NCBI RefSeq assembly: GCF_056746865.1
Contig: NZ_CM163382.1
Strand: one strand, 5' to 3'
Length of the DNA stretch: 64,000 nucleotides
Shown here one piece after another: positions 1 to 64,000 of this stretch. How positions within the stretch are numbered: position 1 is the first letter of the stretch; each line of letters opens with the position of its first letter. The notes beneath the pieces were generated by a model that saw only the letters and a program-made list of their open reading frames with translations, ran no database searches and was not told the origin of the DNA. The position numbers and the translations under genes were made by a program.

Positions 1-233
1 TCCCGTTCAATGTCAGCTTCTGAAATGACTGCGTTGAGGTTATAGCGGTTGATAGCAATGGCAGTTCGCTCGTCCAACGGCGTGTTATCTGGTTTCCCTT
101 TCAGATTGCCGGTGATCAATAAATTCAGCGGCAATTCGATATCAGCAGCCACCCCATCAACTTTTGGTGTATACCGAACGCTGATTCTTTCTTTCGGCGC
201 GACACTGCCGCCATTGTTGTTCATTTTGCTCAT
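1..233 (-). CDS. tssB: T6SS sheath small subunit TssB, N-terminal part; gene runs off the window start
   Basis: Manual minus-strand translation from ATG at 233..231 gives MSKMNNNGGSVAPKERISVRYTPKVDGVAADIELPLNLLITGNLKGKPDNTPLDERTAIAINRYNLNAVISEADIER with no stop, the TssB/VipA-type N-terminus (GSVAPKERI...ELPL). Absent from the ORF track because it is cut by the window edge. Confidence 0.75.
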   Translation of the reverse strand, partial: MSKMNNNGGSVAPKERISVRYTPKVDGVAADIELPLNLLITGNLKGKPDNTPLDERTAIAINRYNLNAVISEADIER

Positions 234-359
234 AAAAATGTTCCCGTTCAGGCCATGAGCACAGCATTTTCGTACTGCATAAAAATACCGAAGATACCGT
301 TTCAGTGGCAGTTAGATAATGTAACCTTCCTTCTGTTGTGATCGGTATTCTACTCATGA

Positions 360-935
360 AATAAAATATTAAAAGAACTATTTATATTTTAGAAAGAGAT
401 GTATTCTTCCTTGCTAATATATTATAGTGAAATAAATTTTGGTATTTATAGACTTGATGAATATGATTTTACGGTCAATAAAATGCCATAATATATTGAT
501 TTATATGTATTTATTAAATTTATTAATAAGTTTTATGTATGGTTTTATCAATTGATTAATTGCTGGCAATACATCATAAGGAATTCCTTTAAGGAATGTC
601 TTAATTGCGTGCTGGAACGATGGCTGAGTAAGTGTCGTAATAATTTGTTTTTGACGCGGCTGTGGATTTTTATGGGGGGAAGGATACGTTATGGATAATT
701 CTGCTGTTGAAGTTGATATATTTTTAGCTTATGTGACCGTGTTCTGAAATTGACTAAAAATATATTTAAACACCATAAAAGAGTTTTTCAGTAGGTGCTA
801 ATTACGTGTGCCTGTAACTCGAATAAAGAAAAGGGTGTGGTTCCTGATGTGAGCCGCATCACACTCTAACCCGTCGGGGATTAACGACGGGTTGTTCGTA
901 AAACAGCAGTTGATAATTTCACAAGGAGTTCATAA
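360..935. promoter_or_regulatory. AT-rich divergent intergenic region between tssB and hcp; likely carries both promoters
   Basis: About 575 bp with no credible ORF and strongly AT-rich sequence between divergently oriented T6SS genes. Confidence 0.3.
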
Positions 936-1454
936 ATGCCAACCCCATGTTACATTTCAATTACAGGTCAGACCCAGGGGAACATCACTGCCGGTGCTTT
1001 CACCGCAGATTCTGTCGGCAATATCTACGTGCAGGGACACGAAGATGAAATGCTGGTGCAGGAGTTTCTGCATAACGTTACTGTTCCAACCGATCCACAG
1101 TCTGGTCAACCTTCCGGGCAGCGCGCGCACAAACCGTTCATTTTCACCGTGGCGCTGAACAAAGCCGTTCCGCTGCTGTACAACGCGCTGGCCTCCGGTG
1201 AAATGCTGCCGAAAGTGGAGCTGCACTGGTGGCGTACTTCAGTTGAAGGCAAGCAGGAGCACTACTTCACCACACGTCTTACTGACGCGACGATTGTGGA
1301 CATGAACCTGCACATGCCGCACTGCCAGGACCCTGCACAGCGTGAGTTTACGCAATTGCTCGCAGTATCACTGGCATACCGTAAGGTTGAGTGGGAGCAC
1401 ATCAAATCCGGTACTTCTGGTGCCGATGACTGGCGTGCACCGCTGGAAGCATAA
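936..1454 (+). CDS. hcp: T6SS tube protein Hcp (TssD)
   Basis: 172-aa ORF MPTPCYISITGQTQGNITAGAF...HWWRTSVEGKQEHYFTTRLTDATIVDM, a typical Hcp1-family sequence. Confidence 0.9.
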   Translation: MPTPCYISITGQTQGNITAGAFTADSVGNIYVQGHEDEMLVQEFLHNVTVPTDPQSGQPSGQRAHKPFIFTVALNKAVPLLYNALASGEMLPKVELHWWRTSVEGKQEHYFTTRLTDATIVDMNLHMPHCQDPAQREFTQLLAVSLAYRKVEWEHIKSGTSGADDWRAPLEA

Positions 1455-1462
1455 ATCTGAGT

Positions 1463-1500
1463 CAACAACATCCTGCCTTCGTGCAGGATGTTGTTTTTGT
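1463..1500 (+). terminator. Rho-independent terminator after hcp
   Basis: Inverted repeat caacaacatcctgc / gcaggatgttgtt followed by a T-run. Confidence 0.6.
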
Positions 1501-1674
1501 ACGTGTAAAAAATGAGTGTCAGTAAGGAGTTACGCTTTCATGAGGGAGATGGCGGATGCCGGAAACCCGGGCGGTAGCGTACCTGAAAATGTAAAGATGA
1601 GTGTAACGCTGCACTGGCACCCTTTGCTGCATGGTAAGAATCATTTGGTCCGTGAATAAATCAGGGAGGTCATT

Positions 1675-3633
1675 ATGTCCTTAAAAGGTCTGCGCTTTAC
1701 GCTGGAGATTGACGGCCAGGAGCCGGACACCTTTGCAGTGGTGCATTTCAGGTTAATCCAGAACCAGTCTTATCCGTTTGTGATGAGTGTGGATGTTGCC
1801 AGCGACTCTTTTATGCAGACGGCGGAGATGCTGCTGGAGAAGAAGGCGACGCTGACCATCTGGCAGGGCGTCATCCCGCTGCGTTATGTCACCGGCGTGG
1901 TGGCGGGTTTTGGCATGCAGGAGAACAATGGCTGGCAGATGCGTTATCACCTGCGTATTGAGCCGCCGTTATGGCGGTGCGGGCTGCGGCAGAACTTCCG
2001 TATCTTCCAGCAGCAGGATATCCGGACGATATCGGCCACGTTACTGAACGAGAACGGCGTCACGGAGTGGACACCGCTGTTTTATGAGGACCATCCGGCG
2101 CGGGAGTTCTGTGTCCAGTACGGGGAAAGCGACCTGGCGTTTCTGGCGCGGTTGTGGGCGGAGGAGGGAATTTTCTTCTTTGAGCGGTTTGCGGCGGACA
2201 GTCCGGAGCAGAAGCTGACGCTGTGCGACGATGTGGCGGGGCTGTCACAGGCGGGAGAGCTTCCGTTTAACCCGGACACATCGGCAGGAGCGGAGACAGA
2301 GTGTGTCAGTATGTTCCGTTATGAGGCGTATGTCCGCCCGTCGTCGGTGCAGAGCCAGGATTACACGTTTAAGGTGCCGGACTGGCCGGGGATGTATGAG
2401 CAGCAGGGTGAGAACCTGAACGGACAGCTGGAGCAGTATGAGATATTTGATTATCCGGGAAGGTTCAAGGATGAACAGCACGGCAAGGATTTCACGCTGT
2501 ACCAGATGGAGAGCCTGCGCAGTGATGCGGAAAAGGCCACAGGGCAGAGTAATTCACCGAAGCTGTGGCCGGGAACGCGGTTTACGCTGACGGGGCATCC
2601 GCAGAAGATGCTGAACCGTGAATGGCAGGTGGTACAGAGTATTCTGTCAGGGGACCAGCCGCAGGCGCTGCACGGCAGCCAGGGGAGAGGAACCACGCTG
2701 GGAAATCAGTTAGAGGTGATACCGGCGGACCGGACGTGGCGTCCACGGCTGCAAAGCAAACCGAAGGTGGACGGGCCACAGAGCGCCATTGTCACCGGTC
2801 CTGCGGGAGAGGAAATCTTCTGCGACGAACACGGACGTGTGCGAGTGCAGTTTCACTGGGACAGGTATAACCCGGCAACGGAGGCGAGTTCATGCTGGGT
2901 GAGGGTGTCGCAGGCGTGGGCGGGGCCGGGATTTGGTAACCTGGCGATACCGCGCATCGGCCAGGAAGTGATTGTAGACTTCCTGAACGGCGACCCGGAC
3001 CAGCCGATAATCATGGGGCGGACGTACCATGAGGACAACCGTTCGCCGGGGAGTCTGCCGGGGACGAAGACGCAGATGACGATACGGTCGAAGACCTATA
3101 AAGGAAGCGGCTTTAATGAACTGCGGTTCGAGGACGCGACGGACAAGGAAGAAATTTACCTGCACGCACAGAAAAATATGCAAGTCGTTGTGCTGAACAG
3201 CAAGGATAAGCGGGTCAACTATGACCGGACGGTCAGCATCGGGCATGATGAATCCCTGGTGGTGGCAAATGACCGGAAAGTGACGGTTGAAGGTAAACAG
3301 GACCATAAAACCACCAAAGACCATGTCAGCCTGACAGAGGGCAATCAGGGGCTGGAGGTGAAAGGCGATCTGGCACAGAAAATAAGCGGCGCGCTGGGTA
3401 TCAGCGTACAGGGCGATATTGTTTTACAGAGCGACAGCAAAATCAGTCTGCGGGTGGGCGGTTCATTTGTGGTGATCCATTCCGGCGGCGTGGATATTAA
3501 GGGCGCGAAAATCAATCTTAACGGCGGAGGCAGTCCGGGAGACGTGATCCTGCCGATGCGCCCGGTGATCCTGAAAGCCGCAGCCGGAAGCGGGACAATG
3601 TTTGTGGCGCACTGCCCGAAGGAGGATAAGTGA
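1675..3633 (+). CDS. vgrG: T6SS spike protein VgrG (TssI)
   Basis: 652-aa ORF with the VgrG N-terminal region (LRFTLEIDGQEPDTFAVVHF...) and gp27/gp5-like content; directly downstream of hcp. Confidence 0.9.
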   Translation: MSLKGLRFTLEIDGQEPDTFAVVHFRLIQNQSYPFVMSVDVASDSFMQTAEMLLEKKATLTIWQGVIPLRYVTGVVAGFGMQENNGWQMRYHLRIEPPLWRCGLRQNFRIFQQQDIRTISATLLNENGVTEWTPLFYEDHPAREFCVQYGESDLAFLARLWAEEGIFFFERFAADSPEQKLTLCDDVAGLSQAGELPFNPDTSAGAETECVSMFRYEAYVRPSSVQSQDYTFKVPDWPGMYEQQGENLNGQLEQYEIFDYPGRFKDEQHGKDFTLYQMESLRSDAEKATGQSNSPKLWPGTRFTLTGHPQKMLNREWQVVQSILSGDQPQALHGSQGRGTTLGNQLEVIPADRTWRPRLQSKPKVDGPQSAIVTGPAGEEIFCDEHGRVRVQFHWDRYNPATEASSCWVRVSQAWAGPGFGNLAIPRIGQEVIVDFLNGDPDQPIIMGRTYHEDNRSPGSLPGTKTQMTIRSKTYKGSGFNELRFEDATDKEEIYLHAQKNMQVVVLNSKDKRVNYDRTVSIGHDESLVVANDRKVTVEGKQDHKTTKDHVSLTEGNQGLEVKGDLAQKISGALGISVQGDIVLQSDSKISLRVGGSFVVIHSGGVDIKGAKINLNGGGSPGDVILPMRPVILKAAAGSGTMFVAHCPKEDK

Positions 3634-4472
3634 TGGAAACGGCACCCGTGCAGTACGCCATTGTGGATGGCGCTGTGGAGGAAGGATTGCTGGATTTTCT
3701 GAACGAGGTGAATCCCCCGCACTGTTGTCTGTATGCAGAACCCATACAACTGGATCTGGTCGCGCTAGCCCCCTATCTCGTGGAAGTCGTTCCGGAGGTT
3801 GAAGCATGGCTGAGTGTTAAGGCGTCGCCATGGGGAATATATCTGACTTCTGAGTCATCCATGCGTGAGCTACAGCAACACTTCAGACGTTATCTGTGGG
3901 TTAGGATCCCCGAACAGGAGAAACCTGTTCTCATGCGATTTTATGATCCCCGGAATATATGGGTATTAGTGGAAGTTCTGACCCCCCGCCAGCGTCTTTC
4001 TTTTATCAGTCCCGTCAGACAGCTAAGTACCCGTTATGGTGAAGAATGTCGTGAGGATAATTTTTCTTCCGTCCGTCCCGCAGAAACTATGAATATAAGG
4101 GCAGAACGGCCATCACAACTGACGCTGAGTTACAGACAATATAGCCAACTGGAACGAAAGGCACGGGATAATTATCTTGATATATTATCTGCATTTATCG
4201 AAGAAAATGTAGATAAAAACGGATGGGATGATTCATCAAAAGCTGAATCATCCCGAATTCTGGCAGAAGATTATTTCTCTTTTTGCCAGTCATTAAATAT
4301 AGCAGATGATCGTTCCGTCAGAACAATGACGCTTATATTACTGAAAAAAAATATAATCGATCTCAGATATATTCCGGATGACTGGTATGAACAACTCAGC
4401 AATCAGTCATACCCGGGACATATTCGGGTACATGAACTTGCACAACAGGAACTGGGATTTATCCCACAATAA
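3630..4472 (+). CDS. DUF4123-family T6SS effector adaptor (Tap/Tec-like)
   Basis: 280-aa ORF overlapping the vgrG stop (ATGA); N-terminal YAIVDGA motif typical of DUF4123 adaptors. Confidence 0.7.
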   Translation: MMETAPVQYAIVDGAVEEGLLDFLNEVNPPHCCLYAEPIQLDLVALAPYLVEVVPEVEAWLSVKASPWGIYLTSESSMRELQQHFRRYLWVRIPEQEKPVLMRFYDPRNIWVLVEVLTPRQRLSFISPVRQLSTRYGEECREDNFSSVRPAETMNIRAERPSQLTLSYRQYSQLERKARDNYLDILSAFIEENVDKNGWDDSSKAESSRILAEDYFSFCQSLNIADDRSVRTMTLILLKKNIIDLRYIPDDWYEQLSNQSYPGHIRVHELAQQELGFIPQ

Positions 4473-4493
4473 AAAGACAAACGGATAGATTAT

Positions 4494-6065
4494 ATGACAT
4501 CTCCATCTTCGACAGCCGGAAAGCCCTGTGTGGAATGCGGCATTCCTGATCCATGTATTTTTGATGTTATTAGTGATTTTCCAGAGGCCGGCGAGAAACA
4601 TTTCTGGTCAAAAGAAGGAGTGGCGCGTTTTAAGCTACTGGATGATGGTTCCGGATGTGATGGTATAATTACCATTACCTACCAGTGCGATAAAAGTGGA
4701 ACACATGAGGCATGGTTAGAGGAAGAATCAGAAAATAATCATAAGATACTGCAACCTTTCGGAATACCTAATAAGGTCACTTTGGATGATAACTTGTCTG
4801 AAGGTGAAATAATTGCTATGGGTACATTTCGAGTACCATGGGATTATTTGGGGGCAATATCCTCTCCACTTAAGAATCATTATGAACCTGCCCATTATTC
4901 AGTCAGAATTGACAGTTGTTACGAATGTGGCAATTATGTTGAAATTGATGTTTATCCTACAGTGGAAATTAGGTTTACTACAGGGTTCAGCTATGAGATT
5001 TCGTCATCAAAACAGACGAGAACAGTAAAAGAGCGGCGTGACGAAAGAATAAAAGCCAGGGACGCAATGGAGAACACCAAGCCCAGGGATAAAAATAAAC
5101 TCCGTAGCGGCTGGACAAATACCACTGCTGAGTTTGAGTGGATAAACAAGACTTCCCTGACTGTCGATTTTGGCGTAAAAATAGCTAATGTTGAACACAC
5201 AAGTGAATATGAAAAAGAGATAAAAAAACTTCGACAAACAAAGCAACTGGAACAGATAGGAAGAATTGACTCTCTGGTCAAGAATGTCAATAAATATTTT
5301 GCGCCAGATCCTGACAATAATAATGGTACGCGCAAATATGCATTGTTCAGTGCAAAAATAGAACCCGTTAAACTGGGTATATCGTATGCCTATCAATATA
5401 CCGATATCCAGGATGGCCCCTGTCATTTTTATGGTTTGTTTGGTGCCCCATTTTTTGAAGCGTCGTTCAGATTCGATATTATTTCATTTATATGTGCATA
5501 TTGTAAAGTCGAGTCATTGGTCAACAGATGTCGTGAATATCTCCGTAAAAACGGAGCCAGTGTTGAATGCTATATCGAGATTTCAGCGGAGATTAATCTT
5601 GATCTTGGCGCAGTATACGCTGAAAAGGATAAAAAATGGGAGTTTAATGTAAAGGAAAGTAACATCAAGCTCGGTTTAAAAGGTGTGGTGAGTGCGACGT
5701 TTGAGGCGAATGTTTTTGTTGTACAACTGACCGCCGAAGCGACTGCCTCTATAGAAGCGAAAGCTGGATTTGGATTTGATTCACATGATGACGGACTGGA
5801 CCTAGCATTATTTCATGACGGCATTAAAGGGAAGTTTGAATTTAAGATTGATGTGTCTCATGGTGAAGTTGATGAAAAAGGAAAGGGGAAGGAAAAGAGC
5901 GAAAAACCTGAGAAGAAAGATACCGTTGAGTGGCAGTTATGTGATCCTATGGAGGTAAAGGATTCACCATTACGGGTTAATTTATACGGTAAAGAACGCA
6001 CTGTGGAGAAAAAAGTAACACCGCCGAAGCCAGTGACAACGTGGACGATAGGTATGGATTATTAA
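4494..6065 (+). CDS. Candidate T6SS cargo effector, activity unknown
   Basis: 523-aa AT-rich ORF immediately after the DUF4123 adaptor. I recognise no catalytic motif; Lys/Glu-rich C-terminus. Confidence 0.45.
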   Translation: MTSPSSTAGKPCVECGIPDPCIFDVISDFPEAGEKHFWSKEGVARFKLLDDGSGCDGIITITYQCDKSGTHEAWLEEESENNHKILQPFGIPNKVTLDDNLSEGEIIAMGTFRVPWDYLGAISSPLKNHYEPAHYSVRIDSCYECGNYVEIDVYPTVEIRFTTGFSYEISSSKQTRTVKERRDERIKARDAMENTKPRDKNKLRSGWTNTTAEFEWINKTSLTVDFGVKIANVEHTSEYEKEIKKLRQTKQLEQIGRIDSLVKNVNKYFAPDPDNNNGTRKYALFSAKIEPVKLGISYAYQYTDIQDGPCHFYGLFGAPFFEASFRFDIISFICAYCKVESLVNRCREYLRKNGASVECYIEISAEINLDLGAVYAEKDKKWEFNVKESNIKLGLKGVVSATFEANVFVVQLTAEATASIEAKAGFGFDSHDDGLDLALFHDGIKGKFEFKIDVSHGEVDEKGKGKEKSEKPEKKDTVEWQLCDPMEVKDSPLRVNLYGKERTVEKKVTPPKPVTTWTIGMDY

Positions 6066-6131
6066 GTGATATTACAGAAATTAAAAGTGAACAGTATAAT
6101 GAGTATTTTCCCCTTTTGAGAGAGAATAATT

Positions 6132-7142
6132 ATGAAGGCAAAACATTTAATATCGGTTATTTTACTGTCAGGAGTTGTTATGGGAACTGGATTTTGCTCT
6201 AACGATAACCAGCAAAAAATTCGCAGTAAGTTTAATATTGAAGAGTCATATTGTGCCATTAAGACTAATGGCGTCCTCGGGTTCAGTAACCGAAGAAGTG
6301 CCTGGCGGGCAAATGGTGATTCAACCGGGGCCATATCCAGCACCAATGCCATGATGCTGATGGCGAATGGAGAAAATGAAATCAGTCTGGAGATTGGGGC
6401 ATTAGGATGGTTTTCTGACAAGCCTGCCAGTATGGAAGAACGGGGGCGTTTTTTTCCAAAAGCAGGATGCAGCCTGGATTTGGTTCGTTTTATTAAACAG
6501 GAGGAAACGCTGCTTTCTTCAATAAAAGTGACCATCAACCAGCAGGGCATACCTGAAGCCCGGCCAGACAGCGTGCATCCCGTTATCCGGAAAGAGATTT
6601 TGGCTGAGCAGGCGGAGCCAGGATTTATTGATCCAGATTATTTTGATGAAACCTATTTCCCGAAAGGGATGAAGGTGTATCAGTTCACTCAAAAAGTTAC
6701 CGTGACAGGGCTTCCTGAATGGGCCTGGACGCGGGCAACCCCCTATACCGGAAGCGACGAGCAGTTACGGAAGTTAAAAGCCGCCTATACCGAAATGGCA
6801 AGCATCATCAGTAGCCGGGACAGGGCACGTCTGAAAGCTTATAACAAAGAGGCGCTGAAGGCATGGTCAGCCACAACCGGTGACTCTGAGGATGACATAT
6901 TACTCTCACTCTTCTCAAAAGATAATGTGGAGGGAGGGAAAGCCAGAATGCAGCCCATCAGGTGGGACGATTATGCCGTCCGGGTTATGAATGGTGGACG
7001 TATGGTGCAGCTATATAATAAATCGAAACCAATATATTCCCCACTGACTTACCGTTTTACAGATGAAAGTGGTGAAGAGCGTATGGGGTATTACGCTCCG
7101 GTATTTTCGCTGATTGATGGTCAGTTTATCCCTGTTACTTGA
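6132..7142 (+). CDS. Candidate cognate immunity protein, secreted or lipoprotein
   Basis: 336-aa ORF with N-terminal signal peptide MKAKHLISVILLSGVVMGTGFC (lipobox-like Cys); position directly after the candidate effector. Confidence 0.4.
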   Translation: MKAKHLISVILLSGVVMGTGFCSNDNQQKIRSKFNIEESYCAIKTNGVLGFSNRRSAWRANGDSTGAISSTNAMMLMANGENEISLEIGALGWFSDKPASMEERGRFFPKAGCSLDLVRFIKQEETLLSSIKVTINQQGIPEARPDSVHPVIRKEILAEQAEPGFIDPDYFDETYFPKGMKVYQFTQKVTVTGLPEWAWTRATPYTGSDEQLRKLKAAYTEMASIISSRDRARLKAYNKEALKAWSATTGDSEDDILLSLFSKDNVEGGKARMQPIRWDDYAVRVMNGGRMVQLYNKSKPIYSPLTYRFTDESGEERMGYYAPVFSLIDGQFIPVT

Positions 7143-7172
7143 TTAACCTGTTGGGCTACAAATCAGGATGTC

Positions 7173-7216
7173 CGGTAAGGTGATTATTACTGAGTTAAGC
7201 ACCTTACCGTTTTTTA
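7173..7216 (+). terminator. Rho-independent terminator closing the hcp–vgrG–effector unit
   Basis: Stem cggtaaggtg / caccttaccg followed by TTTTTT. Confidence 0.5.
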
Positions 7217-8379
7217 AATTTTTTGTCGCTGATATTCCAGACAGGAAAACAATATGCCTTTAGCTGCCAGATTAAACGACAAAGGTACCGGCACAGGGAA
7301 AGATCACGTAACGCTGCTTTTTTGTACTAAATAATTCGCATTTTATGTTTAAAATTTGAGATATTCCTCATTACCTGAGGCTGTTTTTTATTACTTATAC
7401 ATGATCAAATACTCCTTACATAATTAAGGGGAACAAAATGGAACTTAAAAATTGATGGAACATATTTCTGTTATTCCCGATTACAGACAAGCCTGGAAAG
7501 TGGAACATAAATTGTCGGATATTCTACTGTTGACTATTTGTGCCGTTATTTCGGGTGCAGAAGGTTGGGAAGATATAGAGGATTTTGGGGAAACACATCT
7601 CGATTTTTTAAAACAATACGGTGATTTTGAAAATGGTATTCCTGTTCACGATACCATCGCCAGAGTTGTATCCTGTATCAGTCCTGCAAAATTTCACGAG
7701 TGCTTTATTAACTGGATGCGAGATTGCCATACTTCAGATGATAAAGACGTCATCGCAATTGATGGAAAAACGCTCCGGCACTCTTATGACAAGAGTCGCC
7801 GCAGGGGAGCGATTCATGTCATTAGTGCGTTCTCAACAATGCACAGCCTGGTCATCGGACAGATCAAGACGGATGAGAAAACCAATGAGATTACAGCTAT
7901 CCCAGAACTTCTTAACATGCTGGATATTAAAGGAAAAATCATCACAACTGATGCGATGGGTTGCCAGAAAGATATTGCAGAGAAGATACAAAAACAGGGC
8001 GGTGATTATTTATTCGCTGTAAAAGGAAATCAGGGGCGGCTTAATAAAGCCTTTGAGGAAAAATTCCCACTGAAAGAATTAAATAATCCAGAGCATGACA
8101 GTTACGCAATGAGTGAAAAGAGTCACGGCAGAGAAGAAATCCGTCTTCATATTGTTTGCGATGTCCCTGATGAACTTATTGATTTCACGTTTGAATGGAA
8201 AGGACTGAAGAAATTATGCGTGGCAGTCTCCTTTCGGTCCATAATAGCAGAACAAAAGAAAGAGCCAGAAATGACGGTCAGATATTATATCAGTTCTGCT
8301 GATTTAACCGCAGAGAAGTTCGCCACAGCAATCCGAAACCACTGGCACGTGGAGAATAAGCTGCACTGGCGTCTGGACG

Positions 8380-10270
8380 GTGTGCCGCAGGAACACAAGA
8401 TAGCTGCATAAGGATACGCAGTTAGCTTTTGTATAAGCTCATAAAGAGATGGTGGAAGGCCCACCGGGATCGGCTGTCGGAAGCAGATTCCAAACCACTT
8501 CATGCTGCTGTGGTAAAGAGCCATGGTAGTGAGCGATGAAGTAAAGCGTGAGTGAAAACTCAGCAGGTAAGATACTCATGAGACGAGTGAACCCGAACCC
8601 ATGTTGACGCGTCGTAAACCAGAGACTGACATCAAAACCGAAGGGGCGTCCAGCCTTCGGGATAAGTCTGCGAGTGAATTCCGAATGCTGCGCAGACGGT
8701 GTCCGGCGTAAAGTGGGCGTGACGGAGTATCAGGCTCTTCCTGGGAACTGCGGGAACCTGTCGTTGTGATGATAAGGGAGAAATGCAAGTCACTGAATTG
8801 GCGAGCATGAAAGTACCGATGCACAGCACAGGGACGGAGCCGTTCGTAGTAGTGATGAAGCTTCTGTAATGGAGGTGGAGCGAAGGGGCGGCATCAGACA
8901 GTCTTTGGACAGTGTTCAACTGAACATGTTCAGGAGGAGACAATGACAAAGACAAAAGCGTTTAACATTGATAAGTCACTGGTGGTCAGCGCGTACAGGC
9001 GAGTGAAGACCAGTGCAGGCGCGGCGGGAATTGATAAGCAATCGCTGGCGGACTTTGATAAACGGTTAGTTGATAATCTGTACAAAATCTGGAACCGACT
9101 TTCTTCAGGAAGTTATTTCCCACCGGCAGTGAAAGCGGTGGCAATTCCGAAGAAATTGGGTGGAGAGAGAATTCTGGGTATCCCGACAGTCAGCGATCGT
9201 ATCGCGCAGACGGTGGTAAAACTGGCCTTTGAGCCACAGGTTGAGCCACATTTTCTGGCAGACTCTTACGGCTACAGACCGAATAAATCGGCACTGGATG
9301 CTATAGGGGTAACGCGTAAGCGTTGCTGGTATTACGACTGGGTACTGGAATTTGACATCAAAGGGCTGTTCGATAACATCCCGCACGAACTGATAATGAA
9401 AGCCGTGGACAAACACAATCCGGCCCGGTGGGTAAAATTGTATATACAGCGGTGGCTGACAGCGCCGATGGTGATGTCAGACGGAGAAGTCAGAGCACGA
9501 ACAATGGGAACGCCGCAGGGAGGTGTCATAAGTCCGTTGCTGGCAAACCTGTTCATGCATTATGTGTTTGATAAATGGCTGGCAAAATATTATCCGAAAG
9601 TGCCGTGGTATCGATATGCTGATGATGGCATTTTGCATTGTCACAGCGAAGCAGAAGCGACTGAAATGCGAGAAGTATTACGCAAAAGATTTAGCGAATG
9701 CGGACTGGAAATGCATCCGGAGAAAACGCGAGTTATCTACTGCAAAGATGGAAGCCGGAAGGGTGATTATGAACATACCATGTTCGACTTTCTGGGGTAC
9801 ACATTCAGGCGACGCGTAGTAAAGAACGTTAAGCGAAACAGTCTGTTTGTAAGTTTTACCCCCGCAGCGAGCAAATCAGCGCTAAAGGCAATGCGTCGGG
9901 AAATCAAAGCGACAGGGATAAGGAAAAGAGTGGATTTAAGCATTGAGCAGATAGCGAAATGGATAAATCCAAAACTGAATGGCTGGATAAATTATTACGG
10001 GCGATATACCTGTTCGGAATTATACAGCGTGTTCAGATATATCAATAAAGCACTGGTGAGGTGGGGGCGTAAGAAATATAAAATGCTCAGCCGATACAAG
10101 ACAAGAGCCTCAAAATTTCTGGAAGAAATGGCGAAGCGAAGTCCACAGTTGTTTGCCCACTGGCGTCTGAAGATGAGAGGCGGACTTGTTTGATGGGAGC
10201 GGTATGAGCCGAGAGGTTCACGTACCGTTCTGCGAGAGGCTGCGGGGGAGGTTCCTGCGGCCTACTCACC
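8380..10270 (+). mobile_element. Group II intron (bacterial, with RT/maturase ORF)
   Basis: Boundaries from aligning interrupted copy 1 to uninterrupted copy 2: shared …cgtctggacg | intron starts GTGTGCCG … ends …cctactcacc | tggtaatgaatg resumes. Domain V-like GAGCCG…CGTACCGTTC lies just after the RT stop. Confidence 0.7.
8943..10193 (+). CDS. Group II intron-encoded reverse transcriptase/maturase
   Basis: 416-aa ORF with RT motifs (…RYADDG… YADD box) and a maturase X-domain motif (NGWINYYG). Confidence 0.85.
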
Positions 10271-10493
10271 TGGTAATGAATGAAGACGACTGCAAAATAA
10301 GAAGAGGAAATGCAGCAGAATTATTTTCAGGGATACGGCACATCGCTATTAATATTTTGACGAATGATAAGGTATTCAAGGCAGGGTTAAGACGTAAGAT
10401 GCGAAAAGCAGCCATGGACAGAAACTATCTGGCGTCAGTCCTTGCGGGGTGCGGGCTTTCGTAATCTTTCCCTGGATGTGAAAAGCAGCTGCG

Positions 10494-11779
10494 GACAGGG
10501 AAAGATCATCAGAAGTACACTTTTTGTACTAAACAATTCGCATTTTATGTTTAAAAATTGAGATATTCCTCATTACCTGAAGCTGTTTTTTATTGCTTAT
10601 ACATGATCAAATACTCCTTACATAATTAAGGAGAACAAAATGGAACTTAAAAAATTGATGGAGCATATTTCTATTATCCCCGATTACAGACAAGCCTGGA
10701 AAGTGGAACATAAATTATCGGATATTCTACTGTTGACTATTTGTGCCGTTATTTCTGGTGCAGAAGGTTGGGAAGATATAGAGGATTTTGGGGAAACACA
10801 TCTCGATTTTTTGAAGCAATATGGTGATTTTGATAATGGTATTCCTGTTCACGATACCATTGCCAGAGTTGTATCCTGTATCAGTCCTGCAAAATTTCAC
10901 GAGTGCTTTATTAACTGGATGCGTGACTGCCATTCTTCAGATGATAAAGACGTCATTGCAATTGATGGAAAAACGCTCCGACACTCTTATGACAAGAGTC
11001 GCCGCAGGGGAGCGATTCATGTCATTAGTGCGTTCTCAACAATGCACAGCCTGGTCATCGGACAGATCAGGACGGATGAGAAATCTAATGAGATTACAGC
11101 TATCCCTGAACTTATTAACATGCTGGATATTAAAGGAAAAATCATCACAACTGATGCGATGGGTTGCCAGAAAGATATTGCAGAGAAGATACAAAAACAG
11201 GGAGGTGATTATTTATTCGCTGTAAAAGGAAACCAGGGGCGGCTAAATAAAGCCTTCGAGGAAAAATTTCTGCTGAAAGAATTAAATAATCCAGAGCATG
11301 ACAGTTACGCAATTAGTGAAAAGAGTCACGGCAGAGAAGAAATCCGTCTTCACATTGTTTGCGATGTCCCTGATGAACTTATTGATTTCACGTTTGAATG
11401 GAAAGGTCTGAAGAAATTATGCGTGGCAGTCTCCTTTCGGTCAATAATAGCAGAACAAAAGAAAGAGCCCGAAATGACGGTCAGATATTATATCAGTTCT
11501 GCTGATTTAACCGCAGAGAAGTTCGCCACAGCAATCCGAAACCACTGGCACGTGGAGAATAAGCTGCACTGGCGTCTGGACGTGGTAATGAATGAAGACG
11601 ACTGCAAAATAAGAAGAGGAAACGCAGCAGAATTATTTTCAGGGATACGGCACATTGCTATTAATATTTTGACGAATGATAAGGTATTCAAGGCAGGGTT
11701 AAGACGTAAGATGCGAAAAGCAGCCATGGACAGAAACTACCTGGCGTCAGTCCTTGCGGGGAGCGGGCTTTCGTAATCT
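10494..11779 (+). mobile_element. H-repeat (ISAs1-family) element copy 2, intact
   Basis: Left IR acagggaaagatca and right IR tcttgccctg; direct orientation, about 20 bp after copy 1. Confidence 0.75.
10640..11776 (+). CDS. H-repeat-associated ISAs1-family transposase
   Basis: 378-aa [35 protein letters not shown]… uninterrupted. Confidence 0.85.
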
Positions 11780-11895
11780 TGCCCTGGTACAGTAAACAAA
11801 CGAAAGTTGTTATTTCAATGGTCAGGGCAAGAGCATGAAGTGTTTACTACACACTATGCTCTTGTCCTGGAGTCAGGTCTTGTTTGGAGGGATAA

Positions 11896-12399
11896 ATGGT
11901 AGATATTGTCGAGGCCGATAAAACGGATATTTATTTCATTCAGGAGAGTGTTTATGGCAAAATCGGGTTGCCAGCTTTTGGTAATACAATAGGACCATCC
12001 GCACAGCAAGTTGTTAAAAAGGTATTCGCTGTCGTTAAAGAACGAGATAAGACACATGCAAAACAGAGATTATTGTTGGAATATAATGGTAACAAACTCT
12101 GGATGAATGCTATTGATGGCAGTGAAGCTATCCTACCAACAGAATTTTCTAAGCGATACGAACTTTCATTATTTAATACTACTAATTTTGGAGAAGATCC
12201 TTTTCCTGATGTTAATTTATATAATAATATGAAATCAAGTTTTTTTGTAAGGTTTGGTGGAACATCCCATCCCGAGGCTTGGGCTATTTATAATGCAAGT
12301 ACGAAAGAGGTTAAATATATAGAAACTGCAAGAGAAATTGATAAAATATTCAGTGATTTTAACTTGAGTGGTACATTGCCAATTCACATTGGTCGATGA
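11896..12399 (+). CDS. Hypothetical protein, AT-rich cargo
   Basis: 167-aa ORF in a low-GC segment between H-repeat elements; no recognisable motif. Confidence 0.35.
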   Translation: MVDIVEADKTDIYFIQESVYGKIGLPAFGNTIGPSAQQVVKKVFAVVKERDKTHAKQRLLLEYNGNKLWMNAIDGSEAILPTEFSKRYELSLFNTTNFGEDPFPDVNLYNNMKSSFFVRFGGTSHPEAWAIYNASTKEVKYIETAREIDKIFSDFNLSGTLPIHIGR

Positions 12400-12465
12400 T
12401 TTTTTAAATTGTGTGATTAAATAATTGAACATTAATGATGATTTATAGCATTATTATTCTATAAC

Positions 12466-12978
12466 ATGAATAAACGGATTGAATGTGTTATGTTAAAAAT
12501 AAGTTTATACGTAATAATATTGTTATTTTCCTTTCAGATTAGTGCAGCCATTACTAGCAAGGAAAGTGAGGTTGTTTCACCATTATTAATGGATGTTAAT
12601 TCTTCACTAACAATGGAAAATATTTCTGAATTATCCACATCATCGGAACCATCGCAACAGGGGGTATTTCCTGTAATATGTACTCGACTTCATCCTGGCT
12701 CCGTAATGAAACGCCAGTTATTAACCGGCTGGGGGCCTGTTTTTATAATTGGTGATGATCCTTTTTCTCTGCGCTGGATGAGTGAACATCTGGAGATCCT
12801 TAAATCGCTAAATGCCCTTGGTTTGGTTGTTAATGTTGAATCAGTAGAACGAATGGAGGTATTACAGCAGCGGGCTGATGGGTTATTGTTATTGCCAGTT
12901 ATCTGCGATAATTTCGTGCAAACTCTGCAATTAAATGCTTATCCGGTATTAATCACAGAGATGGAAATATCACAATGA
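12466..12978 (+). CDS. Hypothetical secreted/membrane protein
   Basis: 170-aa ORF with a hydrophobic N-terminal segment (ISLYVIILLFSFQISAAITS); low GC. Confidence 0.35.
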   Translation: MNKRIECVMLKISLYVIILLFSFQISAAITSKESEVVSPLLMDVNSSLTMENISELSTSSEPSQQGVFPVICTRLHPGSVMKRQLLTGWGPVFIIGDDPFSLRWMSEHLEILKSLNALGLVVNVESVERMEVLQQRADGLLLLPVICDNFVQTLQLNAYPVLITEMEISQ

Positions 12979-12994
12979 TTAATAACATAATTAC

Positions 12995-13215
12995 TGCAAA
13001 TAATATCGTAATTTTGAAAATGGTAATTCTGTTCACGGCACCATAATTAGAGTTATGTCTTGTATCCGTTCAGTATAATTTCACGAATGCTTTATTAACT
13101 GGATGCGAGATTGCCATTCATCAAATGATAAAGACGTCATCGCAATTGATGGAAAAGCGCTTCCACACTCCTATGATAAAAGTGGTCGCAGGGGAGCGGG
13201 CTTTCGTAGTCTTAG
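12995..13215 (+). pseudogene. Internally deleted H-repeat transposase remnant (position equivalent to K-12 yafF)
   Basis: Matches the ENGIPVH…[10 protein letters not shown]…SRRRGA segment, then jumps to the element 3' end (…ggagcgggctttcgtagtct…); junction at a short ggggagcg microhomology. Confidence 0.6.
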
Positions 13216-13249
13216 CCCGACTCTCCCCGGCCCTAAACACAACACCCAC

Positions 13250-14020
13250 TCACCACAACCTAAACTCATCCGCATCCCGCCATGCCGGAAACTTTTCTCT
13301 ATATTCCCGCAATGCCGCCATCGACAGCTCCGCATCAATGCGCGTTGCCTGATGCGCGTCGGCGGTGGCGATAATCTCGCCCTGTGGATTAATCACCCGG
13401 CTGTCACCGCGATAATGGCAGCCGTTGCCATCGCTGCCGACGCGATTGCATCCCGCCACATACGCTTGATTCTCAATCGCGCGGGCCGTCAGCAATGCCT
13501 GCCAGTGCAGAGAGCGCGGAGCCGGCCAGTTGGCGACGTACAGGGCGAGGTCGTAATCGTTGAGATTGCGCGACCACACAGGAAAACGTAAGTCGTAGCA
13601 CACCAGCGGCAAAATACGCCAGCCGCGCCATTCCACAATCACTCGCGCATTGCCCGCTTTATAATGCAGATGCTCATCTGCCATGCGGAACAGATGACGC
13701 TTATCATAAAAATGTACCGTGCCGCCTGGCTCAACCAGCAAAAAGCGGTTAACCGAACCAGACTCCGTTTGTAATGCAACACTGCCTGCAATCAGCGCAT
13801 TGCACTGCTGCGCTTTGGCTGTCATCCAGTTCACTACGTCATCTTGTGCTAGCGACGAAGCTGCCGCTTCCATGGCAAAGCCGCTGGTAAACATCTCCGG
13901 TAGAACGATCACATCGCGTCCGGTAATATCTTCCAGTTGACGATCAAAATGACGCAGGTTGGCAGGACCATCCATCCACACCAGTGGTTGCTGCAAAAGC
14001 GTAATCTTCAAACCAGGCAC
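13250..14020 (-). CDS. yafV: Carbon–nitrogen hydrolase family protein (omega-amidase) YafV
   Basis: ORF 13250..14029; probable GTG start giving [22 protein letters not shown]…, 256 aa, as in K-12 YafV. Confidence 0.85.
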
Positions 14021-14173
14021 GGTGTACAACTCCTTTATGCGAAGGGTTTTATAACTTTAACACCTTATCAGGCAGTTGCCTTAGCGCAGAATAAATTGAT
14101 AACAAATGCTGATATTGGAAATATCTGATTTGCAAATTATCGTGTTATCGCCAGGCTTTAGGAGGTTAATAAC

Positions 14174-14647
14174 ATGGGCAGGATAAGCTCGGGAGGAATG
14201 ATGTTTAAGGCAATAACGACAGTCGCCGCTCTGGTCATCGCCACCAGTGCAATGGCGCAGGATGATTTAACCATTAGCAGCCTTGCAAAGGGCGAAACCA
14301 CCAAAGCTGCGTTTAATCAGATGGTGCAAGGGCATAAGCTGCCTGCATGGGTGATGAAAGGCGGTACTTATACTCCCGCACAAACCGTAACGTTGGGAGA
14401 TGAGACGTATCAGGTGATGAGCGCGTGCAAACCGCATGACTGTGGCTCGCAACGTATCGCTGTGATGTGGTCCGAGAAATCTAATCAGATGACGGGGCTG
14501 TTCTCGACTATTGATGAGAAAACGTCGCAAGAGAAACTCACCTGGTTGAATGTGAACGATGCGCTTTCGATTGATGGTAAAACGGTGCTGTTCGCGGCGT
14601 TGACCGGCAGCCTGGAAAACCATCCGGATGGTTTTAATTTTAAATAA
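14174..14647 (+). CDS. ivy: Inhibitor of vertebrate lysozyme Ivy
   Basis: 157-aa ORF with signal peptide and the CKPHDCG motif. Confidence 0.9.
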   Translation: MGRISSGGMMFKAITTVAALVIATSAMAQDDLTISSLAKGETTKAAFNQMVQGHKLPAWVMKGGTYTPAQTVTLGDETYQVMSACKPHDCGSQRIAVMWSEKSNQMTGLFSTIDEKTSQEKLTWLNVNDALSIDGKTVLFAALTGSLENHPDGFNFK

Positions 14648-14660
14648 TTAGCGGATAAAG

Positions 14661-14686
14661 AAACGGAGCCTTTCGGCTCCGTTATT
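14661..14686. terminator. Bidirectional terminator between ivy and fadE
   Basis: Hairpin aacggagcc tttc ggctccgtt between convergent genes. Confidence 0.5.
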
Positions 14687-14689
14687 CAA

Positions 14690-17134
14690 TTACGCGGCTT
14701 CAACTTTTCGCACTTTCTCCGGCAACTTTACCGGCTTCGTCGCAAGCTCTTCCGGATCAAAGTCATCGACATTAATACTGCGCAGACGGCTTTCTTCAGC
14801 TTTCACAAGAATAGCGGCTTCATCTTTATCAATCAGCCCCTTCGCCAGCGCGTTATGCGCCAGTTCATCCAGACGGGTAAACGGCAGGTTTTTACCCAGC
14901 TCTTTACAGATCCGCTGATGAATTGGGTCGGCGGCAATCACATCCACCAGCGCCTCTTCCAGTAAACCAACCGGGTTATGCTCGCTCGGGGTCAGGTACT
15001 GACCGCGACCAATACGTGAACGGGTGGCGTTCGGCACTTGTAAAATCTTCGCCACCTTATGATCCAGCTTGTCAGACGGTGCCAGATAATGACGTCCGGT
15101 CGGGAAGATCACCACATTCAGCAGCCCGGCAACCACGCGGTTCGGGAAGTTTTGCAGTAAATCGTCCATCGCCTGCTCTGCCTGATACAGCGCATCCTGT
15201 ACGCCCCAGTGCACCAGCGGCAGGTCGGCTTCATTACGGCCTTCGTCGTCATAACGCTTCAGAACGGCAGAGGCGAGGTAAAGCTGGCTTAAAATATCCC
15301 CCAGACGTGCCGAGATACGCTCGCGACGTTTCAAGCTGCCGCCCAGCACAGCCATCGAGACATCAGAAAGCAGGGCGAGGTTGGCGCTCAGGCGGTTCAG
15401 GTGCTGATAGTAGCGTTTAGTGGCATCGCCGGTTGGCGTGCTGCTGGTTAAACCGCGCGTCAGGCCCAGCCAGAAGCTGCGAACTTTGTTGCTACCGACG
15501 TGACCGATATGTTTGAACAGCAGTTTATCGAACGCGTTTACGTCATTGTTCTTCGCCGCTTCCATCTCTTCCAGCACGTACGGATGGCAACGAATCGCCC
15601 CCTGACCGAAGATCATCATGCTACGGGTCAGAATGTTGGCCCCTTCAACGGTGATGGCAATCGGTGCGCCCTGGTAAGCACGGGCCAGGAAGTTGCTCTG
15701 CCCGAGCATAATGCCTTTGCCACCAGTGATATCCATCGCATCAATAATCGACTGCTGCCCACGGTGGGTACAGTGATACTTAACGATAGCCGACAGCACG
15801 GCAGGTTTTTCACCGAGCATAATGCCGTAGGTAATCAGCGATGCCGCAGCATCCATTACATAAGCGTTTCCGGCAATACGCGCCAGCGGCTCTTCAATCC
15901 CTTCCATCTTACCAATAGAGATTTTGAACTGACGGCGGATGTGCGCATACGCACCCGTTGCCAGCGCTACCGATTTCACGCCGCCGGTTGAGTTGGAAGG
16001 CAGGGTGATACCGCGGCCTACCGAGAGGCACTCCACCAGCATCCGCCAGCCTTGTCCGGCCATTTTCGGCCCGCCGATAATGTAATCGATCGGTACGAAG
16101 ACATCTTTACCGCGCGTCGGTCCGTTCTGGAACGGCACGTTCAGCGGGAAGTGGCGACGACCAATTTCCACGCCCGGCGTGGTGGTCGGGATCAGCGCAC
16201 AGGTAATACCTAAATCTTCTGCGCCACCCAGCAGTTTTTCCGGGTCGGATAGTTTAAACGCCAGACCAAGCACGGTCGCAATCGGTGCGAGCGTAATGTA
16301 ACGTTTGTTCCAGGTCAGACGCATCCCCAGCACCTGCTGGCCCTGCCATTCCCCCATGCAGACAATTCCGGTATCCGGAATCGCGCCCGCATCGGAACCC
16401 GCTTCCGGGCTGGTCAGTGCAAAGCAAGGGATTTCCTGACCACGCGCCAGACGCGGCAGATAGTGATCTTTCTGCTCGTCAGTGCCGTAATGTTGCAGTA
16501 GCTCACCCGGGCCTAATGAGTTTGGCACACCGACGGTAATCGCCAGGATCCCGCTCACGCCGGAGAGTTTTTGCAGCACGCGAGACTGGGCATAAGCCGA
16601 GAACTCCAGCCCGCCGTACTCTTTTTTGATGATCATCGCGAAGAAACGATGCTCTTTAAGGTACGCCCACAACTCCGGCGGCAGATCCGCCAGCTCATGA
16701 GTAATCTGGAAATCATTCGCCATCCGGCAGGCTTCTTCTACCGGGCCGTCGAGAAACGCTTGCTCTTCTGCGGTCAGGCGCGGCTGCGGATAGTTATGCA
16801 GCTTTTTCCAGTCCGGCTTGCCCTGGAACAAGTCGCCCTCCCACCAGGTGGTGCCCGCATCAATCGCTTCTTTCTCAGTGCGCGACATCGGCGGCATTAC
16901 CTTACGGAAACCGCGAAATACCGGCGCGGAAATCATCGACTTACGCATAGGCGCAAAGTTAAATGGCACGAGGATAATGGCCAGAGGCACCAGTACCCAC
17001 GCCGACCACAGACCAGCAACGCCGAGGGCGGCTGTCCAGGCGAGCAAAATCAGACTGCTGATAAATAAGCTCACGCGGTGATAGAACAACGCGCCGAGCA
17101 GGACAACCGTAGCGAGAATACTCAAAATCATCAT
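14690..17134 (-). CDS. fadE: Acyl-CoA dehydrogenase FadE
   Basis: ORF 14690..17212; internal start [17 protein letters not shown]… gives the 814-aa FadE. Confidence 0.9.
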
Positions 17135-17373
17135 AACGAAAAGCCCCTTACTTGTAGGAGGTCTGACCACTTGTGATGATATGGTTGTAGTGGATGTAAA
17201 AACATTTAGCAATGTGTTTACAATATAATTACAACAAAGCTCACATTGTTGCTGTTTTTATCCGCACTTCAGGTCAAAAAGTCCTGGTCATAGCACCTGC
17301 CCGTACTTCTCGCTTTTGGCGGTATCCGGTACACTGCATTTTGTCTATTACATTTATGCTGAAGGATATCCTC

Positions 17374-17952
17374 ATGTACCAGGATCTTATTCGTAACGAA
17401 CTGAACGAAGCGGCGGAAACGCTGGCTAACTTTTTAAAAGATGACGCCAATATTCACGCCATTCAGCGCGCGGCGGTCCTGTTAGCAGACAGCTTTAAAG
17501 CTGGTGGCAAAGTGCTTTCCTGCGGCAACGGCGGCTCCCATTGCGACGCTATGCACTTTGCCGAAGAGTTGACCGGTCGCTACCGTGAAAACCGTCCGGG
17601 CTACCCGGCGATTGCCATTTCCGACGTTAGTCATATTTCCTGCGTCGGTAACGATTTTGGTTTCAATGATATTTTCTCCCGTTACGTTGAAGCGGTAGGT
17701 CGCGAAGGCGATGTACTGCTGGGGATCTCCACCTCAGGTAACTCTGCAAACGTGATCAAAGCGATCGCGGCGGCGCGTGAGAAGGGGATGAAAGTGATCA
17801 CCCTGACCGGTAAAGACGGCGGTAAAATGGCTGGCACAGCGGATATCGAAATTCGCGTACCGCACTTTGGTTATGCCGACCGCATTCAGGAGATCCACAT
17901 TAAAGTGATCCATATCCTGATCCAGTTAATTGAAAAAGAGATGGTTAAGTAA
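17374..17952 (+). CDS. gmhA: Phosphoheptose isomerase GmhA (LpcA)
   Basis: Start at [17 protein letters not shown]… within ORF 17212..17952, preceded by AAGGA; 192 aa. Confidence 0.9.
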
Positions 17953-17957
17953 GTCTG

Positions 17958-18094
<137 letters not shown>

Positions 18095-18157
18095 CTGAAA
18101 ATACTTAAATCAATCTTCGCCGGGGGCCATGCGCTCCCGCTGTTGTGGAGGTTACCC

Positions 18158-18925
18158 ATGTGCGAATTGCTCGGGATGAGCGCCAACGTCCCTACCGATA
18201 TCTGCTTTAGTTTCACCGGGCTTGTACAGCGTGGTGGTGGAACCGGGCCACATAAAGATGGCTGGGGCATCACCTTTTACGAAGGTAAAGGCTGTCGCAC
18301 ATTTAAAGATCCACAACCCAGCTTTAATTCCCCCATCGCCAAACTTGTCCAGGACTACCCGATAAAATCCTGTTCGGTTGTGGCTCATATTCGGCAGGCC
18401 AATCGGGGCGAGGTGGCGCTGGAAAATACTCACCCGTTTACCCGCGAGTTATGGGGACGCAACTGGACTTATGCCCATAACGGGCAACTGACGGGCTACA
18501 AATCACTGGAAACCGGCAACTTCCGCCCGGTCGGTGAAACCGATAGCGAAAAAGCCTTTTGCTGGCTCCTGCATAAATTAACGCAGCGTTACCCGCGCAC
18601 ACCGGGCAACATGGCGGCAGTGTTTAAATATATCGCCTCACTGGCGGATGAACTGCGGCAGAAGGGCGTTTTCAACATGCTGCTTTCAGACGGGCGCTAT
18701 GTAATGGCGTATTGCTCGACTAATTTACACTGGATCACCCGCCGCGCGCCGTTTGGCGTGGCAACGTTGCTGGATCAGGATGTGGAAATCGACTTCAGCT
18801 CGCAGACCACACCTAATGATGTGGTCACGGTGATTGCGACACAGCCGCTGACGGGCAATGAAACCTGGCAAAAGATTATGCCAGGCGAATGGCGCTTATT
18901 TTGCCTCGGGGAGCGTGTAGTTTGA
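18158..18925 (+). CDS. yafJ: Class II glutamine amidotransferase-like protein YafJ
   Basis: Start [19 protein letters not shown]… (N-terminal Cys nucleophile); 255 aa. Confidence 0.85.
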
Positions 18926-19636
18926 TGCCAGCTGTGGTTGCACAACTTCGTGGCTTAACGGCTTGCTGACCACGTAACGGCCATTGACCACAGAAACGGT
19001 CGGTGGCTTACGGGTTTGCTCAAAGTAGTCGTAGCCCGGTTTCAGTTGCTCCCAGAAGTCCTTAAAGTTGGAATACTTATGGCGCTTCATATTAGCGTCG
19101 GTCATACGGAACGGGTAAATACTCACTTGCACGCTCGGCTGACCAAACACCAGCGCACCAGTAACGAACTGGAAGATCTCATCAATACCCTGATTGGTCA
19201 TCGCGTAGCAGCCGATGGAAACACAATCGCCGTGGATCATCAGGTATTTCCCTTCATAACCATGCGCACGGTCATAGGCATTGGGGAATCCAATATTAAT
19301 CGCTTTGTAGTAACGGCTGTCTGGTTTTAACTGATTACGCTGGACGCTATAAAACCCTTCCGGGCTTTTGAAATCGCCCTGACGCTGTTTTGGTCCTAAG
19401 CCGCCGGAATATTTACAGATTTTATAGCTGTCGAGCAGTTGATATTGCTCGCCCATTTTGACGTAGAGATCGAGCGTACGTTCTTCCTTGAAGATCTGGA
19501 TGTAGACAGGGGATCCCATCAACTGCTGCTTATACTCTTTGCTCACTGGCGTGGTCGAGCTACTGCTGCCCAGCAAACCGGCAAACGAAACGCACGGGAT
19601 CAACAACATCGCAAGAATTAATGCGATTTTACGCAT
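18896..19636 (-). CDS. yafK: L,D-transpeptidase-fold periplasmic protein YafK
   Basis: 246-aa ORF with signal peptide [19 protein letters not shown] and YkuD-like content. Confidence 0.85.
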
Positions 19637-19927
19637 ACTGCTTATTCCTTGATAAAACGGTTACACACGCCAGGACGGCAAAATGGATCCCAAATCGGAA
19701 TAGTCTGGATTTGGAAGGCTCACATTATCACCAAAAGAGTTTTACGCAAGCCTGTCGGCGCAGGGTTTACAAATTTAGCACAGGGGCAGTTTTCATTAGT
19801 CCGAAAAGCGCATGTATCATTTATTTCCTAAGATTATGAAACCTCAATAGTAATATGCAAATAAGCAATTAATAATCCCGTTTACTCCTCCGGTCTTTTA
19901 AAATTCTCCCCTTCATTCAGCCGGTTT

Positions 19928-20686
19928 ATGTCCTTCATGTCTTCGTTCTTTCACGGCAGATTTCTGCATCCAGGCGTGTTTTCGTTATGCGTTTTGCTCC
20001 CTTTACTCGCCAGCGCCACCACATCACATATCTCTTTCAGCTACGCCGCCCGCCAGCGGATGCAAAACCGTGCGCGTTTATTAAAACAGTACCAAACCCA
20101 TCTGAAAAAACAGGCCAGCTATATTGTGGAAGGCAATGCCGAAAGCAGAAAGGCGCTGCGCCAGCACAACCGCGAACAGATAAAACAGCATCCAGAATGG
20201 TTTCCTGCGCCGCTCAAGGCGAGTGACAGACGCTGGCAGGCGCTGGCGGAGAACAACCATTTCTTAAGCAGCGACCATCTGCACAACATCACCGAAGTGG
20301 CGATTCACCGCCTGGAGCAGCAGCTTGGTAAGCCTTACGTCTGGGGCGGCACGCGGCCCGATCAAGGCTTCGACTGTAGCGGGTTGGTTTTTTATGCCTA
20401 CAACAAGATCCTCGAGGCGAAGCTCCCGCGCACGGCCAATGAGATGTATCACTACCATCGGGCAACGATTGTGGCGAATAACGACCTGCGCCGGGGAGAT
20501 TTGCTGTTTTTCCATATTCACAGCCGTGAGATTGCCGATCATATGGGCGTGTATCTGGGAGACGGTCAGTTTATCGAGTCGCCGCGCACCGGGGAAACCA
20601 TTCGGGTAAGTCGGTTAGCTGAACCTTTCTGGCAGGATCATTTTTTAGGCGCGCGCAGGATTTTGACGGAAGAGACGATTTTGTAG
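19928..20686 (+). CDS. yafL: NlpC/P60-family peptidoglycan endopeptidase YafL
   Basis: 252-aa ORF with signal peptide and NlpC/P60 signature (…GFDCSGLVFYAY…H…). Confidence 0.8.
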   Translation: MSFMSSFFHGRFLHPGVFSLCVLLPLLASATTSHISFSYAARQRMQNRARLLKQYQTHLKKQASYIVEGNAESRKALRQHNREQIKQHPEWFPAPLKASDRRWQALAENNHFLSSDHLHNITEVAIHRLEQQLGKPYVWGGTRPDQGFDCSGLVFYAYNKILEAKLPRTANEMYHYHRATIVANNDLRRGDLLFFHIHSREIADHMGVYLGDGQFIESPRTGETIRVSRLAEPFWQDHFLGARRILTEETIL

Positions 20687-20768
20687 GACGGATAAGGCGT
20701 TCACGCCGCATCCGGCAATAGTGCACCGATGCCTGATGCGACGCTGCCGCGTCTTATCATGCCTACGA
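20683..20768. repeat. REP element, overlaps the yafL stop codon
   Basis: gtaggacggataaggcgttcacgccgcatccggca… unit. Confidence 0.65.
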
Positions 20769-20862
20769 GTCTGCGAATTTTTTGCGAGCTGCTTTCCCGA
20801 TATAACACAACTTCATTGTCGACTTTTCCTTTTCTTCTTATCGTTGAGAAAAAGGAGTCGCC

Positions 20863-21360
20863 ATGTCTGAATATCGTCGTTATTACATCAAGGGGGGAAC
20901 ATGGTTTTTCACGGTAAATTTACGGAATCGTCGAAGCCAACTTTTGACCACCCAGTACCAGACACTCCGTAACGCCATTATTAAAGTTAAGCAGGCCAGA
21001 CCTTTTGAAATTAACGCCTGGGTAGTTTTGCCAGAGCATATGCACTGTATCTGGACATTACCCGAAAGTGATGATGATTTTTCCTCTCGCTGGCGGGAGA
21101 TTAAAAAGCAGTTCACCCATGCTTGCGGATTGAAAAATATCTGGCAACCGCGTTTTTGGGAGCATGCCATTCGCAATACAAAAGATTATCGCCATCATGT
21201 TGATTATATTTATATAAATCCAGTGAAACATGGCTGGGTAAAGCAGGTGAGTGATTGGCCATTCTCAACGTTCCATCGCGATGTAGCGCGAGGGTTATAT
21301 CCCATTGATTGGGCGGGAGACATAACGGATTTTAGTGCCGGGGAGCGTATTATTTTATAA
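20863..21360 (+). CDS. rayT: REP-associated tyrosine transposase RayT (YafM)
   Basis: 165-aa ORF MSEYRRYYIKGGTWFFTVNLRNRR…; IS200/IS605-like HuH fold; flanked by REP elements. Confidence 0.85.
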   Translation: MSEYRRYYIKGGTWFFTVNLRNRRSQLLTTQYQTLRNAIIKVKQARPFEINAWVVLPEHMHCIWTLPESDDDFSSRWREIKKQFTHACGLKNIWQPRFWEHAIRNTKDYRHHVDYIYINPVKHGWVKQVSDWPFSTFHRDVARGLYPIDWAGDITDFSAGERIIL

Positions 21361-21363
21361 TTG

Positions 21364-21510
21364 TGCGCGGATGCCTGATGCGACGCAGGCGCGTCTTATC
21401 ATGCCTACAAACTTGTGCCGGATCGGTGGGCCGGATAAGGCGTTCACACCGCATCCGGCAATTGTGCACCGGTGCCTGATGCGACGCTGGCGCGTCTTAT
21501 CATGCCTACA
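21364..21510. repeat. REP/BIME array, left part (interrupted by IS)
   Basis: REP units ending …cgtcttatcatgcctaca immediately before the IS left inverted repeat. Confidence 0.7.
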
Positions 21511-23050
<1,540 letters not shown>

Positions 23051-23059
23051 CAAAGGCCA

Positions 23060-25153
23060 TCAACTCAACGCCCCCATAATCTTCAACTCCAGCTCATCCG
23101 GCACTTCGTTATACGACAGCACATGCAGACCCGGCGCAAACAACCTTGCATAACGCGCCAGCAAAGGACGCAGCTGCGGCGGCACCAGCAGCACAGGGGC
23201 TTTCCCCGCTGCTTTCATCTGCTCCTTCACCTGCGGCATCGTACTCTGGAACTGGTTGAGCATATTCGGGTCAACCGGCACGCTGTCGAGCATCACTTTG
23301 CCGGCCTGTTGCGCCTGATTCACCACATTGGTCAGCAGATTTTCCAGCTCATTATTCAGCGTATACACCGTCAGCTCCTGTTTGCGAACGAACGGATGGG
23401 TAATGCTGCGCCGCAGCGCCAGGCGCACATCGGCCGCCAGCAGAATATGATCTTTGGTCAATGTGCTACTGGCGACCAGCACAGTGGCGATGGTGACGAT
23501 ATCGCGCAGGGAAACGCCTTCGGTCAGTAATGCACGGTACACTTTCAGCAACTGGCTGTAATTGAGCGCTGCGCTCAAATCTTCCGCCAGTCGCGGTGCC
23601 ATCGACGACAAACGATTATGCAACTGCGTAATATCGTCATAGTTAAATAAATCAGGAATATAGCTGCGCACAATCTTATTCACATGGGTGGCAATCACGC
23701 TGGCGCTGTCGATCACCTGATACCCCATATTCAGCGCCTTCGCTTTCTGCGCGGGCTGGATCCAGGTCACCGGCATCCCGTACGCCGGGTCGTTCCCCAG
23801 CACGCCGTCAATCTCGCCGTAGGTTTCGCTGGAGGGCAGGGCCATCAGTTTATCCGCCGGAATATCCGCTTCATCAGCCTTAATGCCATTGATGAAAATG
23901 GCGTACTGGCTGGGCTTGAGGCGGAAGTTTTCCCGAATACGGATCTCCGGCAGCAGCACGCCGTTGCCGTCGGAAATCACCTGCCGCACGCCGCGAATCC
24001 GCTGGGTGAGCGGGTTACCTTGGGCTTTATCGACTAGCGCCACCAGCTTGTAGCCGAGGCTTAAGCTGATGGGCTCGATCAGCGGAATGGTTTCCCAACT
24101 GACCTGTTGCTCGCTGGTTTCGGTGATGGTTCGGGTCAGCGTTTCGAGGCTTTTCTCCTCCGCCTCCGCCGCCTGCGGGCGTTTGCTCATCCGCCAGCCG
24201 GTAAAGCCAAGCAGGGCGCTGAACAGCAAAAATGGCAGATGCGGCATCCCCGGCACCACCGCCAGCACAAACATGATCCCGGTGGCGGTGTAGAGCACCG
24301 ACGGGCTTGCCAGCAGCTGGTGGCGCACGTCATGGGCGATATCGCCGTTGTCGCTGACGCGGGTGACGATAATTGCCGCTGCGGTGGAGAGCAGCAGGGA
24401 CGGGATCTGCGCCACCAGCCCGTCGCCGATGGTCATCAGCACATACTGCTGGAAGGCGGCGTCGGCGCTCAGGTTGTATTTGAAGATGCCGATACAGACG
24501 CCGCCGATCAGGTTGATCGCCAGAATCATCATCCCGGCGATGGCGTCCCCGCGCACAAACTTCGATGCCCCGTCCATCGCGCCGTAGAAATCGGCCTCGC
24601 TGGCAACATCTTTACGCCGGGTTTGCGCCTGCGCCTGGTTGATCAACCCAGCGTTAAGATCGGCGTCAATCGCCATCTGTTTACCGGGCATCGCGTCTAA
24701 GGTAAAGCGGGCAGAAACCTCGGAAATACGCTCGGCCCCTTTGGTGACGACGATAAAGTTGATGATCATCAGGATGATAAACACCACAAAGCCGACGACA
24801 AAGTTGCCGCCAATCACCACCTGACCAAATGACTCAATTACCTTACCCGCCGCGCCCGCGCCGAGATGCCCGTGCAGCAACACCACGCGCGTAGAAGCAA
24901 CGTTGAGCGTCAGGCGCATTAAGGTGGTGATCAGCAAAATGGTCGGGAACAGGCTGAATTCCAGCGGCCTTTTCGCTGACACCGCCACCAGCAGTACCAT
25001 CACCGCCAGCACAATGTTGAAGGTGAACAGAATATCCAGCAGCGCAGGCGGCAGCGGCAAAATAACCATCGCCAGAATACACAGGATCACCAGCGGCACG
25101 CCGAGATTGCCGCCGCGCAGTAGCGCGAGGAACGATTTAGTTGTTTTCGCCAT
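23060..25153 (-). CDS. lfhA: Flag-2 flagellar export apparatus protein FlhA homolog
   Basis: 697-aa ORF with FlhA N-terminal TM region and C-terminal cytoplasmic domain. Confidence 0.9.
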   Translation of the reverse strand: MAKTTKSFLALLRGGNLGVPLVILCILAMVILPLPPALLDILFTFNIVLAVMVLLVAVSAKRPLEFSLFPTILLITTLMRLTLNVASTRVVLLHGHLGAGAAGKVIESFGQVVIGGNFVVGFVVFIILMIINFIVVTKGAERISEVSARFTLDAMPGKQMAIDADLNAGLINQAQAQTRRKDVASEADFYGAMDGASKFVRGDAIAGMMILAINLIGGVCIGIFKYNLSADAAFQQYVLMTIGDGLVAQIPSLLLSTAAAIIVTRVSDNGDIAHDVRHQLLASPSVLYTATGIMFVLAVVPGMPHLPFLLFSALLGFTGWRMSKRPQAAEAEEKSLETLTRTITETSEQQVSWETIPLIEPISLSLGYKLVALVDKAQGNPLTQRIRGVRQVISDGNGVLLPEIRIRENFRLKPSQYAIFINGIKADEADIPADKLMALPSSETYGEIDGVLGNDPAYGMPVTWIQPAQKAKALNMGYQVIDSASVIATHVNKIVRSYIPDLFNYDDITQLHNRLSSMAPRLAEDLSAALNYSQLLKVYRALLTEGVSLRDIVTIATVLVASSTLTKDHILLAADVRLALRRSITHPFVRKQELTVYTLNNELENLLTNVVNQAQQAGKVMLDSVPVDPNMLNQFQSTMPQVKEQMKAAGKAPVLLVPPQLRPLLARYARLFAPGLHVLSYNEVPDELELKIMGALS

Positions 25154-26276
25154 CCAGTTTAAGCACCTCTTTGGGAATGGAAATATGTCTGTTCAGGGCC
25201 GGGCGCGGCTGTGCACCATCGCGCCAGTGTTTCATTTGCAGGACGTAGGTCAGAACGTGGGCGATAGCCCGGTAAAGCTGAAAAGGAATTTGCTGATTCA
25301 CCTGAGTGGTGTAGTAAACCGAGCGCGCCAGCCGCGGGAACTCGACCACTTCCACCTGACTTTCAGCAGCGACCTGGCGAATATAGAGGGCGATTTCATC
25401 GGTGCCTTTCGCCACCACAAACGGCGCGGCGGCACGCGACTGGTCATACTGCAACGCCACGGCGTAGTGGGTCGGGTTGGTGATCACCACGTTGGCCTTT
25501 GGCACCACTTTGCGAATTTGCCCCATCGCCAGTTGCCGTTGCAGCCGCCGCACGCGCGCCTTCACTTCCGGCTTGCCTTCCTGATTTTTGTACTCTTCTT
25601 TCAGTTCTTGTTTGGTCATCTTCAGCCCTTTGGTGAACAGGGCTTTCGCCAGCGGCACGTCGAGAAGCGCAAAGAAAATAAACAGGATGACAAAGTTGCG
25701 CATCACGCTGGCGTAGAGCGACAAACCGTCATTCATCGCCAGTTTGAACGGCAGCGCCTGCAGGCCGAGAAAGGCGGCAAAGTTATTGCGCAGGCTTACC
25801 CACAGCATCACCAGCACCACGGCAGACTTCACCGTCATCTTTCCCGTTTCCGCCAGATGTTCACTGGAAAACAGCCGCCTAATCCCTTTTAACGGACTGA
25901 TTTTGCTGAAATCCGGGAGGATTTTTTTCGGCAGAAACAGCCAGCCGCCGGGCACCAGTGAGGAGAGCAGCGCGGCGGCGGGCATTGGCAGCAAGGTAAG
26001 AATAAACTTGCCGAGAATTAACAGGTGATGGCGCAGAAACTGGCCGATAGCGTCCGGGTTATTAATCTCCTGCGCGTACTGATGCACGCTGATAAAACTC
26101 TCGCGCACAAAATCGGCATACCACGGGAAGCTGCTGGAGATCACCACAAACGCCGCAAACAGGCTCGCCGCCAGCCCCATATCCTTCGAGCGCGGCAGTT
26201 GCCCCTCTTCACGCGCTTTACGCAGCTTTTGCGCCGAGGGTTTCTCTGTTTTTTCTTCGCTGCTGCTATCCGCCAT
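25137..26276 (-). CDS. lfhB: Flag-2 export apparatus protein FlhB homolog
   Basis: 379-aa ORF with FlhB features, including the NPTH autocleavage site. Confidence 0.9.
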   Translation of the reverse strand: MADSSSEEKTEKPSAQKLRKAREEGQLPRSKDMGLAASLFAAFVVISSSFPWYADFVRESFISVHQYAQEINNPDAIGQFLRHHLLILGKFILTLLPMPAAALLSSLVPGGWLFLPKKILPDFSKISPLKGIRRLFSSEHLAETGKMTVKSAVVLVMLWVSLRNNFAAFLGLQALPFKLAMNDGLSLYASVMRNFVILFIFFALLDVPLAKALFTKGLKMTKQELKEEYKNQEGKPEVKARVRRLQRQLAMGQIRKVVPKANVVITNPTHYAVALQYDQSRAAAPFVVAKGTDEIALYIRQVAAESQVEVVEFPRLARSVYYTTQVNQQIPFQLYRAIAHVLTYVLQMKHWRDGAQPRPALNRHISIPKEVLKLDGENN

Positions 26277-27048
26277 AGTGACCTTTCAGCGCGTCGAGTT
26301 GTTGCAGGACAAAATTCGCCAGATGCAGATAGTGATCCGGCAGGTTGTAAAGCAGGGTGGCAAAGCAGACCAGCCCCACCAGCATGTTGATGGGAAAGCC
26401 GAGCGAAAAGAGGTTCAGCGGCGGCGCAATGCGGTTAAGCAGGCCAAAGCAGCCCTGCACAATCAGCATGATAAAAGTGGTCGGCAGCGCCAGCAGCGAT
26501 GCGGACGCCAGCACCCAGCTAAAGGCCAGCGCGATGGTGCGCAGGGTTTGCGGATGCAGCGCGTTGCCGATCGGCCAGTAGGTGAAGCCCTTATACAAAA
26601 CGCTCACCAGCAGCAGATGCCCGTCCATGGCAAAAAATAGCAGGATCGCATAGACGTTAATTAACTCCGCCAGCACGGTGGTCGATGCGCCGCTGCTCGG
26701 GTCGTTCATCACCGCCATGCTCATCCCCATATTGAACGAGAGAATTTGCCCGGCGAGTTGTAGCGCGAGAAACAGAAACTGAAACATCAGCCCGAACAAC
26801 ATGCCCCATAAAATTTGCTCCACCGTCAGGATCAGGCTGTTGAGCGATAGCAAATCATGGGGAATGGGATGGGGGATCAACGGCGTGATGATGATCGCCA
26901 GCGCCAGCGACAAAATAATCCTCACACGAACGGTCAGGGCGCTGTTATCCAGCACCGGCACATAGCGCAGAAACGCCATAATGCGCACGAAGGGGAACCA
27001 CAGCCCCAGCGCCAGATCCATCAGTTGCGTAACGTCGCTTGTGCGCAT
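26266..27048 (-). CDS. lfiR: Flag-2 export apparatus protein FliR homolog
   Basis: Polytopic membrane ORF; start taken at MRTSDVTQLMDLALGLWFPF just after the fliQ stop. Confidence 0.8.
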   Translation of the reverse strand: MRTSDVTQLMDLALGLWFPFVRIMAFLRYVPVLDNSALTVRVRIILSLALAIIITPLIPHPIPHDLLSLNSLILTVEQILWGMLFGLMFQFLFLALQLAGQILSFNMGMSMAVMNDPSSGASTTVLAELINVYAILLFFAMDGHLLLVSVLYKGFTYWPIGNALHPQTLRTIALAFSWVLASASLLALPTTFIMLIVQGCFGLLNRIAPPLNLFSLGFPINMLVGLVCFATLLYNLPDHYLHLANFVLQQLDALKGHYGG

Positions 27049-27049
27049 C

Positions 27050-27322
27050 TTAATGCACCAGCAGGGCGGCCTGGGTAAACAGGTGAATGCAGAGATCATG
27101 CAACTGGATAATCATCCATTTGCCGCACACGCCCAGCACCACCAGCGTGACAATCAGCCTTGGCAAAAAGCTCAGGGTCTGTTCATTAATCTGCGTCACC
27201 GCCTGGAACACGCTCACCAGCAGGCCGACCAGCAGGCTTGGCACCACCAGTACCGAAACCAGCAAAATCACTACTTTAATGCCGCTGGCGACAATGTCGG
27301 CGGCTACGTCTACGGTCAACAT
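27050..27322 (-). CDS. lfiQ: Flag-2 export apparatus protein FliQ homolog
   Basis: 90-aa two-TM ORF MLTVDVAADIVASGIKVV…. Confidence 0.85.
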   Translation of the reverse strand: MLTVDVAADIVASGIKVVILLVSVLVVPSLLVGLLVSVFQAVTQINEQTLSFLPRLIVTLVVLGVCGKWMIIQLHDLCIHLFTQAALLVH

Positions 27323-27324
27323 AA

Positions 27325-28077
27325 TCAGCCCAGCCCCAGCCCGCGAATGCTGGTGGTGAGCGTACCGATGGTCAGCGACCAGCCGTCGATCAGCACAAAC
27401 AGCATCAGCTTAAAGGGCAGCGAAACGATCAGCGGCGACAGCATCATCATCCCCATCGCCATCAATACGCTGGCGACAATCAGGTCGATAACCAGAAACG
27501 GGATGTAAATCATAAAGCCAATCTGGAAAGCGGTTTTCAGCTCGCTCAACACATAGGCGGGCACCACAATCGAGAGATCCTGATCGGCAGCATTGCCCTT
27601 TGCGCCGCCGATGGTCATGATTTGCGCCATCGCTTTTTTGTCGGTCTGCGCCAGCATAAAGCGTTTCAGCGGCGTCGCGGCGGTGCTTAACGCATCGGTC
27701 AGGGTTATCTGATCGTTTTCAAACGGCACCACCGCGTGGTCGTAAATATTGAGCCAGACAGGGCGCATCACCAGCATGGTGAGGGAGAGCGCAATACCAA
27801 TCAGAATGCGGTTTGGCGGCGTTTGTTGCAGCCCCAGCGCCTGGCGCAGCAGCGACAGCACGATAATAAAGCGCGTAAAGCAGGTCATCATCAGCACCAT
27901 CGTCGGCAGCAAACCGACGAGGGTCATCAGAATCAGCACCTGGATTTTGACGCTGTACTCCTGAGTGTTGCCGTGGGTGACCACGTTAAGCAGCGCAATA
28001 TCGCCCCCCTGGGCCAACGCCACCGGCGCAAGCGCCAGCAGCCCAAGGCCCAGCGTCAGTTGAGTGCGGCGTTTCAT
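27325..28077 (-). CDS. lfiP: Flag-2 export apparatus protein FliP homolog
   Basis: 250-aa ORF with signal peptide and FliP-like TM core. Confidence 0.9.
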   Translation of the reverse strand: MKRRTQLTLGLGLLALAPVALAQGGDIALLNVVTHGNTQEYSVKIQVLILMTLVGLLPTMVLMMTCFTRFIIVLSLLRQALGLQQTPPNRILIGIALSLTMLVMRPVWLNIYDHAVVPFENDQITLTDALSTAATPLKRFMLAQTDKKAMAQIMTIGGAKGNAADQDLSIVVPAYVLSELKTAFQIGFMIYIPFLVIDLIVASVLMAMGMMMLSPLIVSLPFKLMLFVLIDGWSLTIGTLTTSIRGLGLG

Positions 28078-28445
28078 GGTGCCAGGTCGTTGATATCGCG
28101 GGTGTTAAACTCCAGCACGCGCAGGCCGTACTTCTCGTTGACCACCACCACTTCTGCTTTGCCCAGCAGGATATTGTTCACTTTAATATCCAGCGGCTCC
28201 CCGGCGAGTTTATCCAGCTCAATCACCGTGTCGTCGTCGATGTTTAGCAGGTCGGCTAACATAATTTCCACCGACGACACTTCCAGCGTTAAGGTCACCG
28301 GAATGCGTTTCAACAGCGTCATCGAGTCGGAAAAGCGGTCTTCCAGGCGGGTGACCAGCGTTTCAGCGTCGGCGGATTTCGCGACAGGCGCAACTTCATC
28401 GGTGAGGCCAAAATCCCCGGCTAAAATATCTTCTTGCTTACTCAT
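28074..28445 (-). CDS. lfiN: Flag-2 C-ring protein FliN homolog
   Basis: Start MSKQEDILAGDF… overlapping the fliM stop; C-terminal SpoA-type domain. Confidence 0.8.
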   Translation of the reverse strand: MSKQEDILAGDFGLTDEVAPVAKSADAETLVTRLEDRFSDSMTLLKRIPVTLTLEVSSVEIMLADLLNIDDDTVIELDKLAGEPLDIKVNNILLGKAEVVVVNEKYGLRVLEFNTRDINDLAP

Positions 28446-29289
28446 GGCTATTCTCATTTTTGCCCGCCAGCTCCGACAAAAACAGTTTGTCTTTGTCTTC
28501 CACAATCAGGGCGCTAAATAATTCAGATTGCCCAATCGCCACCGGGAACGTTTCTCCCAGCGAGATGGGTAAAATATCCCCGGCTTTTATCTGCGTGAGA
28601 TCCGCGACATTCAGCGACAGCTCGGCGATTTTGACGTTCAGGGTCAGCGGCAGGGAGCGGATGATTTCTTTAATCAGGGCCGGTTTATTAACGGATTTCG
28701 CCACCTGCTGCGGTTTACTGTGCTCGCTGTGGCGGATCAGATTCAAAATAAAATCGGTGTGGGCGTCGTCGAGCAAAATACGAAAACTGCTCTCTTCATC
28801 GTCCGCAAGGGTAAAGGTTAATTGATACGCCCAGTGGGTAATCACCGTGCTGCTGTCCAGTTTTAATTTCAGCGCAATACCGGAGGTTTGCAGATTAAAT
28901 ATCAGCGTGCAGATATCCAGCGCCAGACGGTTTTTTAAACGCGTTTCGGTTTTGGTCGGCAACCCGTTATGGGCTTTCGCCTCTTCAAGAGACGACTCCA
29001 GACCATAAAAATTGCCCAGCAGCATTAACAATAAGGAGCGATCAATATCAAACGCCAGATGCCCGACCTGGGAAACCATCAGTTCGGCGTTTTTATTAAT
29101 AATATCCATTTCGCAGCCAATCTTTTTTAAGGTGATATTGCTGCGATGCTTTTTGAGAAAGTAGCTGCCAAGATGCGAATCAATCACGTCAAAATTCCCC
29201 GTAAACAGGGTCGGCAGGCGATGGTAGGGGCGTCCGAGCCGATTACCTTCTAATTTAAAGATGCCTGGCGTTTTACTGTACTTCAGCAT
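28438..29289 (-). CDS. lfiM: Flag-2 C-ring protein FliM homolog
   Basis: 283-aa ORF; position and FliM-like content. Confidence 0.8.
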   Translation of the reverse strand: MLKYSKTPGIFKLEGNRLGRPYHRLPTLFTGNFDVIDSHLGSYFLKKHRSNITLKKIGCEMDIINKNAELMVSQVGHLAFDIDRSLLLMLLGNFYGLESSLEEAKAHNGLPTKTETRLKNRLALDICTLIFNLQTSGIALKLKLDSSTVITHWAYQLTFTLADDEESSFRILLDDAHTDFILNLIRHSEHSKPQQVAKSVNKPALIKEIIRSLPLTLNVKIAELSLNVADLTQIKAGDILPISLGETFPVAIGQSELFSALIVEDKDKLFLSELAGKNENSHE

Positions 29290-29440
29290 GGCTTACTTTC
29301 TCTGCTGTAATGGTATGGGTGTTTCTGTGCACGCAAATCCGGCTGTGACACAAGGTGAGGTATTAAATAGAGGGGGAGTGAAAGGGGCAAATTATTAATA
29401 GGGTGAAGATATAATTAAATTATTAATGGGTGATATATCA

Positions 29441-29552
<112 letters not shown>

Positions 29553-29676
29553 GCATGTAACTGGTTGTTTAATAACAATTAATATTTTTATTATCGTTTA
29601 ATTCGAACTTGTTAATCCCGCCGGTGATACGCTTCAGAACATCCTGATTAATGTCGCTACTTATATCGTTCACCCT

Positions 29677-30657
29677 ATGTCTGAACTTATTGCAACTGCC
29701 GCTTCCAGCATTAACGCTTTTACTCTGGCAAAGCGTGTCGCCGCATTTAACGTGCCGGTGCTCATTCAGGGCGAAACCGGTGCGGGCAAAGAGTGCGTGG
29801 CGAAATATATTCACTCCGTAGCCTTTGGTGAAAACGCGCCCTATATCGGCGTGAACTGCGCGGCGATCCCGGAAAATATGCTGGAAGCGACCTTATTTGG
29901 CTACGACAAAGGCGCATTTACCGGCGCAATTGCCAGCGTACCAGGCAAAATGGAACTGGCGAATAACGGCACCTTATTGCTCGATGAAATTGGCGATATG
30001 CCGCTGGCGCTACAGGCCAAAATATTACGCGTATTGCAGGAACAGCAGGTTGAGCGATTAGGCAGTAACCGACAAATTAAACTCAATTTTCGCCTGATTG
30101 CCTGCACCAATAAAAACCTTGAGCAGGAAGTCGCCGCCGGGCGTTTTCGTGAAGATCTCTATTATCGTCTGGCGGTTATTCCTATTACCATGCCGCCGCT
30201 GCGTGAACGCCTGAACGATATTATCCCGCTGGCAGAGTCATTTATTAAAAAATACTCCACAGTGCTGGTGAAAAATATCACCCTTTCAGAATCTACTCGC
30301 CGGGCGCTGCTCAATTACCGCTGGCCCGGCAACGTGCGCCAGCTGGAGAACGCCATTCAGCGTGGAATGATTTTAAATCGCGACGGCGTGATTTTCCCGG
30401 ATGCCTTAGGCCTGCCGGAAATAGACGTTGCCGATCACAGTGAACTGCAATGGCCTGTTCAGCCCTCCGTATCTGTTGCGGAAACCAGCGATTTAGGCCA
30501 GGCCGGACGTAGCGCCCAGTATCAATATATCGCCGACCTGATGCGTAAATATCAGGGCAACCGCAGCAAAATTGCCGACCTGTTAGGCATTACCCCGCGC
30601 GCACTGCGCTATCGACTGGCCTCCATGCGCAAGCAAGGTATCGAAGTTTTCTCCTGA
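29677..30657 (+). CDS. lafK: Sigma-54-dependent transcriptional activator LafK (AAA+ plus HTH, no receiver domain)
   Basis: 326-aa ORF beginning in the sigma-54 interaction domain (Walker A GETGAGKE, GAFTGA) with a C-terminal Fis-type HTH. Confidence 0.85.
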   Translation: MSELIATAASSINAFTLAKRVAAFNVPVLIQGETGAGKECVAKYIHSVAFGENAPYIGVNCAAIPENMLEATLFGYDKGAFTGAIASVPGKMELANNGTLLLDEIGDMPLALQAKILRVLQEQQVERLGSNRQIKLNFRLIACTNKNLEQEVAAGRFREDLYYRLAVIPITMPPLRERLNDIIPLAESFIKKYSTVLVKNITLSESTRRALLNYRWPGNVRQLENAIQRGMILNRDGVIFPDALGLPEIDVADHSELQWPVQPSVSVAETSDLGQAGRSAQYQYIADLMRKYQGNRSKIADLLGITPRALRYRLASMRKQGIEVFS

Positions 30658-30671
30658 CCCGGAAGTTAAAA

Positions 30672-31013
30672 ATGAGCATTACCACAATCAACAGCACCAT
30701 GCAGGCGCAAATCATGCAGGACGTGCAGCGGATGCAGGCCAACGCCCAGGCACCGGTGCTGCCCGCCATGACCTTCAGTTCCACCGACCCGGACGTTTCG
30801 TTTAACCGCATTATGTCCGGCGCGCTCGGTCACGTTGACCAGTTCCAGCAGGTGGCGGAGCAGCAGCAAACAGCTATCGACACGGGCAAAAGTGATGATT
30901 TAGCAGGTGCGATGATCGCCAGCCAGCAGGCGTCGCTCTCTTTCTCCGCGCTGGTGCAGGTGCGCAACAAAATCGCCACCGGATTTAACGATCTGATGAG
31001 TATGTCGATCTAA
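30672..31013 (+). CDS. lfiE: Flagellar hook–basal body protein FliE homolog
   Basis: 113-aa ORF; FliE-like size and position before fliF. Confidence 0.8.
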   Translation: MSITTINSTMQAQIMQDVQRMQANAQAPVLPAMTFSSTDPDVSFNRIMSGALGHVDQFQQVAEQQQTAIDTGKSDDLAGAMIASQQASLSFSALVQVRNKIATGFNDLMSMSI

Positions 31014-31017
31014 CCCT

Positions 31018-32664
31018 ATGAATGCACAAATAAAGAAGTTAACCCAGGCGTTTCCGGCGTTTCGACTGCGTCTTGCAGATAACAAACGCTGGGCATTGAT
31101 GGCGGGAGTGGGGCTTGCCGTTGCGGCGACGGCGATTATCGTTAGTGTGCTGTGGACCGGTAATCGCGGCTACGTCTCGCTCTACGGACGCCAGGAAAAT
31201 CTGCCCGTGTCGCAGATTGTCACCGTGCTGGACGGTGAAAAGCTCAGCTACCGCATTGACCCGCAGAGCGGGCAAATTCTGGTGCCGGAAGACGCGTTGT
31301 CGAAAACGCGCATGACCCTTGCCGCCAAAGGTGTGCAGGCGATATTGCCCAGCGGCTACGAGCTGATGGACAAAGACGAAGTGCTCGGCAGCAGCCAGTT
31401 CGTGCAGAACGTGCGCTACAAACGCAGCCTCGAAGGGGAGCTGGCGCAGAGCATTATGTCGCTGGACGCGGTGGAGAGCGCACGGGTGCATCTGGCGCTC
31501 AACGAAGAAAGCTCGTTTGTGGTCAGCGATGAGCCACAAAACAGCGCCTCGGTAGTGGTGCGCCTGCACTATGGCGCGAAGCTGAATATGGACCAGGTCA
31601 ACGCCATTATGCATCTGGTGTCCGGCAGTATTCCGGGGCTACAGGCCAGCAAAGTCAGCGTCGTCGATCAGGCGGGAAATCTGCTGACCGACGGCATTGG
31701 CGCAGGCGAGGCGGTTTCTGCCGCAACCCGTAAACGCGATCAGATCCTCAAAGATATTCAGGACAAAACCCGCGCCAGCGTGGCGAACGTGCTGGATTCG
31801 CTGGTTGGTACGGGGAATTACCGCGTCAGCGTGATGCCGGATCTCGACCTCAGTACCATCGACGAAACCCAGGAACACTACGGCGACGCGCCGAAAATCA
31901 ACCGCGAAGAGAGCGTGCTGGACAGCGACACCAATCAGGTGGCGATGGGCGTGCCCGGTTCACTCAGCAACCGTCCGCCAGTTGCGGCGAATCAGATGAC
32001 CAACGGTACGGAAGAAAACCGCTCACCGGAAGCGTTATCCAAACACAGCGAAAGCAAGCGCGATTACTCTTACGACCGCAGCGTCCAGCATATTCAGCAT
32101 CCTGGTTTTGCGGTGAAACGCCTCAACGTGGCGGTGGTGCTCAATCAAAACGCCCCGGCGCTGAAAAACTGGAAGCCGGAGCAGACTGCGCAACTGACCG
32201 CGTTGCTGAACAATGCCGCCGGGATCGACGTCCAGCGCGGTGACAATCTCACCTTATCGCTGCTTAACTTTGTCCCGCAGGCGGTGCCGGTCGAACCAAT
32301 TATTCCGCTGTGGAAAGATGACAGCGTGCTGGCCTGGGTACGCCTGATTGGCTGCGGCCTGCTGGCGCTGTTGTTGCTGTTCTTTGTGGTGCGCCCGGTA
32401 ATGAAACGCCTGACGGCGGTGCGTGCGCCGGTTATCACACCAGAACCGGAAGCTGTCAGCGAACCGTGGATTGCCATGCCGGAAGAGGAGCGCAAAAACG
32501 TCGACCTGCCGTCGCTGCCCGGCGATGACAGCCTGCCGTCCCAGAGTTCCGGCCTCGAAGTAAAACTCGAGTTCCTGCAAAAACTGGCCATGAGCGACAC
32601 CGATCGCGTAGCCGAAGTTCTCAGACAATGGATCACCAGCAATGAGCGAATTGACAACAAATAA
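31018..32664 (+). CDS. lfiF: Flagellar MS-ring protein FliF homolog
   Basis: 548-aa ORF with N-terminal TM and FliF-like content. Confidence 0.9.
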   Translation: MNAQIKKLTQAFPAFRLRLADNKRWALMAGVGLAVAATAIIVSVLWTGNRGYVSLYGRQENLPVSQIVTVLDGEKLSYRIDPQSGQILVPEDALSKTRMTLAAKGVQAILPSGYELMDKDEVLGSSQFVQNVRYKRSLEGELAQSIMSLDAVESARVHLALNEESSFVVSDEPQNSASVVVRLHYGAKLNMDQVNAIMHLVSGSIPGLQASKVSVVDQAGNLLTDGIGAGEAVSAATRKRDQILKDIQDKTRASVANVLDSLVGTGNYRVSVMPDLDLSTIDETQEHYGDAPKINREESVLDSDTNQVAMGVPGSLSNRPPVAANQMTNGTEENRSPEALSKHSESKRDYSYDRSVQHIQHPGFAVKRLNVAVVLNQNAPALKNWKPEQTAQLTALLNNAAGIDVQRGDNLTLSLLNFVPQAVPVEPIIPLWKDDSVLAWVRLIGCGLLALLLLFFVVRPVMKRLTAVRAPVITPEPEAVSEPWIAMPEEERKNVDLPSLPGDDSLPSQSSGLEVKLEFLQKLAMSDTDRVAEVLRQWITSNERIDNK

Positions 32665-33652
32665 GAGCAACAGCTACCTGGAACAGGCGGCGATCCTGCT
32701 ACTGTGCCTTGGCGAAGAAGCGGCGGCGACGGTGATGCAAAAACTCAGCCGCGAAGAAGTGGTGCGCCTGAGCGAAAACATGGCGCGGCTTTCCGGTGTC
32801 AAAACCAGCATGGCGCGTAAAGTAATCAACAACTTCTTTGATGAATTCCGCGAACAGAGCGGCATCAACGGCGCATCGCGATCCATGTTGCAGGGGATCC
32901 TCAACAAAGCCCTCGGCACCGAGATCGCCAGCAGCGTGATCAACGGCATCTACGGCGATGAGATCCGCTCGCGGATGGCGCGACTGCAATGGGTGGAACC
33001 ACGCCAGCTGGCGATGCTGATCTCCGAAGAGCATCTGCAATTGCAGGCGGTATTCCTCGCGTTTCTGACGCCGGAAATCTCGGCGGCGGTGCTATCGTAT
33101 CTCAACGAATCGGTGCAAAACGAAATTCTCTACCGGGTGGCGAAACTCAACGACGTTAACCGCGACGTGGTGGATGAGCTGGATCGCCTGATCGAACGCG
33201 GCCTGTCGGTGCTCTCTGAACATGGCTCGAAGGTGAAAGGCATCAAACAGGCGGCGGATATCGTCAACCGCTTCCAGGGTAACCAGCAGGTGATCCTCGA
33301 CCAGATGCGCGAGCGCGACGAGGACGTGCTGGAGCAGCTCCAGGATGAGATGTACGACTTCTTTATCCTCAGCCGCCAGAACGAAGAGGTGCGTCGACGT
33401 CTGCTCGACGAAGTGCCGATGGAAGACTGGGCGGTGGCGCTGAAAGGCACCGAAGCCCTGTTGCGCCGCTCGATTTACGCGGTAATGCCAAAACGGCAGG
33501 CGCAGCAACTGGAAGCCATCACCGCGCGCCTGGGGCCGGTGCCGGTCAGCCGTATCGAACAGATCCGCCGCGAAATCATGGGCATTGCCCGTGAACTGGA
33601 AGAGGCGGGCGAAATTCAGCTACAGCTCTTTGCGGAACAGACGGCGGAGTAA
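32642..33652 (+). CDS. lfiG: Flagellar motor switch protein FliG homolog
   Basis: 336-aa ORF with FliG-like content. Confidence 0.9.
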   Translation: MSELTTNKSNSYLEQAAILLLCLGEEAAATVMQKLSREEVVRLSENMARLSGVKTSMARKVINNFFDEFREQSGINGASRSMLQGILNKALGTEIASSVINGIYGDEIRSRMARLQWVEPRQLAMLISEEHLQLQAVFLAFLTPEISAAVLSYLNESVQNEILYRVAKLNDVNRDVVDELDRLIERGLSVLSEHGSKVKGIKQAADIVNRFQGNQQVILDQMRERDEDVLEQLQDEMYDFFILSRQNEEVRRRLLDEVPMEDWAVALKGTEALLRRSIYAVMPKRQAQQLEAITARLGPVPVSRIEQIRREIMGIARELEEAGEIQLQLFAEQTAE

Positions 33653-33654
33653 CC

Positions 33655-34365
33655 ATGACCATTGAAACACTGCGCGGGCGCTATCGCCTGCATCGTTTCC
33701 CGCCGCGCCAGCGTGCGGTGACCGGAGAACCGCTCACCGCCAGCATCAGCGCCGCCGATTACCAGCGCCAGTTGATGGACGGTTTTCAGGAAGGGCTGCA
33801 AAAAGGCTTTGCTCAGGGAATGACCGAAGGCCAAGAGCAGGGCTTTAGCGAAGGTCATCAGCAAGGTTTTGCCGAGGGGCGACGCCAGGGTTACACCGAA
33901 GGCAGCCTCGCCGGGCAGCAGGAAGGGCGCAAACAGTTTGTTGAGGCGGCGCAGCCGCTGGAAGCTATAAGCGGAAAAGTGAACGACTTTCTCGCCCATA
34001 TCGAACGTAAACAGCGGGAAGATTTGCTGCAACTGGTGGAAAAAGTCACCCGCCAGGTGATCCGCTGCGAACTGGCGCTGCAACCGACGCAGTTGCTGGC
34101 GCTGGTGGAAGAGGCACTGGCGGCCTTCCCGGCGATGCCGGAGACCCTGCAAGTGATGCTGAGTACGGAAGAGTTTAACCGCCTGCGCGACGCGGTGCCG
34201 GAAAAGGTCAGCGAATGGGGGCTGACGCCTTCGCCGGATCTGCCGCCGGGCGAATGCCGGGTCATTACCGATAAATCTGAACTGGATATCGGCTGCGAGC
34301 ACCGCCTTGAACAGTGCATGACCGCGCTGAAAGAAACACTCACGCCGGAGTCGCAGGGTGAGTGA
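33655..34365 (+). CDS. lfiH: Flagellar export ATPase regulator FliH homolog
   Basis: 236-aa ORF with FliH-like repeats (…QGF.EGH.QGF.EG…). Confidence 0.8.
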   Translation: MTIETLRGRYRLHRFPPRQRAVTGEPLTASISAADYQRQLMDGFQEGLQKGFAQGMTEGQEQGFSEGHQQGFAEGRRQGYTEGSLAGQQEGRKQFVEAAQPLEAISGKVNDFLAHIERKQREDLLQLVEKVTRQVIRCELALQPTQLLALVEEALAAFPAMPETLQVMLSTEEFNRLRDAVPEKVSEWGLTPSPDLPPGECRVITDKSELDIGCEHRLEQCMTALKETLTPESQGE

Positions 34366-35695
34366 TTTTTCCGCTTTCGATAACGCCCTGCGCTCGCTGG
34401 AGTCGATCCCGCTGGCCCGCGTCGCCGGGCGGCTGGTGCGTCTGAACGGCATTCTGCTGGAGAGCGTCGGCTGCCCGCTAATGACCGGGCAACTGTGCCG
34501 CATCGAAAGCGCCAATCACACGCTGATCGACGCGCAGGCAGTGGGCTTTAATCGCGACATCACCTACTTAATGCCGTTTAAACAGCCGGTCGGCCTGATG
34601 GCAGGCGCACGCGTCTTCCCGGAAGAAAAAGCCCACGACATCCTGATTGGCGAAAGCTGGTTAGGCCGCGTGGTTAACGGTCTCGGCGAACCGCTGGATG
34701 GCAAAGGCCGCCTGAACGGTAACGACCTTCTGCCGCCGCTGCCACCCTCAGTCAATCCCTTAACCCGCCGTTCAGTGGACGAACCGCTAGACGTGGGCGT
34801 GAAAGCGATTAACGGCCTGCTGACCATCGGCAAAGGCCAGCGTGTCGGGCTGATGGCGGGCAGCGGCGTCGGGAAAAGCGTGCTGCTGGGGATGATCACC
34901 CGCCAGACCAAAGCCGACATTGTGGTGGTCGGGTTGATTGGCGAACGCGGGCGCGAAGTAAAAGAGTTTATCGACCACTCGCTGGGCGCGGACGGGCTGG
35001 CAAAGTCTATCGTCGTCGTCGCACCCGCCGATGAATCGCCGCTAATGCGACTGAAAGCCACCGAACTGTGCCACTCCATCGCCGCCTGGTTTCGCGACCG
35101 CGGGCATCACGTCTTACTGCTGGTGGATTCCCTGACCCGCTACGCGATGGCTCAGCGGGAAATTGCTCTCTCGCTCGGCGAACCACCCGCCACCAAAGGC
35201 TATCCGCCATCGGCATTCGGCATGATCCCCAAACTGGTCGAGAGCGCAGGCAACAGCGAAAGCGCGGGATCGATGACCGCTATCTACACCGTGCTGGCGG
35301 AAGGCGACGACCAGCAAGATCCGATTGTCGACTGCGCCCGTGCGGTGCTGGACGGGCATATCGTATTAACCCGCAAGCTGGCGGAAGCGGGGCATTATCC
35401 GGCCATTGATATCGGCCAGTCGATCAGCCGCTGCATGAACCAGGTGACCAGCCTGGATCATCAGCAATCTGCCCGCGCGTTAAAGCAAAACTACGCCGCC
35501 TATATGGAGATCAAACCGCTGATCCCACTCGGCGGCTACGTGGCAGGTGCCGACGCCAGCGTCGACAAAGCGGTGAAAATGTTCCCGGCTATCGAGCGAT
35601 TTTTGCGCCAGGATATGCGCGAACCCGCCGCCCTGGAACTGGTGCAAAGCCGCCTGCAAATCCTCTTTCCTGGTGTCAAAAAGGCAGAACAGTAA
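34358..35695 (+). CDS. lfiI: Flagellum-specific ATPase FliI homolog
   Basis: 445-aa ORF with Walker A GSGVGKS. Confidence 0.9.
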   Translation: MSDFSAFDNALRSLESIPLARVAGRLVRLNGILLESVGCPLMTGQLCRIESANHTLIDAQAVGFNRDITYLMPFKQPVGLMAGARVFPEEKAHDILIGESWLGRVVNGLGEPLDGKGRLNGNDLLPPLPPSVNPLTRRSVDEPLDVGVKAINGLLTIGKGQRVGLMAGSGVGKSVLLGMITRQTKADIVVVGLIGERGREVKEFIDHSLGADGLAKSIVVVAPADESPLMRLKATELCHSIAAWFRDRGHHVLLLVDSLTRYAMAQREIALSLGEPPATKGYPPSAFGMIPKLVESAGNSESAGSMTAIYTVLAEGDDQQDPIVDCARAVLDGHIVLTRKLAEAGHYPAIDIGQSISRCMNQVTSLDHQQSARALKQNYAAYMEIKPLIPLGGYVAGADASVDKAVKMFPAIERFLRQDMREPAALELVQSRLQILFPGVKKAEQ

Positions 35696-35697
35696 CT

Positions 35698-36132
35698 ATG
35701 CGACAAATCATCGACACCCTGGCGCAGTTGCAGCGCCTGCGGGATAAATCGGTCAAAGACAAAACCGTCGAGCTGGCAAAGCAAAAACAGATTTGTGCGG
35801 GCTATGACAACAATATCAAAGCATTAGGCTACCTGGTGGAGAAAACGTCTGCAGGCGCGGCGGCCTCGGTGGAATCGCTGAAAAACGTTAGCGGCTACAA
35901 AGGCACCCTGCGCAAGGTGATCGCCTGGCAGGAGCAGGAAAAAACGCTGGCCGACATCAAAGCCACGCGAATGCAGAAAAACCTGACGGCGGCGGCGTGC
36001 GAAGAGAAAGTGGTGGCCCTGACGCTGGACGACAAACGCCGCGAGCAGCAGGAAAGCGCCACCGCGAAAGCGCAGAAAGCGGTGGATGACATCGCCGTTC
36101 AGTGCTGGCTGCGGCATAAGTTAGCGGAGTAA
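35698..36132 (+). CDS. lfiJ: Flagellar export protein FliJ homolog
   Basis: 144-aa coiled-coil ORF directly after fliI. Confidence 0.75.
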   Translation: MRQIIDTLAQLQRLRDKSVKDKTVELAKQKQICAGYDNNIKALGYLVEKTSAGAAASVESLKNVSGYKGTLRKVIAWQEQEKTLADIKATRMQKNLTAAACEEKVVALTLDDKRREQQESATAKAQKAVDDIAVQCWLRHKLAE

Positions 36133-36134
36133 CC

Positions 36135-36539
36135 ATGAAAACGGTCATCACCTTCGGCACCTTTGATGTGTTTCACGTCGGTCATCTGCGCCTTTTACAA
36201 CGCGCCCGCAAGCTGGGCGAGCGGCTGCTGGTCGGCGTATCGTCCGACGCCCTGAACATCGCCAAAAAGGGCAGGGCACCGGTTTACCATCAGGATGACC
36301 GCATGGCGATTATCGCCGGTCTGGCGTGCGTGGATGGCGTTTTTCTGGAGGAATCGCTGGAGCAGAAAGCGGAGTATTTGCGGGGGTACGGTGCGGATAT
36401 TTTGGTGATGGGCGATGACTGGGCGGGGAAGTTTGACGATTTCTCGTGTGTCTGTGAGGTGGTCTATTTTCCCCGTACGCCATCGGTATCGACGACGGGG
36501 ATCATTGAGGTGATTAGGGGTAAATCAGCCACCTACTGA
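36135..36539 (+). CDS. Glycerol-3-phosphate cytidylyltransferase-like protein (TagD family)
   Basis: 134-aa ORF MKTVITFGTFDVFHVGHLRLLQRARKLG…VMGDDWAGKFD…EVVYFPRTPSVSTTGI; TagD hallmarks (HxGH, MGDDW.GKFD, RT.G.STT). Starts 3 bp after fliJ. Confidence 0.8.
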   Translation: MKTVITFGTFDVFHVGHLRLLQRARKLGERLLVGVSSDALNIAKKGRAPVYHQDDRMAIIAGLACVDGVFLEESLEQKAEYLRGYGADILVMGDDWAGKFDDFSCVCEVVYFPRTPSVSTTGIIEVIRGKSATY

Positions 36540-36594
36540 TTTAATTCCCGCGGTGAGAGAAGATGATGCCGTCTGCCGTTTGGCTATGTTAAAT

Positions 36595-36698
36595 ATGTTT
36601 AAAAAATCGCGTTTTTTCGACATATCCCCAAAACATGTCGATGGCATAAACGTATTCCAACGACATGTTTAAAAATCGCATTTTATCGACATATCCCT
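36595..36698. repeat. Two copies of a ~35-bp direct repeat between convergent genes
   Basis: atgtttaaaaaatcgcgttttttcgacatatcccc (36595..36629) and atgtttaaaaatcgcattttatcgacatatccc (36665..36698). Confidence 0.6.
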
Positions 36699-39154
36699 GA
36701 CGATTCCTTGCCCGCCAGCGCCTCCACAATCACCATCGCCGCCCGTTCTCCCGCCTTGCCATCCATAAACGCATCGCAATAGTGATGACGAATCTCCTTA
36801 AGCCGCGCCAGCAACGCACCCCAGTCAAACGCCTCTGACAACAAATAACGCAGTTCCGCAACATCATGAGCCACCGGCAATATTTCGCGGATTTGCTGGT
36901 CGGCGCTTTCGGGCGTGGAGTAACTTTTCTCACCGTCGAGCAACGCTGCCATTTCCGGAAAGTCGAGCAGGATTACCCGCTTATCAACGTGGATAGCATC
37001 GAAAATAAAGCCGCTGTTATCGGTCAGCACGTAATCGGCCTTTGCCAGTAGCGCCAGCGTGTGGTGGACGGAGTCGGTGCGCTGTTTTAAGTGCCTGCGC
37101 GCCAGGGCCAGCGATGCAGCTTCTTCCGGGCGCGAGCAGGTGCCGTGGTGCAGTTTGCAAATCAGATTCACATTGCCACTTAAGCGCCCCAATTTTTCTG
37201 CCCAGTGGGGCAGGGAGCTTAATGCGCCAAACGTGGGGGCGTAGAGCACCGTAGGTTTACGGGAATCGGGTTGAATATTTTCTGGCAGAATGCGGTCAAA
37301 CGTGCCGTTATGCCAGGCGTCGAAGCGCGGGTTGCCGACTGCTTTTGCATTGCCGAAATGCGCCAGCGCCCGCTGGCTGTAGTGGCTGTAACACAAAATG
37401 CGTTGATAAAAACGGTTCCAGTCGGCGTGGTTCCACGTCTCTTTGGCTAAGCCATACATGGCGCGAACGTTCACCGCTGCCAGGCCATTGAGCGCGGGCG
37501 TGTGGTAGGGGCTGACCAGGCATTTCACCCGCTGACCGTGTGCCTGCATTTCAGATAAGCGCATTCCTTTGAGCTGCGGATCGTCGATGCTTTTTAGCGT
37601 CTCCAGCATTTCATCCAGAAACGGTTTAAACACGCGGTCGTTGATCACCAGCGTGCAGCCTTGCCCCTGCGCCTGTAGGGCGGTGATGATTGGGCGGTAG
37701 AGCGCGTAATGGAAAGAAGTTTCCATAAAAAAGCCGATGGTGTCGGCGATGGGTAACGCGGATGGCTTTGTGATAGCAGGTAACTTATTGAAATAGTGAG
37801 CAATATTATCAGTCATTTTTTTCTCGATATCGCTAAAGCCTGGTCGCTGATAACTAAGGCTCGGGTAACAGGCCAGCCATTTGTCGGCGCGTAGCAGCGG
37901 CTGCCAGCCGTCTTCCAGCGAATGCTCATCGTTGCTCATCTGCTGCGCCAGTTGCGGGTAGTAGCGGCGGTTCACCAGATAAGCGCATACCTTGCGGCAG
38001 TCCCGCGCGTGCACCAGCCCCGGCAAACTTTTTAGCATCGTTCCCTGCGAAATTTCGCCGCCGAGGATCATCACCTGCCAGGGAATTTTCGCCAGGCTCG
38101 CCAGCAGCGTGTTCAGCACCTGAATATGTTTCTCCTGCTTGAGAATAACCGCGTCATCTTCCAGCAGCAGATAGTTTTGCCAGCCGTGCTGTTGCGCCAG
38201 GCGCAGCGCCTGCAAGTGCGACTGACGTCGTCCCCGTTGGCCGTTTTGATCTTCACTGGCGGCAAGGCGGGTGATCTTCTCAGGTGGAATATGCAGCAAT
38301 GCCAGTTCTTCACGGATCTGTTGTAAGCGATCCGGGCGTTTATCCAGATTCACAACAACTACCTGATCGATCGTCTGATGGTTGATCCCTTGGTGATGAG
38401 TGGCGTTATGTAGACTCAGATAAGCATTGCGCAGCAGCGGATCGCTGACGATATCTGTAAGCGCCGCGTTTACAGGCGTGCTGGCCCCGAGAATAAAGTC
38501 TTTATCAAAGGTGTTGTGGCTGTGCGAGATACACAGAATCGTGCGCTCGCCGGGCAGTTGTAGCGGGTTAACGCTGAAATTGTCGGTGAAACTTTTCTCT
38601 TCGCCTAAATTGCAATCATCGTCGTAACGGTGCTTTTTCAGGTAGTTACGGTGATAGCAAAAGGTGCCGTTGAGGATGTTATGTGGGCCAAAGCTGCGGC
38701 TTTGAAAGATGCGATTGATGTGGCTGTACCAGATGGGGATCTGGTCGGAGCCGGAGATGAGCGCCCGGTGTTTTTGCATCTTGGCGATGGTCCAGGAGAT
38801 TTTATCTGCCGGGTAGTAGTCGTCATCGTCCATGCAGAGGATGTATTCGCCGCGCGCCAGTTCGTTGAGCATATTGCGTTTTTTGCCCAGCGGCAGTTTT
38901 TCCGGGTGATGAATATAGCGGATGTTAAAGGCTTCCGGCGTGCCATTGGTCAGGCGGTCGATGATGTGTTGATGGCTTTGCGGGGAATCGTCGAGGATGA
39001 TGAGTTCGCGGCGGTCTGCCGGGTAGTCCTGATAGCGGTACATATAAAGCAGGTACGGCAGGAATGCGCTGCGGTTCCAGGTTGGCGTGACGACGCTGAT
39101 GAACGGTTTTTCGCGCTGGGTGGCGAGTGTTTTGATAATGGTTGGTGTTGGCAT
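36683..39154 (-). CDS. Multidomain transferase: GT2 + GT25-like + TagF-like CDP-glycerol glycerophosphotransferase
   Basis: ORF 36683..39226; start taken at MPTPTIIKTL (39154) because the upstream extension translates a GC-rich repeat. N-term GT2 (VVTPTWNR…ILDDSP…MDDDDYY), middle GT25-like (VVVNLDKRPDRL), C-term TagF-like (VLYAPTFG…KLHHG…LTDNSGFIFDA). Confidence 0.75.
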   Translation of the reverse strand: MPTPTIIKTLATQREKPFISVVTPTWNRSAFLPYLLYMYRYQDYPADRRELIILDDSPQSHQHIIDRLTNGTPEAFNIRYIHHPEKLPLGKKRNMLNELARGEYILCMDDDDYYPADKISWTIAKMQKHRALISGSDQIPIWYSHINRIFQSRSFGPHNILNGTFCYHRNYLKKHRYDDDCNLGEEKSFTDNFSVNPLQLPGERTILCISHSHNTFDKDFILGASTPVNAALTDIVSDPLLRNAYLSLHNATHHQGINHQTIDQVVVVNLDKRPDRLQQIREELALLHIPPEKITRLAASEDQNGQRGRRQSHLQALRLAQQHGWQNYLLLEDDAVILKQEKHIQVLNTLLASLAKIPWQVMILGGEISQGTMLKSLPGLVHARDCRKVCAYLVNRRYYPQLAQQMSNDEHSLEDGWQPLLRADKWLACYPSLSYQRPGFSDIEKKMTDNIAHYFNKLPAITKPSALPIADTIGFFMETSFHYALYRPIITALQAQGQGCTLVINDRVFKPFLDEMLETLKSIDDPQLKGMRLSEMQAHGQRVKCLVSPYHTPALNGLAAVNVRAMYGLAKETWNHADWNRFYQRILCYSHYSQRALAHFGNAKAVGNPRFDAWHNGTFDRILPENIQPDSRKPTVLYAPTFGALSSLPHWAEKLGRLSGNVNLICKLHHGTCSRPEEAASLALARRHLKQRTDSVHHTLALLAKADYVLTDNSGFIFDAIHVDKRVILLDFPEMAALLDGEKSYSTPESADQQIREILPVAHDVAELRYLLSEAFDWGALLARLKEIRHHYCDAFMDGKAGERAAMVIVEALAGKESSGICR

Positions 39155-39197
39155 GGTGTTTGGGTGAGTTAATGGGTGAATGTGATGAATGTGCGTG

Positions 39198-39315
39198 CTG
39201 ATGCCCTCACCCCGACCCTCTCCCACAGGGAGAGGGAGAAAACCAGCGCTGATTTTAACACCGTGCTCGATCGGTTCCCTCGCCCCTTTGGGGAGAGGGG
39301 TAGGGGGAGGGGAAA
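39198..39315. repeat. GC-rich palindromic intergenic repeat (boxC-like; name uncertain)
   Basis: ctgatgccctcaccccgaccctctcccacagggagaggg … cccctttggggagaggggtagggggagggg; related copy at 46549..46668. Confidence 0.6.
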
Positions 39316-39332
39316 AGCGCGCACAGAGCGAC

Positions 39333-40262
39333 TCACGTCAGCAGCGAAAACGCTGAAAGCAGCGGCTCTGCCGCACATAACGACTGAATTTGCTGGCGAA
39401 TCGACGCAGCATTTTCACTCTCTCGCCAGCGTTCAAACACCGCAAAAAGGGCGAAAATATCCTCCTGTCGCAGCGGTGAACCATCCAGCGTCCATAAACT
39501 GATTAACGTGCGGATAAGATAAAAATCGCACACCAGCGGGCAATAATCTGCTCCGTCTGCCTGCCCAATCACCTCATGGTAAACGCGGTAAATCAGCCAG
39601 TTACGCATCATCCAGGGCGCGGTAGCAAAATGCTGTTGCCAGGTGGTTTGCCACTGTGCCTGAAGCTGATGTTGTAACAGGGCTTCGCTGTTGGCGTCAT
39701 GTAGCGCCAGCAAAGGCATCTGCAACGGCAGCGAAGTTTTGCGCGGGCTTTCCGGCAAAATCGACCAGTCAAACGCACAACTGCCGAGCAGCGTCATCAA
39801 CTGGCGCGCCAGTTGTGGCACGGGCGGCAACTGGGCGAACTGTGCCTGTAGCGTGCCTTTTTTCGCATGATCGGCCAGCGCCTGCGGCAGCGTCGTCAAA
39901 CGGGCAAGAATATCTCCGTCTCTGCCCGGCATTTTACTGGCGCGGGAGAGTAAAATCCCGATGGCATACAGGGAAAGCTCTGGGGTTAAATCGGGGAGCG
40001 TGAGGGTACTCAAAATCACCTGGTTTACTATCGCATCGCGCGCGGAAAGCTCTGCGGCATTTTCTTCCACAGGACGGTAGGTGAGCTGTAAATCAAAGGC
40101 CCTGGCATCGTTGAGTACCGCTTCGCAGCTGGCTGGCTCTGTCAGCATCAGGCTCTGGCGAATCTCGTTTTTCCACACCTTGCGGATGTACAAAGGCGAA
40201 TCGGGATATTGCGTCATAAAATTGCGCACGTATTCCGGTTCGTAACATTCAATAAAACTCAT
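39333..40262 (-). CDS. Hypothetical protein in the lfgA–lfgM–lfgN transcription unit
   Basis: ORF 39333..40301; probable start MSFIECYEPEYV at 40262 preceded by GGAAG. No recognisable motif. Confidence 0.45.
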   Translation of the reverse strand: MSFIECYEPEYVRNFMTQYPDSPLYIRKVWKNEIRQSLMLTEPASCEAVLNDARAFDLQLTYRPVEENAAELSARDAIVNQVILSTLTLPDLTPELSLYAIGILLSRASKMPGRDGDILARLTTLPQALADHAKKGTLQAQFAQLPPVPQLARQLMTLLGSCAFDWSILPESPRKTSLPLQMPLLALHDANSEALLQHQLQAQWQTTWQQHFATAPWMMRNWLIYRVYHEVIGQADGADYCPLVCDFYLIRTLISLWTLDGSPLRQEDIFALFAVFERWRESENAASIRQQIQSLCAAEPLLSAFSLLT

Positions 40263-40388
40263 AGGTGGCTTCCAGTCTTTATTACTTTGCGGAATATGCA
40301 ATAAGCGTGCCGGGAATTTTTATAATCAAAAACAAAGGATTGTGAATCAGGCGGAAAATCCGTTTCCGCTATGGGGAAGGTGTTCGCG

Positions 40389-40817
40389 TTATTCCTGATA
40401 CAGAAAATCTGCTTCGTTGCCTAAAAACGACTGGATAAATTCATACTGGCGAATCAACAGATCACCGTTTTTGTCGTTGTAGGTTTTGCAGCGTTCCGCT
40501 TTTTGCTCAAGGCGTTGCCACAACTGTTGTGCTGCCGCTTTTTGTACCGCCGGAAGCCAGGCAAACACCTGCGCCAGACCGTCACGATTTACGCTAACAC
40601 CGAGCATTTTCAGCAGGCTATGCCGCTGATGGCTATGTCCATGCAACTGCTCATAGTGATGGGTTATCTCATCGTTTACCGCCAGCAACTCTTCGCTGGC
40701 GCGGCGAATCATGCAGATCCGCTGACGTTGGAGAAGTTCGCGCAGGGAATCATACAGCGCGTCGTCGTCACGAATTCCCTGCAACAACGCCTTCACCTGT
40801 TGTAACCGGATACTCAC
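40389..40817 (-). CDS. lfgN: Flagellar chaperone FlgN homolog
   Basis: 142-aa helical ORF directly after flgM; FlgN-like. Confidence 0.65.
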   Translation of the reverse strand: MSIRLQQVKALLQGIRDDDALYDSLRELLQRQRICMIRRASEELLAVNDEITHHYEQLHGHSHQRHSLLKMLGVSVNRDGLAQVFAWLPAVQKAAAQQLWQRLEQKAERCKTYNDKNGDLLIRQYEFIQSFLGNEADFLYQE

Positions 40818-40829
40818 TTCATCGGCCTC

Positions 40830-41108
40830 TTAGTTCTGGAAAAAACTCAGCATATCGCTGGCTAACTGTTCGGTGTCCACTTGCAGGCTGCCGGAGGCCA
40901 GCATCGCCTGCATTTGCGCCACTTTATCGCTGTCGATATCGCTCTCTTGCTGGTCGTTCAGTGTTTGCTGGGCAGACTGCAATCCCGCCTGGGTAATGTC
41001 GTCGGCGCTTAGCGTCGTGGCGGTGGTCGCCGTGCTTTTGCGCGACTGGCTGGAGCCTGCCGTTGTGGCTGTCGGGCGATTGCCTGGCATAGTCGGGGTG
41101 ATTTTCAT
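40830..41108 (-). CDS. lfgM: Anti-sigma-28 factor FlgM homolog
   Basis: 92-aa ORF, Ser/Thr-rich N-term and FlgM-like C-terminal helix region. Confidence 0.75.
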   Translation of the reverse strand: MKITPTMPGNRPTATTAGSSQSRKSTATTATTLSADDITQAGLQSAQQTLNDQQESDIDSDKVAQMQAMLASGSLQVDTEQLASDMLSFFQN

Positions 41109-41188
41109 CGCAACCTCGTCTCGGTATTTAGGTGGGTTACTCCAGTAAAGCGGTTAACAGGCGGCAAAACTTTAATCGCCTGCGCAAA

Positions 41189-41926
41189 TTACTCCGCGCT
41201 TACCGTCGTCACCACGCCGCTTTCCGCCACCATCGCGCTGATGACCCGCTGGCTGCTGGCGTTACGCACTTTCACCATCTCGCCTTTGCGACCATTTTTC
41301 AGCGCCACGCCGGGCATCGAGGCGGTGATCCCCGCGCTCTGGTAAACAATCATCACCGGCTGATCGCGTTCGACCAGCACTGGCGAAACCAGCTCTTCTT
41401 TGGTGATGGGCCTGCCCGGTTGCAGCGCGTGTTTACTGCTGAAACCAATCGCGTCATCGGGATCCATCAACACATTGCGGCGCTGGGCGCTGACGTTGTA
41501 GGGCTTCAACTCCACATCATTTGCCGTGAGCGGCGTGTCGCGGGCAACCAGTGACTTCGCCATTACCACCGGCACCAGAACATCCGGGCGCACCGCCACG
41601 TTCATCTGCCAGCTTTGCGGGCAACTGACGGTGAAGTTCATCCGGTTGAGGGTGATTTCCGCAGGCGAAGTGAGCGTGACGCCGGGTGTAGTCGCACAGG
41701 GGGCGGCGGTCGCAATCTGCGAGGGAATATAGACCTTAAAGGTGTAGCGATAGTCATGCCAGCGCCGCTGTTGCGCCAGCGATTCAATTTCCTGGCTCGC
41801 GGCATTTAGCACCTGGGCGTTGACTTGTTCCCGCGCGCTGTGTTGCACGGGGTGGACGGCGGCGTAGCCCGGTAAGGCCAGCACCAGGAGGAAGAACAAC
41901 TTCCGCCTGCAAAATTGAAAACTCAT
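41189..41926 (-). CDS. lfgA: Flagellar P-ring assembly chaperone FlgA homolog
   Basis: 245-aa ORF with signal peptide and FlgA-like C-terminal region. Confidence 0.8.
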   Translation of the reverse strand: MSFQFCRRKLFFLLVLALPGYAAVHPVQHSAREQVNAQVLNAASQEIESLAQQRRWHDYRYTFKVYIPSQIATAAPCATTPGVTLTSPAEITLNRMNFTVSCPQSWQMNVAVRPDVLVPVVMAKSLVARDTPLTANDVELKPYNVSAQRRNVLMDPDDAIGFSSKHALQPGRPITKEELVSPVLVERDQPVMIVYQSAGITASMPGVALKNGRKGEMVKVRNASSQRVISAMVAESGVVTTVSAE

Positions 41927-41955
41927 AAACCCTTTCTCATCAGTGACTTAAAAAA

Positions 41956-41971
41956 TGGCACGGCGATTGCT
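41956..41971 (+). promoter_or_regulatory. Sigma-54 (-24/-12) promoter upstream of lfgB
   Basis: TGGCAC GGCGA TTGCT, exact TGGCAC-N5-TTGC match, about 37 bp upstream of the lfgB ATG. Confidence 0.7.
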
Positions 41972-42007
41972 TAGCGTATGCGGATTGAAGCAGGAGTGAC
42001 GCAGGAA

Positions 42008-42343
42008 ATGGGGATCAGTTTTCAACAGGCATTGGGAGTGCATCCGCAGGCAGTGAAGTTACGTCTTGAGAGGACCGAGCTACTGACTGCGAATCTGGCG
42101 AACGTCGATACGCCAAATTTCAAGGCTAAAGATATTGATTTTGCCAGGGAGATGCAACGGGCAAATAACGCGGCGGTGGATGTCCAGTACCGCGTACCGA
42201 TGCAGCCGTCAGAAGATGGCAACACCGTGGAACTGAACAGCGAACAGGCACGGTTTTCACAAAATAGTATGGATTATCAAAGCAGTCTGACCTTTCTGAA
42301 TCTGCAAATCAGCGGCATCAGAGAGGGCATTGAAGGGAAATAA
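42008..42343 (+). CDS. lfgB: Flagellar rod protein FlgB homolog
   Basis: ORF 41978..42343; start placed at MGISFQQ… (42008) because the sigma-54 promoter predicts transcription starting near 41983. Confidence 0.75.
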   Translation: MGISFQQALGVHPQAVKLRLERTELLTANLANVDTPNFKAKDIDFAREMQRANNAAVDVQYRVPMQPSEDGNTVELNSEQARFSQNSMDYQSSLTFLNLQISGIREGIEGK

Positions 42344-42345
42344 GC

Positions 42346-42777
42346 ATGTCATTTACTGATATCTATCAGATTTCCGGCTCGGCGATGACGGCGCAAACCA
42401 TTCGTCTGAATACCGTTGCCAGTAACCTGGCGAATGCCAATGCACCTGCCGGCAGCGAGGCGCAGGCGTATAAAGCGCGCAGCCCGGTGTTTGCGGCGGT
42501 GTATCACCACAGCTTGCTGGCGGGAACGCATCGTCATGCCATTGATGGTGCCAGCGTGCAGGTGCAGGACGTGCTGCAAACCGGCGGGGCGGTGAAACGC
42601 TATGAACCGCATTCGCCGCTGGCGGATGCTAACGGGGATGTCTGGTATCCCGACGTCAACGTGGTGGAACAGATGGCGGACATGATGTCGGCCTCGCGCG
42701 ATTTTGAAACCAACGTCGATGTGCTCAACAACGTGAAAAGTATGCAGCAAAGCCTGCTGAAACTGGGAGAAGCCTGA
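42346..42777 (+). CDS. lfgC: Flagellar rod protein FlgC homolog
   Basis: 143-aa ORF with conserved rod N-terminal motif (…TIRLNTVASNLANANA…). Confidence 0.9.
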   Translation: MSFTDIYQISGSAMTAQTIRLNTVASNLANANAPAGSEAQAYKARSPVFAAVYHHSLLAGTHRHAIDGASVQVQDVLQTGGAVKRYEPHSPLADANGDVWYPDVNVVEQMADMMSASRDFETNVDVLNNVKSMQQSLLKLGEA

Positions 42778-43490
42778 TGAATACCCTGGCGCTGAATGCG
42801 CAATCGCCGCAGCCGACCGCCACGGCGGAAAGCAACAACGTGGCAGCCAGCGACACGACAAGCAGCAGCGATAGCTCGCCCGTCGATACCTTCCTGACGC
42901 TGTTTGTCGCTGAGATCCAAAACCAGGACCCGACCGACCCGACTGACGCCACCGAATATATCGACCAGCTTTCTTCGATGGCGCAGGTGGCGATGATGGA
43001 AGAGATGAGCGTGCAGGCCAACACCAACGCGGTGCTGATGAGCAACATTCAGGTGATGGCGCTCGGCAACCTGGTGGGTGACGACATTATGGTGCAGACC
43101 ACCGCCTTGCAGGTGAGCGACCAGACCATTAATGGTCGCGCCACGCTTGACGACGCCTGTACCACCGCCGATCTCCACTTTACCGATGCCGCAGGCGATG
43201 ACTACACCGTCTCGCTGATCCCGCAGGGCAGTTCGTCCGTCGGGCCAGGCCAGGTCGATTTCTCGATTAATCCGGCGGATTACGGTATCCCGCCCGGTGA
43301 TTACGACGTCTCGGTGGTGACCAACACCGGGGAAGAAGAGGTGCCGATTGAAGTTTCCGGCGAAGTGGAAGATGTACGCATCCCGCTCGACGGCGGCTCT
43401 CCGGTGCTCAATGTTGCAGGCGTGGGCGAAGTGCCGTTCACCATGATTAGCCAGTTTGGCGTACCCGATGCCGACAGTGATGTGGCGTGA
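42777..43490 (+). CDS. lfgD: Flagellar hook cap protein FlgD homolog
   Basis: 237-aa ORF; FlgD-like N-terminal region and position. Confidence 0.8.
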   Translation: MNTLALNAQSPQPTATAESNNVAASDTTSSSDSSPVDTFLTLFVAEIQNQDPTDPTDATEYIDQLSSMAQVAMMEEMSVQANTNAVLMSNIQVMALGNLVGDDIMVQTTALQVSDQTINGRATLDDACTTADLHFTDAAGDDYTVSLIPQGSSSVGPGQVDFSINPADYGIPPGDYDVSVVTNTGEEEVPIEVSGEVEDVRIPLDGGSPVLNVAGVGEVPFTMISQFGVPDADSDVA

Positions 43491-43499
43491 TGTCCGGTG

Positions 43500-43597
43500 C
43501 CAAATTGCCTGATGCGCTTCGCTTATCAGGCCTACATGAAACTGCATGGTTTTGTAGGCCGGATAAGGCGTTCACGCCGCATCCGGCAAAACAACGG
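43500..43597. repeat. REP elements between lfgD and lfgE
   Basis: gcctgatgcg…cttatcaggcctaca … gtaggccggataaggcgttcacgccgcatccggca. Confidence 0.65.
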
Positions 43598-43633
43598 GCA
43601 CGCTGTCAAAATTTGAATTAACAGGACGAAACA

Positions 43634-44836
43634 ATGAGTTATGAAATTGCCGCAACGGGGCTGAATGCCGTTAACGAACAGCTCGACGGGATCAGTAACA
43701 ACATCGCCAACGCCGGAACGGTAGGCTATAAGTCGATGACCACCCAGTTTTCAGCCATGTATGCCGGAAGTCAGGCGATGGGCGTCAGCGTGGCAGGCAC
43801 CGCGCAAAGCATTTCGCGCGGCGGTTCGCTGGTCTCCACCGGTAACGCGCTGGATCTGGCGATTAACAACGATGGCTTTTTTGTGACCTGCGACAGCGCG
43901 GGCAACATTTCTTATACCCGCGCCGGATCGTTTGAAACCGACAAAAACGGCTATATTGTCAACGCCTCAGGCGCTTATTTGCAGGGTTATCCGGTCGATG
44001 ACACTGGCACCCTGCAAACCGGTACGGTCACCGATATCCAGATCAAAACCGGCAATATCCCGGCGCAGGCCAGCAGCAGCCTGACCTTTACCGCTAACTT
44101 CGATGCCAGCGACGACGCTATCGACCGCACCACCGTACCATTCGACCCGACCAACAGCAGCTCGTACACCGACAGCTACACCACCACGGTGTATGACTCA
44201 TTGGGTAACGAACATTCGGTATGCCAGTACTTCACCAAAACCAGCGACAACACCTGGGAAGTGCAGTACACCTTCGACGGCCAGCAGCAGACCGGCGTTC
44301 CGGCGACGACATTAACCTTCGACCCGAATACCGGGAAGCTGACCTCGCTAACTACGCCGCAAACCATTGAGTTTCAGACCGACGCCGCCGCGCCCATCGA
44401 CTTAACCGTCGATTACTCCACCTGTACGCAATACGGCTCTGACTTCTCGGTCACCACCAACTCTGCCAACGGCTACGCTTCCGCGACTCAGAACGGTGTG
44501 CAGGTTGATGACGATGGCAAAGTTTACGCCACCTACAGCAACGGCGAGCGCATGTTGCAGGGCCAGGTGGTGCTGGCGACTTTCCCGAATGAAAACGGCC
44601 TGGAGGCAGTGAGCGGCACCGCGTGGGTACAAACCGGGGAATCCGGCACCCCGCTGATTGGCGTTCCAGGCTCCGGTACCTGCGGTACGCTCACGTCCGG
44701 CGTGCTCGAAAGCTCTAACGTCGATATAACCAGCGAGTTAGTCAACCTGATGACCGCCCAGCGTAACTATCAGGCCAACACCAAAGTTATCGCCACCAGC
44801 ACGCAGCTCGATGACGCGCTGTTCCAGGCGATGTAA
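43634..44836 (+). CDS. lfgE: Flagellar hook protein FlgE homolog
   Basis: 400-aa ORF with flagellar axial-protein N-terminus (…NNIANAGTVGYK…) and C-terminus (…ANTKVIATS…). Confidence 0.9.
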   Translation: MSYEIAATGLNAVNEQLDGISNNIANAGTVGYKSMTTQFSAMYAGSQAMGVSVAGTAQSISRGGSLVSTGNALDLAINNDGFFVTCDSAGNISYTRAGSFETDKNGYIVNASGAYLQGYPVDDTGTLQTGTVTDIQIKTGNIPAQASSSLTFTANFDASDDAIDRTTVPFDPTNSSSYTDSYTTTVYDSLGNEHSVCQYFTKTSDNTWEVQYTFDGQQQTGVPATTLTFDPNTGKLTSLTTPQTIEFQTDAAAPIDLTVDYSTCTQYGSDFSVTTNSANGYASATQNGVQVDDDGKVYATYSNGERMLQGQVVLATFPNENGLEAVSGTAWVQTGESGTPLIGVPGSGTCGTLTSGVLESSNVDITSELVNLMTAQRNYQANTKVIATSTQLDDALFQAM

Positions 44837-45573
44837 TGGACCGTTTGATTTATACCGCCCTGAGCGGTGCTTCTCAGACCCTGTACGAGCAGCAGATCAG
44901 CGCCAACAACCTGGCGAACGTCAACACCAACGGTTTTCGCGCCGATATGGCAATGGCAACCAACGACAAGGTGAAAGGCGGCGGCTTCGACACGCGCTAT
45001 ATGGCGCAGGAAGGGGCCAGCGGCGTGAACGACAGCACAGGTGTTGCGGAGAAAACCGAACGCCCGCTGGACGTGGCGATTCAGGGCGCGGGTTACATTG
45101 CGGTGCAGGATAAAAACGGCAACGAAGTCTATACCCGCAACGGCAACATTCAGCAGGATGACCAGGGGCAACTGACCATCGACGGCAATCTGGTGCTGGG
45201 GGATAACGGCCCGATCATTCTGCCGCCGAACGCCATTGCTTCGTTTGGCAGCGACGGCACGCTGTCGGTGACGCCCGATGACGGCGACGTGACTGCAACC
45301 ATGGATATCGACCGCCTGAAGCTGGTGGATATTCCTGTCGCTAACCTGGCGAAAAATCCTGAAGGGATGCTGATAACTGCCGACGGCGTTCCGGCCCAGC
45401 GCGATGAAAATATCAAAGTCAGTGGCGGTTTTCTCGAAGGCAGCAACGTCTCGGCGGTGAGCGAGATGATGTCGTCCATCGCCATGAACCGCCAGTTTGA
45501 AGCGCAGATCAAGATGATGAAAACCGCCGAAGATATCAGCGACGCGGGCAACCGCTTATTGCGCGGCTCGTAA
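44836..45573 (+). CDS. lfgF: Flagellar proximal rod protein FlgF homolog
   Basis: 245-aa ORF with rod N-terminal motif (…ANNLANVNTNGFRA…). Confidence 0.85.
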   Translation: MDRLIYTALSGASQTLYEQQISANNLANVNTNGFRADMAMATNDKVKGGGFDTRYMAQEGASGVNDSTGVAEKTERPLDVAIQGAGYIAVQDKNGNEVYTRNGNIQQDDQGQLTIDGNLVLGDNGPIILPPNAIASFGSDGTLSVTPDDGDVTATMDIDRLKLVDIPVANLAKNPEGMLITADGVPAQRDENIKVSGGFLEGSNVSAVSEMMSSIAMNRQFEAQIKMMKTAEDISDAGNRLLRGS

Positions 45574-45579
45574 CCGCAC

Positions 45580-45718
<139 letters not shown>

Positions 45719-45751
45719 CCGCGGCCGAAAAACAACACGGAATTTACCACC

Positions 45752-46537
45752 ATGAACGCAGCACTATGGATCAGCAAAACCGGCCTCTCGGCGCAGGATG
45801 CTGAAATGAGCGCGATTGCCAACAACATCGCCAACGTTAACACCACCGGCTTCAAGCGTGACCGGGTGATGTTTCAGGATCTGTTCTACCAGACCCAGGA
45901 AGCGCCGGGCGCGATGCTCGATCAGAACAACATCATGCCGACCGGGCTGCAATTCGGTAGCGGCGTGCGCATTGTCGGCACCCAGAAAACCTTCACCGAA
46001 GGCAACGTCGAAACCACCGACAACGCCATGAATGTCGCCATTATGGGGCAGGGGTTTTTGCAGGTGCAAAAGGCCAACGGCGATATCGCCTATACCCGCG
46101 ACGGCAACTTGCAGGTGAACGCCGACGGCGTACTGACCAACTCGCAGGGCTTGCCGTTGCAGCCGGAAATCGACGTTCCGGCGGGGGCGACCAACGTCGC
46201 GTTTGGCGAGGACGGCACGGTGACGGCGATCTTACCCGGCGACAGCGATGTGACCGAGTTAGGGCAACTGACACTGGTGAACTTCGCCAACCCAGCGGGG
46301 CTTTCTGCCGAGGGCGACAACCTGTATCTGGAAACCGCCGCCAGCGGTCAGCCGACCGAAGGTGTGCCGGGCGAAGATGGGCTTGGCACCTTGCAGGACA
46401 ACGCGCTCGAAGGCTCGAACGTGGATATCGTCAACGAAATGGTGGCGATGATTACGGTGCAACGCGCGTACGAGATGAACGCCAAAATGGTGTCGGCAGC
46501 GGACGATATGTTGCAGTACATCAGCCAGACGCTGTAA
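45752..46537 (+). CDS. lfgG: Flagellar distal rod protein FlgG homolog
   Basis: Start MNAALWISKTGLSAQD… within ORF 45626..46537 (the upstream extension translates REP sequence); 261 aa. Confidence 0.9.
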   Translation: MNAALWISKTGLSAQDAEMSAIANNIANVNTTGFKRDRVMFQDLFYQTQEAPGAMLDQNNIMPTGLQFGSGVRIVGTQKTFTEGNVETTDNAMNVAIMGQGFLQVQKANGDIAYTRDGNLQVNADGVLTNSQGLPLQPEIDVPAGATNVAFGEDGTVTAILPGDSDVTELGQLTLVNFANPAGLSAEGDNLYLETAASGQPTEGVPGEDGLGTLQDNALEGSNVDIVNEMVAMITVQRAYEMNAKMVSAADDMLQYISQTL

Positions 46538-46548
46538 GGGAGTGGGGG

Positions 46549-46668
46549 CAACGTGCGGTCTGATGCCCTCACCCCGGCCCTCTCCCACAGGGAGAGGGGG
46601 AAAAGCGGTGCACGATGTAACAACGCGCACAGGTCAGTCCCCTCTCCCTTGAGGGAGAGGGTTAGGGT
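46549..46668. repeat. GC-rich palindromic intergenic repeat (same family as 39198..39315)
   Basis: ctgatgccctcaccccggccctctcccacagggagaggg … cccctctcccttgagggagagggttagggtgaggggg. Confidence 0.6.
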
Positions 46669-46743
46669 GAGGGGGAACAAACAGCTCCGCACCCACTAAA
46701 CAACCGGCCACCCCCGTGGCCTGCAACACTAAACAGGCAGAAC

Positions 46744-47409
46744 GTGAAAAATTATCTCTGGCTGGTGGCGCTGCTTCCACTCCTTAGCGGGTGTGAATCA
46801 CAGGCCATTCTGGTCAAAAAAGACGACGCATACTTTGCGCCACCCAAAACCGAAGCGCCGCCTCCGGCAGACGGGCGTGCCGGGGGCGTGTTTGAAACTG
46901 GCTACAACTGGTCGCTAACCGCCGACCGGCGGGCTTACCGCGTGGGCGATATCCTGACGGTGATCCTCGAAGAATCTACCCAGTCGAGCAAACAGGCGAA
47001 AACCAACTTCGGCAAAAACAACACCGTCGATATCGGCGCGCCGACCATTTTTGGTCACACCAAAGATAAGCTTTCCGGCTCTATCGACGCCAACCGCGAC
47101 TTTGACGGCAGCGCCACTTCCCAGCAGCAGAACAGCCTGCGCGGGGAGATCACCGTTTCCGTCCATGCGGTGCAGCCCAACGGCATTCTGGAAATTCGCG
47201 GCGAAAAATGGCTCACCCTCAACCAGGGTGATGAGTACATCCGCTTAAGCGGCCTGGTGCGCGCCGACGATATCCAGAACGACAACTCGGTTTCCTCCCA
47301 GCGGATCGCCGACGCCCGCATTTCCTATGCCGGACGCGGCGCGTTAAGCGACGCCAACGCCGCAGGCTGGCTGACGCGGTTGTTTAACCATCCTCTGTTC
47401 CCGATTTAA
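46744..47409 (+). CDS. lfgH: Flagellar L-ring lipoprotein FlgH homolog
   Basis: 221-aa ORF with lipoprotein signal (LLPLLSGC) and FlgH-like content. Confidence 0.9.
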
Positions 47410-48524
47410 TGCCGGAGAGTGCAATGCAAAACTGGATAAAGGCCGCAGCGATCGCTGTAAGCCTGGCGCTGCCCGGCGTGGCGCTGGCGCAATCGCTGGA
47501 GTCGCTGGTCAACGTACAGGGCGTGCGTGAAAACCAACTGGTCGGCTACAGCCTGGTGGTCGGCCTCGACGGCACGGGTGATAAAAACCAGGTCAAATTC
47601 ACCAACCAGACCATCACCAATATGCTGCGCCAGTTTGGCGTGCAGCTGCCGAATAAAATCGACCCGAAGGTGAAAAACGTCGCGGCGGTGGCGGTGAGCG
47701 CCACGCTGCCGCCGATGTACTCGCGCGGGCAGACCATTGACGTCACCGTTTCGTCGATTGGCGATGCCAAAAGTATTCGCGGCGGCACTTTATTGCTTAC
47801 GCAGCTGCACGGCGCAGATGGCGAAGTGTATGCCCTGGCGCAGGGAAGTGTGGTGGTGGGCGGGATGAATGCCACCGGGGCCAGCGGTTCCAGCGTGACG
47901 GTTAACACACCGACCGCCGGGTTAATTCCCAACGGCGCGACGGTGGAGCGTGAGATCCCCAGCGATTTTCAGATGGGCGACACCATCACCCTCAACCTGA
48001 AACGCCCGTCGTTTAAAGATGCCAACAATATTGCGGCGGCGATCAACGCTTCGTTTGGCGGCATCGCCACCGCGCAGAGTTCCACCAACGTTACCGTGCG
48101 CGCGCCCACCAGCCCCGGCGCGCGGGTGGCGTTTATGTCGCAACTGGATGATGTACAGGTGCAGGCAGAGAAAATCCGCGCCCGCGTGGTGTTTAACTCG
48201 CGCACTGGCACGGTGGTAATGGGCGATGGCGTTGCGCTGCACGCGGCGGCGGTGTCGCACGGCAGTTTGACCGTCTCGATTAACGAAACCAGCAACGTCA
48301 GCCAGCCGAATGCCTTTGCGGGCGGGCGCACGGCGGTAACGCCGCAGAGCAATATCGCGGTGAATCACGCCCGTCCGGGGGTGGTGAGTTTGCCGGAGTC
48401 GAGCAGCCTGAAAACGTTGGTTAATGCGTTGAACAGTTTAGGCGCGACGCCGGATGACATTATGTCGATTTTGCAGGCGCTGCATGAAGCGGGCGCGCTG
48501 GATGCCGACCTGGAGGTGATCTGA
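47409..48524 (+). CDS. lfgI: Flagellar P-ring protein FlgI homolog
   Basis: 371-aa ORF with signal peptide and FlgI-like content. Confidence 0.9.
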
Positions 48525-48823
48525 TGAAAGTTAACGGCAGCGGCGGGATTGATGGCAGCGACGCATTAATGGGGCCGAAGGTTCAGGCCAATGATATCAA
48601 GCAGGCTGCGGAACAGTTTGAGGCGATTTTTTTACGCAACATGTTGAAAGAGATGCGTAAAACCAACGAGTTGTTCGATTCGAAAGATAACCCGTTTAAC
48701 AGCGATTCGGTGCGCATGATGCAGGGGTTTTATGACGATGAGTTGTGTAACACCCTGGCGCAGCAGCACGGGATTGGGATTGCGGCGATGATTGTGAAGC
48801 AGTTGTCGCCGAAGCATAAATGA
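48524..48823 (+). CDS. lfgJ: FlgJ-like rod-binding protein (no peptidoglycan hydrolase domain)
   Basis: 99-aa ORF at the FlgJ position with a rod-binding-type sequence (…AAEQFEAIFLRNMLKEMRKT…) and no muramidase region. Confidence 0.75.
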   Translation: MKVNGSGGIDGSDALMGPKVQANDIKQAAEQFEAIFLRNMLKEMRKTNELFDSKDNPFNSDSVRMMQGFYDDELCNTLAQQHGIGIAAMIVKQLSPKHK

Positions 48824-48835
48824 GGCTCCGACGTT

Positions 48836-48933
48836 CGGTGCCTGATGCGACGCTGGCGCGTCTTATCAGGCCTACGAGTCGCCCGTATGTAGGCCGGATA
48901 AGGCGTTCACGCCGCATCCGGCACCCGGTTTAC
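48836..48933. repeat. REP elements between lfgJ and lfgK
   Basis: cctgatgcgacgctggcgcgtcttatcaggcctac … gtaggccggataaggcgttcacgccgcatccggca. Confidence 0.7.
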
Positions 48934-48998
48934 GGAACTTAAGAATCCCCAACCTAACGCCGCTTTTAACCGGCACGATTTACCGGTAAGGATCCAAC

Positions 48999-50375
48999 AT
49001 GGACATGATTAACATCGGCTACAGCGGCGCATCAACCGCGCAGGTGGAGCTGAACGTCACGGCGCAAAACACCGCCAACACCATGACCACGGGCTACACC
49101 CGTCAGGTGGCGGAGATCAGCACCATCGGTGCCAGCGGCGGTTCGCCGAACAGCGCCGGTAACGGCGTGCAGGTCGATAGCATTCGCCGCGTCTCCAACC
49201 AGTATCAGGTGAATCAGGTGTGGTATGCCGCCAGCGATTACGGCTATTACAGCACCCAGCAAGGGTATCTCACGCAACTGGAAGCGGTACTGAGCGACGA
49301 TAACAGCAGCCTGAGCGGCGGCTTCGATAACTTTTTCGCCGCCCTTAACGAAGCGACCACCAGCCCCGATGATTCCGCCCTGCGCGAGCAGGTGATCAGC
49401 GAAGCCGGGGCGCTGTCGCTGCGTATCGACAACACGCTGGATTACATCGACTCGCAAAGCACGGAAATCATCAGCCAGCAGCAGGCGATGGTGTCGCAAA
49501 TTAATACGCTCACCAGCGGTATCGCCAGCTATAACCAGCAAATCGCTCAGGCCGAAGCCAACGGCGATAACGCCTCCGCGCTGTACGACGCCCGCGACCA
49601 GATGGTGGAAGAACTCAGCGGGATGATGGATGTGCAGGTCAATATCGACGACCAGGGCAACTACAACGTTACCCTGAAAAACGGTCAACCGCTGGTGAGC
49701 GGGCAGCAAAGCTCGACCATCGCGCTGGAAACCAACGCCGACGGCACGCCGACCATGTCGCTGACCTTCGCCGGAACCACCTCGACGATGACCACCGACA
49801 CTGGAGGTTCATTAGGCGCACTGTTTGATTATCAAAACGACGTGCTGACGCCGCTGACCGACACCATCAACAGCATGGCGTCGCAGTTTGCCGATGCGGT
49901 CAACAATCAACTGGCGCAGGGCTACGATCTCAACGGCAACCCCGGCGAGCCGCTGTTTATTTATGACGCCAGCAACGCCGATGGCCCGCTGACCGTCAAC
50001 CCGGATATCACCGCCGATGAGCTGGCGTTTTCCAGTTCACCGGACGAAAGCGGTAACAGCGACAACTTACAGGCGCTGATCAATATCTCCACCGAACCGC
50101 TGGAGATAGCCAACCTCGGCAGCGTGACGGTCGGGCAGGCGTGCTCGTCAATCATCAGCAATATCGGCATTTACAGCCAGCAAAACCAGACGGAAGTCGA
50201 TGCCGCGTCCAATGTCTATTCCGCAGCGCAAAACCAGCAGAGCAGCGTCAGCGGCGTCAGCATGGACGAAGAGGCGGTTAACCTGATCACCTATCAACAA
50301 ATTTATGAAGCCAATCTGAAAGTCATTTCCGCCGGGGCCGAGATTTTCGATTCGGTGCTGGAAATGTGCAGCTAA
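48999..50375 (+). CDS. lfgK: Hook-associated protein 1 FlgK homolog
   Basis: 458-aa ORF with axial-protein termini and position after flgJ. Confidence 0.85.
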   Translation: MDMINIGYSGASTAQVELNVTAQNTANTMTTGYTRQVAEISTIGASGGSPNSAGNGVQVDSIRRVSNQYQVNQVWYAASDYGYYSTQQGYLTQLEAVLSDDNSSLSGGFDNFFAALNEATTSPDDSALREQVISEAGALSLRIDNTLDYIDSQSTEIISQQQAMVSQINTLTSGIASYNQQIAQAEANGDNASALYDARDQMVEELSGMMDVQVNIDDQGNYNVTLKNGQPLVSGQQSSTIALETNADGTPTMSLTFAGTTSTMTTDTGGSLGALFDYQNDVLTPLTDTINSMASQFADAVNNQLAQGYDLNGNPGEPLFIYDASNADGPLTVNPDITADELAFSSSPDESGNSDNLQALINISTEPLEIANLGSVTVGQACSSIISNIGIYSQQNQTEVDAASNVYSAAQNQQSSVSGVSMDEEAVNLITYQQIYEANLKVISAGAEIFDSVLEMCS

Positions 50376-50389
50376 GCGGGAGCGCGAAA

Positions 50390-51319
50390 ATGCGAGTAAC
50401 CACCCAACAAACCTACGTCTCGATGACGCAAAGTTTTAATAATCTCTCCGGCGATCTGGCGCATGTGGTCGAGCAGATGGCAACCGGCAAGGAAATTTTG
50501 CAGCCGTCGGATGACCCGATCGCCGCCACGCGCATCACCCAGTTGAACCGCCAACAGTCGGCGATTGAGCAGTATCAGAGCAATATCGACTCCGCGTCGG
50601 CGGGGTTAAGTCAGCAGGAATCAATCCTTGATGGCGTCAACAACAGCCTGCTGGCGGTGCGCGACGACCTGCTGGAAGCGGCGAATGGCACCAATACCGC
50701 CGATTCGCTCGCAAGTCTCGGGCAGGATATTGAGTCGCTCACCGAATCAATGGTCGTGGCGCTGAACTATCAGGACGAAGACGGGCATTACGTGTTTGGC
50801 GGTACCATCAACGATCAGCCGCCGATTGTGGCGGTGGACGATGACGGCGATGGCGTGACCGACAGCTACAGCTATCAGGGCAACAGCGACCACCGCCAGA
50901 CCACGGTGTCGAACGGCGTGGAAGTGGATACCAACGTGGCGGCGAGCGATTTCTTCGGCAGCAATTTAGATGTGCTCAACACACTGAATACCCTGTCGCA
51001 GGAGTTGCAAGACCCAAACGTTGACCCGGCCGATCCGCAGGTGCAGAGCGATATTCAGAACGCCGTTGATGTGGTGGACACCGCCTCGGATAACCTCAAC
51101 GCCTCGATTGCGTCGCTCGGCGAGACGCAGAACACCATGTCGATGTTGAGCGATGCGCAGACCGATATCTCTACCTCTAATGATGAGCTGATTGGTTCAT
51201 TACAGGATCTCGATTACGGCCCGGCGTCGATCACCTTTACCGGACTGGAAGTAGCAATGGAAGCTACCCTCAAGACTTACTCGAAAGTGAGTGAGTTGAA
51301 TTTGTTCAGCGTTCTCTAA
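50390..51319 (+). CDS. lfgL: Hook-associated protein 3 FlgL homolog
   Basis: Start MRVTTQQTYVSM… within ORF 50366..51319; flagellin-like N-terminus. Confidence 0.8.
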   Translation: MRVTTQQTYVSMTQSFNNLSGDLAHVVEQMATGKEILQPSDDPIAATRITQLNRQQSAIEQYQSNIDSASAGLSQQESILDGVNNSLLAVRDDLLEAANGTNTADSLASLGQDIESLTESMVVALNYQDEDGHYVFGGTINDQPPIVAVDDDGDGVTDSYSYQGNSDHRQTTVSNGVEVDTNVAASDFFGSNLDVLNTLNTLSQELQDPNVDPADPQVQSDIQNAVDVVDTASDNLNASIASLGETQNTMSMLSDAQTDISTSNDELIGSLQDLDYGPASITFTGLEVAMEATLKTYSKVSELNLFSVL

Positions 51320-51335
51320 CTCTTTCAGGAACAGT

Positions 51336-52313
51336 ATGCAGGTCGGACTTACATCTTCGTCACTCGCCACCGGCGGCGCGCATAGCGCTGCGGTATCGTC
51401 GTCAACCGTTGCGCCCACTCAGGCGGTGCGGCAAAAACTCCCGGCGACGGCGAGTGAATATCCGGCCTCGCCGCTGATTACCACTCGCCCGCAGCGTTAC
51501 AGCGTGCAGCTTAACGACCAGCTCACCACGTTGCAGCAGGCGGATCACTATCTCGGGCAACTGGAGCAGCAGTTGCTCGATTATCGTCACAGCCAGCGCA
51601 AAGGCGGGCAGGCGCAGAGTTCGGCGCTGATGCAGATGCTGGACAAACGCACCGCGCTTTCCGGCGGTGCGGTGGACCGCCAGTTGCAGCCAGTGTTGCA
51701 GGGGGAAGCGCGGGTGACTTTTCACTCGCCGGATCTGGCGAATCTGGTACACAATCCCACGCCGGGAACGCGCATGTTCAGCGTCTCTGACGGGCGGCAG
51801 ACTCAGCTTTCGGCGGTGATGCTGTCTGAGGATGACAGCGCTGGGCAGTACCAGACGCGGCTGACCAACGCCCTGCGCCGCGTGGGCGTGCAGATGCATC
51901 AAAACGCCGATGGTATAAGTTTCTCCACCACTGAAAAACAGTGGCCCAACATTGAAAGCACCCTAAGCGTGCGCACCGATGGTGATAAATCAGCGTTTAT
52001 GCCACTAAAAACCTTTGCCGAACCGTCGCAGGCGGACCGCTTAGTGCAAAGCCTGCAACAGGGCGGAGCGGGGATTTCTCAGACGTTAGAAAGCATTAAT
52101 CAGCAGCGTGTGCAGATGGCGGTACAGCAGGAAAAGGCGCGGCAGTTGATCGACGGCATGTCGCGCTTCCCGCAAACGGAAAGCGCCGTGCAGGCGTCGG
52201 AAAATCTCGGCGGCGTGCTGGATAGCGCCAATCATAACTATCAGGTTTTATTGCAGGCGGTGAACGGTCAGGCGCGAATTTCCAGCCAGACGGTGAGGAG
52301 TTTATTGGGTTAG
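51336..52313 (+). CDS. lafW: Lateral-flagellar protein LafW-like (function uncertain)
   Basis: 325-aa ORF after flgL; assignment by position in the Flag-2 gene order. Confidence 0.5.
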   Translation: MQVGLTSSSLATGGAHSAAVSSSTVAPTQAVRQKLPATASEYPASPLITTRPQRYSVQLNDQLTTLQQADHYLGQLEQQLLDYRHSQRKGGQAQSSALMQMLDKRTALSGGAVDRQLQPVLQGEARVTFHSPDLANLVHNPTPGTRMFSVSDGRQTQLSAVMLSEDDSAGQYQTRLTNALRRVGVQMHQNADGISFSTTEKQWPNIESTLSVRTDGDKSAFMPLKTFAEPSQADRLVQSLQQGGAGISQTLESINQQRVQMAVQQEKARQLIDGMSRFPQTESAVQASENLGGVLDSANHNYQVLLQAVNGQARISSQTVRSLLG

Positions 52314-52334
52314 GGTTATTGTCATTGTTGCTTT

Positions 52335-52376
52335 TATAGCTATTAAGCTATAGTTTATCTATAGCATAAAAGCTAT
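52335..52376. promoter_or_regulatory. Tandem palindromic operator-like sites upstream of the toxin gene
   Basis: TATAGCtattaaGCTATA and TATAGCataaaaGCTAT, two inverted-repeat pairs ending about 10 bp before the toxin ATG. Confidence 0.55.
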
Positions 52377-52385
52377 GAGGGACCG

Positions 52386-52730
52386 ATGATGTGGGACGTC
52401 GAGACAACGGAGACTTTCGACAACTGGTTTGATGCCCAGACTGTTGCGCTGAAAGAAGATTTACTTGCTGCAATGCTGATTCTTGCTGAGTATGGCCCAC
52501 AGTTGGGCAGACCCTTTGCGGATACGGTTAATGATTCACAGTTTTCAAATATGAAAGAATTACGCGTCCAACATCAGGGAAACCCGGTACGTGCTTTTTT
52601 TGCTTTCGATCCTGCGCGCCGTGGCATTGTATTATGTGCGGGTGATAAAACGGGGTTAAATGAGAAAAAGTTTTATCGCGATATGATCAAGCTCGCTGAT
52701 TCTGAATACCGTAAGCATCTGAAAAAGTAA
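52386..52730 (+). CDS. Type II toxin, RelE/ParE superfamily (HigB-like)
   Basis: 114-aa ORF MMWDVETTETFDNWFDAQ…GNPVRAFFAFDPARRGIVLCAGDKTG…, the toxin class usually encoded upstream of an HTH antitoxin. Confidence 0.7.
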   Translation: MMWDVETTETFDNWFDAQTVALKEDLLAAMLILAEYGPQLGRPFADTVNDSQFSNMKELRVQHQGNPVRAFFAFDPARRGIVLCAGDKTGLNEKKFYRDMIKLADSEYRKHLKK

Positions 52731-52739
52731 GGAACGATA

Positions 52740-53039
52740 ATGGCTACTCTAAAAGAACTGATGGCAAAGCAAAGCCCTGAAAGCCAGGTGCGTATTGCGG
52801 CAAAAGTTGAGGAAATGCGCCAGACCATCGCCTTGCATCAGCTGAGAGAAGAACTCAATATTTCGCAAACGGAAATGGCGGCAGCGATGGGCATTAAGCA
52901 ACCGACTCTTGCAAAAATGGAGCAGGCAGATAACGATCCTCGGTTGTCTACGCTAAAACGCTATGTTGCGGCTTTAGGTGGGGAATTGAGTATCGACGTT
53001 AAACTGCCGAATGGTAAGAGAATTGCATTTCAGATTTAA
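52740..53039 (+). CDS. HTH (XRE-family) antitoxin, HigA-like
   Basis: 99-aa ORF 10 bp after the toxin; HTH segment LNISQTEMAAAMGIKQPTLAKME. Confidence 0.7.
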   Translation: MATLKELMAKQSPESQVRIAAKVEEMRQTIALHQLREELNISQTEMAAAMGIKQPTLAKMEQADNDPRLSTLKRYVAALGGELSIDVKLPNGKRIAFQI

Positions 53040-53057
53040 TTTTGGGGTGCATTTTAT

Positions 53058-53092
53058 GAACCGGATTAGATAAAACGGTATCTAATCCGGTA
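53058..53092. terminator. Bidirectional hairpin between the antitoxin gene and the lafZ-like gene
   Basis: accggattagata aaacgg tatctaatccggt, perfect 13-bp stem. Confidence 0.5.
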
Positions 53093-53096
53093 AACA

Positions 53097-53990
53097 TCAG
53101 CATTTCTGCACAGTATTTAACAACTTCTCTAAATTCTGATACATCGCGCTATTAATATCGCTATTCTGCCAGCTATCCACATTAAAAGTTAATTGCCAGC
53201 TACCGTTGCACTGGTTGCGCAGAACAATATCACTCTCCAGTCGGTTACGAACATATTTATAATAGGTTGTCATTGTCATATTATGCGCTGACAATAAATT
53301 ATCGAGTTTGTCTTTTCCTGGTGCGAGGGTTTGTGACAGTAACGGTACGGAATTATTTTCCTTTCCAGAACTAAGATGAAATATTTTTATTCTTGGACTG
53401 TTAATTGACTCTTTTACCAGTTGCGGGGCGTCAGGTGTACTTTTCAAGTGTGAATACCCCACGGTTGAGCCAACCAATATAACAGCTGCGGCCAACGCTA
53501 ACCCCATCAGTCCTTTATGTTTTTTTCTAACAGGCACATACGGTGTTGTCGAAGATATCTCTTCTGGGGCTGTATCCTGTATCTGGTCGGTAATAATCAG
53601 CGCTTCTGCAGGCGATGACTCCGGCAAAGACACATACTCTTTATTGCATAAGTAACCTTTCTTCGGAATTGTTTTAATAATGTTCTGTTGTTTGCCATCA
53701 TCGTCGATAGCAACGCGCAACGCATGGATCGCCGTCGGCAGGCTGTTTCCGCCGACAATACGGTTCTTCCATACTTCGGCACATAAATAAGATCGCGATA
53801 AAACCACATCGGCATTTTTTGCTAATGTTTCCAGCAAAATAAAATGGTATTCGCCGAGACGACGTGTTTCACCCGTTTCGCAATGTATTAAGGCATTAAG
53901 CGACGGGTCCATCCGCCAGTTGTTGATAATAATACTCATAGTTGAGTTTACCTTAGCAAGGGATAAATGTTTCCTGATAGTGCTTTGCAT
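53097..53990 (-). CDS. lafZ: ToxR/CadC-like membrane-anchored transcriptional regulator (LafZ-like)
   Basis: 297-aa ORF: N-terminal winged-helix OmpR/PhoB-type DNA-binding region, a single TM segment (GLMGLALAAAVILVGSTVGY) and a C-terminal periplasmic part. AT-rich. Confidence 0.6.
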   Translation of the reverse strand: MQSTIRKHLSLAKVNSTMSIIINNWRMDPSLNALIHCETGETRRLGEYHFILLETLAKNADVVLSRSYLCAEVWKNRIVGGNSLPTAIHALRVAIDDDGKQQNIIKTIPKKGYLCNKEYVSLPESSPAEALIITDQIQDTAPEEISSTTPYVPVRKKHKGLMGLALAAAVILVGSTVGYSHLKSTPDAPQLVKESINSPRIKIFHLSSGKENNSVPLLSQTLAPGKDKLDNLLSAHNMTMTTYYKYVRNRLESDIVLRNQCNGSWQLTFNVDSWQNSDINSAMYQNLEKLLNTVQKC

Positions 53991-54424
53991 AAAGCACAGT
54001 CTTATACGTCCCTGAGAAGATGATTTTTCTGCGTGATAATTAATATTTTATGGTGATAAGATTATTCTTAATCACTATATAGCGTGGAAATGTAACGAAA
54101 TGACAGGACAGGTACAATAGCCAAATGTGTACTATTTGCAACGCAATGTAAATTTTGGCATCAGTACATTGAGAACAAAACGCGATAATTGATGACAATC
54201 TTAACTATATCAAGCGTTTGATAAAGACATATTTTGATACCTGGCCATGTGGCAGATATTGCTAATAATCTTTTTATCTGAATTTAAACTCTGCTTTTTT
54301 TAGCTAAAAGTGGCATCGGATAATACGTGGCGAAAAAATTTTAACGGCGATTTTAAGTTTGCTCCTGAGGTGTCGTTTTTACAGGGTATCGAAACGAAAA
54401 CGATTAATCCCAAGGAGCAGTATC

Positions 54425-55339
54425 ATGTTATCTATTAACACCAATAACGCCTCAATGGCCGCCGTTAATGCAATCAGCAAAAGCAGCTCTTCTCTGTCTA
54501 CATCTATGGAACGCCTGGCGACAGGTAACCGGATTAACTCTTCTGCCGATGACGCCGCAGGCAAACAAATTGCTAACCGTCTGACAGCACAGTCCAGCGG
54601 TATGGGTGTTGCGCTGAGCAACATCAATGATGCCACCGCGATGCTGCAAACCGCTGACAGCATGTTCGACGAAATGTCTGACGTGCTGGGTCGTATGAAA
54701 GACCTGTCAACTCAGGCAGCGAACGGCACCTACAGCGACGACGACCTGCAGGCGATGCAGGACGAATACGACGAACTGGGCCAGCAGATGTCTGACATGC
54801 TGCAAAACACCACTTACGGCGGCACCAACCTGTTCGGTGTTTCCGGTACCAGCAACACCGGTACTGACGGTCTGTTCCAGAGCGCGGTAACTTTCCAGGT
54901 GGGCGCGGAATCTTCCGACACCATGACCGTGAATATTTCAAGCCAGCTGAATACCCTGGTGACGGATCTTTCTGCAATCAGCAACTCCTTTAGTGCGGAT
55001 CAGGCTGACACCACTGGCACCGCAGGCGTTTCTGGCGGTACTGAGCTGACTGCGTCTGGCTCGGCTAACCAGATGATCACCAGCATCTCTACCGCGATGG
55101 ATGACGTGTCTCAGATCCAGTCCAAGCTGGGTGCCTCTATCAACCGTCTGAACGACACTGCCAACAACCTGACCAGTATGCAAGACAACACCGAAGTCGC
55201 TATCGGTAACATCATGGATACCGACTACGCGACGGAAGCGTCCAATATGACCAAACAGCAAGTGCTGATGCAGACTGGCATCACCATGCTGAAACAGTCC
55301 AACAGCATGTCCAGCATGGTTTCCAGCCTGCTGCAGTAA
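54425..55339 (+). CDS. lafA: Lateral flagellin
   Basis: Start MLSINTNNASMAAVNAISKS… within ORF 54359..55339; flagellin N- and C-terminal domains (…LMQTGITMLKQSNSMSSMVSSLLQ). Confidence 0.9.
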   Translation: MLSINTNNASMAAVNAISKSSSSLSTSMERLATGNRINSSADDAAGKQIANRLTAQSSGMGVALSNINDATAMLQTADSMFDEMSDVLGRMKDLSTQAANGTYSDDDLQAMQDEYDELGQQMSDMLQNTTYGGTNLFGVSGTSNTGTDGLFQSAVTFQVGAESSDTMTVNISSQLNTLVTDLSAISNSFSADQADTTGTAGVSGGTELTASGSANQMITSISTAMDDVSQIQSKLGASINRLNDTANNLTSMQDNTEVAIGNIMDTDYATEASNMTKQQVLMQTGITMLKQSNSMSSMVSSLLQ

Positions 55340-55382
55340 TGGCGGACTTGCCGATGCGGCGTAAACGCCTTATCCGGCCACG

Positions 55383-55432
55383 AACAACACCGCCTGCGGG
55401 CGGTGTTGTGCTTTCAGCGGCAGGCTTTTTTC
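55383..55432 (+). terminator. Putative terminator after lafA
   Basis: Hairpin aacaacaccgcc tgc gggcggtgttgt, then a second GC stem with a T-run. Confidence 0.45.
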
Positions 55433-55496
55433 CGCCAGAACGGAAACGTCATTTCCGCCTGTTTTTCAATCTATTGATTATTCACATAAAAAATAT

Positions 55497-55512
55497 TGGC
55501 ACGCCTTTTGCC
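55497..55512 (+). promoter_or_regulatory. Sigma-54 (-24/-12) promoter upstream of lafB (fliD)
   Basis: TGGCAC GCCTT TTGCC, exact TGGCAC-N5-TTGC match, about 32 bp upstream of the lafB ATG. Confidence 0.7.
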
Positions 55513-55543
55513 ATTAACCTGACATCGTTACCCGGAGTCATCA

Positions 55544-56860
55544 ATGATTAACCCAAGAACCATTGCGCAAGAAATTGCTTATGCGGATGTCGCCACCCAG
55601 GCGGCAAATTTGCAGGAGAAGCAGACCGAGCTGGACGCTGAAAGCAGCGGCCTGGACTCGCTCAGCTCGGCGTTAAGCGATTTCCAGAGCGCCGTTGACG
55701 CGCTGAACAGCGATACCGACGGCCCGGTGACTTTTGCCGCCACCAGCAATAATGACTCGGCGACCGTTTCCGCTAACTCGCAGGCACAGGCGGGAAGCTA
55801 CTCGTTTTTCGTTGAGCAACTGGCGCAGGGGCAGCAAACCACGTTCAGTATGGGCGACGACGCCTTTTCCGCTACCGGTACTTTTGAACTGACGATGGGC
55901 GACAGCACCATGGATATCGATCTGTCGGCGGCAGATCAGAACGGTGACGGCGACGGTTTTATCGACGCCAGCGAACTGGTGAACGCGATTAACGACTCCG
56001 ATGATAATCCAGGCGTTTCAGCGGCGTTGGTGAAAACCGACGGCACCACCACCATTATGCTCACCTCCGATAGCACCGGGGCGCAGAGCGCGTTTTCGGT
56101 GAGCGTAACGGGGCATGATGCCAGCAACGATAGCACCAGCGCGCCCGTTGCCACGGTTGTTTCCTCAGCCCAGGACGCGATTATTCATCTCGGTAGCGCC
56201 ACGGGCCCGGCGATCACCAACAGCAGCAATACGTTTGATGATGTGATCCCCGGCGTCACCATGACTTTTACCGAAGTCAGCGATTCTGACAGCGACCTCA
56301 CCACTTTTAACATCAGCGAAGATTCCAGCTCCAGCCAGGAGAAAGTACAGACTTTTGTCGATGCCTATAACACCTTGATTGATACGGTTGATTCGCTAAC
56401 CACTCACGGTGATGACAGTACCAGCGCCGGGGTATTTGCAGGCGACGCCGGACTCAGTTCACTGGCGAACCAGCTCGATGACATCGCCCATGCCAGCTAC
56501 AACGGCGTGTCGATTGTTGACTATGGCATCACCCTCGATTCTCACGGCCACTTACAGATTGACTCCGACCAGTTCAACGACGAAATGGCGAAAAATCCTG
56601 ACGGTCTGACCTCTATTTTCGTTGGCGACAACAGCATGGTAGCGCAGATGGACGACCTGATTAACACCTACACGGACTCCAGCAACGGCATCATCACCCT
56701 GCGCCAGCAGAACATTGACGATCAGATGAGCAAAATTCAGGACGAAGGCGATCAGCTTACTGATACCTATAACGCCAACTACGACCGTTATCTGGAGGAG
56801 TACACCAACACGCTGGTCGAGGTGTACACCATGAAAGCCAGCATGGCGGCATTCGCGTAA
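55544..56860 (+). CDS. lafB: Flagellar filament cap protein FliD homolog
   Basis: 438-aa ORF with FliD-like termini. Confidence 0.85.
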   Translation: MINPRTIAQEIAYADVATQAANLQEKQTELDAESSGLDSLSSALSDFQSAVDALNSDTDGPVTFAATSNNDSATVSANSQAQAGSYSFFVEQLAQGQQTTFSMGDDAFSATGTFELTMGDSTMDIDLSAADQNGDGDGFIDASELVNAINDSDDNPGVSAALVKTDGTTTIMLTSDSTGAQSAFSVSVTGHDASNDSTSAPVATVVSSAQDAIIHLGSATGPAITNSSNTFDDVIPGVTMTFTEVSDSDSDLTTFNISEDSSSSQEKVQTFVDAYNTLIDTVDSLTTHGDDSTSAGVFAGDAGLSSLANQLDDIAHASYNGVSIVDYGITLDSHGHLQIDSDQFNDEMAKNPDGLTSIFVGDNSMVAQMDDLINTYTDSSNGIITLRQQNIDDQMSKIQDEGDQLTDTYNANYDRYLEEYTNTLVEVYTMKASMAAFA

Positions 56861-56882
56861 CTCAGAAGGAATATCCCTAAAG

Positions 56883-57275
56883 ATGTACCAAGTACAGGAC
56901 GGCTATTCGCAATATAAAGAGGTCGATCTCGCGGCGCGTACTGCGGCGGCCTCTCCGCTTGAACTGGTGCTGGTGCTGTTCGCCGGGCTTCTCGACGAGC
57001 TGGAACGCGCCAAAAGCCATATTGAAGGGCGGCGTTTCGAGAAGAAAGCCCAGAGCATCAATAAATGCATCGACATTCTCAATGCGCTCACCAGTTCGCT
57101 GGAGTTTGAAACCGGCGGCGAGCTGGTGGTCAACCTTTCGCGACTCTATGACCACTGTGTGTATCGCTTGTATGAGGCCAGCGGCGAACTGTCGGCAGAG
57201 AAAATCGATGAAGTGATGCTGATCTTAAGCAACCTGCGCGAAGGCTGGGAAGGGCTTTCGGGCAAGCTGGGTTAA
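56883..57275 (+). CDS. lafC: Flagellin chaperone FliS homolog
   Basis: 130-aa ORF MYQVQDGYSQYKEVDLAARTAAASPLELVLVLF…, FliS-like. Confidence 0.85.
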   Translation: MYQVQDGYSQYKEVDLAARTAAASPLELVLVLFAGLLDELERAKSHIEGRRFEKKAQSINKCIDILNALTSSLEFETGGELVVNLSRLYDHCVYRLYEASGELSAEKIDEVMLILSNLREGWEGLSGKLG

Positions 57276-57279
57276 GACG

Positions 57280-57591
57280 ATGGAAAAACAACGCAGGCAA
57301 CTTTTCGCACTGGTTGAGGCGATGAACGAAGCCCTCGACAAGCAACGCTGGCGACGGCTTCCGGCACTGCATCAGCAGTTGATGCGCCAGTTTCACGATT
57401 ACGTGGCGGCGGAAACCGACGCGGCGCAGTTGTGTGCGGTGAAGGCGCAGCTGTACGGCGCGTTTAATGCCCTGATTAAACGGCGCGAGCAGCGTGCAGA
57501 AGTGTTGAAGGCGCGTATGGAACAGCATCAGCGGCATCAGGAAGGCGTACTGGCCTACTCAATTGTTAATTTACTTTCGGAGAAGTCATGA
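57280..57591 (+). CDS. lafD: FliT-like small helical protein
   Basis: 103-aa helical ORF after fliS. Confidence 0.5.
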   Translation: MEKQRRQLFALVEAMNEALDKQRWRRLPALHQQLMRQFHDYVAAETDAAQLCAVKAQLYGAFNALIKRREQRAEVLKARMEQHQRHQEGVLAYSIVNLLSEKS

Positions 57592-58646
57592 ATCCGGCAT
57601 TGCTTGCCACGCTCGGAACGCTTGCGGAAACGGCGTCGCTGAAAACGGACATCTTACCGCCGGTGAGCGGTGAAAACGCGCCCGCGTTTACCCTGCCGAA
57701 AATGGCGGGCGCGGCGGTGGCAGAGCGCGTTCATAGCGCTAAAACCAGTCAGCAACAGGCGACGCGCCCGCAGGAGAACGATCCGGTGGCGATGCAGGCG
57801 CTAATGGCGCTGTTACTTCCGCAACCTGCCGCGCCGCATCAGGAGACGCCGCAGCCGCGAAACGCCGCAACATCGCCAGTTATTCAGCAATTGACGAAAG
57901 CGGTGGTGCAAAACGCGCCGCAACGCTCGACACAACAGCAGGAACTCACGCCGTTGCCGCCACAGTTGCAGGAACTGATCGGTCAGTTGCCGCAGGCGAA
58001 ACCCGAACAGCAGGCCAGACTGGCGACTTACGCCAGTGAAGATTTACATGCCATTGCGCCGACGCAGCCGCGCGTCTCAACACAGCCAGCTCGCCCGAAA
58101 ACTGAACTAACCCGTGTGACCGCGCGCCCGCAGGTCGAGCGTAAAACGGAAAAAGTGACGGACAGCGAACCGGTTATTGCGCGTGCGGTGTTGCAGGTTA
58201 AGACGCCGGAACTGGTCAGCGATCATCAGGAGATTGTCGCCAAACCAGCCACGCTTTCGATGGACGAACTGGGTGAAAAACTGACGACGCTTTTGAAAGA
58301 TCAGATCCACTTTCAGCTCAACAAACAACAGCAGATCTCCACCATCCGTCTCGATCCACCGTCGCTTGGCAAGCTTGAGATCGCCGTACAACTCGACAAC
58401 GGCAAACTGATGGTGCACATCGGCGCGAATCAAAGCGAAGTTTGCCGCGCGTTACAGCAGTTTAGCGACGATCTCCGCCAGCATCTGACGGCGCAAAATT
58501 TTATGGAGGTGAACGTACAGGTTTCCTCCGAAGGGCAGTCGCAGCAACAACAGTCGGGCCATCAGCAGGAAGAGGTGAGTGCCGCCTTACAGCTTGATGA
58601 TGCGCCTCAATTTCAACAGAACGAATCCGTTTTGATCAAAGTGTAA
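57588..58646 (+). CDS. lafE: Hook-length control protein FliK homolog
   Basis: 352-aa ORF with Pro/Gln-rich middle and FliK-type C-terminal domain (…ISTIRLDPPSLGKLEIAVQLDNGKLMVHIGANQ…). Confidence 0.8.
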   Translation: MNPALLATLGTLAETASLKTDILPPVSGENAPAFTLPKMAGAAVAERVHSAKTSQQQATRPQENDPVAMQALMALLLPQPAAPHQETPQPRNAATSPVIQQLTKAVVQNAPQRSTQQQELTPLPPQLQELIGQLPQAKPEQQARLATYASEDLHAIAPTQPRVSTQPARPKTELTRVTARPQVERKTEKVTDSEPVIARAVLQVKTPELVSDHQEIVAKPATLSMDELGEKLTTLLKDQIHFQLNKQQQISTIRLDPPSLGKLEIAVQLDNGKLMVHIGANQSEVCRALQQFSDDLRQHLTAQNFMEVNVQVSSEGQSQQQQSGHQQEEVSAALQLDDAPQFQQNESVLIKV

Positions 58647-58653
58647 AGGCAAT

Positions 58654-59121
58654 ATGAAGAAAATCGTGGTGGCGGGCGTGGTCAGCGCCGTTCTGGCGTT
58701 GGTGGTGGGGGCCGGAGCTGGATGGGGTGTCTGGCATCATTATGCCGGAAAAGGAAAACCGACGGCCGTTGCACGGGCGGAAACGGTGGAAACCCTGGAT
58801 GAAAGCAAAAGCGTGTTTGTGACGTTGCCGGAAACCATTGTCACGCTGCATGACAACAACGGTGCGGACCATTATTTGTCGGCGGAATTAGTGATGGTGG
58901 TCGCCAGTGATAAAGAAGCGGAAAAAATAAAACATCAGGAGCCGCTGTATCAAAGTATTGCAGTTGAATGCCTGACGGAAATGAAATTTGAAGATTTGCG
59001 CGGCATGAAAATATCCGCCATCCGCAAACTGATTTCTGATGCGTTAAAGAAAGATCTTCAGCGTCGCAAAATGAGCGCACCGTATAAGGATTTGCTGGTG
59101 AAAAAAGTGGTCTTCCAGTAA
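58654..59121 (+). CDS. lafF: Flagellar basal-body protein FliL homolog
   Basis: 155-aa ORF with N-terminal TM and FliL-like body. Confidence 0.8.
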   Translation: MKKIVVAGVVSAVLALVVGAGAGWGVWHHYAGKGKPTAVARAETVETLDESKSVFVTLPETIVTLHDNNGADHYLSAELVMVVASDKEAEKIKHQEPLYQSIAVECLTEMKFEDLRGMKISAIRKLISDALKKDLQRRKMSAPYKDLLVKKVVFQ

Positions 59122-59140
59122 TCACCAGGCGGATATAAAC

Positions 59141-59857
59141 ATGCTACAGGACGTATTCGAGTCAGAAGAATTTGCTGCCGCGCCGGTATTAACCCCGCAG
59201 CAGGAGAGCCACTACTTGCAGGCCTATCTACCGTTGGTGCGTAAAGTGGTGCGGCAACTTGCTCCGCAGTGTAATTGCATTATTGACCGTCAGGATATGG
59301 AACAAACGGCGTTAATGGGGCTGCTTAATGCCATTCGTCGCTATGGGCTGCCGGACGAAGGTTTTGCGGGCTATGCCGTGCACCGGATTCGCGGCGCGAT
59401 CCTGGATGAGCTGCGCGCTCTCGACTGGCGACCGCGCCAGCTGCGACAGAAATATCATCAGATGAAAGATCTGATTCGTGAGACGCGCAAAAAACTGGGG
59501 CACGAACCGGAGTGGTCAGAACTGGCCGTGGAAGGGATTTCGCATGAAGATTATCTCGAATATCAGCAACTGGAAGGGGCGGAAACGCTCGCCAGCCTTG
59601 ACGAACTGCTGAACGGTGAAGGGCCAGGCATTCCACTTGCTGGCAGGGAACTGGAAGATCAGTTTGTTACCCAGCAAATGCTGCAATACGCGCTTTCACA
59701 ATTAAGCGAAAAAGAGCAACTGATCCTCTCCATGTATTACCAGCATGAGATGAATCTCAAAGAGATTGCGCTGGTATTAGGGCTAACCGAAGCCCGAATT
59801 TGTCAACTGAATAAACAGATCGCGCAGAAAATTCGTGATTTTGTCTATCCGAATTAA
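59141..59857 (+). CDS. lafS: Flagellar sigma-28 factor (FliA homolog)
   Basis: 238-aa ORF with sigma-70 family regions 2 and 4 (…RIRGAILDELRALDWRPR… ; …LKEIALVLGLTEARICQLNKQ…). Confidence 0.85.
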   Translation: MLQDVFESEEFAAAPVLTPQQESHYLQAYLPLVRKVVRQLAPQCNCIIDRQDMEQTALMGLLNAIRRYGLPDEGFAGYAVHRIRGAILDELRALDWRPRQLRQKYHQMKDLIRETRKKLGHEPEWSELAVEGISHEDYLEYQQLEGAETLASLDELLNGEGPGIPLAGRELEDQFVTQQMLQYALSQLSEKEQLILSMYYQHEMNLKEIALVLGLTEARICQLNKQIAQKIRDFVYPN

Positions 59858-59869
59858 AGTGAAGAAATC

Positions 59870-60733
59870 ATGCAAAAAATATTAGGTTTACTGGTGGTGC
59901 TCGGCTGCGTATTTGGCGGTTATTTTGAAGCGGGCGGGCAATTAGTGGCTATCTGGCAACCGGCGGAAATGATCATTATTTTGGGGGCGGGTTTCGGGGC
60001 AATGATTATTGGTAATCCGAAACATGTGCTGAAAGAGATTGCTCATCAAATTAAAGGCGTGATCAGTAAAAAACAGCTCGGGCCGGAGTTTCAGCGCCAG
60101 CTATTAATGTGTCTGTATGAGTTGCTCGAAATGGTGCAAAACGGTGGTCTGCGCATGTTGGATCAGCATATTGAGCAGCCGGAAGAGAGCACCATTTTCC
60201 AGAAATACCCGCTGGTGTTAACCCAGAAGCGGCTGGTGACCTTTATTGCCGATAACTTTCGCCTGATGGCGATGGGCAAAATCGACGCCCACGAACTGGA
60301 AGGGATTCTCGATCAGGAGCTGGACACCGCCGAAGAGTCGCTGCTAACGCCGTCACGCTCGCTGCAACGTACCGCCGAGGCGATGCCAGGGTTTGGCATT
60401 TGCGCGGCGGTGCTGGGCATCATCATCACCATGCAGTCGATTGATGGGTCTATCGCCCTGATTGGCCTGAAAGTGGCGGCAGCGCTGGTGGGGACGTTTT
60501 TAGGCGTCTTTATCTGCTACTGCCTGATGGACCCGCTCGCCAACGCCATGGAACAACAGGCGCGGGCGGAACATTCTTTGCTGGAATGCGTGCGCACCGT
60601 GCTGGTGGCGCAGGCAGGCGGCAAACCGACGCTGCTGGCAGTGGACGCCGGGCGTAAGCTGCTGCATCTGGCGTCCAAACCGACCTTCGCCAACCTCGAC
60701 GCGTGGGTGAATGCGATGCTGGAGCAAGAATAA
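59870..60733 (+). CDS. lafT: Flagellar motor stator protein MotA homolog
   Basis: 287-aa four-TM ORF with MotA-like content. Confidence 0.85.
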   Translation: MQKILGLLVVLGCVFGGYFEAGGQLVAIWQPAEMIIILGAGFGAMIIGNPKHVLKEIAHQIKGVISKKQLGPEFQRQLLMCLYELLEMVQNGGLRMLDQHIEQPEESTIFQKYPLVLTQKRLVTFIADNFRLMAMGKIDAHELEGILDQELDTAEESLLTPSRSLQRTAEAMPGFGICAAVLGIIITMQSIDGSIALIGLKVAAALVGTFLGVFICYCLMDPLANAMEQQARAEHSLLECVRTVLVAQAGGKPTLLAVDAGRKLLHLASKPTFANLDAWVNAMLEQE

Positions 60734-60735
60734 GC

Positions 60736-61659
60736 ATGAGAAAGACGGGCAACCGCCGCGAGCGTGGGGCAAAAACCACCATCGTCCGGCGGCAGATCAA
60801 AAAAAATCATGCCGGGCATCACGGCGGGGCGTGGAAGGTGGCGTTCGCCGACTTTACTTTGGCAATGATGGCGCTATTTATGACGCTGTGGATTGTCAAC
60901 AGCGTCAGTAAATCCGAGCGTGAAAGCATTATCGCCGCGCTGCACGGGCAGTCGATTTTTAACGGTGGCGGGCTGTCGCCGTTAAATAAAATCAGACCGT
61001 CTCATCCGCCAAAACCTGCCACCGTGGCGGTGCCGGAAGAGACGGAGAAAAAAGCGCATGACGTCAACGAGAAAACGGCGCTGCTGAAGAAGAAATCCGC
61101 TACTGAGCTTGGCGAGCTGGCAACCAGTATCAACACCATTGCCCGTGATGCGCATATGGAAGCGAATCTGGAGATGGAGATTGTTCCCCAGGGACTGCGC
61201 GTGCTGATTAAAGATGACCAGAACCGCAATATGTTTGAACGCGGCAGCGCGCAGATTATGCCGTTCTTTAAAACTTTGCTGGTGGAGTTAGCACCGGTTT
61301 TTGATTCGCTCGACAATAAGATCATCATCACCGGGCATACCGATGCGATGGCCTACAAAAACAATATCTACAACAACTGGAACCTTTCGGGCGATCGCGC
61401 GCTTTCAGCTCGTCGGGTGCTGGAAGAGGCCGGAATGCCGGAAGATAAAGTGATGCAGGTAAGTGCAATGGCGGACCAGATGCTGCTGGATGCCAAAAAT
61501 CCGCAAAGCGCGGGCAACCGGCGCATTGAGATTATGGTGCTGACCAAAAGTGCGTCCGATACGCTGTATCAATACTTTGGTCAGCATGGGGATAAAGTGG
61601 TGCAACCGCTGGTGCAAAAGCTGGATAAGCAGCAGGTGCTTTCGCAGCGAACGCGTTAA
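60736..61659 (+). CDS. lafU: Flagellar motor stator protein MotB homolog (OmpA-like C-terminus)
   Basis: Start MRKTGNRRER… within ORF 60703..61659; TM/plug region (…FADFTLAMMALFMTLWIV…) and peptidoglycan-binding motif (…ITGHTDA…NW.LS..RA…). Confidence 0.85.
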   Translation: MRKTGNRRERGAKTTIVRRQIKKNHAGHHGGAWKVAFADFTLAMMALFMTLWIVNSVSKSERESIIAALHGQSIFNGGGLSPLNKIRPSHPPKPATVAVPEETEKKAHDVNEKTALLKKKSATELGELATSINTIARDAHMEANLEMEIVPQGLRVLIKDDQNRNMFERGSAQIMPFFKTLLVELAPVFDSLDNKIIITGHTDAMAYKNNIYNNWNLSGDRALSARRVLEEAGMPEDKVMQVSAMADQMLLDAKNPQSAGNRRIEIMVLTKSASDTLYQYFGQHGDKVVQPLVQKLDKQQVLSQRTR

Positions 61660-61697
61660 ATGCTGAATCTTTATGCATTTCTCAAACTCTGAAATCA

Positions 61698-61713
61698 CTG
61701 TATACTTTACCAG
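61698..61713 (+). promoter_or_regulatory. LexA (SOS) box upstream of dinB
   Basis: CTGtatactttacCAG, CTG-N10-CAG with AT-rich centre, about 17 bp upstream of the dinB ATG. Confidence 0.7.
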
Positions 61714-61729
61714 TGTTGAGAGGTGAGCA

Positions 61730-62785
61730 ATGCGTAAAATCATTCATGTGGATATGGACTGCTTTTTCGCAGCGGTGGAGATGCGCGACAATCCTGCCCT
61801 GCGCGATATCCCTATTGCTATTGGCGGCAGCCGCGAACGTCGGGGGGTGATCAGCACCGCCAATTATCCCGCGCGTAAATTTGGCGTACGTAGCGCTATG
61901 CCGACAGGGATGGCGCTCAAATTTTGCCCACATCTCACGCTGCTTCCAGGGCGCTTTGACGCCTACAAAGAAGCCTCAAATCATATCCGCGAAATTTTCT
62001 CGCGCTATACCTCGCGCATTGAACCGTTATCACTGGATGAAGCCTATCTCGACGTCACCGATAGTGTGCATTGCCACGGTTCTGCGACCCTCATCGCCCA
62101 GGAAATCCGCCAGACAATCTTCAACGAGCTGCAACTGACGGCGTCTGCGGGCGTTGCGCCGGTAAAGTTTCTCGCTAAAATCGCTTCCGACATGAATAAA
62201 CCCAACGGTCAGTTTGTGATTACTCCGGCAGAAGTTCCGGCATTTCTGCAAACCTTACCGCTGGCAAAAATTCCTGGCGTCGGCAAAGTCTCGGCGGCAA
62301 AACTGGAAGCGATGGGGCTGCGGACCTGCGGTGATGTGCAAAAGTGTGATCTGGTGACTCTGCTCAAACGTTTTGGCAAATTTGGCCGCATTTTGTGGGA
62401 GCGTAGTCAGGGGATTGACGAGCGCGACGTTAACAGCGAACGGTTGCGAAAATCCGTCGGCGTGGAACGCACGATGGCGGAAGATATTCATCACTGGTCT
62501 GAATGTGAAGCGATTATCGAGCGGCTGTACCCGGAACTTGAACGCCGTCTGGCAAAGGTAAAACCTGATTTACTGATTGCCCGTCAGGGAGTGAAATTAA
62601 AGTTCGACGATTTCCAGCAAACCACTCAGGAGCACGTCTGGCCACGGCTGAATAAAGCTGATCTAATCGCCACCGCGCGTAAAACCTGGGATGAACGCCG
62701 CGGCGGGCGCGGTGTGCGACTGGTGGGGCTGCATGTGACGTTGCTTGACCCTCAAATGGAAAGACAACTGGTGCTGGGATTATGA
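61730..62785 (+). CDS. dinB: DNA polymerase IV
   Basis: 351-aa [36 protein letters not shown]…, Y-family polymerase. Confidence 0.95.
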
Positions 62786-62836
62786 TGTATACTATTATGT
62801 CTATTCTGGTGTGCATTATTATGAGGGGATCACTGT

Positions 62837-63130
62837 ATGCATCGAATTCTTGCGGAAAAATCGGTCAATATCACTGAGTTACGTAAAAACCCAGCTAAAT
62901 ACTTTATTGATCAACCAGTTGCGGTTCTTTCTAATAATCGCCCCGCAGGATATCTCTTAAGTGCCAGCGCATTCGAAGCGTTAATGGACATGCTTGCTGA
63001 ACAAGAGGAGAAAAAGCCTATAAAGGCGCGCTTCCGTCCAAGTGCTGCAAGATTAGAGGAAATTACACGCCGAGCTGAAAAATATCTTAATGATATGACG
63101 GATGATGATTTCAATGACTTTAAGGAATAA
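62837..63130 (+). CDS. yafN: YafN antitoxin (Phd/YefM-like)
   Basis: 97-aa ORF downstream of dinB; size and position as K-12 YafN. Confidence 0.85.
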   Translation: MHRILAEKSVNITELRKNPAKYFIDQPVAVLSNNRPAGYLLSASAFEALMDMLAEQEEKKPIKARFRPSAARLEEITRRAEKYLNDMTDDDFNDFKE

Positions 63131-63132
63131 GG

Positions 63133-63531
63133 ATGCGGGTATTCAAAACAAAACTCATTCGCCTGCAACTTACAGCAGAGGAACTTGAAGCGTTAACGGC
63201 GGATTTTATTTCCTATAAGCGTGACGGTGTTTTGCCAGATATATTTGGTCGCGATGCACTCTACGACGACTCGTTTACCTGGCCATTAATCAAATTTGAG
63301 CGAGTTGCTCATATTCATCTGGCAAATTAGAATAATCCATTTCCGCCACAGTTGCGCCAATTCAGCAGAACGAATGACGAAGCGCATTTGGTATATTGTC
63401 AGGGTGCGTTTGATGAGCAAGCATGGTTGCTCATTGCCATTCTGAAACCTGAACCTCATAAACTGGCTCGAGATAACAACCAAATGCATAAAATTGGGAA
63501 AATGGCAGAAGCGTTTCGCATGCGTTTTTGA
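63133..63531 (+). pseudogene. yafO: yafO toxin gene interrupted by an in-frame amber codon
   Basis: 65 codons, then TAG at 63328..63330, then 66 further sense codons in the same frame to TGA at 63529..63531; total 132 codons, the size of K-12 YafO. Confidence 0.75.
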
Positions 63532-63540
63532 ATTTATATT

Positions 63541-63993
63541 ATGAATAACATACATATAAGAAACTATCAGCCTGGCGATTTTCAGCAACTATGCGCTATT
63601 TTCCTTCGAGCGGTTACGATGACTGCCAGTCAGCACTATTCTCCACAGCAAATTGCCGCCTGGGCGCAGATTGACGAATCTCGCTGGAAAGATAAACTCG
63701 CGAAATCACAAGTGCGGGTTGCAGTCATTAATGCACAACCGGTTGGTTTTATTTCCCGCATTGAACATTATATCGATATGTTATTTGTTGACCCTGAATA
63801 CACCCGCCGTGGGGTTGCCAGCGCTTTGTTAAAACCTTTGATTAAGTCTGAATCCGAACTTACGGTGGACGCCAGCATAACCGCAAAGCCCTTTTTTGAA
63901 CGTTATGGTTTTCAGACAGTTAAGCAGCAGTGCGTTGAATGCCGGGGAGCGTGGTTTACTAATTTTTATATGCGATATAAACCGCAACATTAA
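63541..63993 (+). CDS. yafP: GNAT-family N-acetyltransferase YafP
   Basis: 150-aa ORF with GNAT-like core (…RRGVASALL…). Confidence 0.85.
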   Translation: MNNIHIRNYQPGDFQQLCAIFLRAVTMTASQHYSPQQIAAWAQIDESRWKDKLAKSQVRVAVINAQPVGFISRIEHYIDMLFVDPEYTRRGVASALLKPLIKSESELTVDASITAKPFFERYGFQTVKQQCVECRGAWFTNFYMRYKPQH

Positions 63994-64000
63994 ATCCAGC

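Follow-up and report, generated by a model that had tools for sequence, protein, structure and literature searches.

A repeat pair in the Escherichia coli Flag-2 locus as a probable relic of the operator array of a deleted SoFic-type fic gene

We analyzed a pair of near-identical repeats lying between two convergent genes in a 64,000-nucleotide stretch of DNA (contig NZ_CM163382.1, assembly GCF_056746865.1), which is called the window below. Our comparison with related loci indicated that the repeats are very probably the surviving distal part of the tandem operator array of a SoFic-type fic gene, and that this part is now most likely an inert orphan relic. In intact loci the order is glycosyltransferase gene, array, fic, and tagD-like gene. 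There, a SoFic dimer would bind the palindromes of the array through its two C-terminal winged-helix domains, and this binding would repress its own transcription and keep the toxic AMPylase at a low level. In the window, sequence comparison shows that two deletions took nearly all of fic, together with the proximal unit and the promoter-bearing spacer.

The window holds the E. coli Flag-2 (secondary flagellar) locus with its variable region VR1, and the test segment was 100% identical to the Flag-2 locus of strain 118UI. VR1, which lies between lfiJ and lfgN, is a published hotspot for cargo genes (PMC6993521). The features discussed here are the following.

36135 to 36539, plus strand: tagD-like cytidylyltransferase gene (ORF; RefSeq annotation of the identical 118UI locus)
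36533 to 36551, minus strand: remnant of the fic 3' end, 19 bp, the last five codons and the stop (RELNQ*), with a 7-nt overlap with the end of the tagD-like gene
36554 to 36590, minus strand: internal fic fragment, 37 bp, encoding NIAKRQTASSSL, SoFic residues 316-327
36592 to 36628, minus strand: palindrome A of the middle unit (repeat 1 of the original prediction); fic-sense strand ATATGTCGAAAAAACGCGATTTTTTAAACATAT
36629 to 36664, minus strand: spacer of the distal unit with palindrome B, ACGTTTAT-gcc-ATCGACAT (from inverted repeat I3 and the unit-model match)
36662 to 36697, minus strand: palindrome A of the distal unit (repeat 2 of the original prediction); fic-sense strand ATATGTCGATAAAATGCGATTTTTAAACATGT (from direct repeat D1)
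36683 to 39226, minus strand: VR1 glycosyltransferase gene (ORF and RefSeq annotation; RefSeq start 39154)

A repeat search of the 64-kb window returned the pair D1 at 36599-36628 and 36668-36697 (30 nt, 90% identity, spacing 69). Manual inspection widened the copies to 36595-36628 and 36665-36697 (33-34 nt), with a single indel in the A-run. The 33-mer consensus had no further match within the window, where shuffles expect 0, and TCGACATATCCC occurred there exactly twice. The near-identical pair described in the original prediction is therefore real and unique in the 64-kb window. Each copy is itself an imperfect palindrome: inverted repeat I7 (36593-36606 and 36612-36625, 86%) has the form ATATGTTTAAAAAA-TCGCG-TTTTTTCGACATAT, and this is true of both copies. 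A second palindrome, I3, lies between them (36631-36648 and 36653-36670, 89%) and has the ATGTCGA motif of the repeats. The acatgtcga motifs previously noted between the repeats belong to I3, and the overlap with the 3' end of the transferase gene was also confirmed, as the ORF stop at 36683-36685 falls within the second copy.

Related sequence was sought in E. coli genomes by sensitive blastn with 36527-36715 as the query. The best non-identical match was found in strain 4FM, at the same Flag-2 site and directly upstream of an intact fic gene of 358 aa. This gene (CDS L005 1357-2433, minus strand, where L005 is the 4FM locus) sits between the tagD-like gene and the glycosyltransferase gene. 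Three tandem units of about 70 bp occupy L005 2430-2605, and the fic start codon lies within the first copy. The window aligned with 4FM in four colinear blocks, separated by gaps of 76, 1,012, and 222 bp.

Window 36453-36551, L005 1277-1375, 96%: 3' end of the tagD-like gene and final 19 nt of fic (BLAST)
Window 36554-36590, L005 1452-1488, 97%: internal fic fragment (blastn)
Window 36592-36706, L005 2501-2616, 87%: array (BLAST)
Window 36715-36797, L005 2839-2921, 93%: 3' end of the glycosyltransferase gene (BLAST)

By tblastn, NIAKRQTASSSL was identical to SoFic residues 316-327 at 11 of 12 positions; judged from an alignment of the C-terminal domain, these residues probably form the recognition helix of the winged-helix domain. 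The two remaining pieces of fic are not adjacent, yet they keep their order and orientation, and only deletions in an ancestor that carried fic can account for this. The deletions removed about 1,011 bp and about 76-81 bp, or ~1.1 kb in all, core promoter included. Of fic, pieces of 19 bp and 37 bp survived; of the array, one full distal unit survived, as did the middle unit's palindrome A. We rejected the reading of all three 4FM gaps as deletions in the window: the 222-bp gap is extra REP sequence in 4FM and represents a gain in that strain, because Pseudocitrobacter has the same direct junction of glycosyltransferase gene and array as the window. In Pseudocitrobacter faecalis (L011), the order is glycosyltransferase gene, array, fic, and tagD-like gene, without REPs. 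Window 37261-36592 is colinear with L011 2263-2933 at 88%, and because this colinearity runs across the glycosyltransferase-array junction, the junction must be ancestral. Measured against L011, the deletions in the window come to about 1,011 bp and about 81 bp. A 40-aa ORF at 36525-36647 on the minus strand, which runs through the relic in the fic frame, was not accepted as a gene because a 7-bp deletion disrupts it in two other scar alleles. This deletion (window 36568-36574) affects the fic fragment; it varies among the scar alleles and is present in two scar strains.

We also examined how common each allele is. Intact fic at the Flag-2 site was found in 9 of 5,426 complete E. coli genomes, plus Pseudocitrobacter. 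The window allele is present in 107 of the 5,426. In 96 genomes of the 5,426, including E. coli 042, the fic probe matched only via the 37-bp fragment or more. The original prediction had suggested a check of conservation in other Flag-2 loci, and this went against the element: it is absent from most orthologous sites, where Flag-2-bearing genomes match the 3' end of the glycosyltransferase gene only. In the one such locus examined, that of strain H3 (L002 about 4895-4990), a REP/BIME pair, GCCGGATGCGGCGTAAACGCC...GTAGGCCTGATAAGCG, replaces the relic. REPs are also found in 4FM (L005 2720-2830), which has them together with the SoFic cassette, and in strain D8 (L003 about 7900-7990). The REP consensus palindromes (GCCGGATGCGGCG... 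and ...GCCTGATAAGCG) are present in these three alleles and absent from the window.

The loss of fic is associated with changed ends of both neighbouring genes. The last codons of the tagD-like gene extend into the former SoFic cassette, so that its product has 134 aa here and 131 aa in the REP allele; tagD-like alleles differ from ~36522 onward. On the other side, the stop and the last four codons of the glycosyltransferase gene (GICR) fall in the distal operator unit. In P. faecalis, this gene ends in a TAA at L011 2824-2826, 9 nt before the array. The aligned codon in the window is TCA, and thus translation adds five codons (Ser, then GICR) up to a TAA in the distal unit.

Several further observations concern variation at this site. 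Strain D8 has four hypothetical genes of 179, 212, 166, and 126 aa on the minus strand (L003 5143-7497) at the site of window 36540-36714. None of the four matched a PADLOC defence model, and the insert is a further cargo variant of the Flag-2 VR1 hotspot. Escherichia sp. E1V33 carries a 300-bp duplicate of tagD-like sequence (L009 2509-2803, 89% to window 36520-36221) between the glycosyltransferase gene and the SoFic array, which shows more rearrangement at the site. The 3' end of the tagD-like gene (36430-36530) is the most divergent 100-nt stretch among the scar alleles. Three of four scar comparisons gave 12-17 differences per 100 nt here and the fourth gave 2, where 5-9 is typical. Just upstream of the glycosyltransferase start, at about 39169-39500, overlapping ORF translations such as PLPLPLSPKGRGNR and LSHREREKTSADF suggest that a palindromic repeat element rich in GC may lie there.

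The fic product encoded in 4FM has the domains Fic_N, Fic, and SoFic-like_C (winged-helix). Its score with the SoFic equivalog model NCBIfam NF046030 was 589.6 bits, above the cutoff of 550, and with the SoFic model of PADLOC it was 402.9 bits. The product also matched the solved structures of EcSofic and of Shewanella oneidensis SoFic, with about 500 bits for the Shewanella homologue. SoFic has been reported as a single-gene anti-phage defence toxin, and E. coli SoFic was too toxic for cloning behind a single lac operator, so that three operators were required (PMC12249575). The same study described a protein antitoxin of EcSofic, AS1, encoded by a 47-aa gene downstream of EcSofic in E. coli H397 (PMC12249575). 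At the Flag-2 site, the 3' ends of fic and the convergent tagD-like gene have 7 nt in common (L005 1357-1363, window 36533-36539), and therefore there is no space directly downstream of fic for an AS1 gene.

To describe the array in intact loci, one genome per species was surveyed, which gave 79 SoFic loci. All of the Enterobacterales loci examined (38/38) carry the 70-bp unit of the window directly upstream of fic, in Escherichia, Citrobacter, Pantoea, Serratia, Morganella, Proteus, Salmonella, Photorhabdus, and other genera. A unit profile built from the 4FM units detected 119 units in 39 loci. The copy number varied from 1 to 9.4 across loci and genera, and the start-to-start spacing of units was exactly 70 bp in 72 of 80 cases. 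In a Citrobacter sp. (L012 2271-3000), TRF found the 70-bp unit repeated 9.4 times, together with a super-period of 140 bp at 96% identity; in E. coli 90-9281 (L007), 260 nt of upstream sequence are nearly identical to this Citrobacter array.

Among 112 distinct units, information content was high only in four blocks, TATGTCGATAAAA, TTTTTTAAACAT, ACATGTTTA, and ATCGACA. All four are versions of one ATGT(C/T)(G/T)A half-site with alternating orientation, and they form palindrome A, TATGTCGATAAAA-N5-TTTTTTAAACAT, and palindrome B, ACATGTTTA-N3/4-ATCGACAT. In palindrome A, the centres of the two half-sites are separated by 22 bp; the middle of this palindrome and the linkers are freely variable. 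Such conservation, restricted to half-sites, is the pattern that would be expected of sites read by a symmetric protein. The gene-proximal palindrome A always contains the fic ATG. The proximal spacer has a sigma-70-like promoter, GTGACA-N17-TATTAT; that is, GTGACA and TAT(T/G)AT stand 17 bp apart. These hexamers were present in 30 and 32 of 37 proximal spacers, respectively, as against 3 and 0 of 43 distal ones. Because they are nearly exclusive to the proximal spacer, the core promoter is likely to bracket palindrome B, with palindrome A in the short leader.

With this unit as a reference, each of the two direct repeats in the window can be read as a palindrome A, and the motifs that separate these repeats as palindrome B. 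For the middle unit, nhmmer matched unit-model positions 1-33 to 36624-36592 (E 2.9e-7, 26.6 bits), and its palindrome A is colinear with L005 2501-2535 of 4FM. The 3' half of this unit, where the core promoter sits in intact loci, is deleted. For the distal unit, positions 1-65 matched 36693-36630 (E 3.5e-15, 51.9 bits), and the window copy has the four ATGT(C/T)(G/T)A half-sites of the 70-bp unit, arranged as palindromes A and B. By the comparison of proximal and distal spacers, the spacer at 36629-36664 is of the distal type, without the GTGACA and TATTAT hexamers. The period is 69 bp instead of 70 because of a 1-nt deletion in the A-run. TRF reported no array on the window because only ~1.5 periods are left, and the unit-model search found no array units in the 64-kb window beyond the relic. 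A lone unit without fic was seen in E. coli GPEC709 (L008 2501-2620), between two Xre-type HTH genes; it adjoins AbiEi/AbiEii and a MobH relaxase, and four TTTTTTGGCA repeats come after it. This unit may be a SoFic scar or a site re-used by another regulator.

Three kinds of evidence suggest that the array is an operator that a SoFic dimer would bind through its C-terminal winged-helix domains. A 2026 preprint has reported that S. oneidensis SoFic binds its own upstream DNA as a dimer and not as a monomer (bioRxiv 10.64898/2026.07.09.737422). Binding was strongest in the 100 bp nearest the start codon, and a composition-matched random fragment was unbound; the binding was resolved to this 100-bp fragment, and no palindrome was named (bioRxiv 10.64898/2026.07.09.737422). 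In the DNA listed in Table S2 of that work, we found TATGTCGATAAAA-N5-TTTTTTTAAAC next to the start codon and, further upstream, ACATGTCGAT-tga-ATCGACAT. The enterobacterial unit model matched the S. oneidensis promoter DNA with E 8e-10 and 4e-5, and it had no match in the random control of the preprint. The distal fragment F3, which was unbound in the preprint, has no half-sites. The promoter fragment F1 of S. oneidensis SoFic (mloA) thus resembles the array in having A- and B-type motifs directly upstream of the start codon. However, its half-site 1 repeat distance is about 79 bp rather than 70 bp, it has fewer units, and the window copy has lost its gene.

CccR of Yersinia pseudotuberculosis, a Fic protein with a C-terminal HTH, is a proven autorepressor; its target is an inverted repeat at the -35/-10 of its own promoter, and it requires dimerisation (PMC9755527). 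It is like SoFic in being a dimeric Fic enzyme, and its logic of self-repression is the one that palindrome B and the hexamers would suggest for SoFic. However, its operator is a single site, AGATAATCAT-N26-ATGATAATCT, and not a 70-bp tandem, and the two proteins are distant (29% identity over 45% coverage; PMC9755527). Distant SoFic homologues (35-58% identity) also have repeated palindromes upstream, with different half-sites: Dialister, for instance, has AATACCTTTAT/ATAAAGGTATT, a Bacteroidales genome has TTGACAG/CTGTCAA, and a planctomycete has GACCATTTT/AAAATGGTC. The presumed recognition-helix residues 319-322 (KRQT in E. coli) change along with the half-sites. This looks like an operator co-evolving with its repressor, as a correlation along a tree rather than an independent test.

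We then considered the present state of the window copy. As fic is deleted, the array overlaps no start codon of an adjoining fic gene. It also lacks GTGACA-N17-TATTAT, since the proximal spacer lay within the 1,011-1,012-bp deletion; the sole promoter-like match on the minus strand agrees at 9 of 12 positions and stands at the deletion junction. A DNA search of the one fully identical genome examined, that of 118UI, gave one matching place and no second array; the absence of SoFic from scar-bearing genomes was judged by DNA similarity of array and fic. In sequence terms, the element would be a relic of the array class and not a working member of it. Having no gene, no core promoter, and no second copy detected in 118UI, the array is most likely functionless, except for two incidental roles: the glycosyltransferase gene takes its stop and its last four codons from it, and it spaces the convergent genes.

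The original prediction of a protein-binding element rather than a simple terminator is supported as to the origin of the repeats, a palindromic operator array of a SoFic-type fic gene. It fails as a description of a present resident of the Flag-2 locus, because the gene served has been deleted. No Rho-independent terminator was found on either strand of 36300-36900. In a search of 35500-37800 against Rfam 15, the only match was to ylbH; it lay elsewhere in the stretch and was at chance level, with 15.4 bits where the gathering score is 50. The outcome of the originally proposed refuting condition is divided. The motif is not conserved in most orthologous loci, but it was found in other genomes, adjoining SoFic genes in the inspected cases except for one lone unit.

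It is unlikely that the orphan array is still a working cis-element, such as a bidirectional hairpin terminator or RNA-stability element, or a site that binds or decoys a protein acting in trans. The region folded better than shuffles on both strands (z -4.45 for plus, -2.57 for minus), as is to be expected of palindromes; however, the predicted hairpins are A/T-rich and no terminator-like site was found. Four other scar-bearing strains (L004, L088, L089, L090) have the same deletion junctions, and their arrays differ from the window at 1-6 of 115 sites (1-5%), against 9-17% at third codon positions of the flanking genes. The relic is 3- to 10-fold less diverged than the flank third codon positions across the four scar alleles, and its variable columns lie mostly at low-information positions. 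The half-sites have decayed very little, as the relic units score 47.8-56.5 bits, within the range of intact loci (median 59). Taken over 36540-36706, dead fic pieces included, the whole relic is about three-fold less diverged than flank third codon positions, and this could reflect continuing constraint. However, the dead fic fragments have only 2-3 substitutions in about 50 nt, a conservation like that of the array. Because they are equally conserved, the low divergence is a property of the whole scar and not of the operator sites, and purifying selection specific to the array was not supported. A younger scar allele spread via short recombination tracts is probably a better explanation than constraint. 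The element is also missing from most E. coli Flag-2 loci, and no second array was detected in 118UI. More speculatively, and with a low probability, the orphan array might be kept in about 100 E. coli genomes for a function without the gene. It could be a decoy or landing site for SoFic encoded on mobile elements, or a homology arm by which the SoFic cassette would be regained and lost at the Flag-2 hotspot. More generally, the rigidly periodic 70-bp arrays, with up to nine units, might build a higher-order complex of SoFic and DNA, and instead of being simple repressor sites they would then store the toxin until phage infection triggers its release.

ToxI-type arrays have repeats of about 36 nt that are transcribed and processed, with a terminator before the toxin gene. 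The SoFic array is similar to them in being a set of tandem direct repeats directly upstream of an abortive-infection toxin gene. Its copy number of 1 to 9.4 and the hairpins possible in each unit would also suit a repeat RNA that neutralises the Fic toxin as in a type III toxin-antitoxin system, of which the window would retain 1.5 repeats. We consider this very improbable. The array overlaps the start codon, its last spacer holds the likely promoter, and no terminator follows it. A single 7-mer, present as DNA half-sites in both orientations, accounts for all of the conservation, as is characteristic of binding by a dimeric protein, and the Rfam search was blank. Moreover, SoFic has been reported to bind double-stranded promoter DNA with the array motifs (bioRxiv 10.64898/2026.07.09.737422), and the antitoxin of EcSofic is a protein, AS1 (PMC12249575). 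An independently inserted mobile or dispersed repeat, MITE or REP/BIME-like, is also very improbable in our view. The element is palindromic and AT-rich, and distant blastn gave matches to related sequence in 394 E. coli genomes, at several places in them. However, three of the four other copies inspected are directly upstream of a SoFic-type fic gene (the fourth is a lone unit in an ICE-like region), and where a genome has several such places, they probably represent different registers of a single long array. A dispersed repeat family, proposed from 8 places per genome, was dropped when the inspected matches turned out to be long tandem arrays beside fic. The window copy has none of the marks of a MITE (terminal inverted repeats, target-site duplication, gene-independent dispersal); in place of duplications, it has fic fragments on one side and the 3' end of the glycosyltransferase gene on the other, and the fic fragments are in correct order and orientation. 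REP/BIME sequences share palindromy with the relic and, in the REP allele examined, its intergenic position, but they are GC-rich (GCCGGATGCGGCG...) and unrelated to fic, and their consensus occurs in the alternative allele and not in that of the window.

The reading as a relic of a SoFic operator array makes the window a case of ordinary gene decay. On the sequence comparisons, the window copy would add a decayed case to an already known kind of element, the operator through which a Fic toxin with a DNA-binding domain regulates its own gene. The odd repeat pair of the Flag-2 locus, which is also present in the reference strain E. coli 042, is explained as the scar of a lost defence gene, and this scar has reshaped the 3' ends of both neighbouring genes. 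The comparison also yields a candidate SoFic operator at base level, where earlier work had located binding to a 100-bp fragment. Across Enterobacterales, this candidate operator takes the form of a rigidly 70-bp periodic array of variable copy number, with lineage-specific half-sites that track the recognition helix. Finally, the cargo list of the Flag-2 VR1 hotspot gains a defence gene.

Follow-up and report, generated by a model that had tools for sequence, protein, structure and literature searches.

Paired BoxC repeats in an Escherichia coli Flag-2 locus and their possible relationship to repeat-flanked YcjD-type DUF559 endonuclease genes

The REPINs of Bertels and Rainey are doublets of REP sequences that form hairpins and occur together with RAYT transposases. 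Another short repeat, known from E. coli, has come to light on four separate occasions since 1991, under the names BoxC, PIT and TMECO and as a G-quadruplex motif, and still lacks an account of its origin and function. Holder et al. (2015; PMC4666352) state that BoxC (1991-92), PIT (potential intrastrand triplex; Hoyne and Maher 2000/2002) and TMECO are one motif, and a 2015 preprint brought the BoxC motif forward again as a putative G-quadruplex/hairpin switch; the original descriptions (Leung 1991, Bergler 1992, Hoyne and Maher 2000/2002) are used here as Holder et al. relate them. The defining TMECO pattern is CCCTCNCCC-N3-6-GGGNGAGGG-N3-GGGNGAGGG, and the pairs of strain K-12 always combine a type A copy (second loop TTA) with a type B copy (second loop CCG) on opposite strands (PMC4666352). 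The 23 copies in Table 1 of that paper form our K-12 reference set; the original K-12 GenBank record held 33 BoxC copies of 51-59 bp, about 56 bp, alongside the IRU (127 bp) and RSA (150/151 bp, 6 copies) families (PMC5172473). Holder et al. found no link of TMECO to known mobile elements, and they reported an excess of “intergenic changes” around the copies (PMC4666352).

The DNA analysed here, which we call the window, is a stretch of 64,000 nucleotides from contig NZ_CM163382.1 (NCBI RefSeq assembly GCF_056746865.1) containing the E. coli Flag-2 lateral-flagellar locus. An initial annotation, made from the letters and open reading frames of the window, had pointed to a GC-rich palindromic repeat family with two copies inside Flag-2. 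This observation is correct, and the repeat is already known; the follow-up reported here adds a testable hypothesis on the origin of BoxC. Our reading has three joined parts: the two copies are BoxC doublets, they are passengers in Flag-2, and they are non-autonomous relatives of BoxC-flanked DUF559 units whose nuclease is the candidate spreader of the repeat. To this joint reading we assign a probability of roughly 0.7. Gene coordinates are those of the RefSeq annotation of strain 118UI, to which the window is identical:

36683..39154, minus strand: glycosyltransferase gene of the Flag-2 variable region, downstream of site A (RefSeq, strain 118UI)
39333..40262, minus strand: lafV-like gene, called “lysine-N-methylase” or “hypothetical protein” depending on the record
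45752..46537, plus strand: flgG (lfgG) (RefSeq, strain 118UI)
46744..47409, plus strand: flgH (lfgH) (RefSeq, strain 118UI)

The flgG gene of the window matches that of E. coli strain 042. Between these two pairs of genes lie the two repeat copies, sites A and B, whose parts are as follows:

39191..39324, no strand: site A BoxC doublet, ~134 bp, aligned to site B and to the phnK-phnL, yhjE-yhjG and K-12 lldD-trmL copies
39191..39198, plus strand: left terminal flank of site A, GTGCGTGC, which the right flank repeats in inverted orientation (alignment and predicted fold)
39203..39236, minus strand: left module of site A, type-B-like, second loop TCG, CCCTCTCCCTGTGGGAGAGGGTCGGGGTGAGGGC (pattern match 39204-39236)
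39237..39276, no strand: 40-nt spacer of site A (multiple and pairwise alignments)
39277..39312, plus strand: right module of site A, type A, CCCTCGCCCCTTTGGGGAGAGGGGTAGGGGGAGGGG (pattern match 39277-39311)
39317..39324, plus strand: right terminal flank of site A, GCGCGCAC (alignments)
46540..46730, no strand: allele-specific intergenic cassette of site B, the doublet plus a 55-nt tail (five alleles aligned)
46553..46675, no strand: BoxC doublet of site B, in the gap from flgG (lfgG) to flgH (lfgH) (alignments)
46565..46598, minus strand: left module of site B, type B, second loop CCG, CCCTCTCCCTGTGGGAGAGGGCCGGGGTGAGGGC (pattern match 46566-46598)
46599..46639, no strand: 41-nt spacer of site B (alignments)
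46640..46674, plus strand: right module of site B, type A, second loop TTA, CCCTCTCCCTTGAGGGAGAGGGTTAGGGTGAGGGG (pattern match 46640-46673)

Both sites are intergenic by the list of open reading frames as well as by RefSeq, as first proposed: the site A doublet lies 8 nt from the stop codon of the lafV-like gene and 36 nt from the ATG of the glycosyltransferase gene, and that of site B lies 15 nt after the flgG stop codon and 68 nt before flgH. The string ctgatgccctcaccccg(a/g)ccctctcccacagggagaggg, by which the initial annotation had recognized them, is found at each, as ctgatgccctcaccccgaccctctcccacagggagaggg at 39198-39236 and as ctgatgccctcaccccggccctctcccacagggagaggg at 46560-46598. The second palindrome that it had placed after this string is perfect at site B (46640-46661) and, while present at site A, is imperfect there (CCCTCGCCCC TTT GGGGAGAGGG, 39277-39299). 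Its extents captured real sites but fell slightly short of the whole units, which reach from ~39191 to ~39324 and from ~46553 to ~46675. The two sites are similar on alignment, with 83% mean column identity over ~150 columns, and were paired as a single repeat family (D10). In both, a spacer of 40-41 nt separates a 34-nt module on the minus strand from one of 35-36 nt on the plus strand, and the best-kept doublets are bounded by short inverted flanks, GTGCGCGC...GCGCGCAC, giving ~135 bp. The third blocks, CCCTCACCC / GGGTGAGGG, lie outermost and the hairpins beside the spacer; we refer to this as the Flag-2-type arrangement. At site A the terminal flanks pair with each other in the predicted fold, the alignment with the phnK-phnL copy spans GTGCG.GC to GCGCGCAC, and the spacer follows a form conserved among E. 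coli doublets in alignments, GAGAAAAC..GCGC..TTTAACACCG.GC..ATCGGT. The right module of site A has a single mismatch in its stem and T>G changes at two positions, and strain BR1220 has the canonical module, GGGTTAGGGTGAGGGG, in the aligned position. The 55-nt tail of the site B cassette contains a small hairpin, GGCCACCCCCGTGGCC.

The initial annotation had suggested comparison with boxC, RSA and related families to name the repeat, and the pattern together with the K-12 copies identifies it as BoxC / PIT / TMECO. The full three-block TMECO pattern has four matches in the window, two per site and on opposite strands, with 0 expected. Among the K-12 copies in Table 1 of PMC4666352, no. 20 is identical to the left module of site A, and nos. 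1 and 4 to the left module of site B; the right module of site B departs from no. 2 in the last base only, and that of site A from no. 7 by its two T>G changes. The pairing of type A with type B holds at site B, which is CCG on the minus and TTA on the plus strand, and the site A pair, TCG (minus) and GTA (plus), consists of variants of types B and A. Judged by this sequence identity, the two sites are shown to be paired-form copies of an already-known family; in equating this family with the original BoxC we follow Holder et al. and draw on a copy at fabI/envM, BoxC's first locus. At ~135 bp the Flag-2 doublets differ in length from RSA, and BoxC modules account for all parts of the sites. 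With the described repeat they share the three-block pattern, two modules identical to K-12 copies, an intergenic position, dispersal in many copies, the inverted pairing of A and B, and surrounding intergenic sequence that differs from strain to strain; we find no essential difference and regard them as full members. Their arrangement is that of one of the five K-12 pairs (lldD-trmL), whereas the other four show the reverse arrangement with spacers of 16-27 nt. That the family is a genuine dispersed one, as had been claimed, is borne out by its matches in 4,560 of 5,426 genomes of the species (median 7 places per genome).

In some E. coli strains, full-length relatives of the Flag-2 doublets, spacer included, occur at phnK-phnL and yhjE-yhjG, and K-12 has a related doublet with a longer spacer at lldD-trmL. 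Within Flag-2 the doublets are present in a part of the strains. The flanking genes are present in 1,274-1,278 of 5,426 complete E. coli genomes, and among these ~1,275 Flag-2-positive genomes the site A doublet is found in 746 and that of site B in 192, so that it is absent or replaced in 42% and 85%, respectively. For example, at site A of the ST131 strain EC958 the element is absent and the gap is only 46 bp. At site B, where five alleles were aligned between the conserved CTGTAAGG and AAACAGGCAGAACG, MS20645 and CP66-6 have one REP in place of the whole of positions 46540-46730, KL53 has REPs there, and in LA3 the stretch is taken up by a doublet expanded 1.5-fold. A REP pair is the alternative allele at phnK-phnL, and the four alleles at yhjE-yhjG are a doublet, an expanded doublet, REPs and an empty state; there is one truly empty yhjE-yhjG allele, and the doublet allele there also lacks the neighbouring terminator hairpin. 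Comparison of alleles revealed no target-site duplication at site A, site B, phnK-phnL or yhjE-yhjG, and no clean empty site at any of the four; what distinguishes the alleles is replacement, in many cases by REPs. This turnover agrees with the published excess of changes around TMECOs. Because so many Flag-2 genomes lack the doublets or have other sequence in their place, Flag-2 does not need them, and we conclude that they are optional non-coding passengers in intercistronic gaps, of little consequence for Flag-2. The exchange of whole cassettes would point to arrival by recombination or gene conversion and not by cut-and-paste insertion. BoxC is rare on plasmids and phages: among plasmids it is found in 94 of 72,556 records, several of which, among the matches listed, are 0.35-4.8 Mb in size, and phage matches are confined to two Campylobacter phage records, both partial.

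Doublets of this kind are also found outside the enterobacteria. A scan of one genome per species with a pattern for the Flag-2-type doublet returned at least 120 stretches; since the scan was built for that arrangement, the 38:2 ratio of arrangements and the list of taxa, both among the matches listed, are no census. These matches come from very diverse taxa and include at least 27 loci in one Pseudomonas genome and at least 24 loci in Mitsuaria, as well as Polaromonas, Methylobacillus, Gemmobacter, Caulobacter, Archangium, Chloroflexi, Terriglobia, Elusimicrobia and Enterobacter. Thirteen copies in Pseudomonas sp. EaCA-3 share the doublet in its entirety, with the spacer as part of it, which is the signature of a copied unit, and among the listed Flag-2-type doublets with two complete arms the second loops differ in 37 of 38. 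Between E. coli and Pseudomonas the spacers are not significantly similar (p 0.45-0.79) and the flanks are marginally so (p 0.02-0.36); we therefore claim a shared architecture but not a shared ancestry of the spacers.

Clustering of the open reading frames around the at least 120 BoxC loci brought out one unexpected recurrent family, the DUF559 genes (Pfam E 1e-35 to 1e-50), which are present in at least eight loci, drawn from seven taxa unrelated to one another, and abutted by BoxC modules in six of those eight. Since these loci had been selected for BoxC, the association was examined independently in 80 metagenomic loci chosen solely by two DUF559 peptide patterns, which came from a four-sequence alignment, a more diverse one having yielded none. 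Of the 80 loci, 38 have an exact BoxC hairpin upstream of the DUF559 gene at a distance of up to 200 bp, 47 have one downstream within that distance, 35 on both sides and 50 on at least one side, and in 36 a full three-block module adjoins the gene. Within 200 bp of the DUF559 gene there are 99 hairpins in 30.4 kb (3.25 per kb), as against 3 in 113.9 kb (0.03 per kb) further out, a density ~120 times higher. Of 16 upstream modules, 14 share the strand of the gene, and of 31 downstream modules, 24 lie on the other strand; for the arm type we note a tendency only and claim no rule, with a second loop YTA in 8 of 16 upstream modules and YYG in 17 of 31 downstream ones. In the typical compact unit of 400-460 bp, a module is followed after 0-25 nt by the start codon of an open reading frame of 115-125 aa, whose C-terminus (“PSPxPSP”) is encoded into the inverted downstream module. 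Two of the loci (L165 and L197) are built as doublet-gene-doublet, with doublets of the Flag-2 architecture. The association of BoxC modules and doublets with YcjD-type DUF559 genes is strong and specific; because the 80 loci are the closest relatives of the BoxC-associated query, it holds for this one subfamily and not for all of DUF559. By itself, an association of this sort is compatible with a cognate enzyme, with cargo and with an insertion preference common to both.

K-12 has one gene of this kind, ycjD. It adjoins fabI, the locus at which BoxC was originally observed, and its product ends (...RRSPSP) in a degenerate BoxC hairpin, after which come a 3'-end fragment of a second DUF559 gene and TMECO no. 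9. A single copy of ycjD is carried by 3,377 of 5,426 E. coli genomes. According to a 2026 paper ycjD belongs to phylogroups A, B1 and C, and other lineages have the eef operon at that site; TMECO counts are 23-29 in phylogroup A/B1 strains and one in the B2 strain IHE3034 (PMC4666352). The parallel between the two distributions is suggestive, although confounded by phylogeny, and the lineages reported to be without ycjD (B2, most D and E) nonetheless hold some BoxC copies. In the literature searched we found no report that ties DUF559 or YcjD to BoxC, which is no proof of novelty. DUF559 has been assigned to the Vsr clade of PD-(D/E)XK nucleases, alongside the homing endonuclease I-Bth0305I (PMC3424549).

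From the ~120-fold enrichment at DUF559 genes and the inverted terminal modules or doublets, we propose that BoxC doublets may be REPIN- or MITE-like partners of the nuclease. The doublets would be non-autonomous relatives of small DUF559 units flanked by modules or doublets, and the YcjD-type nuclease would be the foremost candidate enzyme for the spread or maintenance of BoxC; in E. coli the candidate would be single-copy ycjD, missing from many lineages. Such a nuclease might recognize the BoxC hairpin or cruciform and spread or maintain the repeats by nicking and gene conversion, a route that would fit cassette replacement without target duplication. The four K-12 pairs of reverse arrangement may then resemble module-gene-module units after loss of the gene, and the Flag-2-type doublets would resemble the repeats that flank DUF559 genes, as REPINs flank RAYT genes. 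The likeness to REPIN/RAYT lies in inverted doublets of a short palindrome that form one long hairpin, in many dispersed intergenic copies, and in an associated single-copy gene that can be flanked by doublets (L165, L197). The BoxC system differs from it in that the gene flanked by repeats is a DUF559 Vsr-like PD-(D/E)XK nuclease instead of a RAYT, that is, not a Y1 HUH transposase, in that the repeat is unrelated to REP, and in that mobilization of BoxC is putative. Several observations given above speak against the proposal: no target-site duplication at the four loci, dissimilar spacers in E. coli and Pseudomonas, no link to known mobile elements in Holder et al., few BoxC matches on plasmids and phages, and BoxC copies in lineages reported to be without ycjD. 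The broader proposition that BoxC doublets are non-autonomous partners of YcjD-family nucleases, forming a second REPIN/RAYT-like system in many bacterial phyla, is one that we advance tentatively and at somewhat less than even odds.

With MITEs (ERIC/IRU, Correia) the doublets have in common a small size, a non-coding and intergenic nature, frequent co-transcription, terminal inverted repeats, which the alignments confirm, and presence/absence polymorphism; they differ in that no target-site duplication was found at the four loci and no parental IS with a recognized transposase is known, and we do not class them as MITEs. YcjD-type DUF559 genes also recall the Vsr-fold homing endonuclease I-Bth0305I as small, possibly selfish nuclease genes of the same fold, a pure analogy since they have no intron or intein context and no defined target site. 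If our proposal is true, the two Flag-2 copies would be relics of nuclease activity, and the “instability” ascribed to TMECOs would reflect mobile-element turnover and not damage caused by triplexes. The DUF559 link gives BoxC a concrete candidate that can be tested, YcjD in E. coli, and an alternative account of the published instability.

An alternative is the explanation proposed by Holder et al., in which an intrastrand triplex, G-quadruplex or cruciform stalls replication and creates a hotspot of rearrangement, perhaps an adaptive one. Three of the four Flag-2 modules obey the purine-motif triad rules with four G3 tracts; the right module of site A has one extra third-strand mismatch, its two T>G changes weakening the triplex potential relative to BoxC. 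In a ViennaRNA DNA fold the Watson-Crick hairpin is the only structure to appear. In vitro the triplex is stable, with a Tm of 70-82 C and a polymerase stop (PMC4666352), the preprint proposes a G-quadruplex/hairpin switch, and the finding of several alleles at all four E. coli loci examined agrees with the published excess of intergenic changes. Against this, the work that Holder et al. relate detected no protection by DMS footprinting in vivo, and the duplex prevails once the complementary strand is present (PMC4666352). Moreover, the alleles are swaps of whole cassettes, often for REP, and not local deletions, so that turnover of a mobile repeat explains them equally well, and DNA structure does not predict conserved termini, spacers conserved within a genome or the association with DUF559. 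We consider it unlikely that DNA structure is the underlying cause, and prefer to regard the doublets as relatives of the DUF559 units.

A role at the level of RNA is less probable still. The initial annotation had held that the elements can act as transcriptional insulators or mRNA stabilizers, and one might add processing by RNase III or RNase E, by analogy with Correia elements, which RNase III cleaves, and with ERIC, which exposes a site for RNase E (review PMC10969869). Each doublet has genes of one direction on its two sides and would be co-transcribed with them as a stable intercistronic hairpin: as RNA, either strand is predicted to form a single long hairpin, at -80 to -88 kcal/mol (z -7.0 to -8.5), with -80 to -83 kcal/mol (z -7.0 to -7.9) for site A and -87 to -88 kcal/mol (z -7.0 to -8.5) for site B, in which the difference between the A and B modules produces a 3x3 internal loop. 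In consensus scans, however, none of the BoxC module hairpins bore a terminator-like site, and neither doublet had a promoter-like site nearby. The sole terminator-scan match inside the doublets, which counts in favour of an RNA role, is a weak one in the site A spacer, on the transcribed minus strand, where 7 pairs (3 G-C) are followed by the T-run GTTTTCTCCC; the left hairpin, read on the plus strand, is followed by an A-run and not by a T-run. We accordingly rejected a reading of the modules as intrinsic terminators. Sites A and B are moreover oppositely oriented relative to transcription, the doublets are missing or replaced in the 42% and 85% of Flag-2 genomes given above, and Hoyne and Maher (2002), as related in PMC4666352, observed neither promoter nor terminator activity; published assays also gave no effect on RNA polymerase, and earlier experiments none in vivo (PMC4666352). 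In view of these published assays, the suggested insulator or stabilizer function is unsupported, and we think it rather improbable that the doublets regulate Flag-2 RNA; no promoter or terminator role would be expected of them, and at most a modest effect on mRNA processing or stability.

It is very improbable that the sites are a REP/BIME variant mobilized by the RayT encoded in the window, an explanation that we regard as largely refuted already. The rayT gene does lie at 20863-21360 with REPs on its flanks, REPs and BoxC doublets are alternative alleles in the same intergenic slots, and both families form inverted doublets. However, the REP/BIME palindrome recognized by RayT, of the type GCCGGATG...CATCCGGC, has no sequence similarity to sites A and B, the two fall into separate repeat families, and the Rfam naRNA4/REP model matches the REPs of the window but not the two sites, in accord with the initial annotation, which had set them apart from REP. 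In addition, the 984 kb surrounding the at least 120 BoxC doublets held one RayT homologue, which had no flanking modules. Over sites A and B no Rfam family was found, and sub-threshold microRNA models matched by chance; the ERIC2 core (primer sequence) had no match at up to 3 mismatches anywhere in the window, and an ERIC/IRU identity was rejected on this ground. As for a chance resemblance between sites A and B, the blocks G3NGAG3 are indeed of low complexity and rich in G+C, but 3-4 pattern matches are observed where 0 are expected (CCCTCTCCC-N2-8-GGGAGAGGG has 3 in the window and 0 in 100 shuffles), the 83% identity includes the spacer, and homologous copies occur in thousands of genomes, which leaves this explanation a negligible probability.

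The doublets have one practical effect, on gene calling. The initial annotation had noted that one copy creates a spurious N-terminal extension of the transferase open reading frame, and the comparison with RefSeq upholds this, since the mechanically called frame is 24 codons longer than the annotated gene:

39155..39226, minus strand: spurious 24-codon N-terminal extension of the glycosyltransferase frame (list of open reading frames against the RefSeq start at 39154)

The mechanical frame runs over 36683..39226 on the minus strand (847 aa), and the annotated ATG is at 39154. Because one doublet yields a false extension of this kind, we advise that such doublets be masked in gene calling and not be read as regulators. 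The GTG start codon of the mechanical frame is formed by the loop of the left-module hairpin of site A.

Among 80 metagenome loci chosen only by the protein patterns of DUF559, a domain of Vsr-like endonucleases (L140-L219), BoxC hairpins and modules are enriched approximately 120-fold at distances of up to 200 bp from genes for the YcjD-type enzymes, and frequent layouts are inverted terminal modules or doublets that flank the gene. At the K-12 ycjD locus (L139, 2196-2761), the coding sequence for the C-terminus of the protein runs on into a BoxC hairpin that is degenerate; 3' of the gene lie a fragment of a DUF559 3' end and TMECO no. 9, one of the numbered K-12 BoxC copies. In L146 and L214, DUF559 genes are likewise bordered by repeats of a variant family, CCCTCCCCC / GGGGGAGGG plus a third block GGGGTGGGG; in L146, the arm order of the bordering doublets is opposite to that of the Flag-2 type.

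Three Superficieibacter electus loci (L101-L103) carry single BoxC-like modules in tandem arrays with a period of 74-86 bp, an arrangement unlike the dispersed BoxC doublets of the other loci. A 55-bp stretch with 89% identity to the right arm of the Flag-2 doublet at 39191-39324 is also present in two Campylobacter phage genomes (MG065686.1 and MG065691.1), the only matches to BoxC among 50,697 phage records.

Several loci have an intergenic slot that is filled by REPs in one allele and by a BoxC doublet in another. Between the convergent E. coli genes yhjE and yhjG (L011, L014, L015 and L016), a terminator-like hairpin, GCCGGATGTCAGACATCCGGC, is kept in the REP allele and in the empty allele and is missing from the doublet allele; the terminator of this gene pair is replaced by the BoxC doublet rather than supplemented with it. 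REP/BIME units also fill numerous intercistronic gaps of Flag-2 (29437-29545, 43519-43589, 45548-45718, 48839-48924 and 55353-55379), and the unit at 45586-45662 scores 78 bits on the Rfam model naRNA4. The neighborhood of Flag-2 includes a REP-associated transposase gene with REPs on both sides:

20648-20773 and 21325-21516, REP clusters bordering rayT
20863-21360, rayT (yafM), REP-associated tyrosine transposase gene
21519-22732, ISEc31 (IS3-family), inserted between rayT and lfhA/flhA
23060-25153, lfhA/flhA

A sub-threshold match to Rfam PVT1_3, a eukaryotic lncRNA model, at 40065-40153 on the minus strand (26.6 bits, E 0.0024) falls within the lafV-like gene and is almost certainly due to chance. 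The window also holds the following features, among which the direct repeats are copies of ISAs1/ISEc1:

1-3576, type VI secretion cluster in partial decay, with tssB, hcp and a truncated vgrG, just upstream of the ISAs1/ISEc1 repeats
7319-13213, direct repeats of families D4, D5, D7 and D8, up to ~300 bp, 96-97% identity
8943-10193, group II intron (ltrA), interrupting one ISAs1/ISEc1 copy
52389-53039, RelE/ParE toxin gene and helix-turn-helix antitoxin gene, inserted within Flag-2

The toxin/antitoxin pair is located 3' of flgL and a hypothetical gene, ahead of a transcriptional regulator gene and lafA.

Follow-up and report, generated by a model that had tools for sequence, protein, structure and literature searches.

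LafV of the Escherichia coli lateral flagella: a homologue of the FliB C-terminal domain that lacks the cysteine domain and is encoded beside a glycosyltransferase

The question raised by this locus is what is done by a 309-aa protein that is encoded between an export chaperone gene and a glycosyltransferase gene, and whether the methylase label that it carries in many records is the right one. The window (the whole stretch of 64,000 nucleotides that was analysed) carries a lateral-flagella (Flag-2) locus of E. coli, and over the 1.3 kb round the gene it matches E. coli 118UI and other strains at 100% identity. The genes follow each other in the order lfiJ, a TagD-like gene, the glycosyltransferase gene, lafV and lfgN, with lfiHIJ lying past the TagD-like gene (Table 1). 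An earlier note on this DNA had put the ORF between lfgN and a multidomain transferase on one strand, and the coordinates bear this out for the ORF and for both neighbours. It had also called the protein unknown, a label already superseded in PMC6993521 and many NCBI records by LafV or 'lysine-N-methylase'. De Maayer et al. 2020 (PMC6993521), who credit the name lafV to earlier work, described FliB-like proteins LafV1-LafV10 in variable region 1 between lfiJ and lfgN in 342 of 592 Flag-2 loci, and took them as FliB orthologues that point to flagellin methylation; the lengths of the ten types lie within 228-318 aa, and none of them has a conserved-domain match (their Table S3). A 2024 E. albertii paper repeated the 'lysine-N-methylase' label, and the names given by NCBI PGAP vary by record between this and 'hypothetical protein'. 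LafV is defined by its place in the lfiJ-lfgN interval of Flag-2, a length of about 300-318 aa and relatedness to FliB (PMC6993521), and the 309-aa ORF agrees in all three. We hold with high confidence that the ORF is lafV, that it is a FliB descendant consisting of the C-terminal domain (FliB_C) without the Fe-S domain, that it is functional, and that it is part of a cassette for the modification of lateral flagellin.

The lafV gene and its upstream region

The longest ORF obtained mechanically for lafV is 322 aa and starts at the TTG at 40301, but translation almost certainly begins at the ATG at 40262, in agreement with the coordinates of the earlier note. This start is preferred because PGAP annotates it in a 100%-identical E. 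coli genome, because the N-terminus MSxIECYEPEFVR that follows from it is kept in homologues down to about 40% identity, and because the TTG falls within a promoter-like element. It may be noted that this element, cGGCACGcttaTTGCA, has one mismatch to the sigma-54 consensus TGGCAC-N5-TTGCW, and that 23 of 25 orthologous loci have the GGCAY-N5-TTGC core in front of lafV while the flanks have diverged. The annotation of the locus includes a gene for a LafK-type sigma-54 activator. Across the window, 5 sigma-54-like sites were found against 3.7 expected, which is not above chance, so the claim of a sigma-54 promoter rests on the position of the element and its conservation across species. The element and the activator together suggest that lafV and its transferase neighbour are switched on with the hook-basal-body class, ahead of flagellin. 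A scan for sigma-70 promoters and terminators gave nothing convincing near lafV. The spacer between lafV and the glycosyltransferase gene is 178 nt in E. coli and holds a repeat element, an inverted repeat whose core CCCTCTCCCACAGGGAGAGGG is found again at 46578 and which is missing in Citrobacter. An Rfam search returned no family at threshold for the repeat, and only sub-threshold chance matches for lafV and its flanks.

Table 1. Position of lafV, its neighbours and the associated elements in the window
Feature	Position	Strand	Remarks
TagD-like glycerol-3-phosphate cytidylyltransferase, cassette member	36135-36539	plus	TIGR01518 E=1.6e-33, below cut-off; CTP_transf_like E=2e-20
Multidomain glycosyltransferase gene	36683-39154	minus	847 aa; PGAP start (mechanical ORF to 39226); directly downstream of lafV
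Imperfect 51-nt inverted repeat (intergenic repeat element)	39190-39325		between lafV and glycosyltransferase gene
lafV CDS	39333-40262	minus	309 aa from ATG, MSFIECYEPE...; identical CDS annotated in NZ_CP032515
lfgN-lafV intergenic region, 126 nt	40263-40388	minus	holds promoter element and GGAAG ribosome-binding-like site
Sigma-54-type -24/-12 element cGGCACGcttaTTGCA	40297-40312	minus	ends 35 nt upstream of lafV ATG
lfgN (FlgN-type export chaperone), upstream neighbour of lafV	40389-40817	minus	Pfam FlgN E=2.6e-19; annotated flgN
lafA, lateral flagellin, presumed cassette target	54425-55339	plus	annotated lafA

Homology to FliB and loss of the cysteine domain

The earlier note had found no motif that it could assign to the protein, but a profile comparison of the Cys-less family with five long FliB sequences (hhalign) aligned LafV 26-309 to long FliB 109-401 over 284 columns with a probability of 100% and E=1.9e-39. 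The NCBIfam model NF038110 (flagellin lysine-N-methylase, equivalog) also matched LafV (43.4 bits, E=3.2e-11), though only at profile positions 106-367 of 373 and below its cut-off of 85 bits. Precomputed annotation places FliB_C (PF27117) on all full-length LafV homologues of 40-92% identity and on context genes. Our Pfam set was without PF27117, and in it LafV had no match at E<=1, the CxxCxxCC family (PF03692) included; the long FliB P0145 likewise had no FliB_C reported from this set, and its CxxCxxCC match at residues 17-125 (E=5.9e-4) is the very segment that is missing from LafV. Searching 1.84 billion representatives exhaustively with phmmer returned 67 relatives. Among the matches, P0139 (1676 aa, six matched stretches) was considered as a domain fusion and rejected, as it is a Big_2 repeat protein and the match is spurious.

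On aligning the relatives, three grades were seen. Long FliB (392-405 aa) has an N-terminal CX4CX3CC motif, then about 75 residues with further cysteines, then 'SLSLSC'. In short proteins of about 300-324 aa the stretch of about 75 residues is deleted and a CxCxxC motif with an 'LxC' cysteine is kept. The third grade is short and Cys-less, and comprises LafV and its relatives from Escherichia, Citrobacter, Pseudocitrobacter, Phytobacter, Enterobacter and Leminorella. With long FliB as the root of a neighbour-joining tree, the short FliB_C-only forms make up one clade; the Cys-less forms group within it as a single subclade with 13 members, apart from one independent loss elsewhere. Eight cysteines (C17, C22, C26, C27, C79, C88, C103 and C125) are invariant in the five long FliB sequences, and LafV retains none of the eight: T17 stands in place of C17 and T42 in place of C125, the other six lie within the deleted segment, and the CX4CX3CC motif is absent. 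In Salmonella FliB, C17, C22, C26 and C27 ligate a [4Fe-4S] cluster, and the C17A/C22A/C26A/C27A protein has neither the cluster nor methylation activity (Wang et al. 2021, PMC8598068). Since all eight conserved cysteines are lost, E. coli and Citrobacter LafV cannot carry out the Fe-S-dependent methyl transfer of Salmonella FliB. By its sequence, LafV is thus an undoubted homologue of the FliB C-terminal domain, yet it fails the defining features of FliB.

Long FliB and LafV have in common the NYLxYRLYHD motif and residues R35, S37, N80, N221, Y225 and Y228, and also R226 and H229. The conservation of N221, Y225, R226, Y228 and H229 shows that a functional site has been retained, whose ligand could be flagellin, SAM or a partner protein. 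LafV might be a flagellin lysine-N-methylase after all, with the chemistry and the SAM binding residing in FliB_C and the Fe-S domain being an accessory (for redox gating or stability) that is dispensable in the lateral system. The homology to FliB over 284 columns is clear, polar motifs are common to the long and short forms, and both PMC6993521 and NCBI annotate the protein in this way. The product of FliB is SAH and not 5'-deoxyadenosine and, as this is what ordinary SN2 methyl transfer gives, the FliB cluster might be accessory; the quadruple mutant of Salmonella FliB may merely be misfolded. Yet the only biochemical study (PMC8598068) found the CX4CX3CC cysteines, of which LafV has none, to be essential for cluster and activity, and the LafV score is below the curated FliB cut-off. 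We regard the methylase reading as unlikely, also in view of the flagellin and of the gene context described below.

The loss of the cysteine domain could also be read as a mark of decay, LafV being a functionless fliB remnant without its 5′ part. The catalytic domain is missing, and in many E. coli strains Flag-2 has been deleted or is in decay (PMC11420993). But pairwise dN/dS of LafV is 0.12-0.20 against seven orthologues of 84-94% identity, and there are no internal stops; the values for the neighbours are 0.12-0.15 for the glycosyltransferase, 0.06-0.11 for lfgN and about 0.03 for lfiJ. Of 5426 complete E. coli genomes, 1278 carry lafV, and in 1277 of these it is full-length. Full-length homologues occur in at least 24 species, length and N-terminus are kept across genera and across the beta- and gamma-proteobacteria, and the promoter-like element upstream is conserved as well. 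Therefore, purifying selection, the conserved N-terminus and the full length in 24 species make lafV a maintained gene that is not decaying, and its conservation effectively refutes the remnant explanation, to which we give next to no probability.

The structure of LafV was predicted with AlphaFold2 from a 56-sequence alignment at pLDDT 93.6 and pTM 0.92. At its N-terminus the model has a small sheet of four strands; about 14 helices come after it, so that the whole is mostly helical. No PDB structure resembles it (best Foldseek E 0.49, TM 0.20), and a sequence-profile search with LafV against PDB gave no significant match. The structure prediction and fold search that the earlier note had proposed thus delivered a confident model, but no PDB relative and no functional lead. 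Its observation that the protein has no Rossmann or SAM motif holds in our analysis, with no Pfam match and a mostly helical model: the predicted fold is not that of a Rossmann, SET or SPOUT methyltransferase, no nucleotide-binding fold was recognised in it, and LafV cannot be classed as a class I (Rossmann-fold) SAM methyltransferase. LafV has no membrane-like stretch, the highest 19-residue Kyte-Doolittle mean being 1.37.

The glycosyltransferase partner and the presumed substrate

The downstream neighbour of lafV has a GT2 domain at its N-terminus (Pfam E=4e-18), a weakly GT25-like middle domain (E=0.048) and a weakly TagF-like C-terminal domain (Pfam Glyphos_transf E=0.016). A scan with one genome per species showed lafV to be immediately upstream of a homologue of this glycosyltransferase, on one strand, in all 24 Cys-less lafV loci, and in Citrobacter the two genes abut or overlap. 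In the CxCxxC-type loci (n=10) the order is reversed, with a glycosyltransferase of about 470 aa coming first and FliB_C second, at gaps from about 70 nt down to overlaps; seven such loci are from Ca. Fukatsuia (two strains), two enterobacterial contigs, Pandoraea pulmonicola and two metagenomic contigs. The transferase of this type is without the fused TagF-like domain that the E. coli transferase has. Searching in the reverse direction with the N-terminal and middle domains of the glycosyltransferase, blind to LafV, all three matches that were looked up (Burkholderia pseudomallei, Enterobacter cancerogenus and Erwinia sorbitola) had a FliB_C-only gene of 299-312 aa directly after the transferase. 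Overall, a homologue of the glycosyltransferase adjoins the short FliB_C gene in 34 of 35 loci from Enterobacterales, Pandoraea and Burkholderia. The sole exception belongs to the basal Cys-less protein P0112, whose locus is non-flagellar and without a glycosyltransferase, the gene lying beside a weak class I methyltransferase match. The strain counts of Table S3 in PMC6993521 run parallel (219 for LafV6 vs 222 for GT2-1, and 112 for LafV1 vs 99 for GT2-3). In contrast, the full-length FliB P0145 lies alone between fliC and fliA without a glycosyltransferase, whereas lafV lies between lfgN and the glycosyltransferase gene, 14 kb from lafA. Methylase islands and glycosylation islands hardly ever occur together in flag-1 loci (PMC4875605). 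The role in a flagellin-modification pathway that had been proposed for the ORF from its position is therefore well supported by this linkage. It may be noted that gene adjacency is evidence of a shared pathway and not of a complex.

Two further parts recur with the pair. A TagD-like homologue is again found beside FliB_C-only genes in three loci (L005, L034 and L038), and separate Glyphos_transf (TagF-like) and cytidylyltransferase genes recur in CxCxxC-type loci, E. coli having the fused domain and the TagD-like gene. The near-obligate pairing with one glycosyltransferase family is left unexplained if LafV is a methylase, and the B. pseudomallei cassette has its own Rossmann-type methyltransferase adjoining FliB_C. 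The constancy of LafV in a cassette with the GT2 protein and TagF-like and TagD-like parts could instead mean that it is another enzyme acting on the glycan, which through its FliB_C pocket modifies, transfers or polymerises part of a chain containing glycerol phosphate. Its polar residues are conserved, and its fold is without a solved relative. But no catalytic motif of known transferase families is present (Pfam gives none, NCBIfam only FliB), no nucleotide-binding fold was recognised in the largely helical model, and no particular reaction is indicated, so that we think a glycan enzyme improbable, to the same degree as a methylase. The idea that the glycosyltransferase supplies an Fe-S site in trans was also considered and rejected, as its N-terminal and middle domains have no more than 2 conserved cysteines between them.

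The presumed substrate was examined for its lysines. E. coli LafA has 6 Lys, all in the conserved terminal regions, while residues 93-233 are without Lys, and the centre is 29% Ser/Thr. A methylase would thus find no lysine in the exposed centre of E. coli LafA, although purifying selection acts on lafV in Escherichia. In other lateral flagellins the central Lys number 0-6, with no clean relation to the grade of LafV; most of them keep 1-3, which is a point in favour of methylation. Citrobacter LafA has 1-3 central Lys although Citrobacter LafV is also Cys-less. As Citrobacter and other LafA proteins retain central lysines, the lysine argument is clean for Escherichia only. The idea that LafV lost its cysteines where LafA lost its lysines was tried across genera and given up, there being no clean split and zero central Lys only in Escherichia and a few others.

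The place of lafV next to lfgN and lfgM could also be read, by analogy with these genes, as that of a lateral-flagellar export chaperone or regulator that binds LafA or hook-associated proteins for the export gate. Salmonella FliB forms membrane-proximal oligomers and is thought to meet the FliS-flagellin complex, which would fit such a role. However, FlgN, FliS and FliT-like proteins are already encoded in the locus, LafV matches no FlgN, FliS or FliT family model in Pfam and at 309 aa is three times their size (about 100-150 aa), and the linkage to the glycosyltransferase would be left unexplained; we consider this very unlikely. Of the 'specificity factor or chaperone' that the earlier note had suggested, the first half comes close to the explanation that we prefer and is plausible as an inferred role, while a small chaperone does not agree with a globular model of 309 aa that is unlike the FlgN, FliS and FliT models.

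A contact between LafV and the transferase was looked for in a fused AlphaFold2 model, for which a 92-row alignment (15 paired rows and unpaired rows) was used. LafV joined through a (G4S)6 linker to transferase residues 1-476 was predicted at pTM 0.84 and pLDDT 88 over 815 residues, in a run that had no control pair or predicted-aligned-error matrix and in which the tether favours contact. Disorder is confined to the linker and the tail. By our estimate, undocked LafV and transferase bodies would give a pTM of about 0.55. The predicted value thus gives weak support for a contact between the two proteins.

Proposed role and comparison with known systems

Taken with the alternatives above, we give about an even chance to the reading that LafV serves the adjacent GT2-family lateral-flagellin glycosyltransferase as a recognition subunit or non-catalytic partner. 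A role of LafV in flagellin glycosylation is in any case more likely than one in flagellin methylation. The FliB_C-only proteins of about 300 aa are a clade that arose from FliB when its CxxCxxCC / [4Fe-4S] domain was deleted. By our account, the lafV and transferase genes would be co-transcribed from the putative sigma-54 (LafK-dependent) promoter before flagellin synthesis, LafV would bind the transferase, and its retained FliB_C surface, including the NYLxYRLYHD motif, would recognise or hold cytosolic LafA. The Ser/Thr-rich centre of LafA would then be glycosylated and the protein exported afterwards, the glycan probably bearing glycerol phosphate in view of the TagD-like and TagF-like parts. 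What is observed is the homology to FliB_C, the loss of the cysteine domain, the purifying selection, the conserved promoter-like element and an almost obligate synteny with the transferase; the physical interaction, the binding of flagellin and the absence of methylase activity are inferred. It may be noted that the conserved polar residues could just as well belong to a catalytic pocket, retained from FliB, that binds SAM or lysine, which would argue against a partner role.

The lafV gene and its general part in flagellin modification were already known or suspected, and the system is not of a new kind. In the Flag-2 literature (Ren et al. 2005 being outside our scope) we did not find noted the missing Fe-S domain and the one-to-one pairing of LafV with GT2-1, nor, within the same scope, the pairing of LafV with one glycosyltransferase family across two proteobacterial classes. 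The label 'lysine-N-methylase' is likely a systematic misannotation of LafV. More tentatively, at somewhat less than even chances, we propose that FliB_C is a portable flagellin-handling module which, once freed of the Fe-S domain, became an obligate subunit of flagellin glycosyltransferases in gamma- and beta-proteobacterial lateral-flagellar loci. If this is true, the label is wrong in about a quarter of complete E. coli genomes and in 342 of 592 Flag-2 loci (PMC6993521), and the short proteins offer an oxygen-insensitive handle on what is done by the C-terminal three-quarters of FliB, which are uncharacterised. FliB belongs to a methyltransferase family without a known fold, in which no other member has been characterised, and its mechanism is disputed; a conserved natural form without the Fe-S domain separates its two halves. 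LafV should be soluble and oxygen-insensitive enough to show whether the ligand of FliB_C is flagellin, SAM or the partner enzyme. The conserved cassette of four parts (GT2 protein, FliB_C, TagF-like and TagD-like) would also be one for decorating lateral flagellins, that of Burkholderia pseudomallei included.

Among known systems, pseudoenzyme subunits are catalytically disabled homologues that have been retained to bind or target an active enzyme. The likeness of LafV to such accessory glycosyltransferase subunits, where a disabled homologue is kept as a binding or targeting partner, would be functional only, as there is no sequence or fold relationship between LafV and any characterised pseudoenzyme-glycosyltransferase pair. 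The relationship with FliB of Salmonella enterica is one of homology, extending over FliB_C and the first 16 or so residues (PEYVxxF motif). Each of the two is encoded in a flagellar locus and presumably acts on flagellin in the cytosol, ahead of export, but FliB has the CxxCxxCC domain (residues about 17-108) with four [4Fe-4S] ligands, and LafV has neither. The Kd of Salmonella FliB for SAM is about 10 uM. The CxCxxC-type short FliB_C proteins of Serratia, Rouxiella, Buttiauxella, Erwinia, Enterobacter cancerogenus, Pandoraea and Burkholderia pseudomallei, which are the sister clade of Cys-less LafV in the neighbour-joining tree, share with it the deletion of roughly 75 residues, the length, the glycosyltransferase partner and the TagD-like and Glyphos_transf cassette parts. 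They keep the CxCxxC and 'LxC' cysteines as four possible metal ligands, which E. coli LafV has lost. LafV6 of the enterobacterial Flag-2 variable region 1 (PMC6993521) is the identical gene, with a matching position between lfiJ and lfgN, a matching size (about 311 aa) and matching genera.

lafV alleles and elements around Flag-2 genes

When lafV (window 39333-40262) was compared among the genomes of E. coli, its allelic divergence was found to be unusually high for this species: only 55 genomes carry an allele with at least 99% identity to that of the window, while 1202 fall in the range of 90-95%. The PGAP product names for the gene are mixed, being 'hypothetical protein' in some E. coli genomes and 'lysine-N-methylase' in others.

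Two further sigma-54-type elements were located in the window, one perfect and one with a single mismatch (see table). [quoted passage not shown] We also found two occurrences in the window of the core of a GC-rich intergenic repeat, which may be similar to the boxC/REP-type elements of E. coli. The first copy corresponds to a 51-nt imperfect inverted repeat and sets lafV apart from the glycosyltransferase gene, the two genes being directly abutting in Citrobacter.

Coordinates of features in the window and of the Burkholderia pseudomallei cassette
Feature	Sequence	Coordinates	Strand	Position or content
Sigma-54-type -24/-12 element, perfect TGGCACGGCGATTGCT	window	41956-41971	+	immediately 5' of lfgB
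Sigma-54-type -24/-12 element, one mismatch	window	55497-55512	+	~47 nt 5' of lafB (fliD)
GC-rich intergenic repeat, core CCCTCTCCCACAGGGAGAGGG, copy 1	window	39190-39325		between lafV and glycosyltransferase gene
GC-rich intergenic repeat, core CCCTCTCCCACAGGGAGAGGG, copy 2	window	~46578		between lfgG and lfgH
RelE/ParE toxin gene and HTH antitoxin-like gene	window	~52389-53039		coordinates transferred from identical strain's annotation
rayT (REP-associated tyrosine transposase) and ISEc31 copy (IS3-family)	window	~20863-22732		coordinates transferred from identical strain's annotation
Lateral-flagellin cassette	B. pseudomallei L036	6001-12668		GT2, FliB_C, Rossmann-type methyltransferase, HAD hydrolase, unknown, Glyphos_transf, flagellin, MotA

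Composition of the window and its non-flagellar genes

The interval from the lfgL-proximal genes to lafA holds the toxin and antitoxin-like genes; next after these comes a gene for a transcriptional regulator, and a dip in GC (0.45 at window 52001-54000) is seen in this region. The rayT gene and the ISEc31 copy are present immediately outside the Flag-2 locus, at its lfhA end. Window 1-12000 differs from the remaining window in both GC and GC skew, the former being low (0.40-0.48, except for one 2-kb bin of 0.57) and the latter strongly positive (0.09-0.19).

FliB relatives in non-flagellar loci

The FliB-like protein P0131 (405 aa, L031 6001-7218) is full-length and carries a variant form of the cysteine motif, CNGGGCLCTCC, and its gene is placed in a non-flagellar locus, with a radical-SAM gene beside efp (epmB-like) on one side and the groES/groEL region on the other. 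This setting suggests that FliB-type enzymes may have substrates beyond flagellin. P0112 (300 aa, L033 7001-7903), which is Cys-less, was the only short FliB_C protein found to be devoid of a glycosyltransferase neighbour; it also lies in a non-flagellar locus, in which its neighbours are a gene for an OprD-type porin and a weak match to class I methyltransferases.

The glycosyltransferase partner in other bacteria

In Ca. Fukatsuia symbiotica CP021659 (L004 6470-7980) the partner glycosyltransferase gene is broken into two ORFs and fliI is broken too, with the FliB_C gene intact; in the other Fukatsuia strain (L003) both genes are whole. An enterobacterial Flag-2 segment was also found in L020, a record titled Chryseobacterium sp. 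18061, with a layout almost exactly that of L023 (Citrobacter sp. 18056). Both genomes come from one common project, and the Chryseobacterium record has probably been mislabelled, or else its assembly is mixed. In B. pseudomallei, the lateral-flagellin cassette shows successive overlaps among its first four genes (GT2 to HAD hydrolase), and on comparing it with the VR1 region of E. coli the core parts are found to be the same.

Follow-up and report, generated by a model that had tools for sequence, protein, structure and literature searches.

The window, that is, the whole stretch of 64,000 nucleotides analyzed here, is a segment of the Escherichia coli chromosome that carries a complete Flag-2 (lateral flagellar) cluster, the first description of this E. 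coli locus reportedly being that by Ren et al in 2005. Its positions 41000–43500 match E. coli 118UI with 100% identity, and this region is present in 1279 of 5426 complete E. coli genomes. Gene positions were taken from RefSeq, which annotates the identical region (window coordinate = locus coordinate + 20999) with the gene names flgA, flgB, flgC, and so on. In this RefSeq/PGAP order, lfhAB and lfiRQPNM (− strand) are followed by lafK and lfiEFGHIJ; the middle of the cluster consists of variable region 1, lfgNMA (− strand), and lfgBCDEFGHIJKL; variable region 2, lafA, and lafB come last, on to motAB and then dinB. The lafK, lfg, lfi, and laf genes are thus arranged in the canonical order of a Flag-2 cluster, the architecture of which has been described (PMC6993521). 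The cluster genes, lfgA, lfgB, lfgC, and lafK among them, are intact ORFs with ordinary annotation. The 64-kb window does not contain rpoN, a gene that E. coli carries.

The first gene of the lfgBCDEFGHIJKL operon, lfgB (42008–42343, + strand), encodes the lateral FlgB rod protein of 111 amino acids, as assigned by PGAP, the Pfam family Flg_bb_rod, and the N-termini of homologs. Divergently oriented to it lies lfgA (41189–41926, − strand), which by annotation and Pfam encodes a P-ring chaperone, and the 5′ end of which overlaps an inverted repeat (see below).

A predicted sigma-54 promoter upstream of lfgB

Between lfgA and lfgB, at positions 41956–41971 (+ strand), lies TGGCAC-GGCGA-TTGCT (TGGCACGGCGATTGCT), recognized as a sigma-54 promoter core by direct reading, by position weight matrix (PWM), and by conservation. 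Sigma-54 promoters carry GG at −24/−25 and GC at −12/−13. Here, the −24 GG occupies 41957–41958 and the −12 GC 41969–41970, exactly 10 bp apart and without any mismatch, and the element also fits the extended form TGGCACG. The sequence-only reading had placed an exact −24/−12 element here, ending ∼37 bp before the start of lfgB and inside a divergent region of 50–80 bp shared with lfgA. All of this was borne out: 36 nt separate the end of the core (41971) from the ATG of lfgB (42008–42010), and the divergent region spans 81 bp from the lfgA start (41926) to 42008, or 51 bp to an alternative ATG at 41978. The element is oriented toward lfgB, its spacing from the gene would suit a short leader, and its −24 box is 29 nt away from the lfgA ATG.

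With both strands searched, TGGCACGGCGATTGCT was the sole exact match to TGGCAC-N5-TTGCW in the window. Shuffled versions of the window contained 0.07 such matches on average, and 6 of 100 contained at least one, which is why a match in a single window is suggestive rather than decisive. It also obtained the highest score in the window (21.5 bits) with a PWM derived from the orthologous promoters; one mononucleotide shuffle equalled this score. A scan of 41700–42200 found no sigma-70-like site, and the surroundings of lfgA, lfgM, and lafA were devoid of FliA-consensus sigma-28 sites; neither scan identified a promoter of lfgA. A sigma-54-like match at 41761–41746 (− strand) was considered as the lfgA promoter but dismissed, as it lies within lfgA.

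The geometry of the element predicts transcription to start at ∼41982 (41981–41983), ∼12 nt downstream of the −12 GC. The resulting leader of ∼26 nt would contain a Shine–Dalgarno motif, AGGAG, at 41992–41996, within a stretch (GCAGGAGTGACG) common to Escherichia, Pseudocitrobacter, and Citrobacter. The leader is predicted to be unstructured (its fold was no better than that of shuffles, z = +1.3), and it matched no Rfam family. It had been argued from the promoter position that the downstream ATG, 42008, is the true start codon of lfgB, and several observations agree with this. PGAP places the start there; the 14 aligned LfgB homologs all share this start, with a Met or Val and then (G/S)I(S/T)F; the ATG at 41978 is located 5′ of the predicted transcription start; and the reading frame from 41978 is closed in Citrobacter.

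Conservation of the −24/−12 element

Scanning one genome per species with an alignment of 14 LfgB homologs yielded 80 loci from Escherichia, Pseudocitrobacter, Citrobacter, Enterobacter, Lelliottia, Kluyvera, Cedecea, Buttiauxella, Yersinia, Serratia, Rahnella, Pantoea, Erwinia, Izhakiella, Tatumella, Rosenbergiella, Mangrovibacter, Pseudomonas flexibilis, Serpens, a Lysobacteraceae MAG, and Methylomonas. For each locus, the best match to TGGCAY-N5-TTGCW within 200 nt upstream of lfgB was taken. A match with at most two mismatches was present at every one of them (38 exact, 34 with one mismatch, and eight with two, that is, 72 of 80 with at most one). In control windows of 200 nt from the same loci (n = 2000), at most two mismatches occurred in 5.5%, at most one in 0.3%, and an exact match in none. 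The −24 hexamer was TGGCAC in 41 loci, TGGCAT in 37, and GGGCAC and TGGTAT in one each, the central GC being retained in all but the latter; the −12 box read TTGCT in 61 of 80 and NTGC in 80 of 80.

In an alignment anchored on the motif, conservation collapsed beyond TGGCAcG.taaTTGCTtta, and the distance from the element to the lfgB start varied between 29 and 81 nt. As both flanks and leader length vary, the constraint acts on the −24/−12 element itself, the conservation of which is, in comparative terms, its phylogenetic footprint.

Vibrio also carries a −24/−12 element upstream of lfgB. A homolog search aimed at this genus and seeded with LfgB of Pseudomonas flexibilis returned Pseudomonas-type proteins only; the Vibrio loci were reached by scanning metagenome contigs with a published 19-mer (four irrelevant matches and one Vibrio match), followed by exact protein look-up. 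The orthologues of V. parahaemolyticus and V. harveyi have TGGCACGTATCTTGT, together with the inverted repeat at an offset of 56 bp (see below).

Within E. coli, ∼618 of the 1279 genomes with the locus have TGGCAC (351 of them the exact 38-mer), 535 (∼42%) have TGGCAT instead, and the rest have other alleles; the two common 38-mer alleles, TGGCAC and TGGCAT, together account for ∼1150 genomes. As TGGCAC is but one of two common alleles, the perfect consensus is not itself under selection. GG and GC were invariant in the E. coli alleles aligned, and the four other alleles examined in this way also kept the half-sites of the repeat. One of the four, from strain RMDEC465, has an A-to-G exchange in the −24 box (TGGCGC) and a stop at codon 7 of lfgB; by its sequence, this allele looks like decay.

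LafK, a minimal activator encoded in the cluster

The element upstream of lfgB had been read as fitting LafK, a sigma-54 activator encoded in the same locus, as the driver of the rod/hook operon, and LafK (326 amino acids; 29677–30657, + strand) answers to this description by both Pfam and translation. Its domains are Sigma54_activat (PF00158, residues 6–170, E = 1.7e-64), AAA_lid_14 (PF25601, 176–244), and HTH_8 (PF02954, 282–315), and the translation contains a Walker A motif (GETGAGKE), a Walker B motif (LLLDEIGD), and the GAFTGA loop. An AAA+ domain with GAFTGA and a C-terminal Fis-type HTH identify LafK as a bacterial enhancer-binding protein (bEBP) of the NtrC family, and a cognate GAFTGA-type activator is thus available for the lfgB promoter. 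As it comprises only 326 residues and begins directly at the AAA+ domain, with neither a receiver nor a FleQ domain at its N-terminus, LafK is, judged from its sequence, a minimal activator devoid of a sensory domain. For V. parahaemolyticus, the dependence of lateral flagellar genes on LafK and RpoN, including that of the lfgB operon on LafK, has been summarized (PMC3930126, PMC4481668). Plesiomonas reportedly lacks lafK (PMC11242183).

Two further predicted sigma-54 sites in the window

With the PWM, three sites of the window scored far above everything else, all of them correctly oriented and 31–36 nt away from the Flag-2 gene that follows. Apart from the lfgB element, these are TGGCACGCCTTTTGCC at 55497–55512 (+ strand; 20.0 bits), 31 nt upstream of the fliD-like gene lafB (start at 55544, + strand), and CGGCACGCTTATTGCA at 40297–40312 (− strand; 17.8 bits, the third best), a sigma-54-like promoter in variable region 1. 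At lafB, a sigma-54 site has also been described in E. coli PCN033 (PMC4578781) and, as a prediction, in V. parahaemolyticus (PMC9817140). The third site precedes a hypothetical gene (39333–40262, − strand) by 34 nt, and a GT2 glycosyltransferase gene (36683–39154, − strand) of the same variable region also lies downstream of it. The composite of this promoter and its repeat recurs downstream of lfgN in loci of Escherichia, Pseudocitrobacter, Citrobacter, and Phytobacter. The cargo of variable region 1 has been discussed as flagellin-modification machinery (PMC6993521), and, to judge from the third promoter, the glycosyltransferase cargo genes may be under joint control with flagellar assembly.

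An inverted repeat at a set distance from the promoters

Upstream of the lfgB promoter, at 41890–41904, lies the inverted repeat GGAAG-AACAA-CTTCC (GGAA-N7-TTCC), a candidate LafK enhancer (upstream activating sequence, UAS), with an extension on one side, TTCCGCCTG, that runs to 41909. The repeat falls within codons 8–12 of lfgA, and the distance from its start to the T of TGGCAC (the measure used as the offset throughout) is 66 nt, which puts its center at approximately −85 relative to the predicted transcription start. The form GGAA-N7-TTCCGCCTG was found upstream of all three sigma-54 promoters of the window: besides the lfgB copy, GGAAACGTCATTTCC (55442–55456) precedes the lafB promoter and GGAAACGGATTTTCC (40353–40367) the third promoter, both at an offset of 55 and both in non-coding DNA. 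Exactly three copies of GGAA-N7-TTCCGCC are present in the window, all at these sites, where 0.01 copies would be expected.

Among the 80 loci, GGAA-N7-TTC(C/A) was present upstream of the lfgB promoter in 77, and it was missing only from the three Methylomonas loci. The offset was 66–70 bp in 65 loci, 76–77 bp in eight (Rosenbergiella and Tatumella), 122–123 bp in three (P. flexibilis, Serpens, and the Lysobacteraceae MAG), and 63 bp in one; at the lafB and variable-region promoters, as well as at the Vibrio lfgB promoter (GGAAGTTTGGTTTCC), it was 55–56 bp. The classes of 55–56, 66–70, and 76–77 bp differ by about one helical turn, and that of 122–123 bp is out of helical phase with them. The distance between repeat and promoter is constant, whereas that between repeat and lfgA start differs between genera.

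Both half-sites are invariant, whereas the N7 spacer varies freely, with R at position 5 and Y at position 11 (consensus RGCGGAAR-N5-YTTCC). Even among E. coli alleles, LfgA residues encoded by the spacer change and the half-sites are kept. No stem covariation was apparent in the promoter-proximal repeats. Invariant half-sites, a variable spacer, and the lack of covariation are the signature of a dimeric protein site, rather than of an RNA stem, and the constant distance ties this putative site to the promoter. LafK, having an HTH_8 domain, is the obvious candidate for the protein. A terminator or RNA hairpin was rejected for the promoter-proximal copies on the same grounds, and because the lfgB copy lies in the lfgA coding sequence; the repeat of variable region 1 has no T-run, and that of lafB is followed by CCTGTTTTT.

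Across the 80 loci, 164 sites were counted where ∼10 would be expected, a 16-fold enrichment, and not all of them accompany a sigma-54 site. Copies within lfgD, lfgE, and lfgG, including one in lfgG of the window (46165–46179), were set aside, being explained by the conserved codons for GEExVP, GSIxS, and PEIDVP. In 27 loci, a copy precedes the start codon of lfgM by ∼60 nt although a −24/−12 element is absent from its vicinity, and in eight Erwiniaceae loci a GC-rich version (GGGCGGAAG-N5-CTTCCGCCC) is located between lfgG and lfgH, ∼20 nt before the lfgH ATG, where it forms a GC stem of 8–9 bp and may act as an RNA hairpin. As such copies occur without a nearby sigma-54 promoter, the role of the repeat is possibly broader than, or different from, that of an enhancer; the factor binding the repeat may have additional roles, or some copies may be RNA stems.

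The spacer between the repeat and the lfgB promoter

Five nucleotides before the −24 box lies an A/T-rich element, CATCAGTGACTTA (41938–41950, + strand), that resembles, with low confidence, the core of an integration host factor (IHF) site. It agrees with the IHF core WATCAANNNNTTR in seven of nine positions, a score that does not exceed that of shuffles (P = 0.56). In relatives, a block A.TCA..A..TTAAAA is conserved at the same position across genera, many genera have a WWTCA....TTA block 5–6 nt before the −24 box, and the IHF-core score at this place reaches 8–9 of 9 in many of them. The spacer of E. coli lafB contains a full 9/9 IHF core, 17 nt before the −24 box and on the opposite strand. 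An IHF site in the lfgB spacer is thus a weak suggestion from sequence likeness. In the Vibrio spacer, read by eye instead of by the IHF scan, a perfect IHF core, TAAGTCATTGATA, is apparent.

Comparison with known sigma-54 systems

A sigma-54 site upstream of lfgB is not new. It had been predicted for E. coli PCN033 (Liu et al, 2015; PMC4578781), in a form that comes without coordinates, conservation analysis, enhancer motif, the third promoter, or an argument on the start codon. In V. parahaemolyticus, ATGGCACGTATCTTGTTTG was placed upstream of the orthologous flgB2 (VPA0264), RpoN bound this promoter in electrophoretic mobility shift assays (EMSA), and qRT-PCR revealed reduced expression of flgB2C2D2 in an rpoN mutant (Gu et al, 2022; PMC9817140). 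The lfgB promoter is, therefore, already known as a published prediction for E. coli with an experimentally validated orthologue, and in this respect an ordinary one; our literature search found no experimental test of the lfgB promoter in E. coli.

The Vibrio promoter, assigned to class 2 of the LafK/RpoN hierarchy, lies in the same lfgA–lfgB divergent region, and its element (ATGGCACGTATCTTGT) precedes the start codon by ∼37 nt, as in E. coli. It differs in the −12 box (TTGT rather than TTGC) and in the position of the upstream GGAA-N7-TTCC, the offset being 56 bp in Vibrio and 66 bp in E. coli. The evidence also differs in kind: EMSA with RpoN and qRT-PCR of an rpoN mutant back the Vibrio promoter, whereas E. 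coli lfgB is known from sequence. Vibrio LafK is longer than the 326-residue protein of E. coli.

In its domain composition, E. coli LafK rather resembles PspF, the activator of the E. coli sigma-54 promoter of pspA, which likewise consists of AAA+ and HTH domains and has no N-terminal sensory domain. PspF acts from a UAS within ∼80–130 bp, and an IHF site lies between this UAS and the pspA promoter, a likeness that is only weakly supported for lfgB. The two activators belong to different bEBP lineages, each with its own DNA motif. The anti-activator PspA controls PspF; LafK is not known to have such a partner.

The third point of comparison is provided by the class II promoters under FleQ, FlrA, and FlaK in the polar flagellar systems of Pseudomonas and Vibrio, where a sigma-54 hierarchy also employs TGGCAC-N5-TTGC at flgB-type operons. 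These activators bind other motifs, respond to c-di-GMP, and at some promoters bind downstream of the start site, in contrast to the strict upstream offset of the Flag-2 repeat; they also carry the N-terminal FleQ domain that E. coli LafK lacks. At polar flgB of V. parahaemolyticus, the sigma-54 site is TTGGCACGCTAATTGCTTT (PMC9817140).

Proposed mechanism and alternative explanations

The best explanation of the element at 41956–41971, to which we assign a probability of ∼85%, is that it is the RpoN promoter of the E. coli Flag-2 rod/hook operon, lfgBCDEFGHIJKL. Taken together, comparative evidence and the experiments on the Vibrio orthologue support a sigma-54 promoter, a rod/hook operon driven by LafK, and a start of lfgB at 42008. 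In this scheme, RpoN-holoenzyme would form a closed complex on the −24 GG and the −12 GC, as the published binding in Vibrio suggests for E. coli. LafK, encoded 12 kb upstream and by its domains a minimal, PspF-like AAA+ activator, would bind the inverted repeat in the 5′ end of lfgA, ∼85 bp upstream, as a dimer-of-hexamer unit, and would contact sigma-54 across the A/T-rich spacer, which might (a weak part of the scheme) be bent by IHF. Hydrolysis of ATP would then open the promoter, so that transcription would begin at ∼41982 and yield the ∼26-nt leader with AGGAG ahead of the ATG at 42008. The same enhancer–promoter module would drive lafB and, in this lineage, the glycosyltransferase genes of the variable region.

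The assignment of the element as a promoter has to be weighed against two other explanations. A consensus match might arise by chance in A/T-rich intergenic DNA, with lfgB transcribed from a sigma-70 or sigma-28 promoter instead, and the shuffled windows, a few of which contained an exact match or reached the same PWM score, show that this can happen. Chance does not account for an element that is kept in 80 of 80 orthologous loci while its flanks diverged; neither a sigma-70-like nor a FliA-consensus promoter was found in the scans to take its place, and RpoN binds the orthologous promoter of Vibrio (PMC9817140). Owing to the comparative data, this explanation is effectively refuted. The promoter might also be genuine in origin but a relic, with no present function in this strain because Flag-2 of E. 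coli is silent or decaying. The cluster has been deleted or frameshifted in many Escherichia (PMC6993521, PMC4578781), and the RMDEC465 allele, with its degraded −24 box and its nonsense codon in lfgB, illustrates such decay. Yet the cluster genes of the window are intact, GG, GC, and half-sites are kept in the aligned E. coli alleles, most genomes share the two common ones, and strain PCN033, with the same sites, has flagella and is motile, though Flag-1 is also present in it (PMC4578781). We therefore regard a relic as unlikely. As Flag-2 is often called cryptic or inactive in Escherichia (PMC6993521), the lfgB promoter is perhaps silent under laboratory conditions.

The role of the repeat is less settled than that of the promoter. 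GGAA-N7-TTCC is, as a candidate derived from co-occurrence, probably the docking site of LafK. For the more far-reaching proposal, that LafK recognizes it in a phased enhancer–promoter module (∼56/67/77 bp) that extends from Vibrio to Escherichia and places the horizontally acquired flagellin-glycosylation cargo of variable region 1 under its control, along with lafB and the rod/hook operon, the sequence data leave the odds about even. A somewhat less probable, though serious, competitor accepts the sigma-54 promoter but has LafK act from another site or from solution, the repeat being an operator for LafZ or another factor, a control element of lfgA, or a hairpin in RNA or DNA. Its position in the lfgA coding sequence is compatible with such a role, and so are the copies upstream of lfgM in 27 loci that have no sigma-54 site and the Erwiniaceae GC stem located 20 nt ahead of the lfgH ATG; moreover, no link of LafK to any DNA motif was found in the searchable literature, the key older papers being outside its scope. 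What argues for the enhancer is that half-sites are invariant around a variable spacer without stem covariation, that the repeat keeps its offset from the −24 box while its distance to the lfgA start shifts between genera, that its copies at the lafB and variable-region promoters lie outside coding sequence, and that LafK has a DNA-binding domain, HTH_8, with which to bind it. If the repeat is indeed the LafK site, its copies upstream of lfgM, where no sigma-54 promoter is present, would imply a second, sigma-54-independent role of LafK, similar to that of FleQ.

Implications

The promoter as such adds little to what is known, except that it confirms that the Vibrio-type LafK/sigma-54 hierarchy is kept in Flag-2 of E. 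coli. Its exact coordinates can be used for testing Flag-2 expression in extraintestinal pathogenic E. coli, and the start codon of lfgB is fixed at 42008. Modest new leads come from the third promoter and from the conserved palindrome; the palindrome provides a concrete candidate for the LafK site that can be mutated, which makes DNA recognition by LafK directly testable.

Predicted repeat-associated sigma-54 promoters elsewhere in the Flag-2 cluster

The inverted repeat GGAA-N7-TTCC, a candidate enhancer for the activator LafK, precedes more than the lfgB promoter. The sigma-54 promoter of lafB (TGGCACGCCTTTTGCC; 55497-55512, plus strand) carries a palindrome of the same type as that found at the lfgB and variable-region-1 promoters (55442-55456; offset 55 bp from the start of the repeat to the T of the -24 box). 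A perfect IHF core, CAATCTATTGATT, is present in the spacer of this promoter at about 55467-55479, and a half-site-like copy, GGCAGGCTTTTTTCCGCC, lies nearby at 55419-55436. A third sigma-54-like promoter, CGGCACGCTTATTGCA, is found in variable region 1 (40297-40312, minus strand; repeat at 40353-40367), 34 nt 5' of a hypothetical gene (39333-40262, minus); a GT2 glycosyltransferase gene (36683-39154, minus) of the same region is also downstream of it. The composite of repeat and sigma-54 site is conserved 3' of lfgN in loci of Escherichia, Pseudocitrobacter, Citrobacter, and Phytobacter. No mention of the promoter at 40297-40312 was found in the accessible literature.

Repeat copies without a sigma-54 promoter, and other elements of the cluster

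The gap separating lfgA from lfgM also contains GGAA-N7-TTCC in 27 non-Escherichia loci (L026-L068). There the repeat precedes the lfgM ATG by ∼60 nt and lies some 860-1010 nt 5' of lfgB, and none of these copies is accompanied by a sigma-54 element. The counterpart of this region in the window (41160-41180, minus) contains a sigma-28 -35-like sequence, TAAAGTTT (41174-41167, minus), which sits within the degenerate palindrome GGCGA...GCCGCC. Half-sites as in the repeat were likewise seen in Erwiniaceae loci (L028, L034, L038, L043, L055, and L059), where GGGCGGAAG-N5-CTTCCGCCC, an 8-9-bp GC stem, lies in the gap from the lfgG stop codon to the start codon of lfgH, some 4190-4310 nt 3' of the lfgB start. 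This stem lies too near lfgH to act as an enhancer.

Several intergenic gaps of the cluster are occupied by REP-type palindromic elements (GCCGGATGCGGCGTAAACGCCTTATCCGGCC-like; 43557-43592, 29455-29490, 55380-55410, and 45580-45750), one of which gave a sub-threshold match to naRNA4 (Rfam). Variable region 2 harbors genes for a RelE/ParE toxin and an HTH antitoxin (52389-53039), flanked by an lfgL-adjacent hypothetical gene and a lafZ-like regulator, and ISEc31 (IS3-family; 21519-22732) lies immediately outside lfhA.

Translation start of lfgA and variation at the lfgB promoter

A conserved ATG, separated from the -24 box by 13-16 nt (41927-41945 in the window; also L007 and further Citrobacter loci), seems to serve as the lfgA start in many genera. 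Citrobacter has this ATG in frame with lfgA. The E. coli counterpart (ATGAGAAAGGGTTTATGA) is out of frame, and the start of E. coli lfgA is therefore the second ATG (41926). No recognizable lfgA promoter emerged from searches for sigma-70-like sites in 41700-42200 and for FliA-consensus sigma-28 sites near the gene.

The -24 box upstream of lfgB is polymorphic in E. coli, reading TGGCAC in ∼618 and TGGCAT in 535 of 1279 genomes. In strain RMDEC465 it reads TGGCGC, and codon 7 of lfgB is a TAA stop; together, these sequence changes suggest decay of the operon. A sigma-54 element precedes lfgB in the Methylomonas loci L079-L081 as well, and they alone lack GGAA-N7-TTCC. They share a different conserved block, TTTTTGACRCC, ∼60 nt upstream, which is perhaps the site of another activator.

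Follow-up and report, generated by a model that had tools for sequence, protein, structure and literature searches.

[quoted passage not shown]

Introduction

What opens the cell wall for a flagellum whose FlgJ homologue consists of the rod-binding domain only? As a textbook rule, the FlgJ proteins of beta- and gamma-proteobacteria are two-domain proteins, and the question is raised by a gene in a 64,000-nucleotide stretch of contig NZ_CM163382.1 (RefSeq assembly GCF_056746865.1), which we call the window and to whose first letter all positions refer unless a related locus is named. An earlier note on this DNA claimed that the gene at the flgJ position encodes 99 amino acids, enough for the rod-binding region and not for a C-terminal muramidase domain, that the flagellum would then need a separate lytic enzyme, and that no such enzyme is visible in the locus. 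Here, we follow these claims through the gene, the locus and its relatives.

The locus is the Flag-2, or lateral flagellar, system of Enterobacterales, present in complete form from lfhA to lafU (23060 to 61659). Its annotation was taken from the RefSeq record of E. coli 118UI, which, like that of other strains, is 100% identical over the stretch used as a query (47409 to 50375), and in which no Flag-2 gene carries a pseudogene flag. The layout, with three clusters between lfhA and lafU and with lafA, lafK, lafW and lafZ, fits the published description of Flag-2 (PMC6993521). LafA scores 666.9 bits against the NCBIfam model NF033376 (lat_flg_LafA_1), for which the cut-off is 440, homologues of LafW were found, and LafZ carries a Trans_reg_C domain.

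In the 118UI annotation, Flag-2 is preceded by the tail of a type VI secretion system, by debris of insertion sequences and a group II intron, and by the order yafV-ivy-fadE-lpcA-yafJ-dpaA-yafL-rayT-ISEc31, while dinB-yafN follow lafU. The type VI tail (936 to 13200) codes for Hcp, a truncated VgrG and a DUF4123 adaptor, together with proteins of 523 and 320 amino acids that have no Pfam family and are possibly an effector and its immunity protein. ISAs1 copies come after this tail, one of them split by a group II intron reverse transcriptase (8943 to 10193). Within Flag-2 itself, variable region 2 holds a toxin-antitoxin pair between lafW and lafZ (52386 to 53039), with a Gp49/RelE-like toxin and an HTH_3 protein as the antitoxin.

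The lfgJ gene and its product

The open reading frame at 48524 to 48823 on the plus strand encodes 99 amino acids followed by a stop codon and is the rod-cap protein gene lfgJ of E. coli Flag-2. It sits in a run of rod and hook genes, between lfgI, which encodes the P-ring protein (47409 to 48524, plus strand; PF02119, E = 7e-134), and lfgK, which encodes hook-associated protein 1 (48999 to 50375, plus strand; FlgK_D1, E = 1e-64). Pfam identifies its neighbours as homologues of FlgH, FlgI and FlgK, and the rod, hook-cap and hook genes lfgB, C, D, E, F and G (41978 to 46537, plus strand) are assigned by the RefSeq annotation and, in the case of lfgB and lfgD, by Pfam as well. Reading the sequence around the start codon (48512 to 48526, plus strand), we find a GGAGG Shine-Dalgarno motif at 48512 to 48516, 7 nt 5' of the lfgJ ATG, which in turn overlaps the lfgI TGA by one base, an overlap that would be consistent with translational coupling of the two genes. 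Both the place between flgI and flgK and the overlapping start are shared with the flgJ gene of Flag-1.

Judged by its sequence, LfgJ is a member of the FlgJ N-terminal family that consists of the Rod-binding domain only. Pfam finds a single domain, PF10135, at residues 42 to 93 (E = 3e-14), with a score of 53.7 bits against a gathering cut-off of 25.1 and with a match that spans all of the profile (positions 1 to 51 of 51), and it finds no match to the GH73 glucosaminidase family PF01832. In BLASTP, LfgJ aligns with residues 30 to 102 of the 313-residue FlgJ of E. coli K-12 (34% identity, E = 5e-14), and no part of K-12 FlgJ beyond residue 102 is aligned. In a multiple alignment with fused and split relatives, the C-terminus of LfgJ (...VKQLSPKHK) falls at the point where the Pro/Ala-rich linker of the two-domain FlgJs begins. 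Against TIGR02541, the NCBIfam equivalog model for the two-domain protein, to which the FlgJ of Salmonella and of E. coli Flag-1 belongs, LfgJ scores 68.1 bits, which is below the cut-off of 193; its best NCBIfam matches are short "FlgJ" models of 97 to 129 positions. Thus, in comparison with Flag-1 FlgJ, LfgJ has the homologous N-terminal region but wholly lacks the linker and the GH73 domain, and the earlier note was right both about the size of the product and about the absence of the muramidase domain. RefSeq already names the protein "rod-binding protein" (WP_000867281.1).

The AlphaFold2 (AF2) model of LfgJ is of low confidence (pLDDT 55), and no Rod-binding domain of known structure turned up when PDB sequences were searched with a profile. 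Residues 1 to 17 are variable and come out poorly in the model, and no hydrophobic (Sec) signal peptide is apparent. Cys75 is invariant among the close homologues of LfgJ and might have formed a disulfide bond with a partner protein; this idea was rejected because the multiple alignment shows the cysteine to be missing in Pseudescherichia (L024), Rahnella, Tatumella and others.

With LfgI as bait, we collected 76 related loci. In all 32 Enterobacterales Flag-2 loci among them, which span at least ten genera and include Citrobacter, Pseudocitrobacter, Phytobacter, Leminorella, Rahnella, Rosenbergiella, Tatumella, Pseudescherichia and Enterobacter, a rod-binding-only open reading frame of 99 to 124 amino acids directly follows lfgI, and no hydrolase gene was detected within about 8 kb on either side of lfgI. 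All 104 close homologues of LfgJ are about 100 amino acids long and have PF10135 as their only domain. Among the 5426 complete E. coli genomes, 1273 carry lfgJ, in every case over at least 80% of its length. The dN/dS ratio of lfgJ is 0.10 to 0.24 among distant orthologues for which dS was computable; three other comparisons, between closer orthologues, gave dN of 0.08 to 0.17 with dS saturated. The conserved length and the purifying selection argue that the short lfgJ is not a product of decay, and lfgJ is a conserved gene that is not eroding. A locus titled Chryseobacterium sp. 18061 (L017) also has an Enterobacteriaceae-type Flag-2, with the layout found in Citrobacter sp. 18056 (L016) from the same study, and is probably a case of contamination or mislabelling.

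The spacer downstream of lfgJ

A frameshifted muramidase region directly downstream of lfgJ would give a different picture, and the earlier note thought this unlikely on the grounds that the sequence there is REP elements. This description is accurate. The spacer between lfgJ and lfgK is 175 bp long and is mostly filled by two inverted, non-coding, BIME-like REP elements (48837 to 48925), recognised by their inverted repeats and copy number; the two REP types have 8 and 11 copies in the window, where 0 are expected. The 47409 to 50375 query finds matches in 5425 of the 5426 E. coli genomes, at a median of 38 places in each, and at least 80% of the query is covered in only 1245 of them. These many-place matches are best explained by a repeated element such as REP.

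No remnant of the GH73 domain was found. With the C-terminal domain of K-12 FlgJ as query, tblastn in six frames over the whole window gave nothing better than E = 0.2, and the C-terminus of the lateral FlgJ of Plesiomonas and a stand-alone GH73 protein of Comamonas gave nothing better than E = 0.1. With the same three queries, no GH73 relic was detected in 34 related single-domain loci either, in which the gap between lfgJ and lfgK is mostly 0 to 200 bp. Given that the spacer is short in these relatives, the REP elements are late arrivals in an already short spacer and not the cause of the removal of the domain.

REP elements of two types are found in several spacers of Flag-2, namely at 43558, 45587 and 45687, at 29458 to 29544 and in the lfgJ-lfgK spacer at 48840 to 48922. 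They have thus invaded a locus that only a quarter of E. coli strains possess, and the REP-associated transposase gene rayT (20863 to 21360) is separated from the end of the Flag-2 locus by about 1.7 kb.

Search for a lytic enzyme

The other claim, that the locus shows no separate lytic enzyme, held up in each of the searches that we made. Neither a GH73 gene, nor an SLT gene, nor another recognisable peptidoglycan glycosidase gene was found in the Flag-2 locus (23060 to 61659) by annotation, Pfam, tblastn or jackhmmer, and neither tblastn nor jackhmmer found an SLT or GH73 gene anywhere in the window. The annotated Flag-2 genes encode standard flagellar components, regulators and glycosylation functions, and according to Pfam the remaining unnamed open reading frames encode a GT2 glycosyltransferase, a cytidylyltransferase, a FliK-like and a MotB-like protein, a toxin-antitoxin pair and a Trans_reg_C regulator, with no lytic transglycosylase among them. 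A jackhmmer search seeded with two fusions of Rod-binding and SLT domains returned those two proteins only, a result of limited sensitivity.

It is conceivable that the locus does encode a lytic enzyme, one that has diverged too far to be recognised. There are two candidates for it, since both LafW (51336 to 52313, plus strand), a protein that is conserved in Flag-2, and the product of a 309-codon open reading frame adjoining lfgN downstream (39333 to 40262, minus strand) have no match in the copy of Pfam that we used, and the latter occupies the place at which a stand-alone GH73 gene is found in one relative (Comamonas, L036). The AF2 model of LafW (pLDDT 73.5) has flagellins and FlgL as its best PDB matches, with E values down to 7e-7 and TM-scores of only about 0.3, which agrees with the name "hook-associated protein" given to LafW homologues in the databases. 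The model is flagellin/FlgL-like and not lysozyme-like; moreover, Plesiomonas has a LafW-like protein beside a fused FlgJ, so LafW was rejected as a hidden lytic partner. The 309-amino-acid protein has no apparent signal peptide, falls into the family PF27117, named lysine-N-methylase, and is not similar to the GH73 protein of Comamonas; it was rejected as a degenerate hydrolase. We therefore regard a hidden enzyme of this kind as barely credible. The Plesiomonas protein at the lafW position (L080, 13605 to 14654) aligns to the LafW profile with 92% probability; it has been named Maf-5 (PMC4481668), a name that may be wrong.

The only peptidoglycan-active enzymes of the window are encoded just outside the Flag-2 locus. 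They are DpaA/YafK, an amidase with the LD-transpeptidase fold (18896 to 19636, minus strand), and YafL, a C40 NlpC/P60 peptidase (19937 to 20686, plus strand), neither of which cleaves glycan strands. Together with ivy, which encodes a lysozyme inhibitor (14201 to 14647, plus strand), these genes make three cell-wall-related genes that flank the lfhA end of Flag-2. Their proximity is probably coincidental, as dpaA/yafK, yafL and ivy are standard K-12 gene names.

FlgJ arrangements in related loci

Among the relatives of the Flag-2 locus, other arrangements of FlgJ are found. For instance, the lateral FlgJ of Plesiomonas shigelloides (FlgJL, also listed in PMC4481668) has 328 amino acids, with a Rod-binding domain and a Glucosaminidase domain (PF01832). 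Its N-terminal domain is 36% identical to LfgJ, and its locus is colinear with Flag-2, the two sharing fliHIJ, flgNMA, flgB to flgL, a LafW-like gene, lafA, fliD and fliS, on to motA; the fused glucosaminidase domain is kept in Plesiomonas but absent in E. coli Flag-2. A proteobacterial metagenome-assembled locus (L050) also encodes a fused Rod-binding and GH73 protein. In Pseudomonas otitidis and Parazoarcus communis (L040, 9057 to 10031; L041, 9053 to 10069), FlgJ has its Rod-binding domain fused to an SLT lytic-transglycosylase domain, which stands where GH73 would be.

In 12 further loci, mostly beta-proteobacterial and from Comamonas, Aquincola, Ideonella, Craterilacuibacter, Methyloversatilis and other genera, the two parts are split. 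A rod-binding-only FlgJ of about 112 to 117 amino acids is encoded after flgI, and a separate GH73 protein of about 250 amino acids is encoded about 7 kb upstream (at 1016 to 1828 in L036 and at about 600 to 2330 in L035, L038, L039 and L042 to L049). In the Comamonas locus L036, the one that was annotated in this respect, the GH73 gene lies directly 3' of flgM-flgN. We did not find this split arrangement described in the flagellar literature that we examined.

Single-domain FlgJ proteins are also found in other gamma-proteobacteria, in lateral-type loci of Dongshaea and a metagenome, and the name "rod-binding protein" is given to proteins of Photobacterium, Colwellia and Pseudobowmanella. Two of the related loci have unusual flgI genes. 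In Dongshaea marina, flgI is present as two open reading frames of 184 and 196 amino acids (L082, 8898 to 9997), which suggests a frameshift, and in Pelomonas sp. KK5, a single open reading frame of 452 amino acids (L045, 7991 to 9349) spans flgI and the short flgJ, perhaps through fusion of the two genes or through an error in sequencing.

LfgI is 63% identical to the lateral FlgI of Plesiomonas and 56 to 60% identical to the FlgI proteins of the beta-proteobacterial group, but only 51% identical to the FlgI of E. coli Flag-1. In a neighbour-joining tree of FlgI, a single-protein tree without support values from which the lateral systems of Vibrio, Aeromonas and Yersinia were left out, the single-domain Enterobacterales clade lies among the fused and split relatives. 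Because the colinear lateral locus of Plesiomonas and an outlying relative retain a fused GH73 domain, the short form in Enterobacterales is probably the result of a secondary loss.

Opening of the cell wall in Flag-2

Single-domain FlgJ proteins and the plasticity of FlgJ domains are established (Nambu 2006, as cited in PMC8517470). For example, FlgJ of the Fla1 system of Rhodobacter sphaeroides has about 100 amino acids, is a scaffold only and is accompanied by the separate enzyme SltF (PMC7277832), and FlgJ of Borrelia works with the lytic enzyme BB0259 (PMC8517470). LfgJ resembles both in having the scaffold region only, with the opening of the wall left to another protein. The SltF gene, however, lies inside the flagellar cluster, in the flgG operon, whereas no lytic transglycosylase or other glycosidase gene is found inside the E. 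coli Flag-2 cluster. A precedent for an envelope-spanning machine without a lytic gene of its own exists in the same species, albeit for a different machine, as the type VI secretion system of E. coli domesticates the housekeeping lytic transglycosylase MltE (PMC5841429). The point in the earlier note that Flag-2 would need a separate lytic enzyme is an extrapolation from the SltF and BB0259 systems rather than a demonstrated requirement.

We consider it likely that LfgJ is the rod cap or scaffold of Flag-2 and nothing else, and that enzymes from outside the locus, probably housekeeping lytic transglycosylases, open the wall. By homology, LfgJ would pass through the type III export gate of Flag-2, a route that we propose on account of its variable, poorly modelled N-terminus and the absence of an apparent Sec signal. 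Once exported, it would be placed at the end of the elongating rod of LfgB, LfgC, LfgF and LfgG, where it would promote rod polymerisation. As LfgJ has no enzymatic region, no product of the Flag-2 locus would make the opening in the peptidoglycan, and chromosomal lytic enzymes, probably housekeeping lytic transglycosylases, may be recruited or exploited at the rod tip. This source seems to us the most likely one and follows the pattern of SltF with FlgJ, BB0259 with FlgJ and MltE with type VI secretion. We infer the export, the capping and the identity of the wall-opening enzyme; no candidate partner for LfgJ was identified within the 64 kb of genome analysed, and the expression of Flag-2 is undemonstrated in E. 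coli (PMC6993521; PMC11420993).

There are other ways to account for a rod-binding-only LfgJ. The glucosaminidase domain of Flag-1 FlgJ could open the wall for Flag-2 in trans, such that an enzyme of its own could be lost. A two-domain flgJ is present in 5424 of the 5426 complete E. coli genomes, and essentially all of the 1273 carriers of lfgJ thus have both genes. Nevertheless, Tatumella ptyseos, Budvicia and Pragia have flag-2, have no flag-1 and are described as motile (PMC6993521), which indicates that Flag-1 is not generally needed, and the LfgJ of flag-1-less Tatumella is rod-binding-only as well, with 124 amino acids. In addition, the enzyme domain of Flag-1 FlgJ is joined to an N-terminal domain of its own that shares only 34% identity with LfgJ, and the two systems are not necessarily co-expressed, so we think help from Flag-1 rather improbable. 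We see about the same small chance that no lysis is needed at all, with LfgJ sufficing on its own and the rod passing through gaps in the sacculus that are natural or arise with growth. Muramidase-deficient flgJ mutants of Salmonella do become slowly motile upon prolonged incubation (Hirano 2001, as cited in PMC8781033), and a hydrolase gene is missing both from the surroundings of lfgI in the 32 Enterobacterales loci and from the whole locus in the window. On the other hand, the rod is wider than the reported pores of the sacculus (PMC8517470), the single-domain systems that have been studied use a lytic transglycosylase (PMC7277832, PMC8517470), and related loci have repeatedly retained a lytic module, in three arrangements, which argues that the activity is selected.

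The short lfgJ might also be a decaying remnant of a non-functional locus that lost its second domain by erosion. Flag-2 is deleted in most E. coli strains and frameshifted in strain 042 (PMC6993521), and it has no shown function in this species. Erosion is nonetheless difficult to reconcile with a length and a domain boundary that are conserved over 32 loci and at least ten genera, with the low dN/dS ratio, with the lack of a detectable relic of the lost domain in the 34 single-domain loci and of pseudogene flags in the window's locus, and with the occurrence of single-domain forms in the lateral-type loci of Dongshaea and a metagenome. We thus regard decay as very improbable, and return to a rod cap that depends on enzymes encoded elsewhere. 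A fuller version of this reading is that the Enterobacterales Flag-2 lineage secondarily dropped a hydrolase that its closest relatives kept, either fused or split, and that LfgJ recruits a housekeeping lytic transglycosylase to the rod tip; we put this forward tentatively, as a proposal that has a real chance of being correct but is less likely right than wrong.

Significance

A rod-binding-only LfgJ is a correct observation but for the most part an ordinary one, a well-known and already annotated variant, given that the description of single-domain FlgJ proteins dates back to 2006 and that RefSeq already calls the product "rod-binding protein". What is mildly new is that a secondary flagellar system of E. 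coli departs from the rule of two-domain FlgJ proteins, with no partner enzyme in the locus. The comparative Flag-2 papers of De Maayer 2020 mention neither FlgJ nor peptidoglycan, a statement that covers those papers and not the original Flag-2 paper of 2005. It is also mildly new that a fused GH73, a fused SLT, a split GH73 and no enzyme at all are found next to one another among closely related gene sets. If the proposed loss of the hydrolase and recruitment of a housekeeping enzyme are true, Flag-2 would be a natural and genetically tractable flagellum without a wall-opening enzyme of its own, in the best-studied bacterium.
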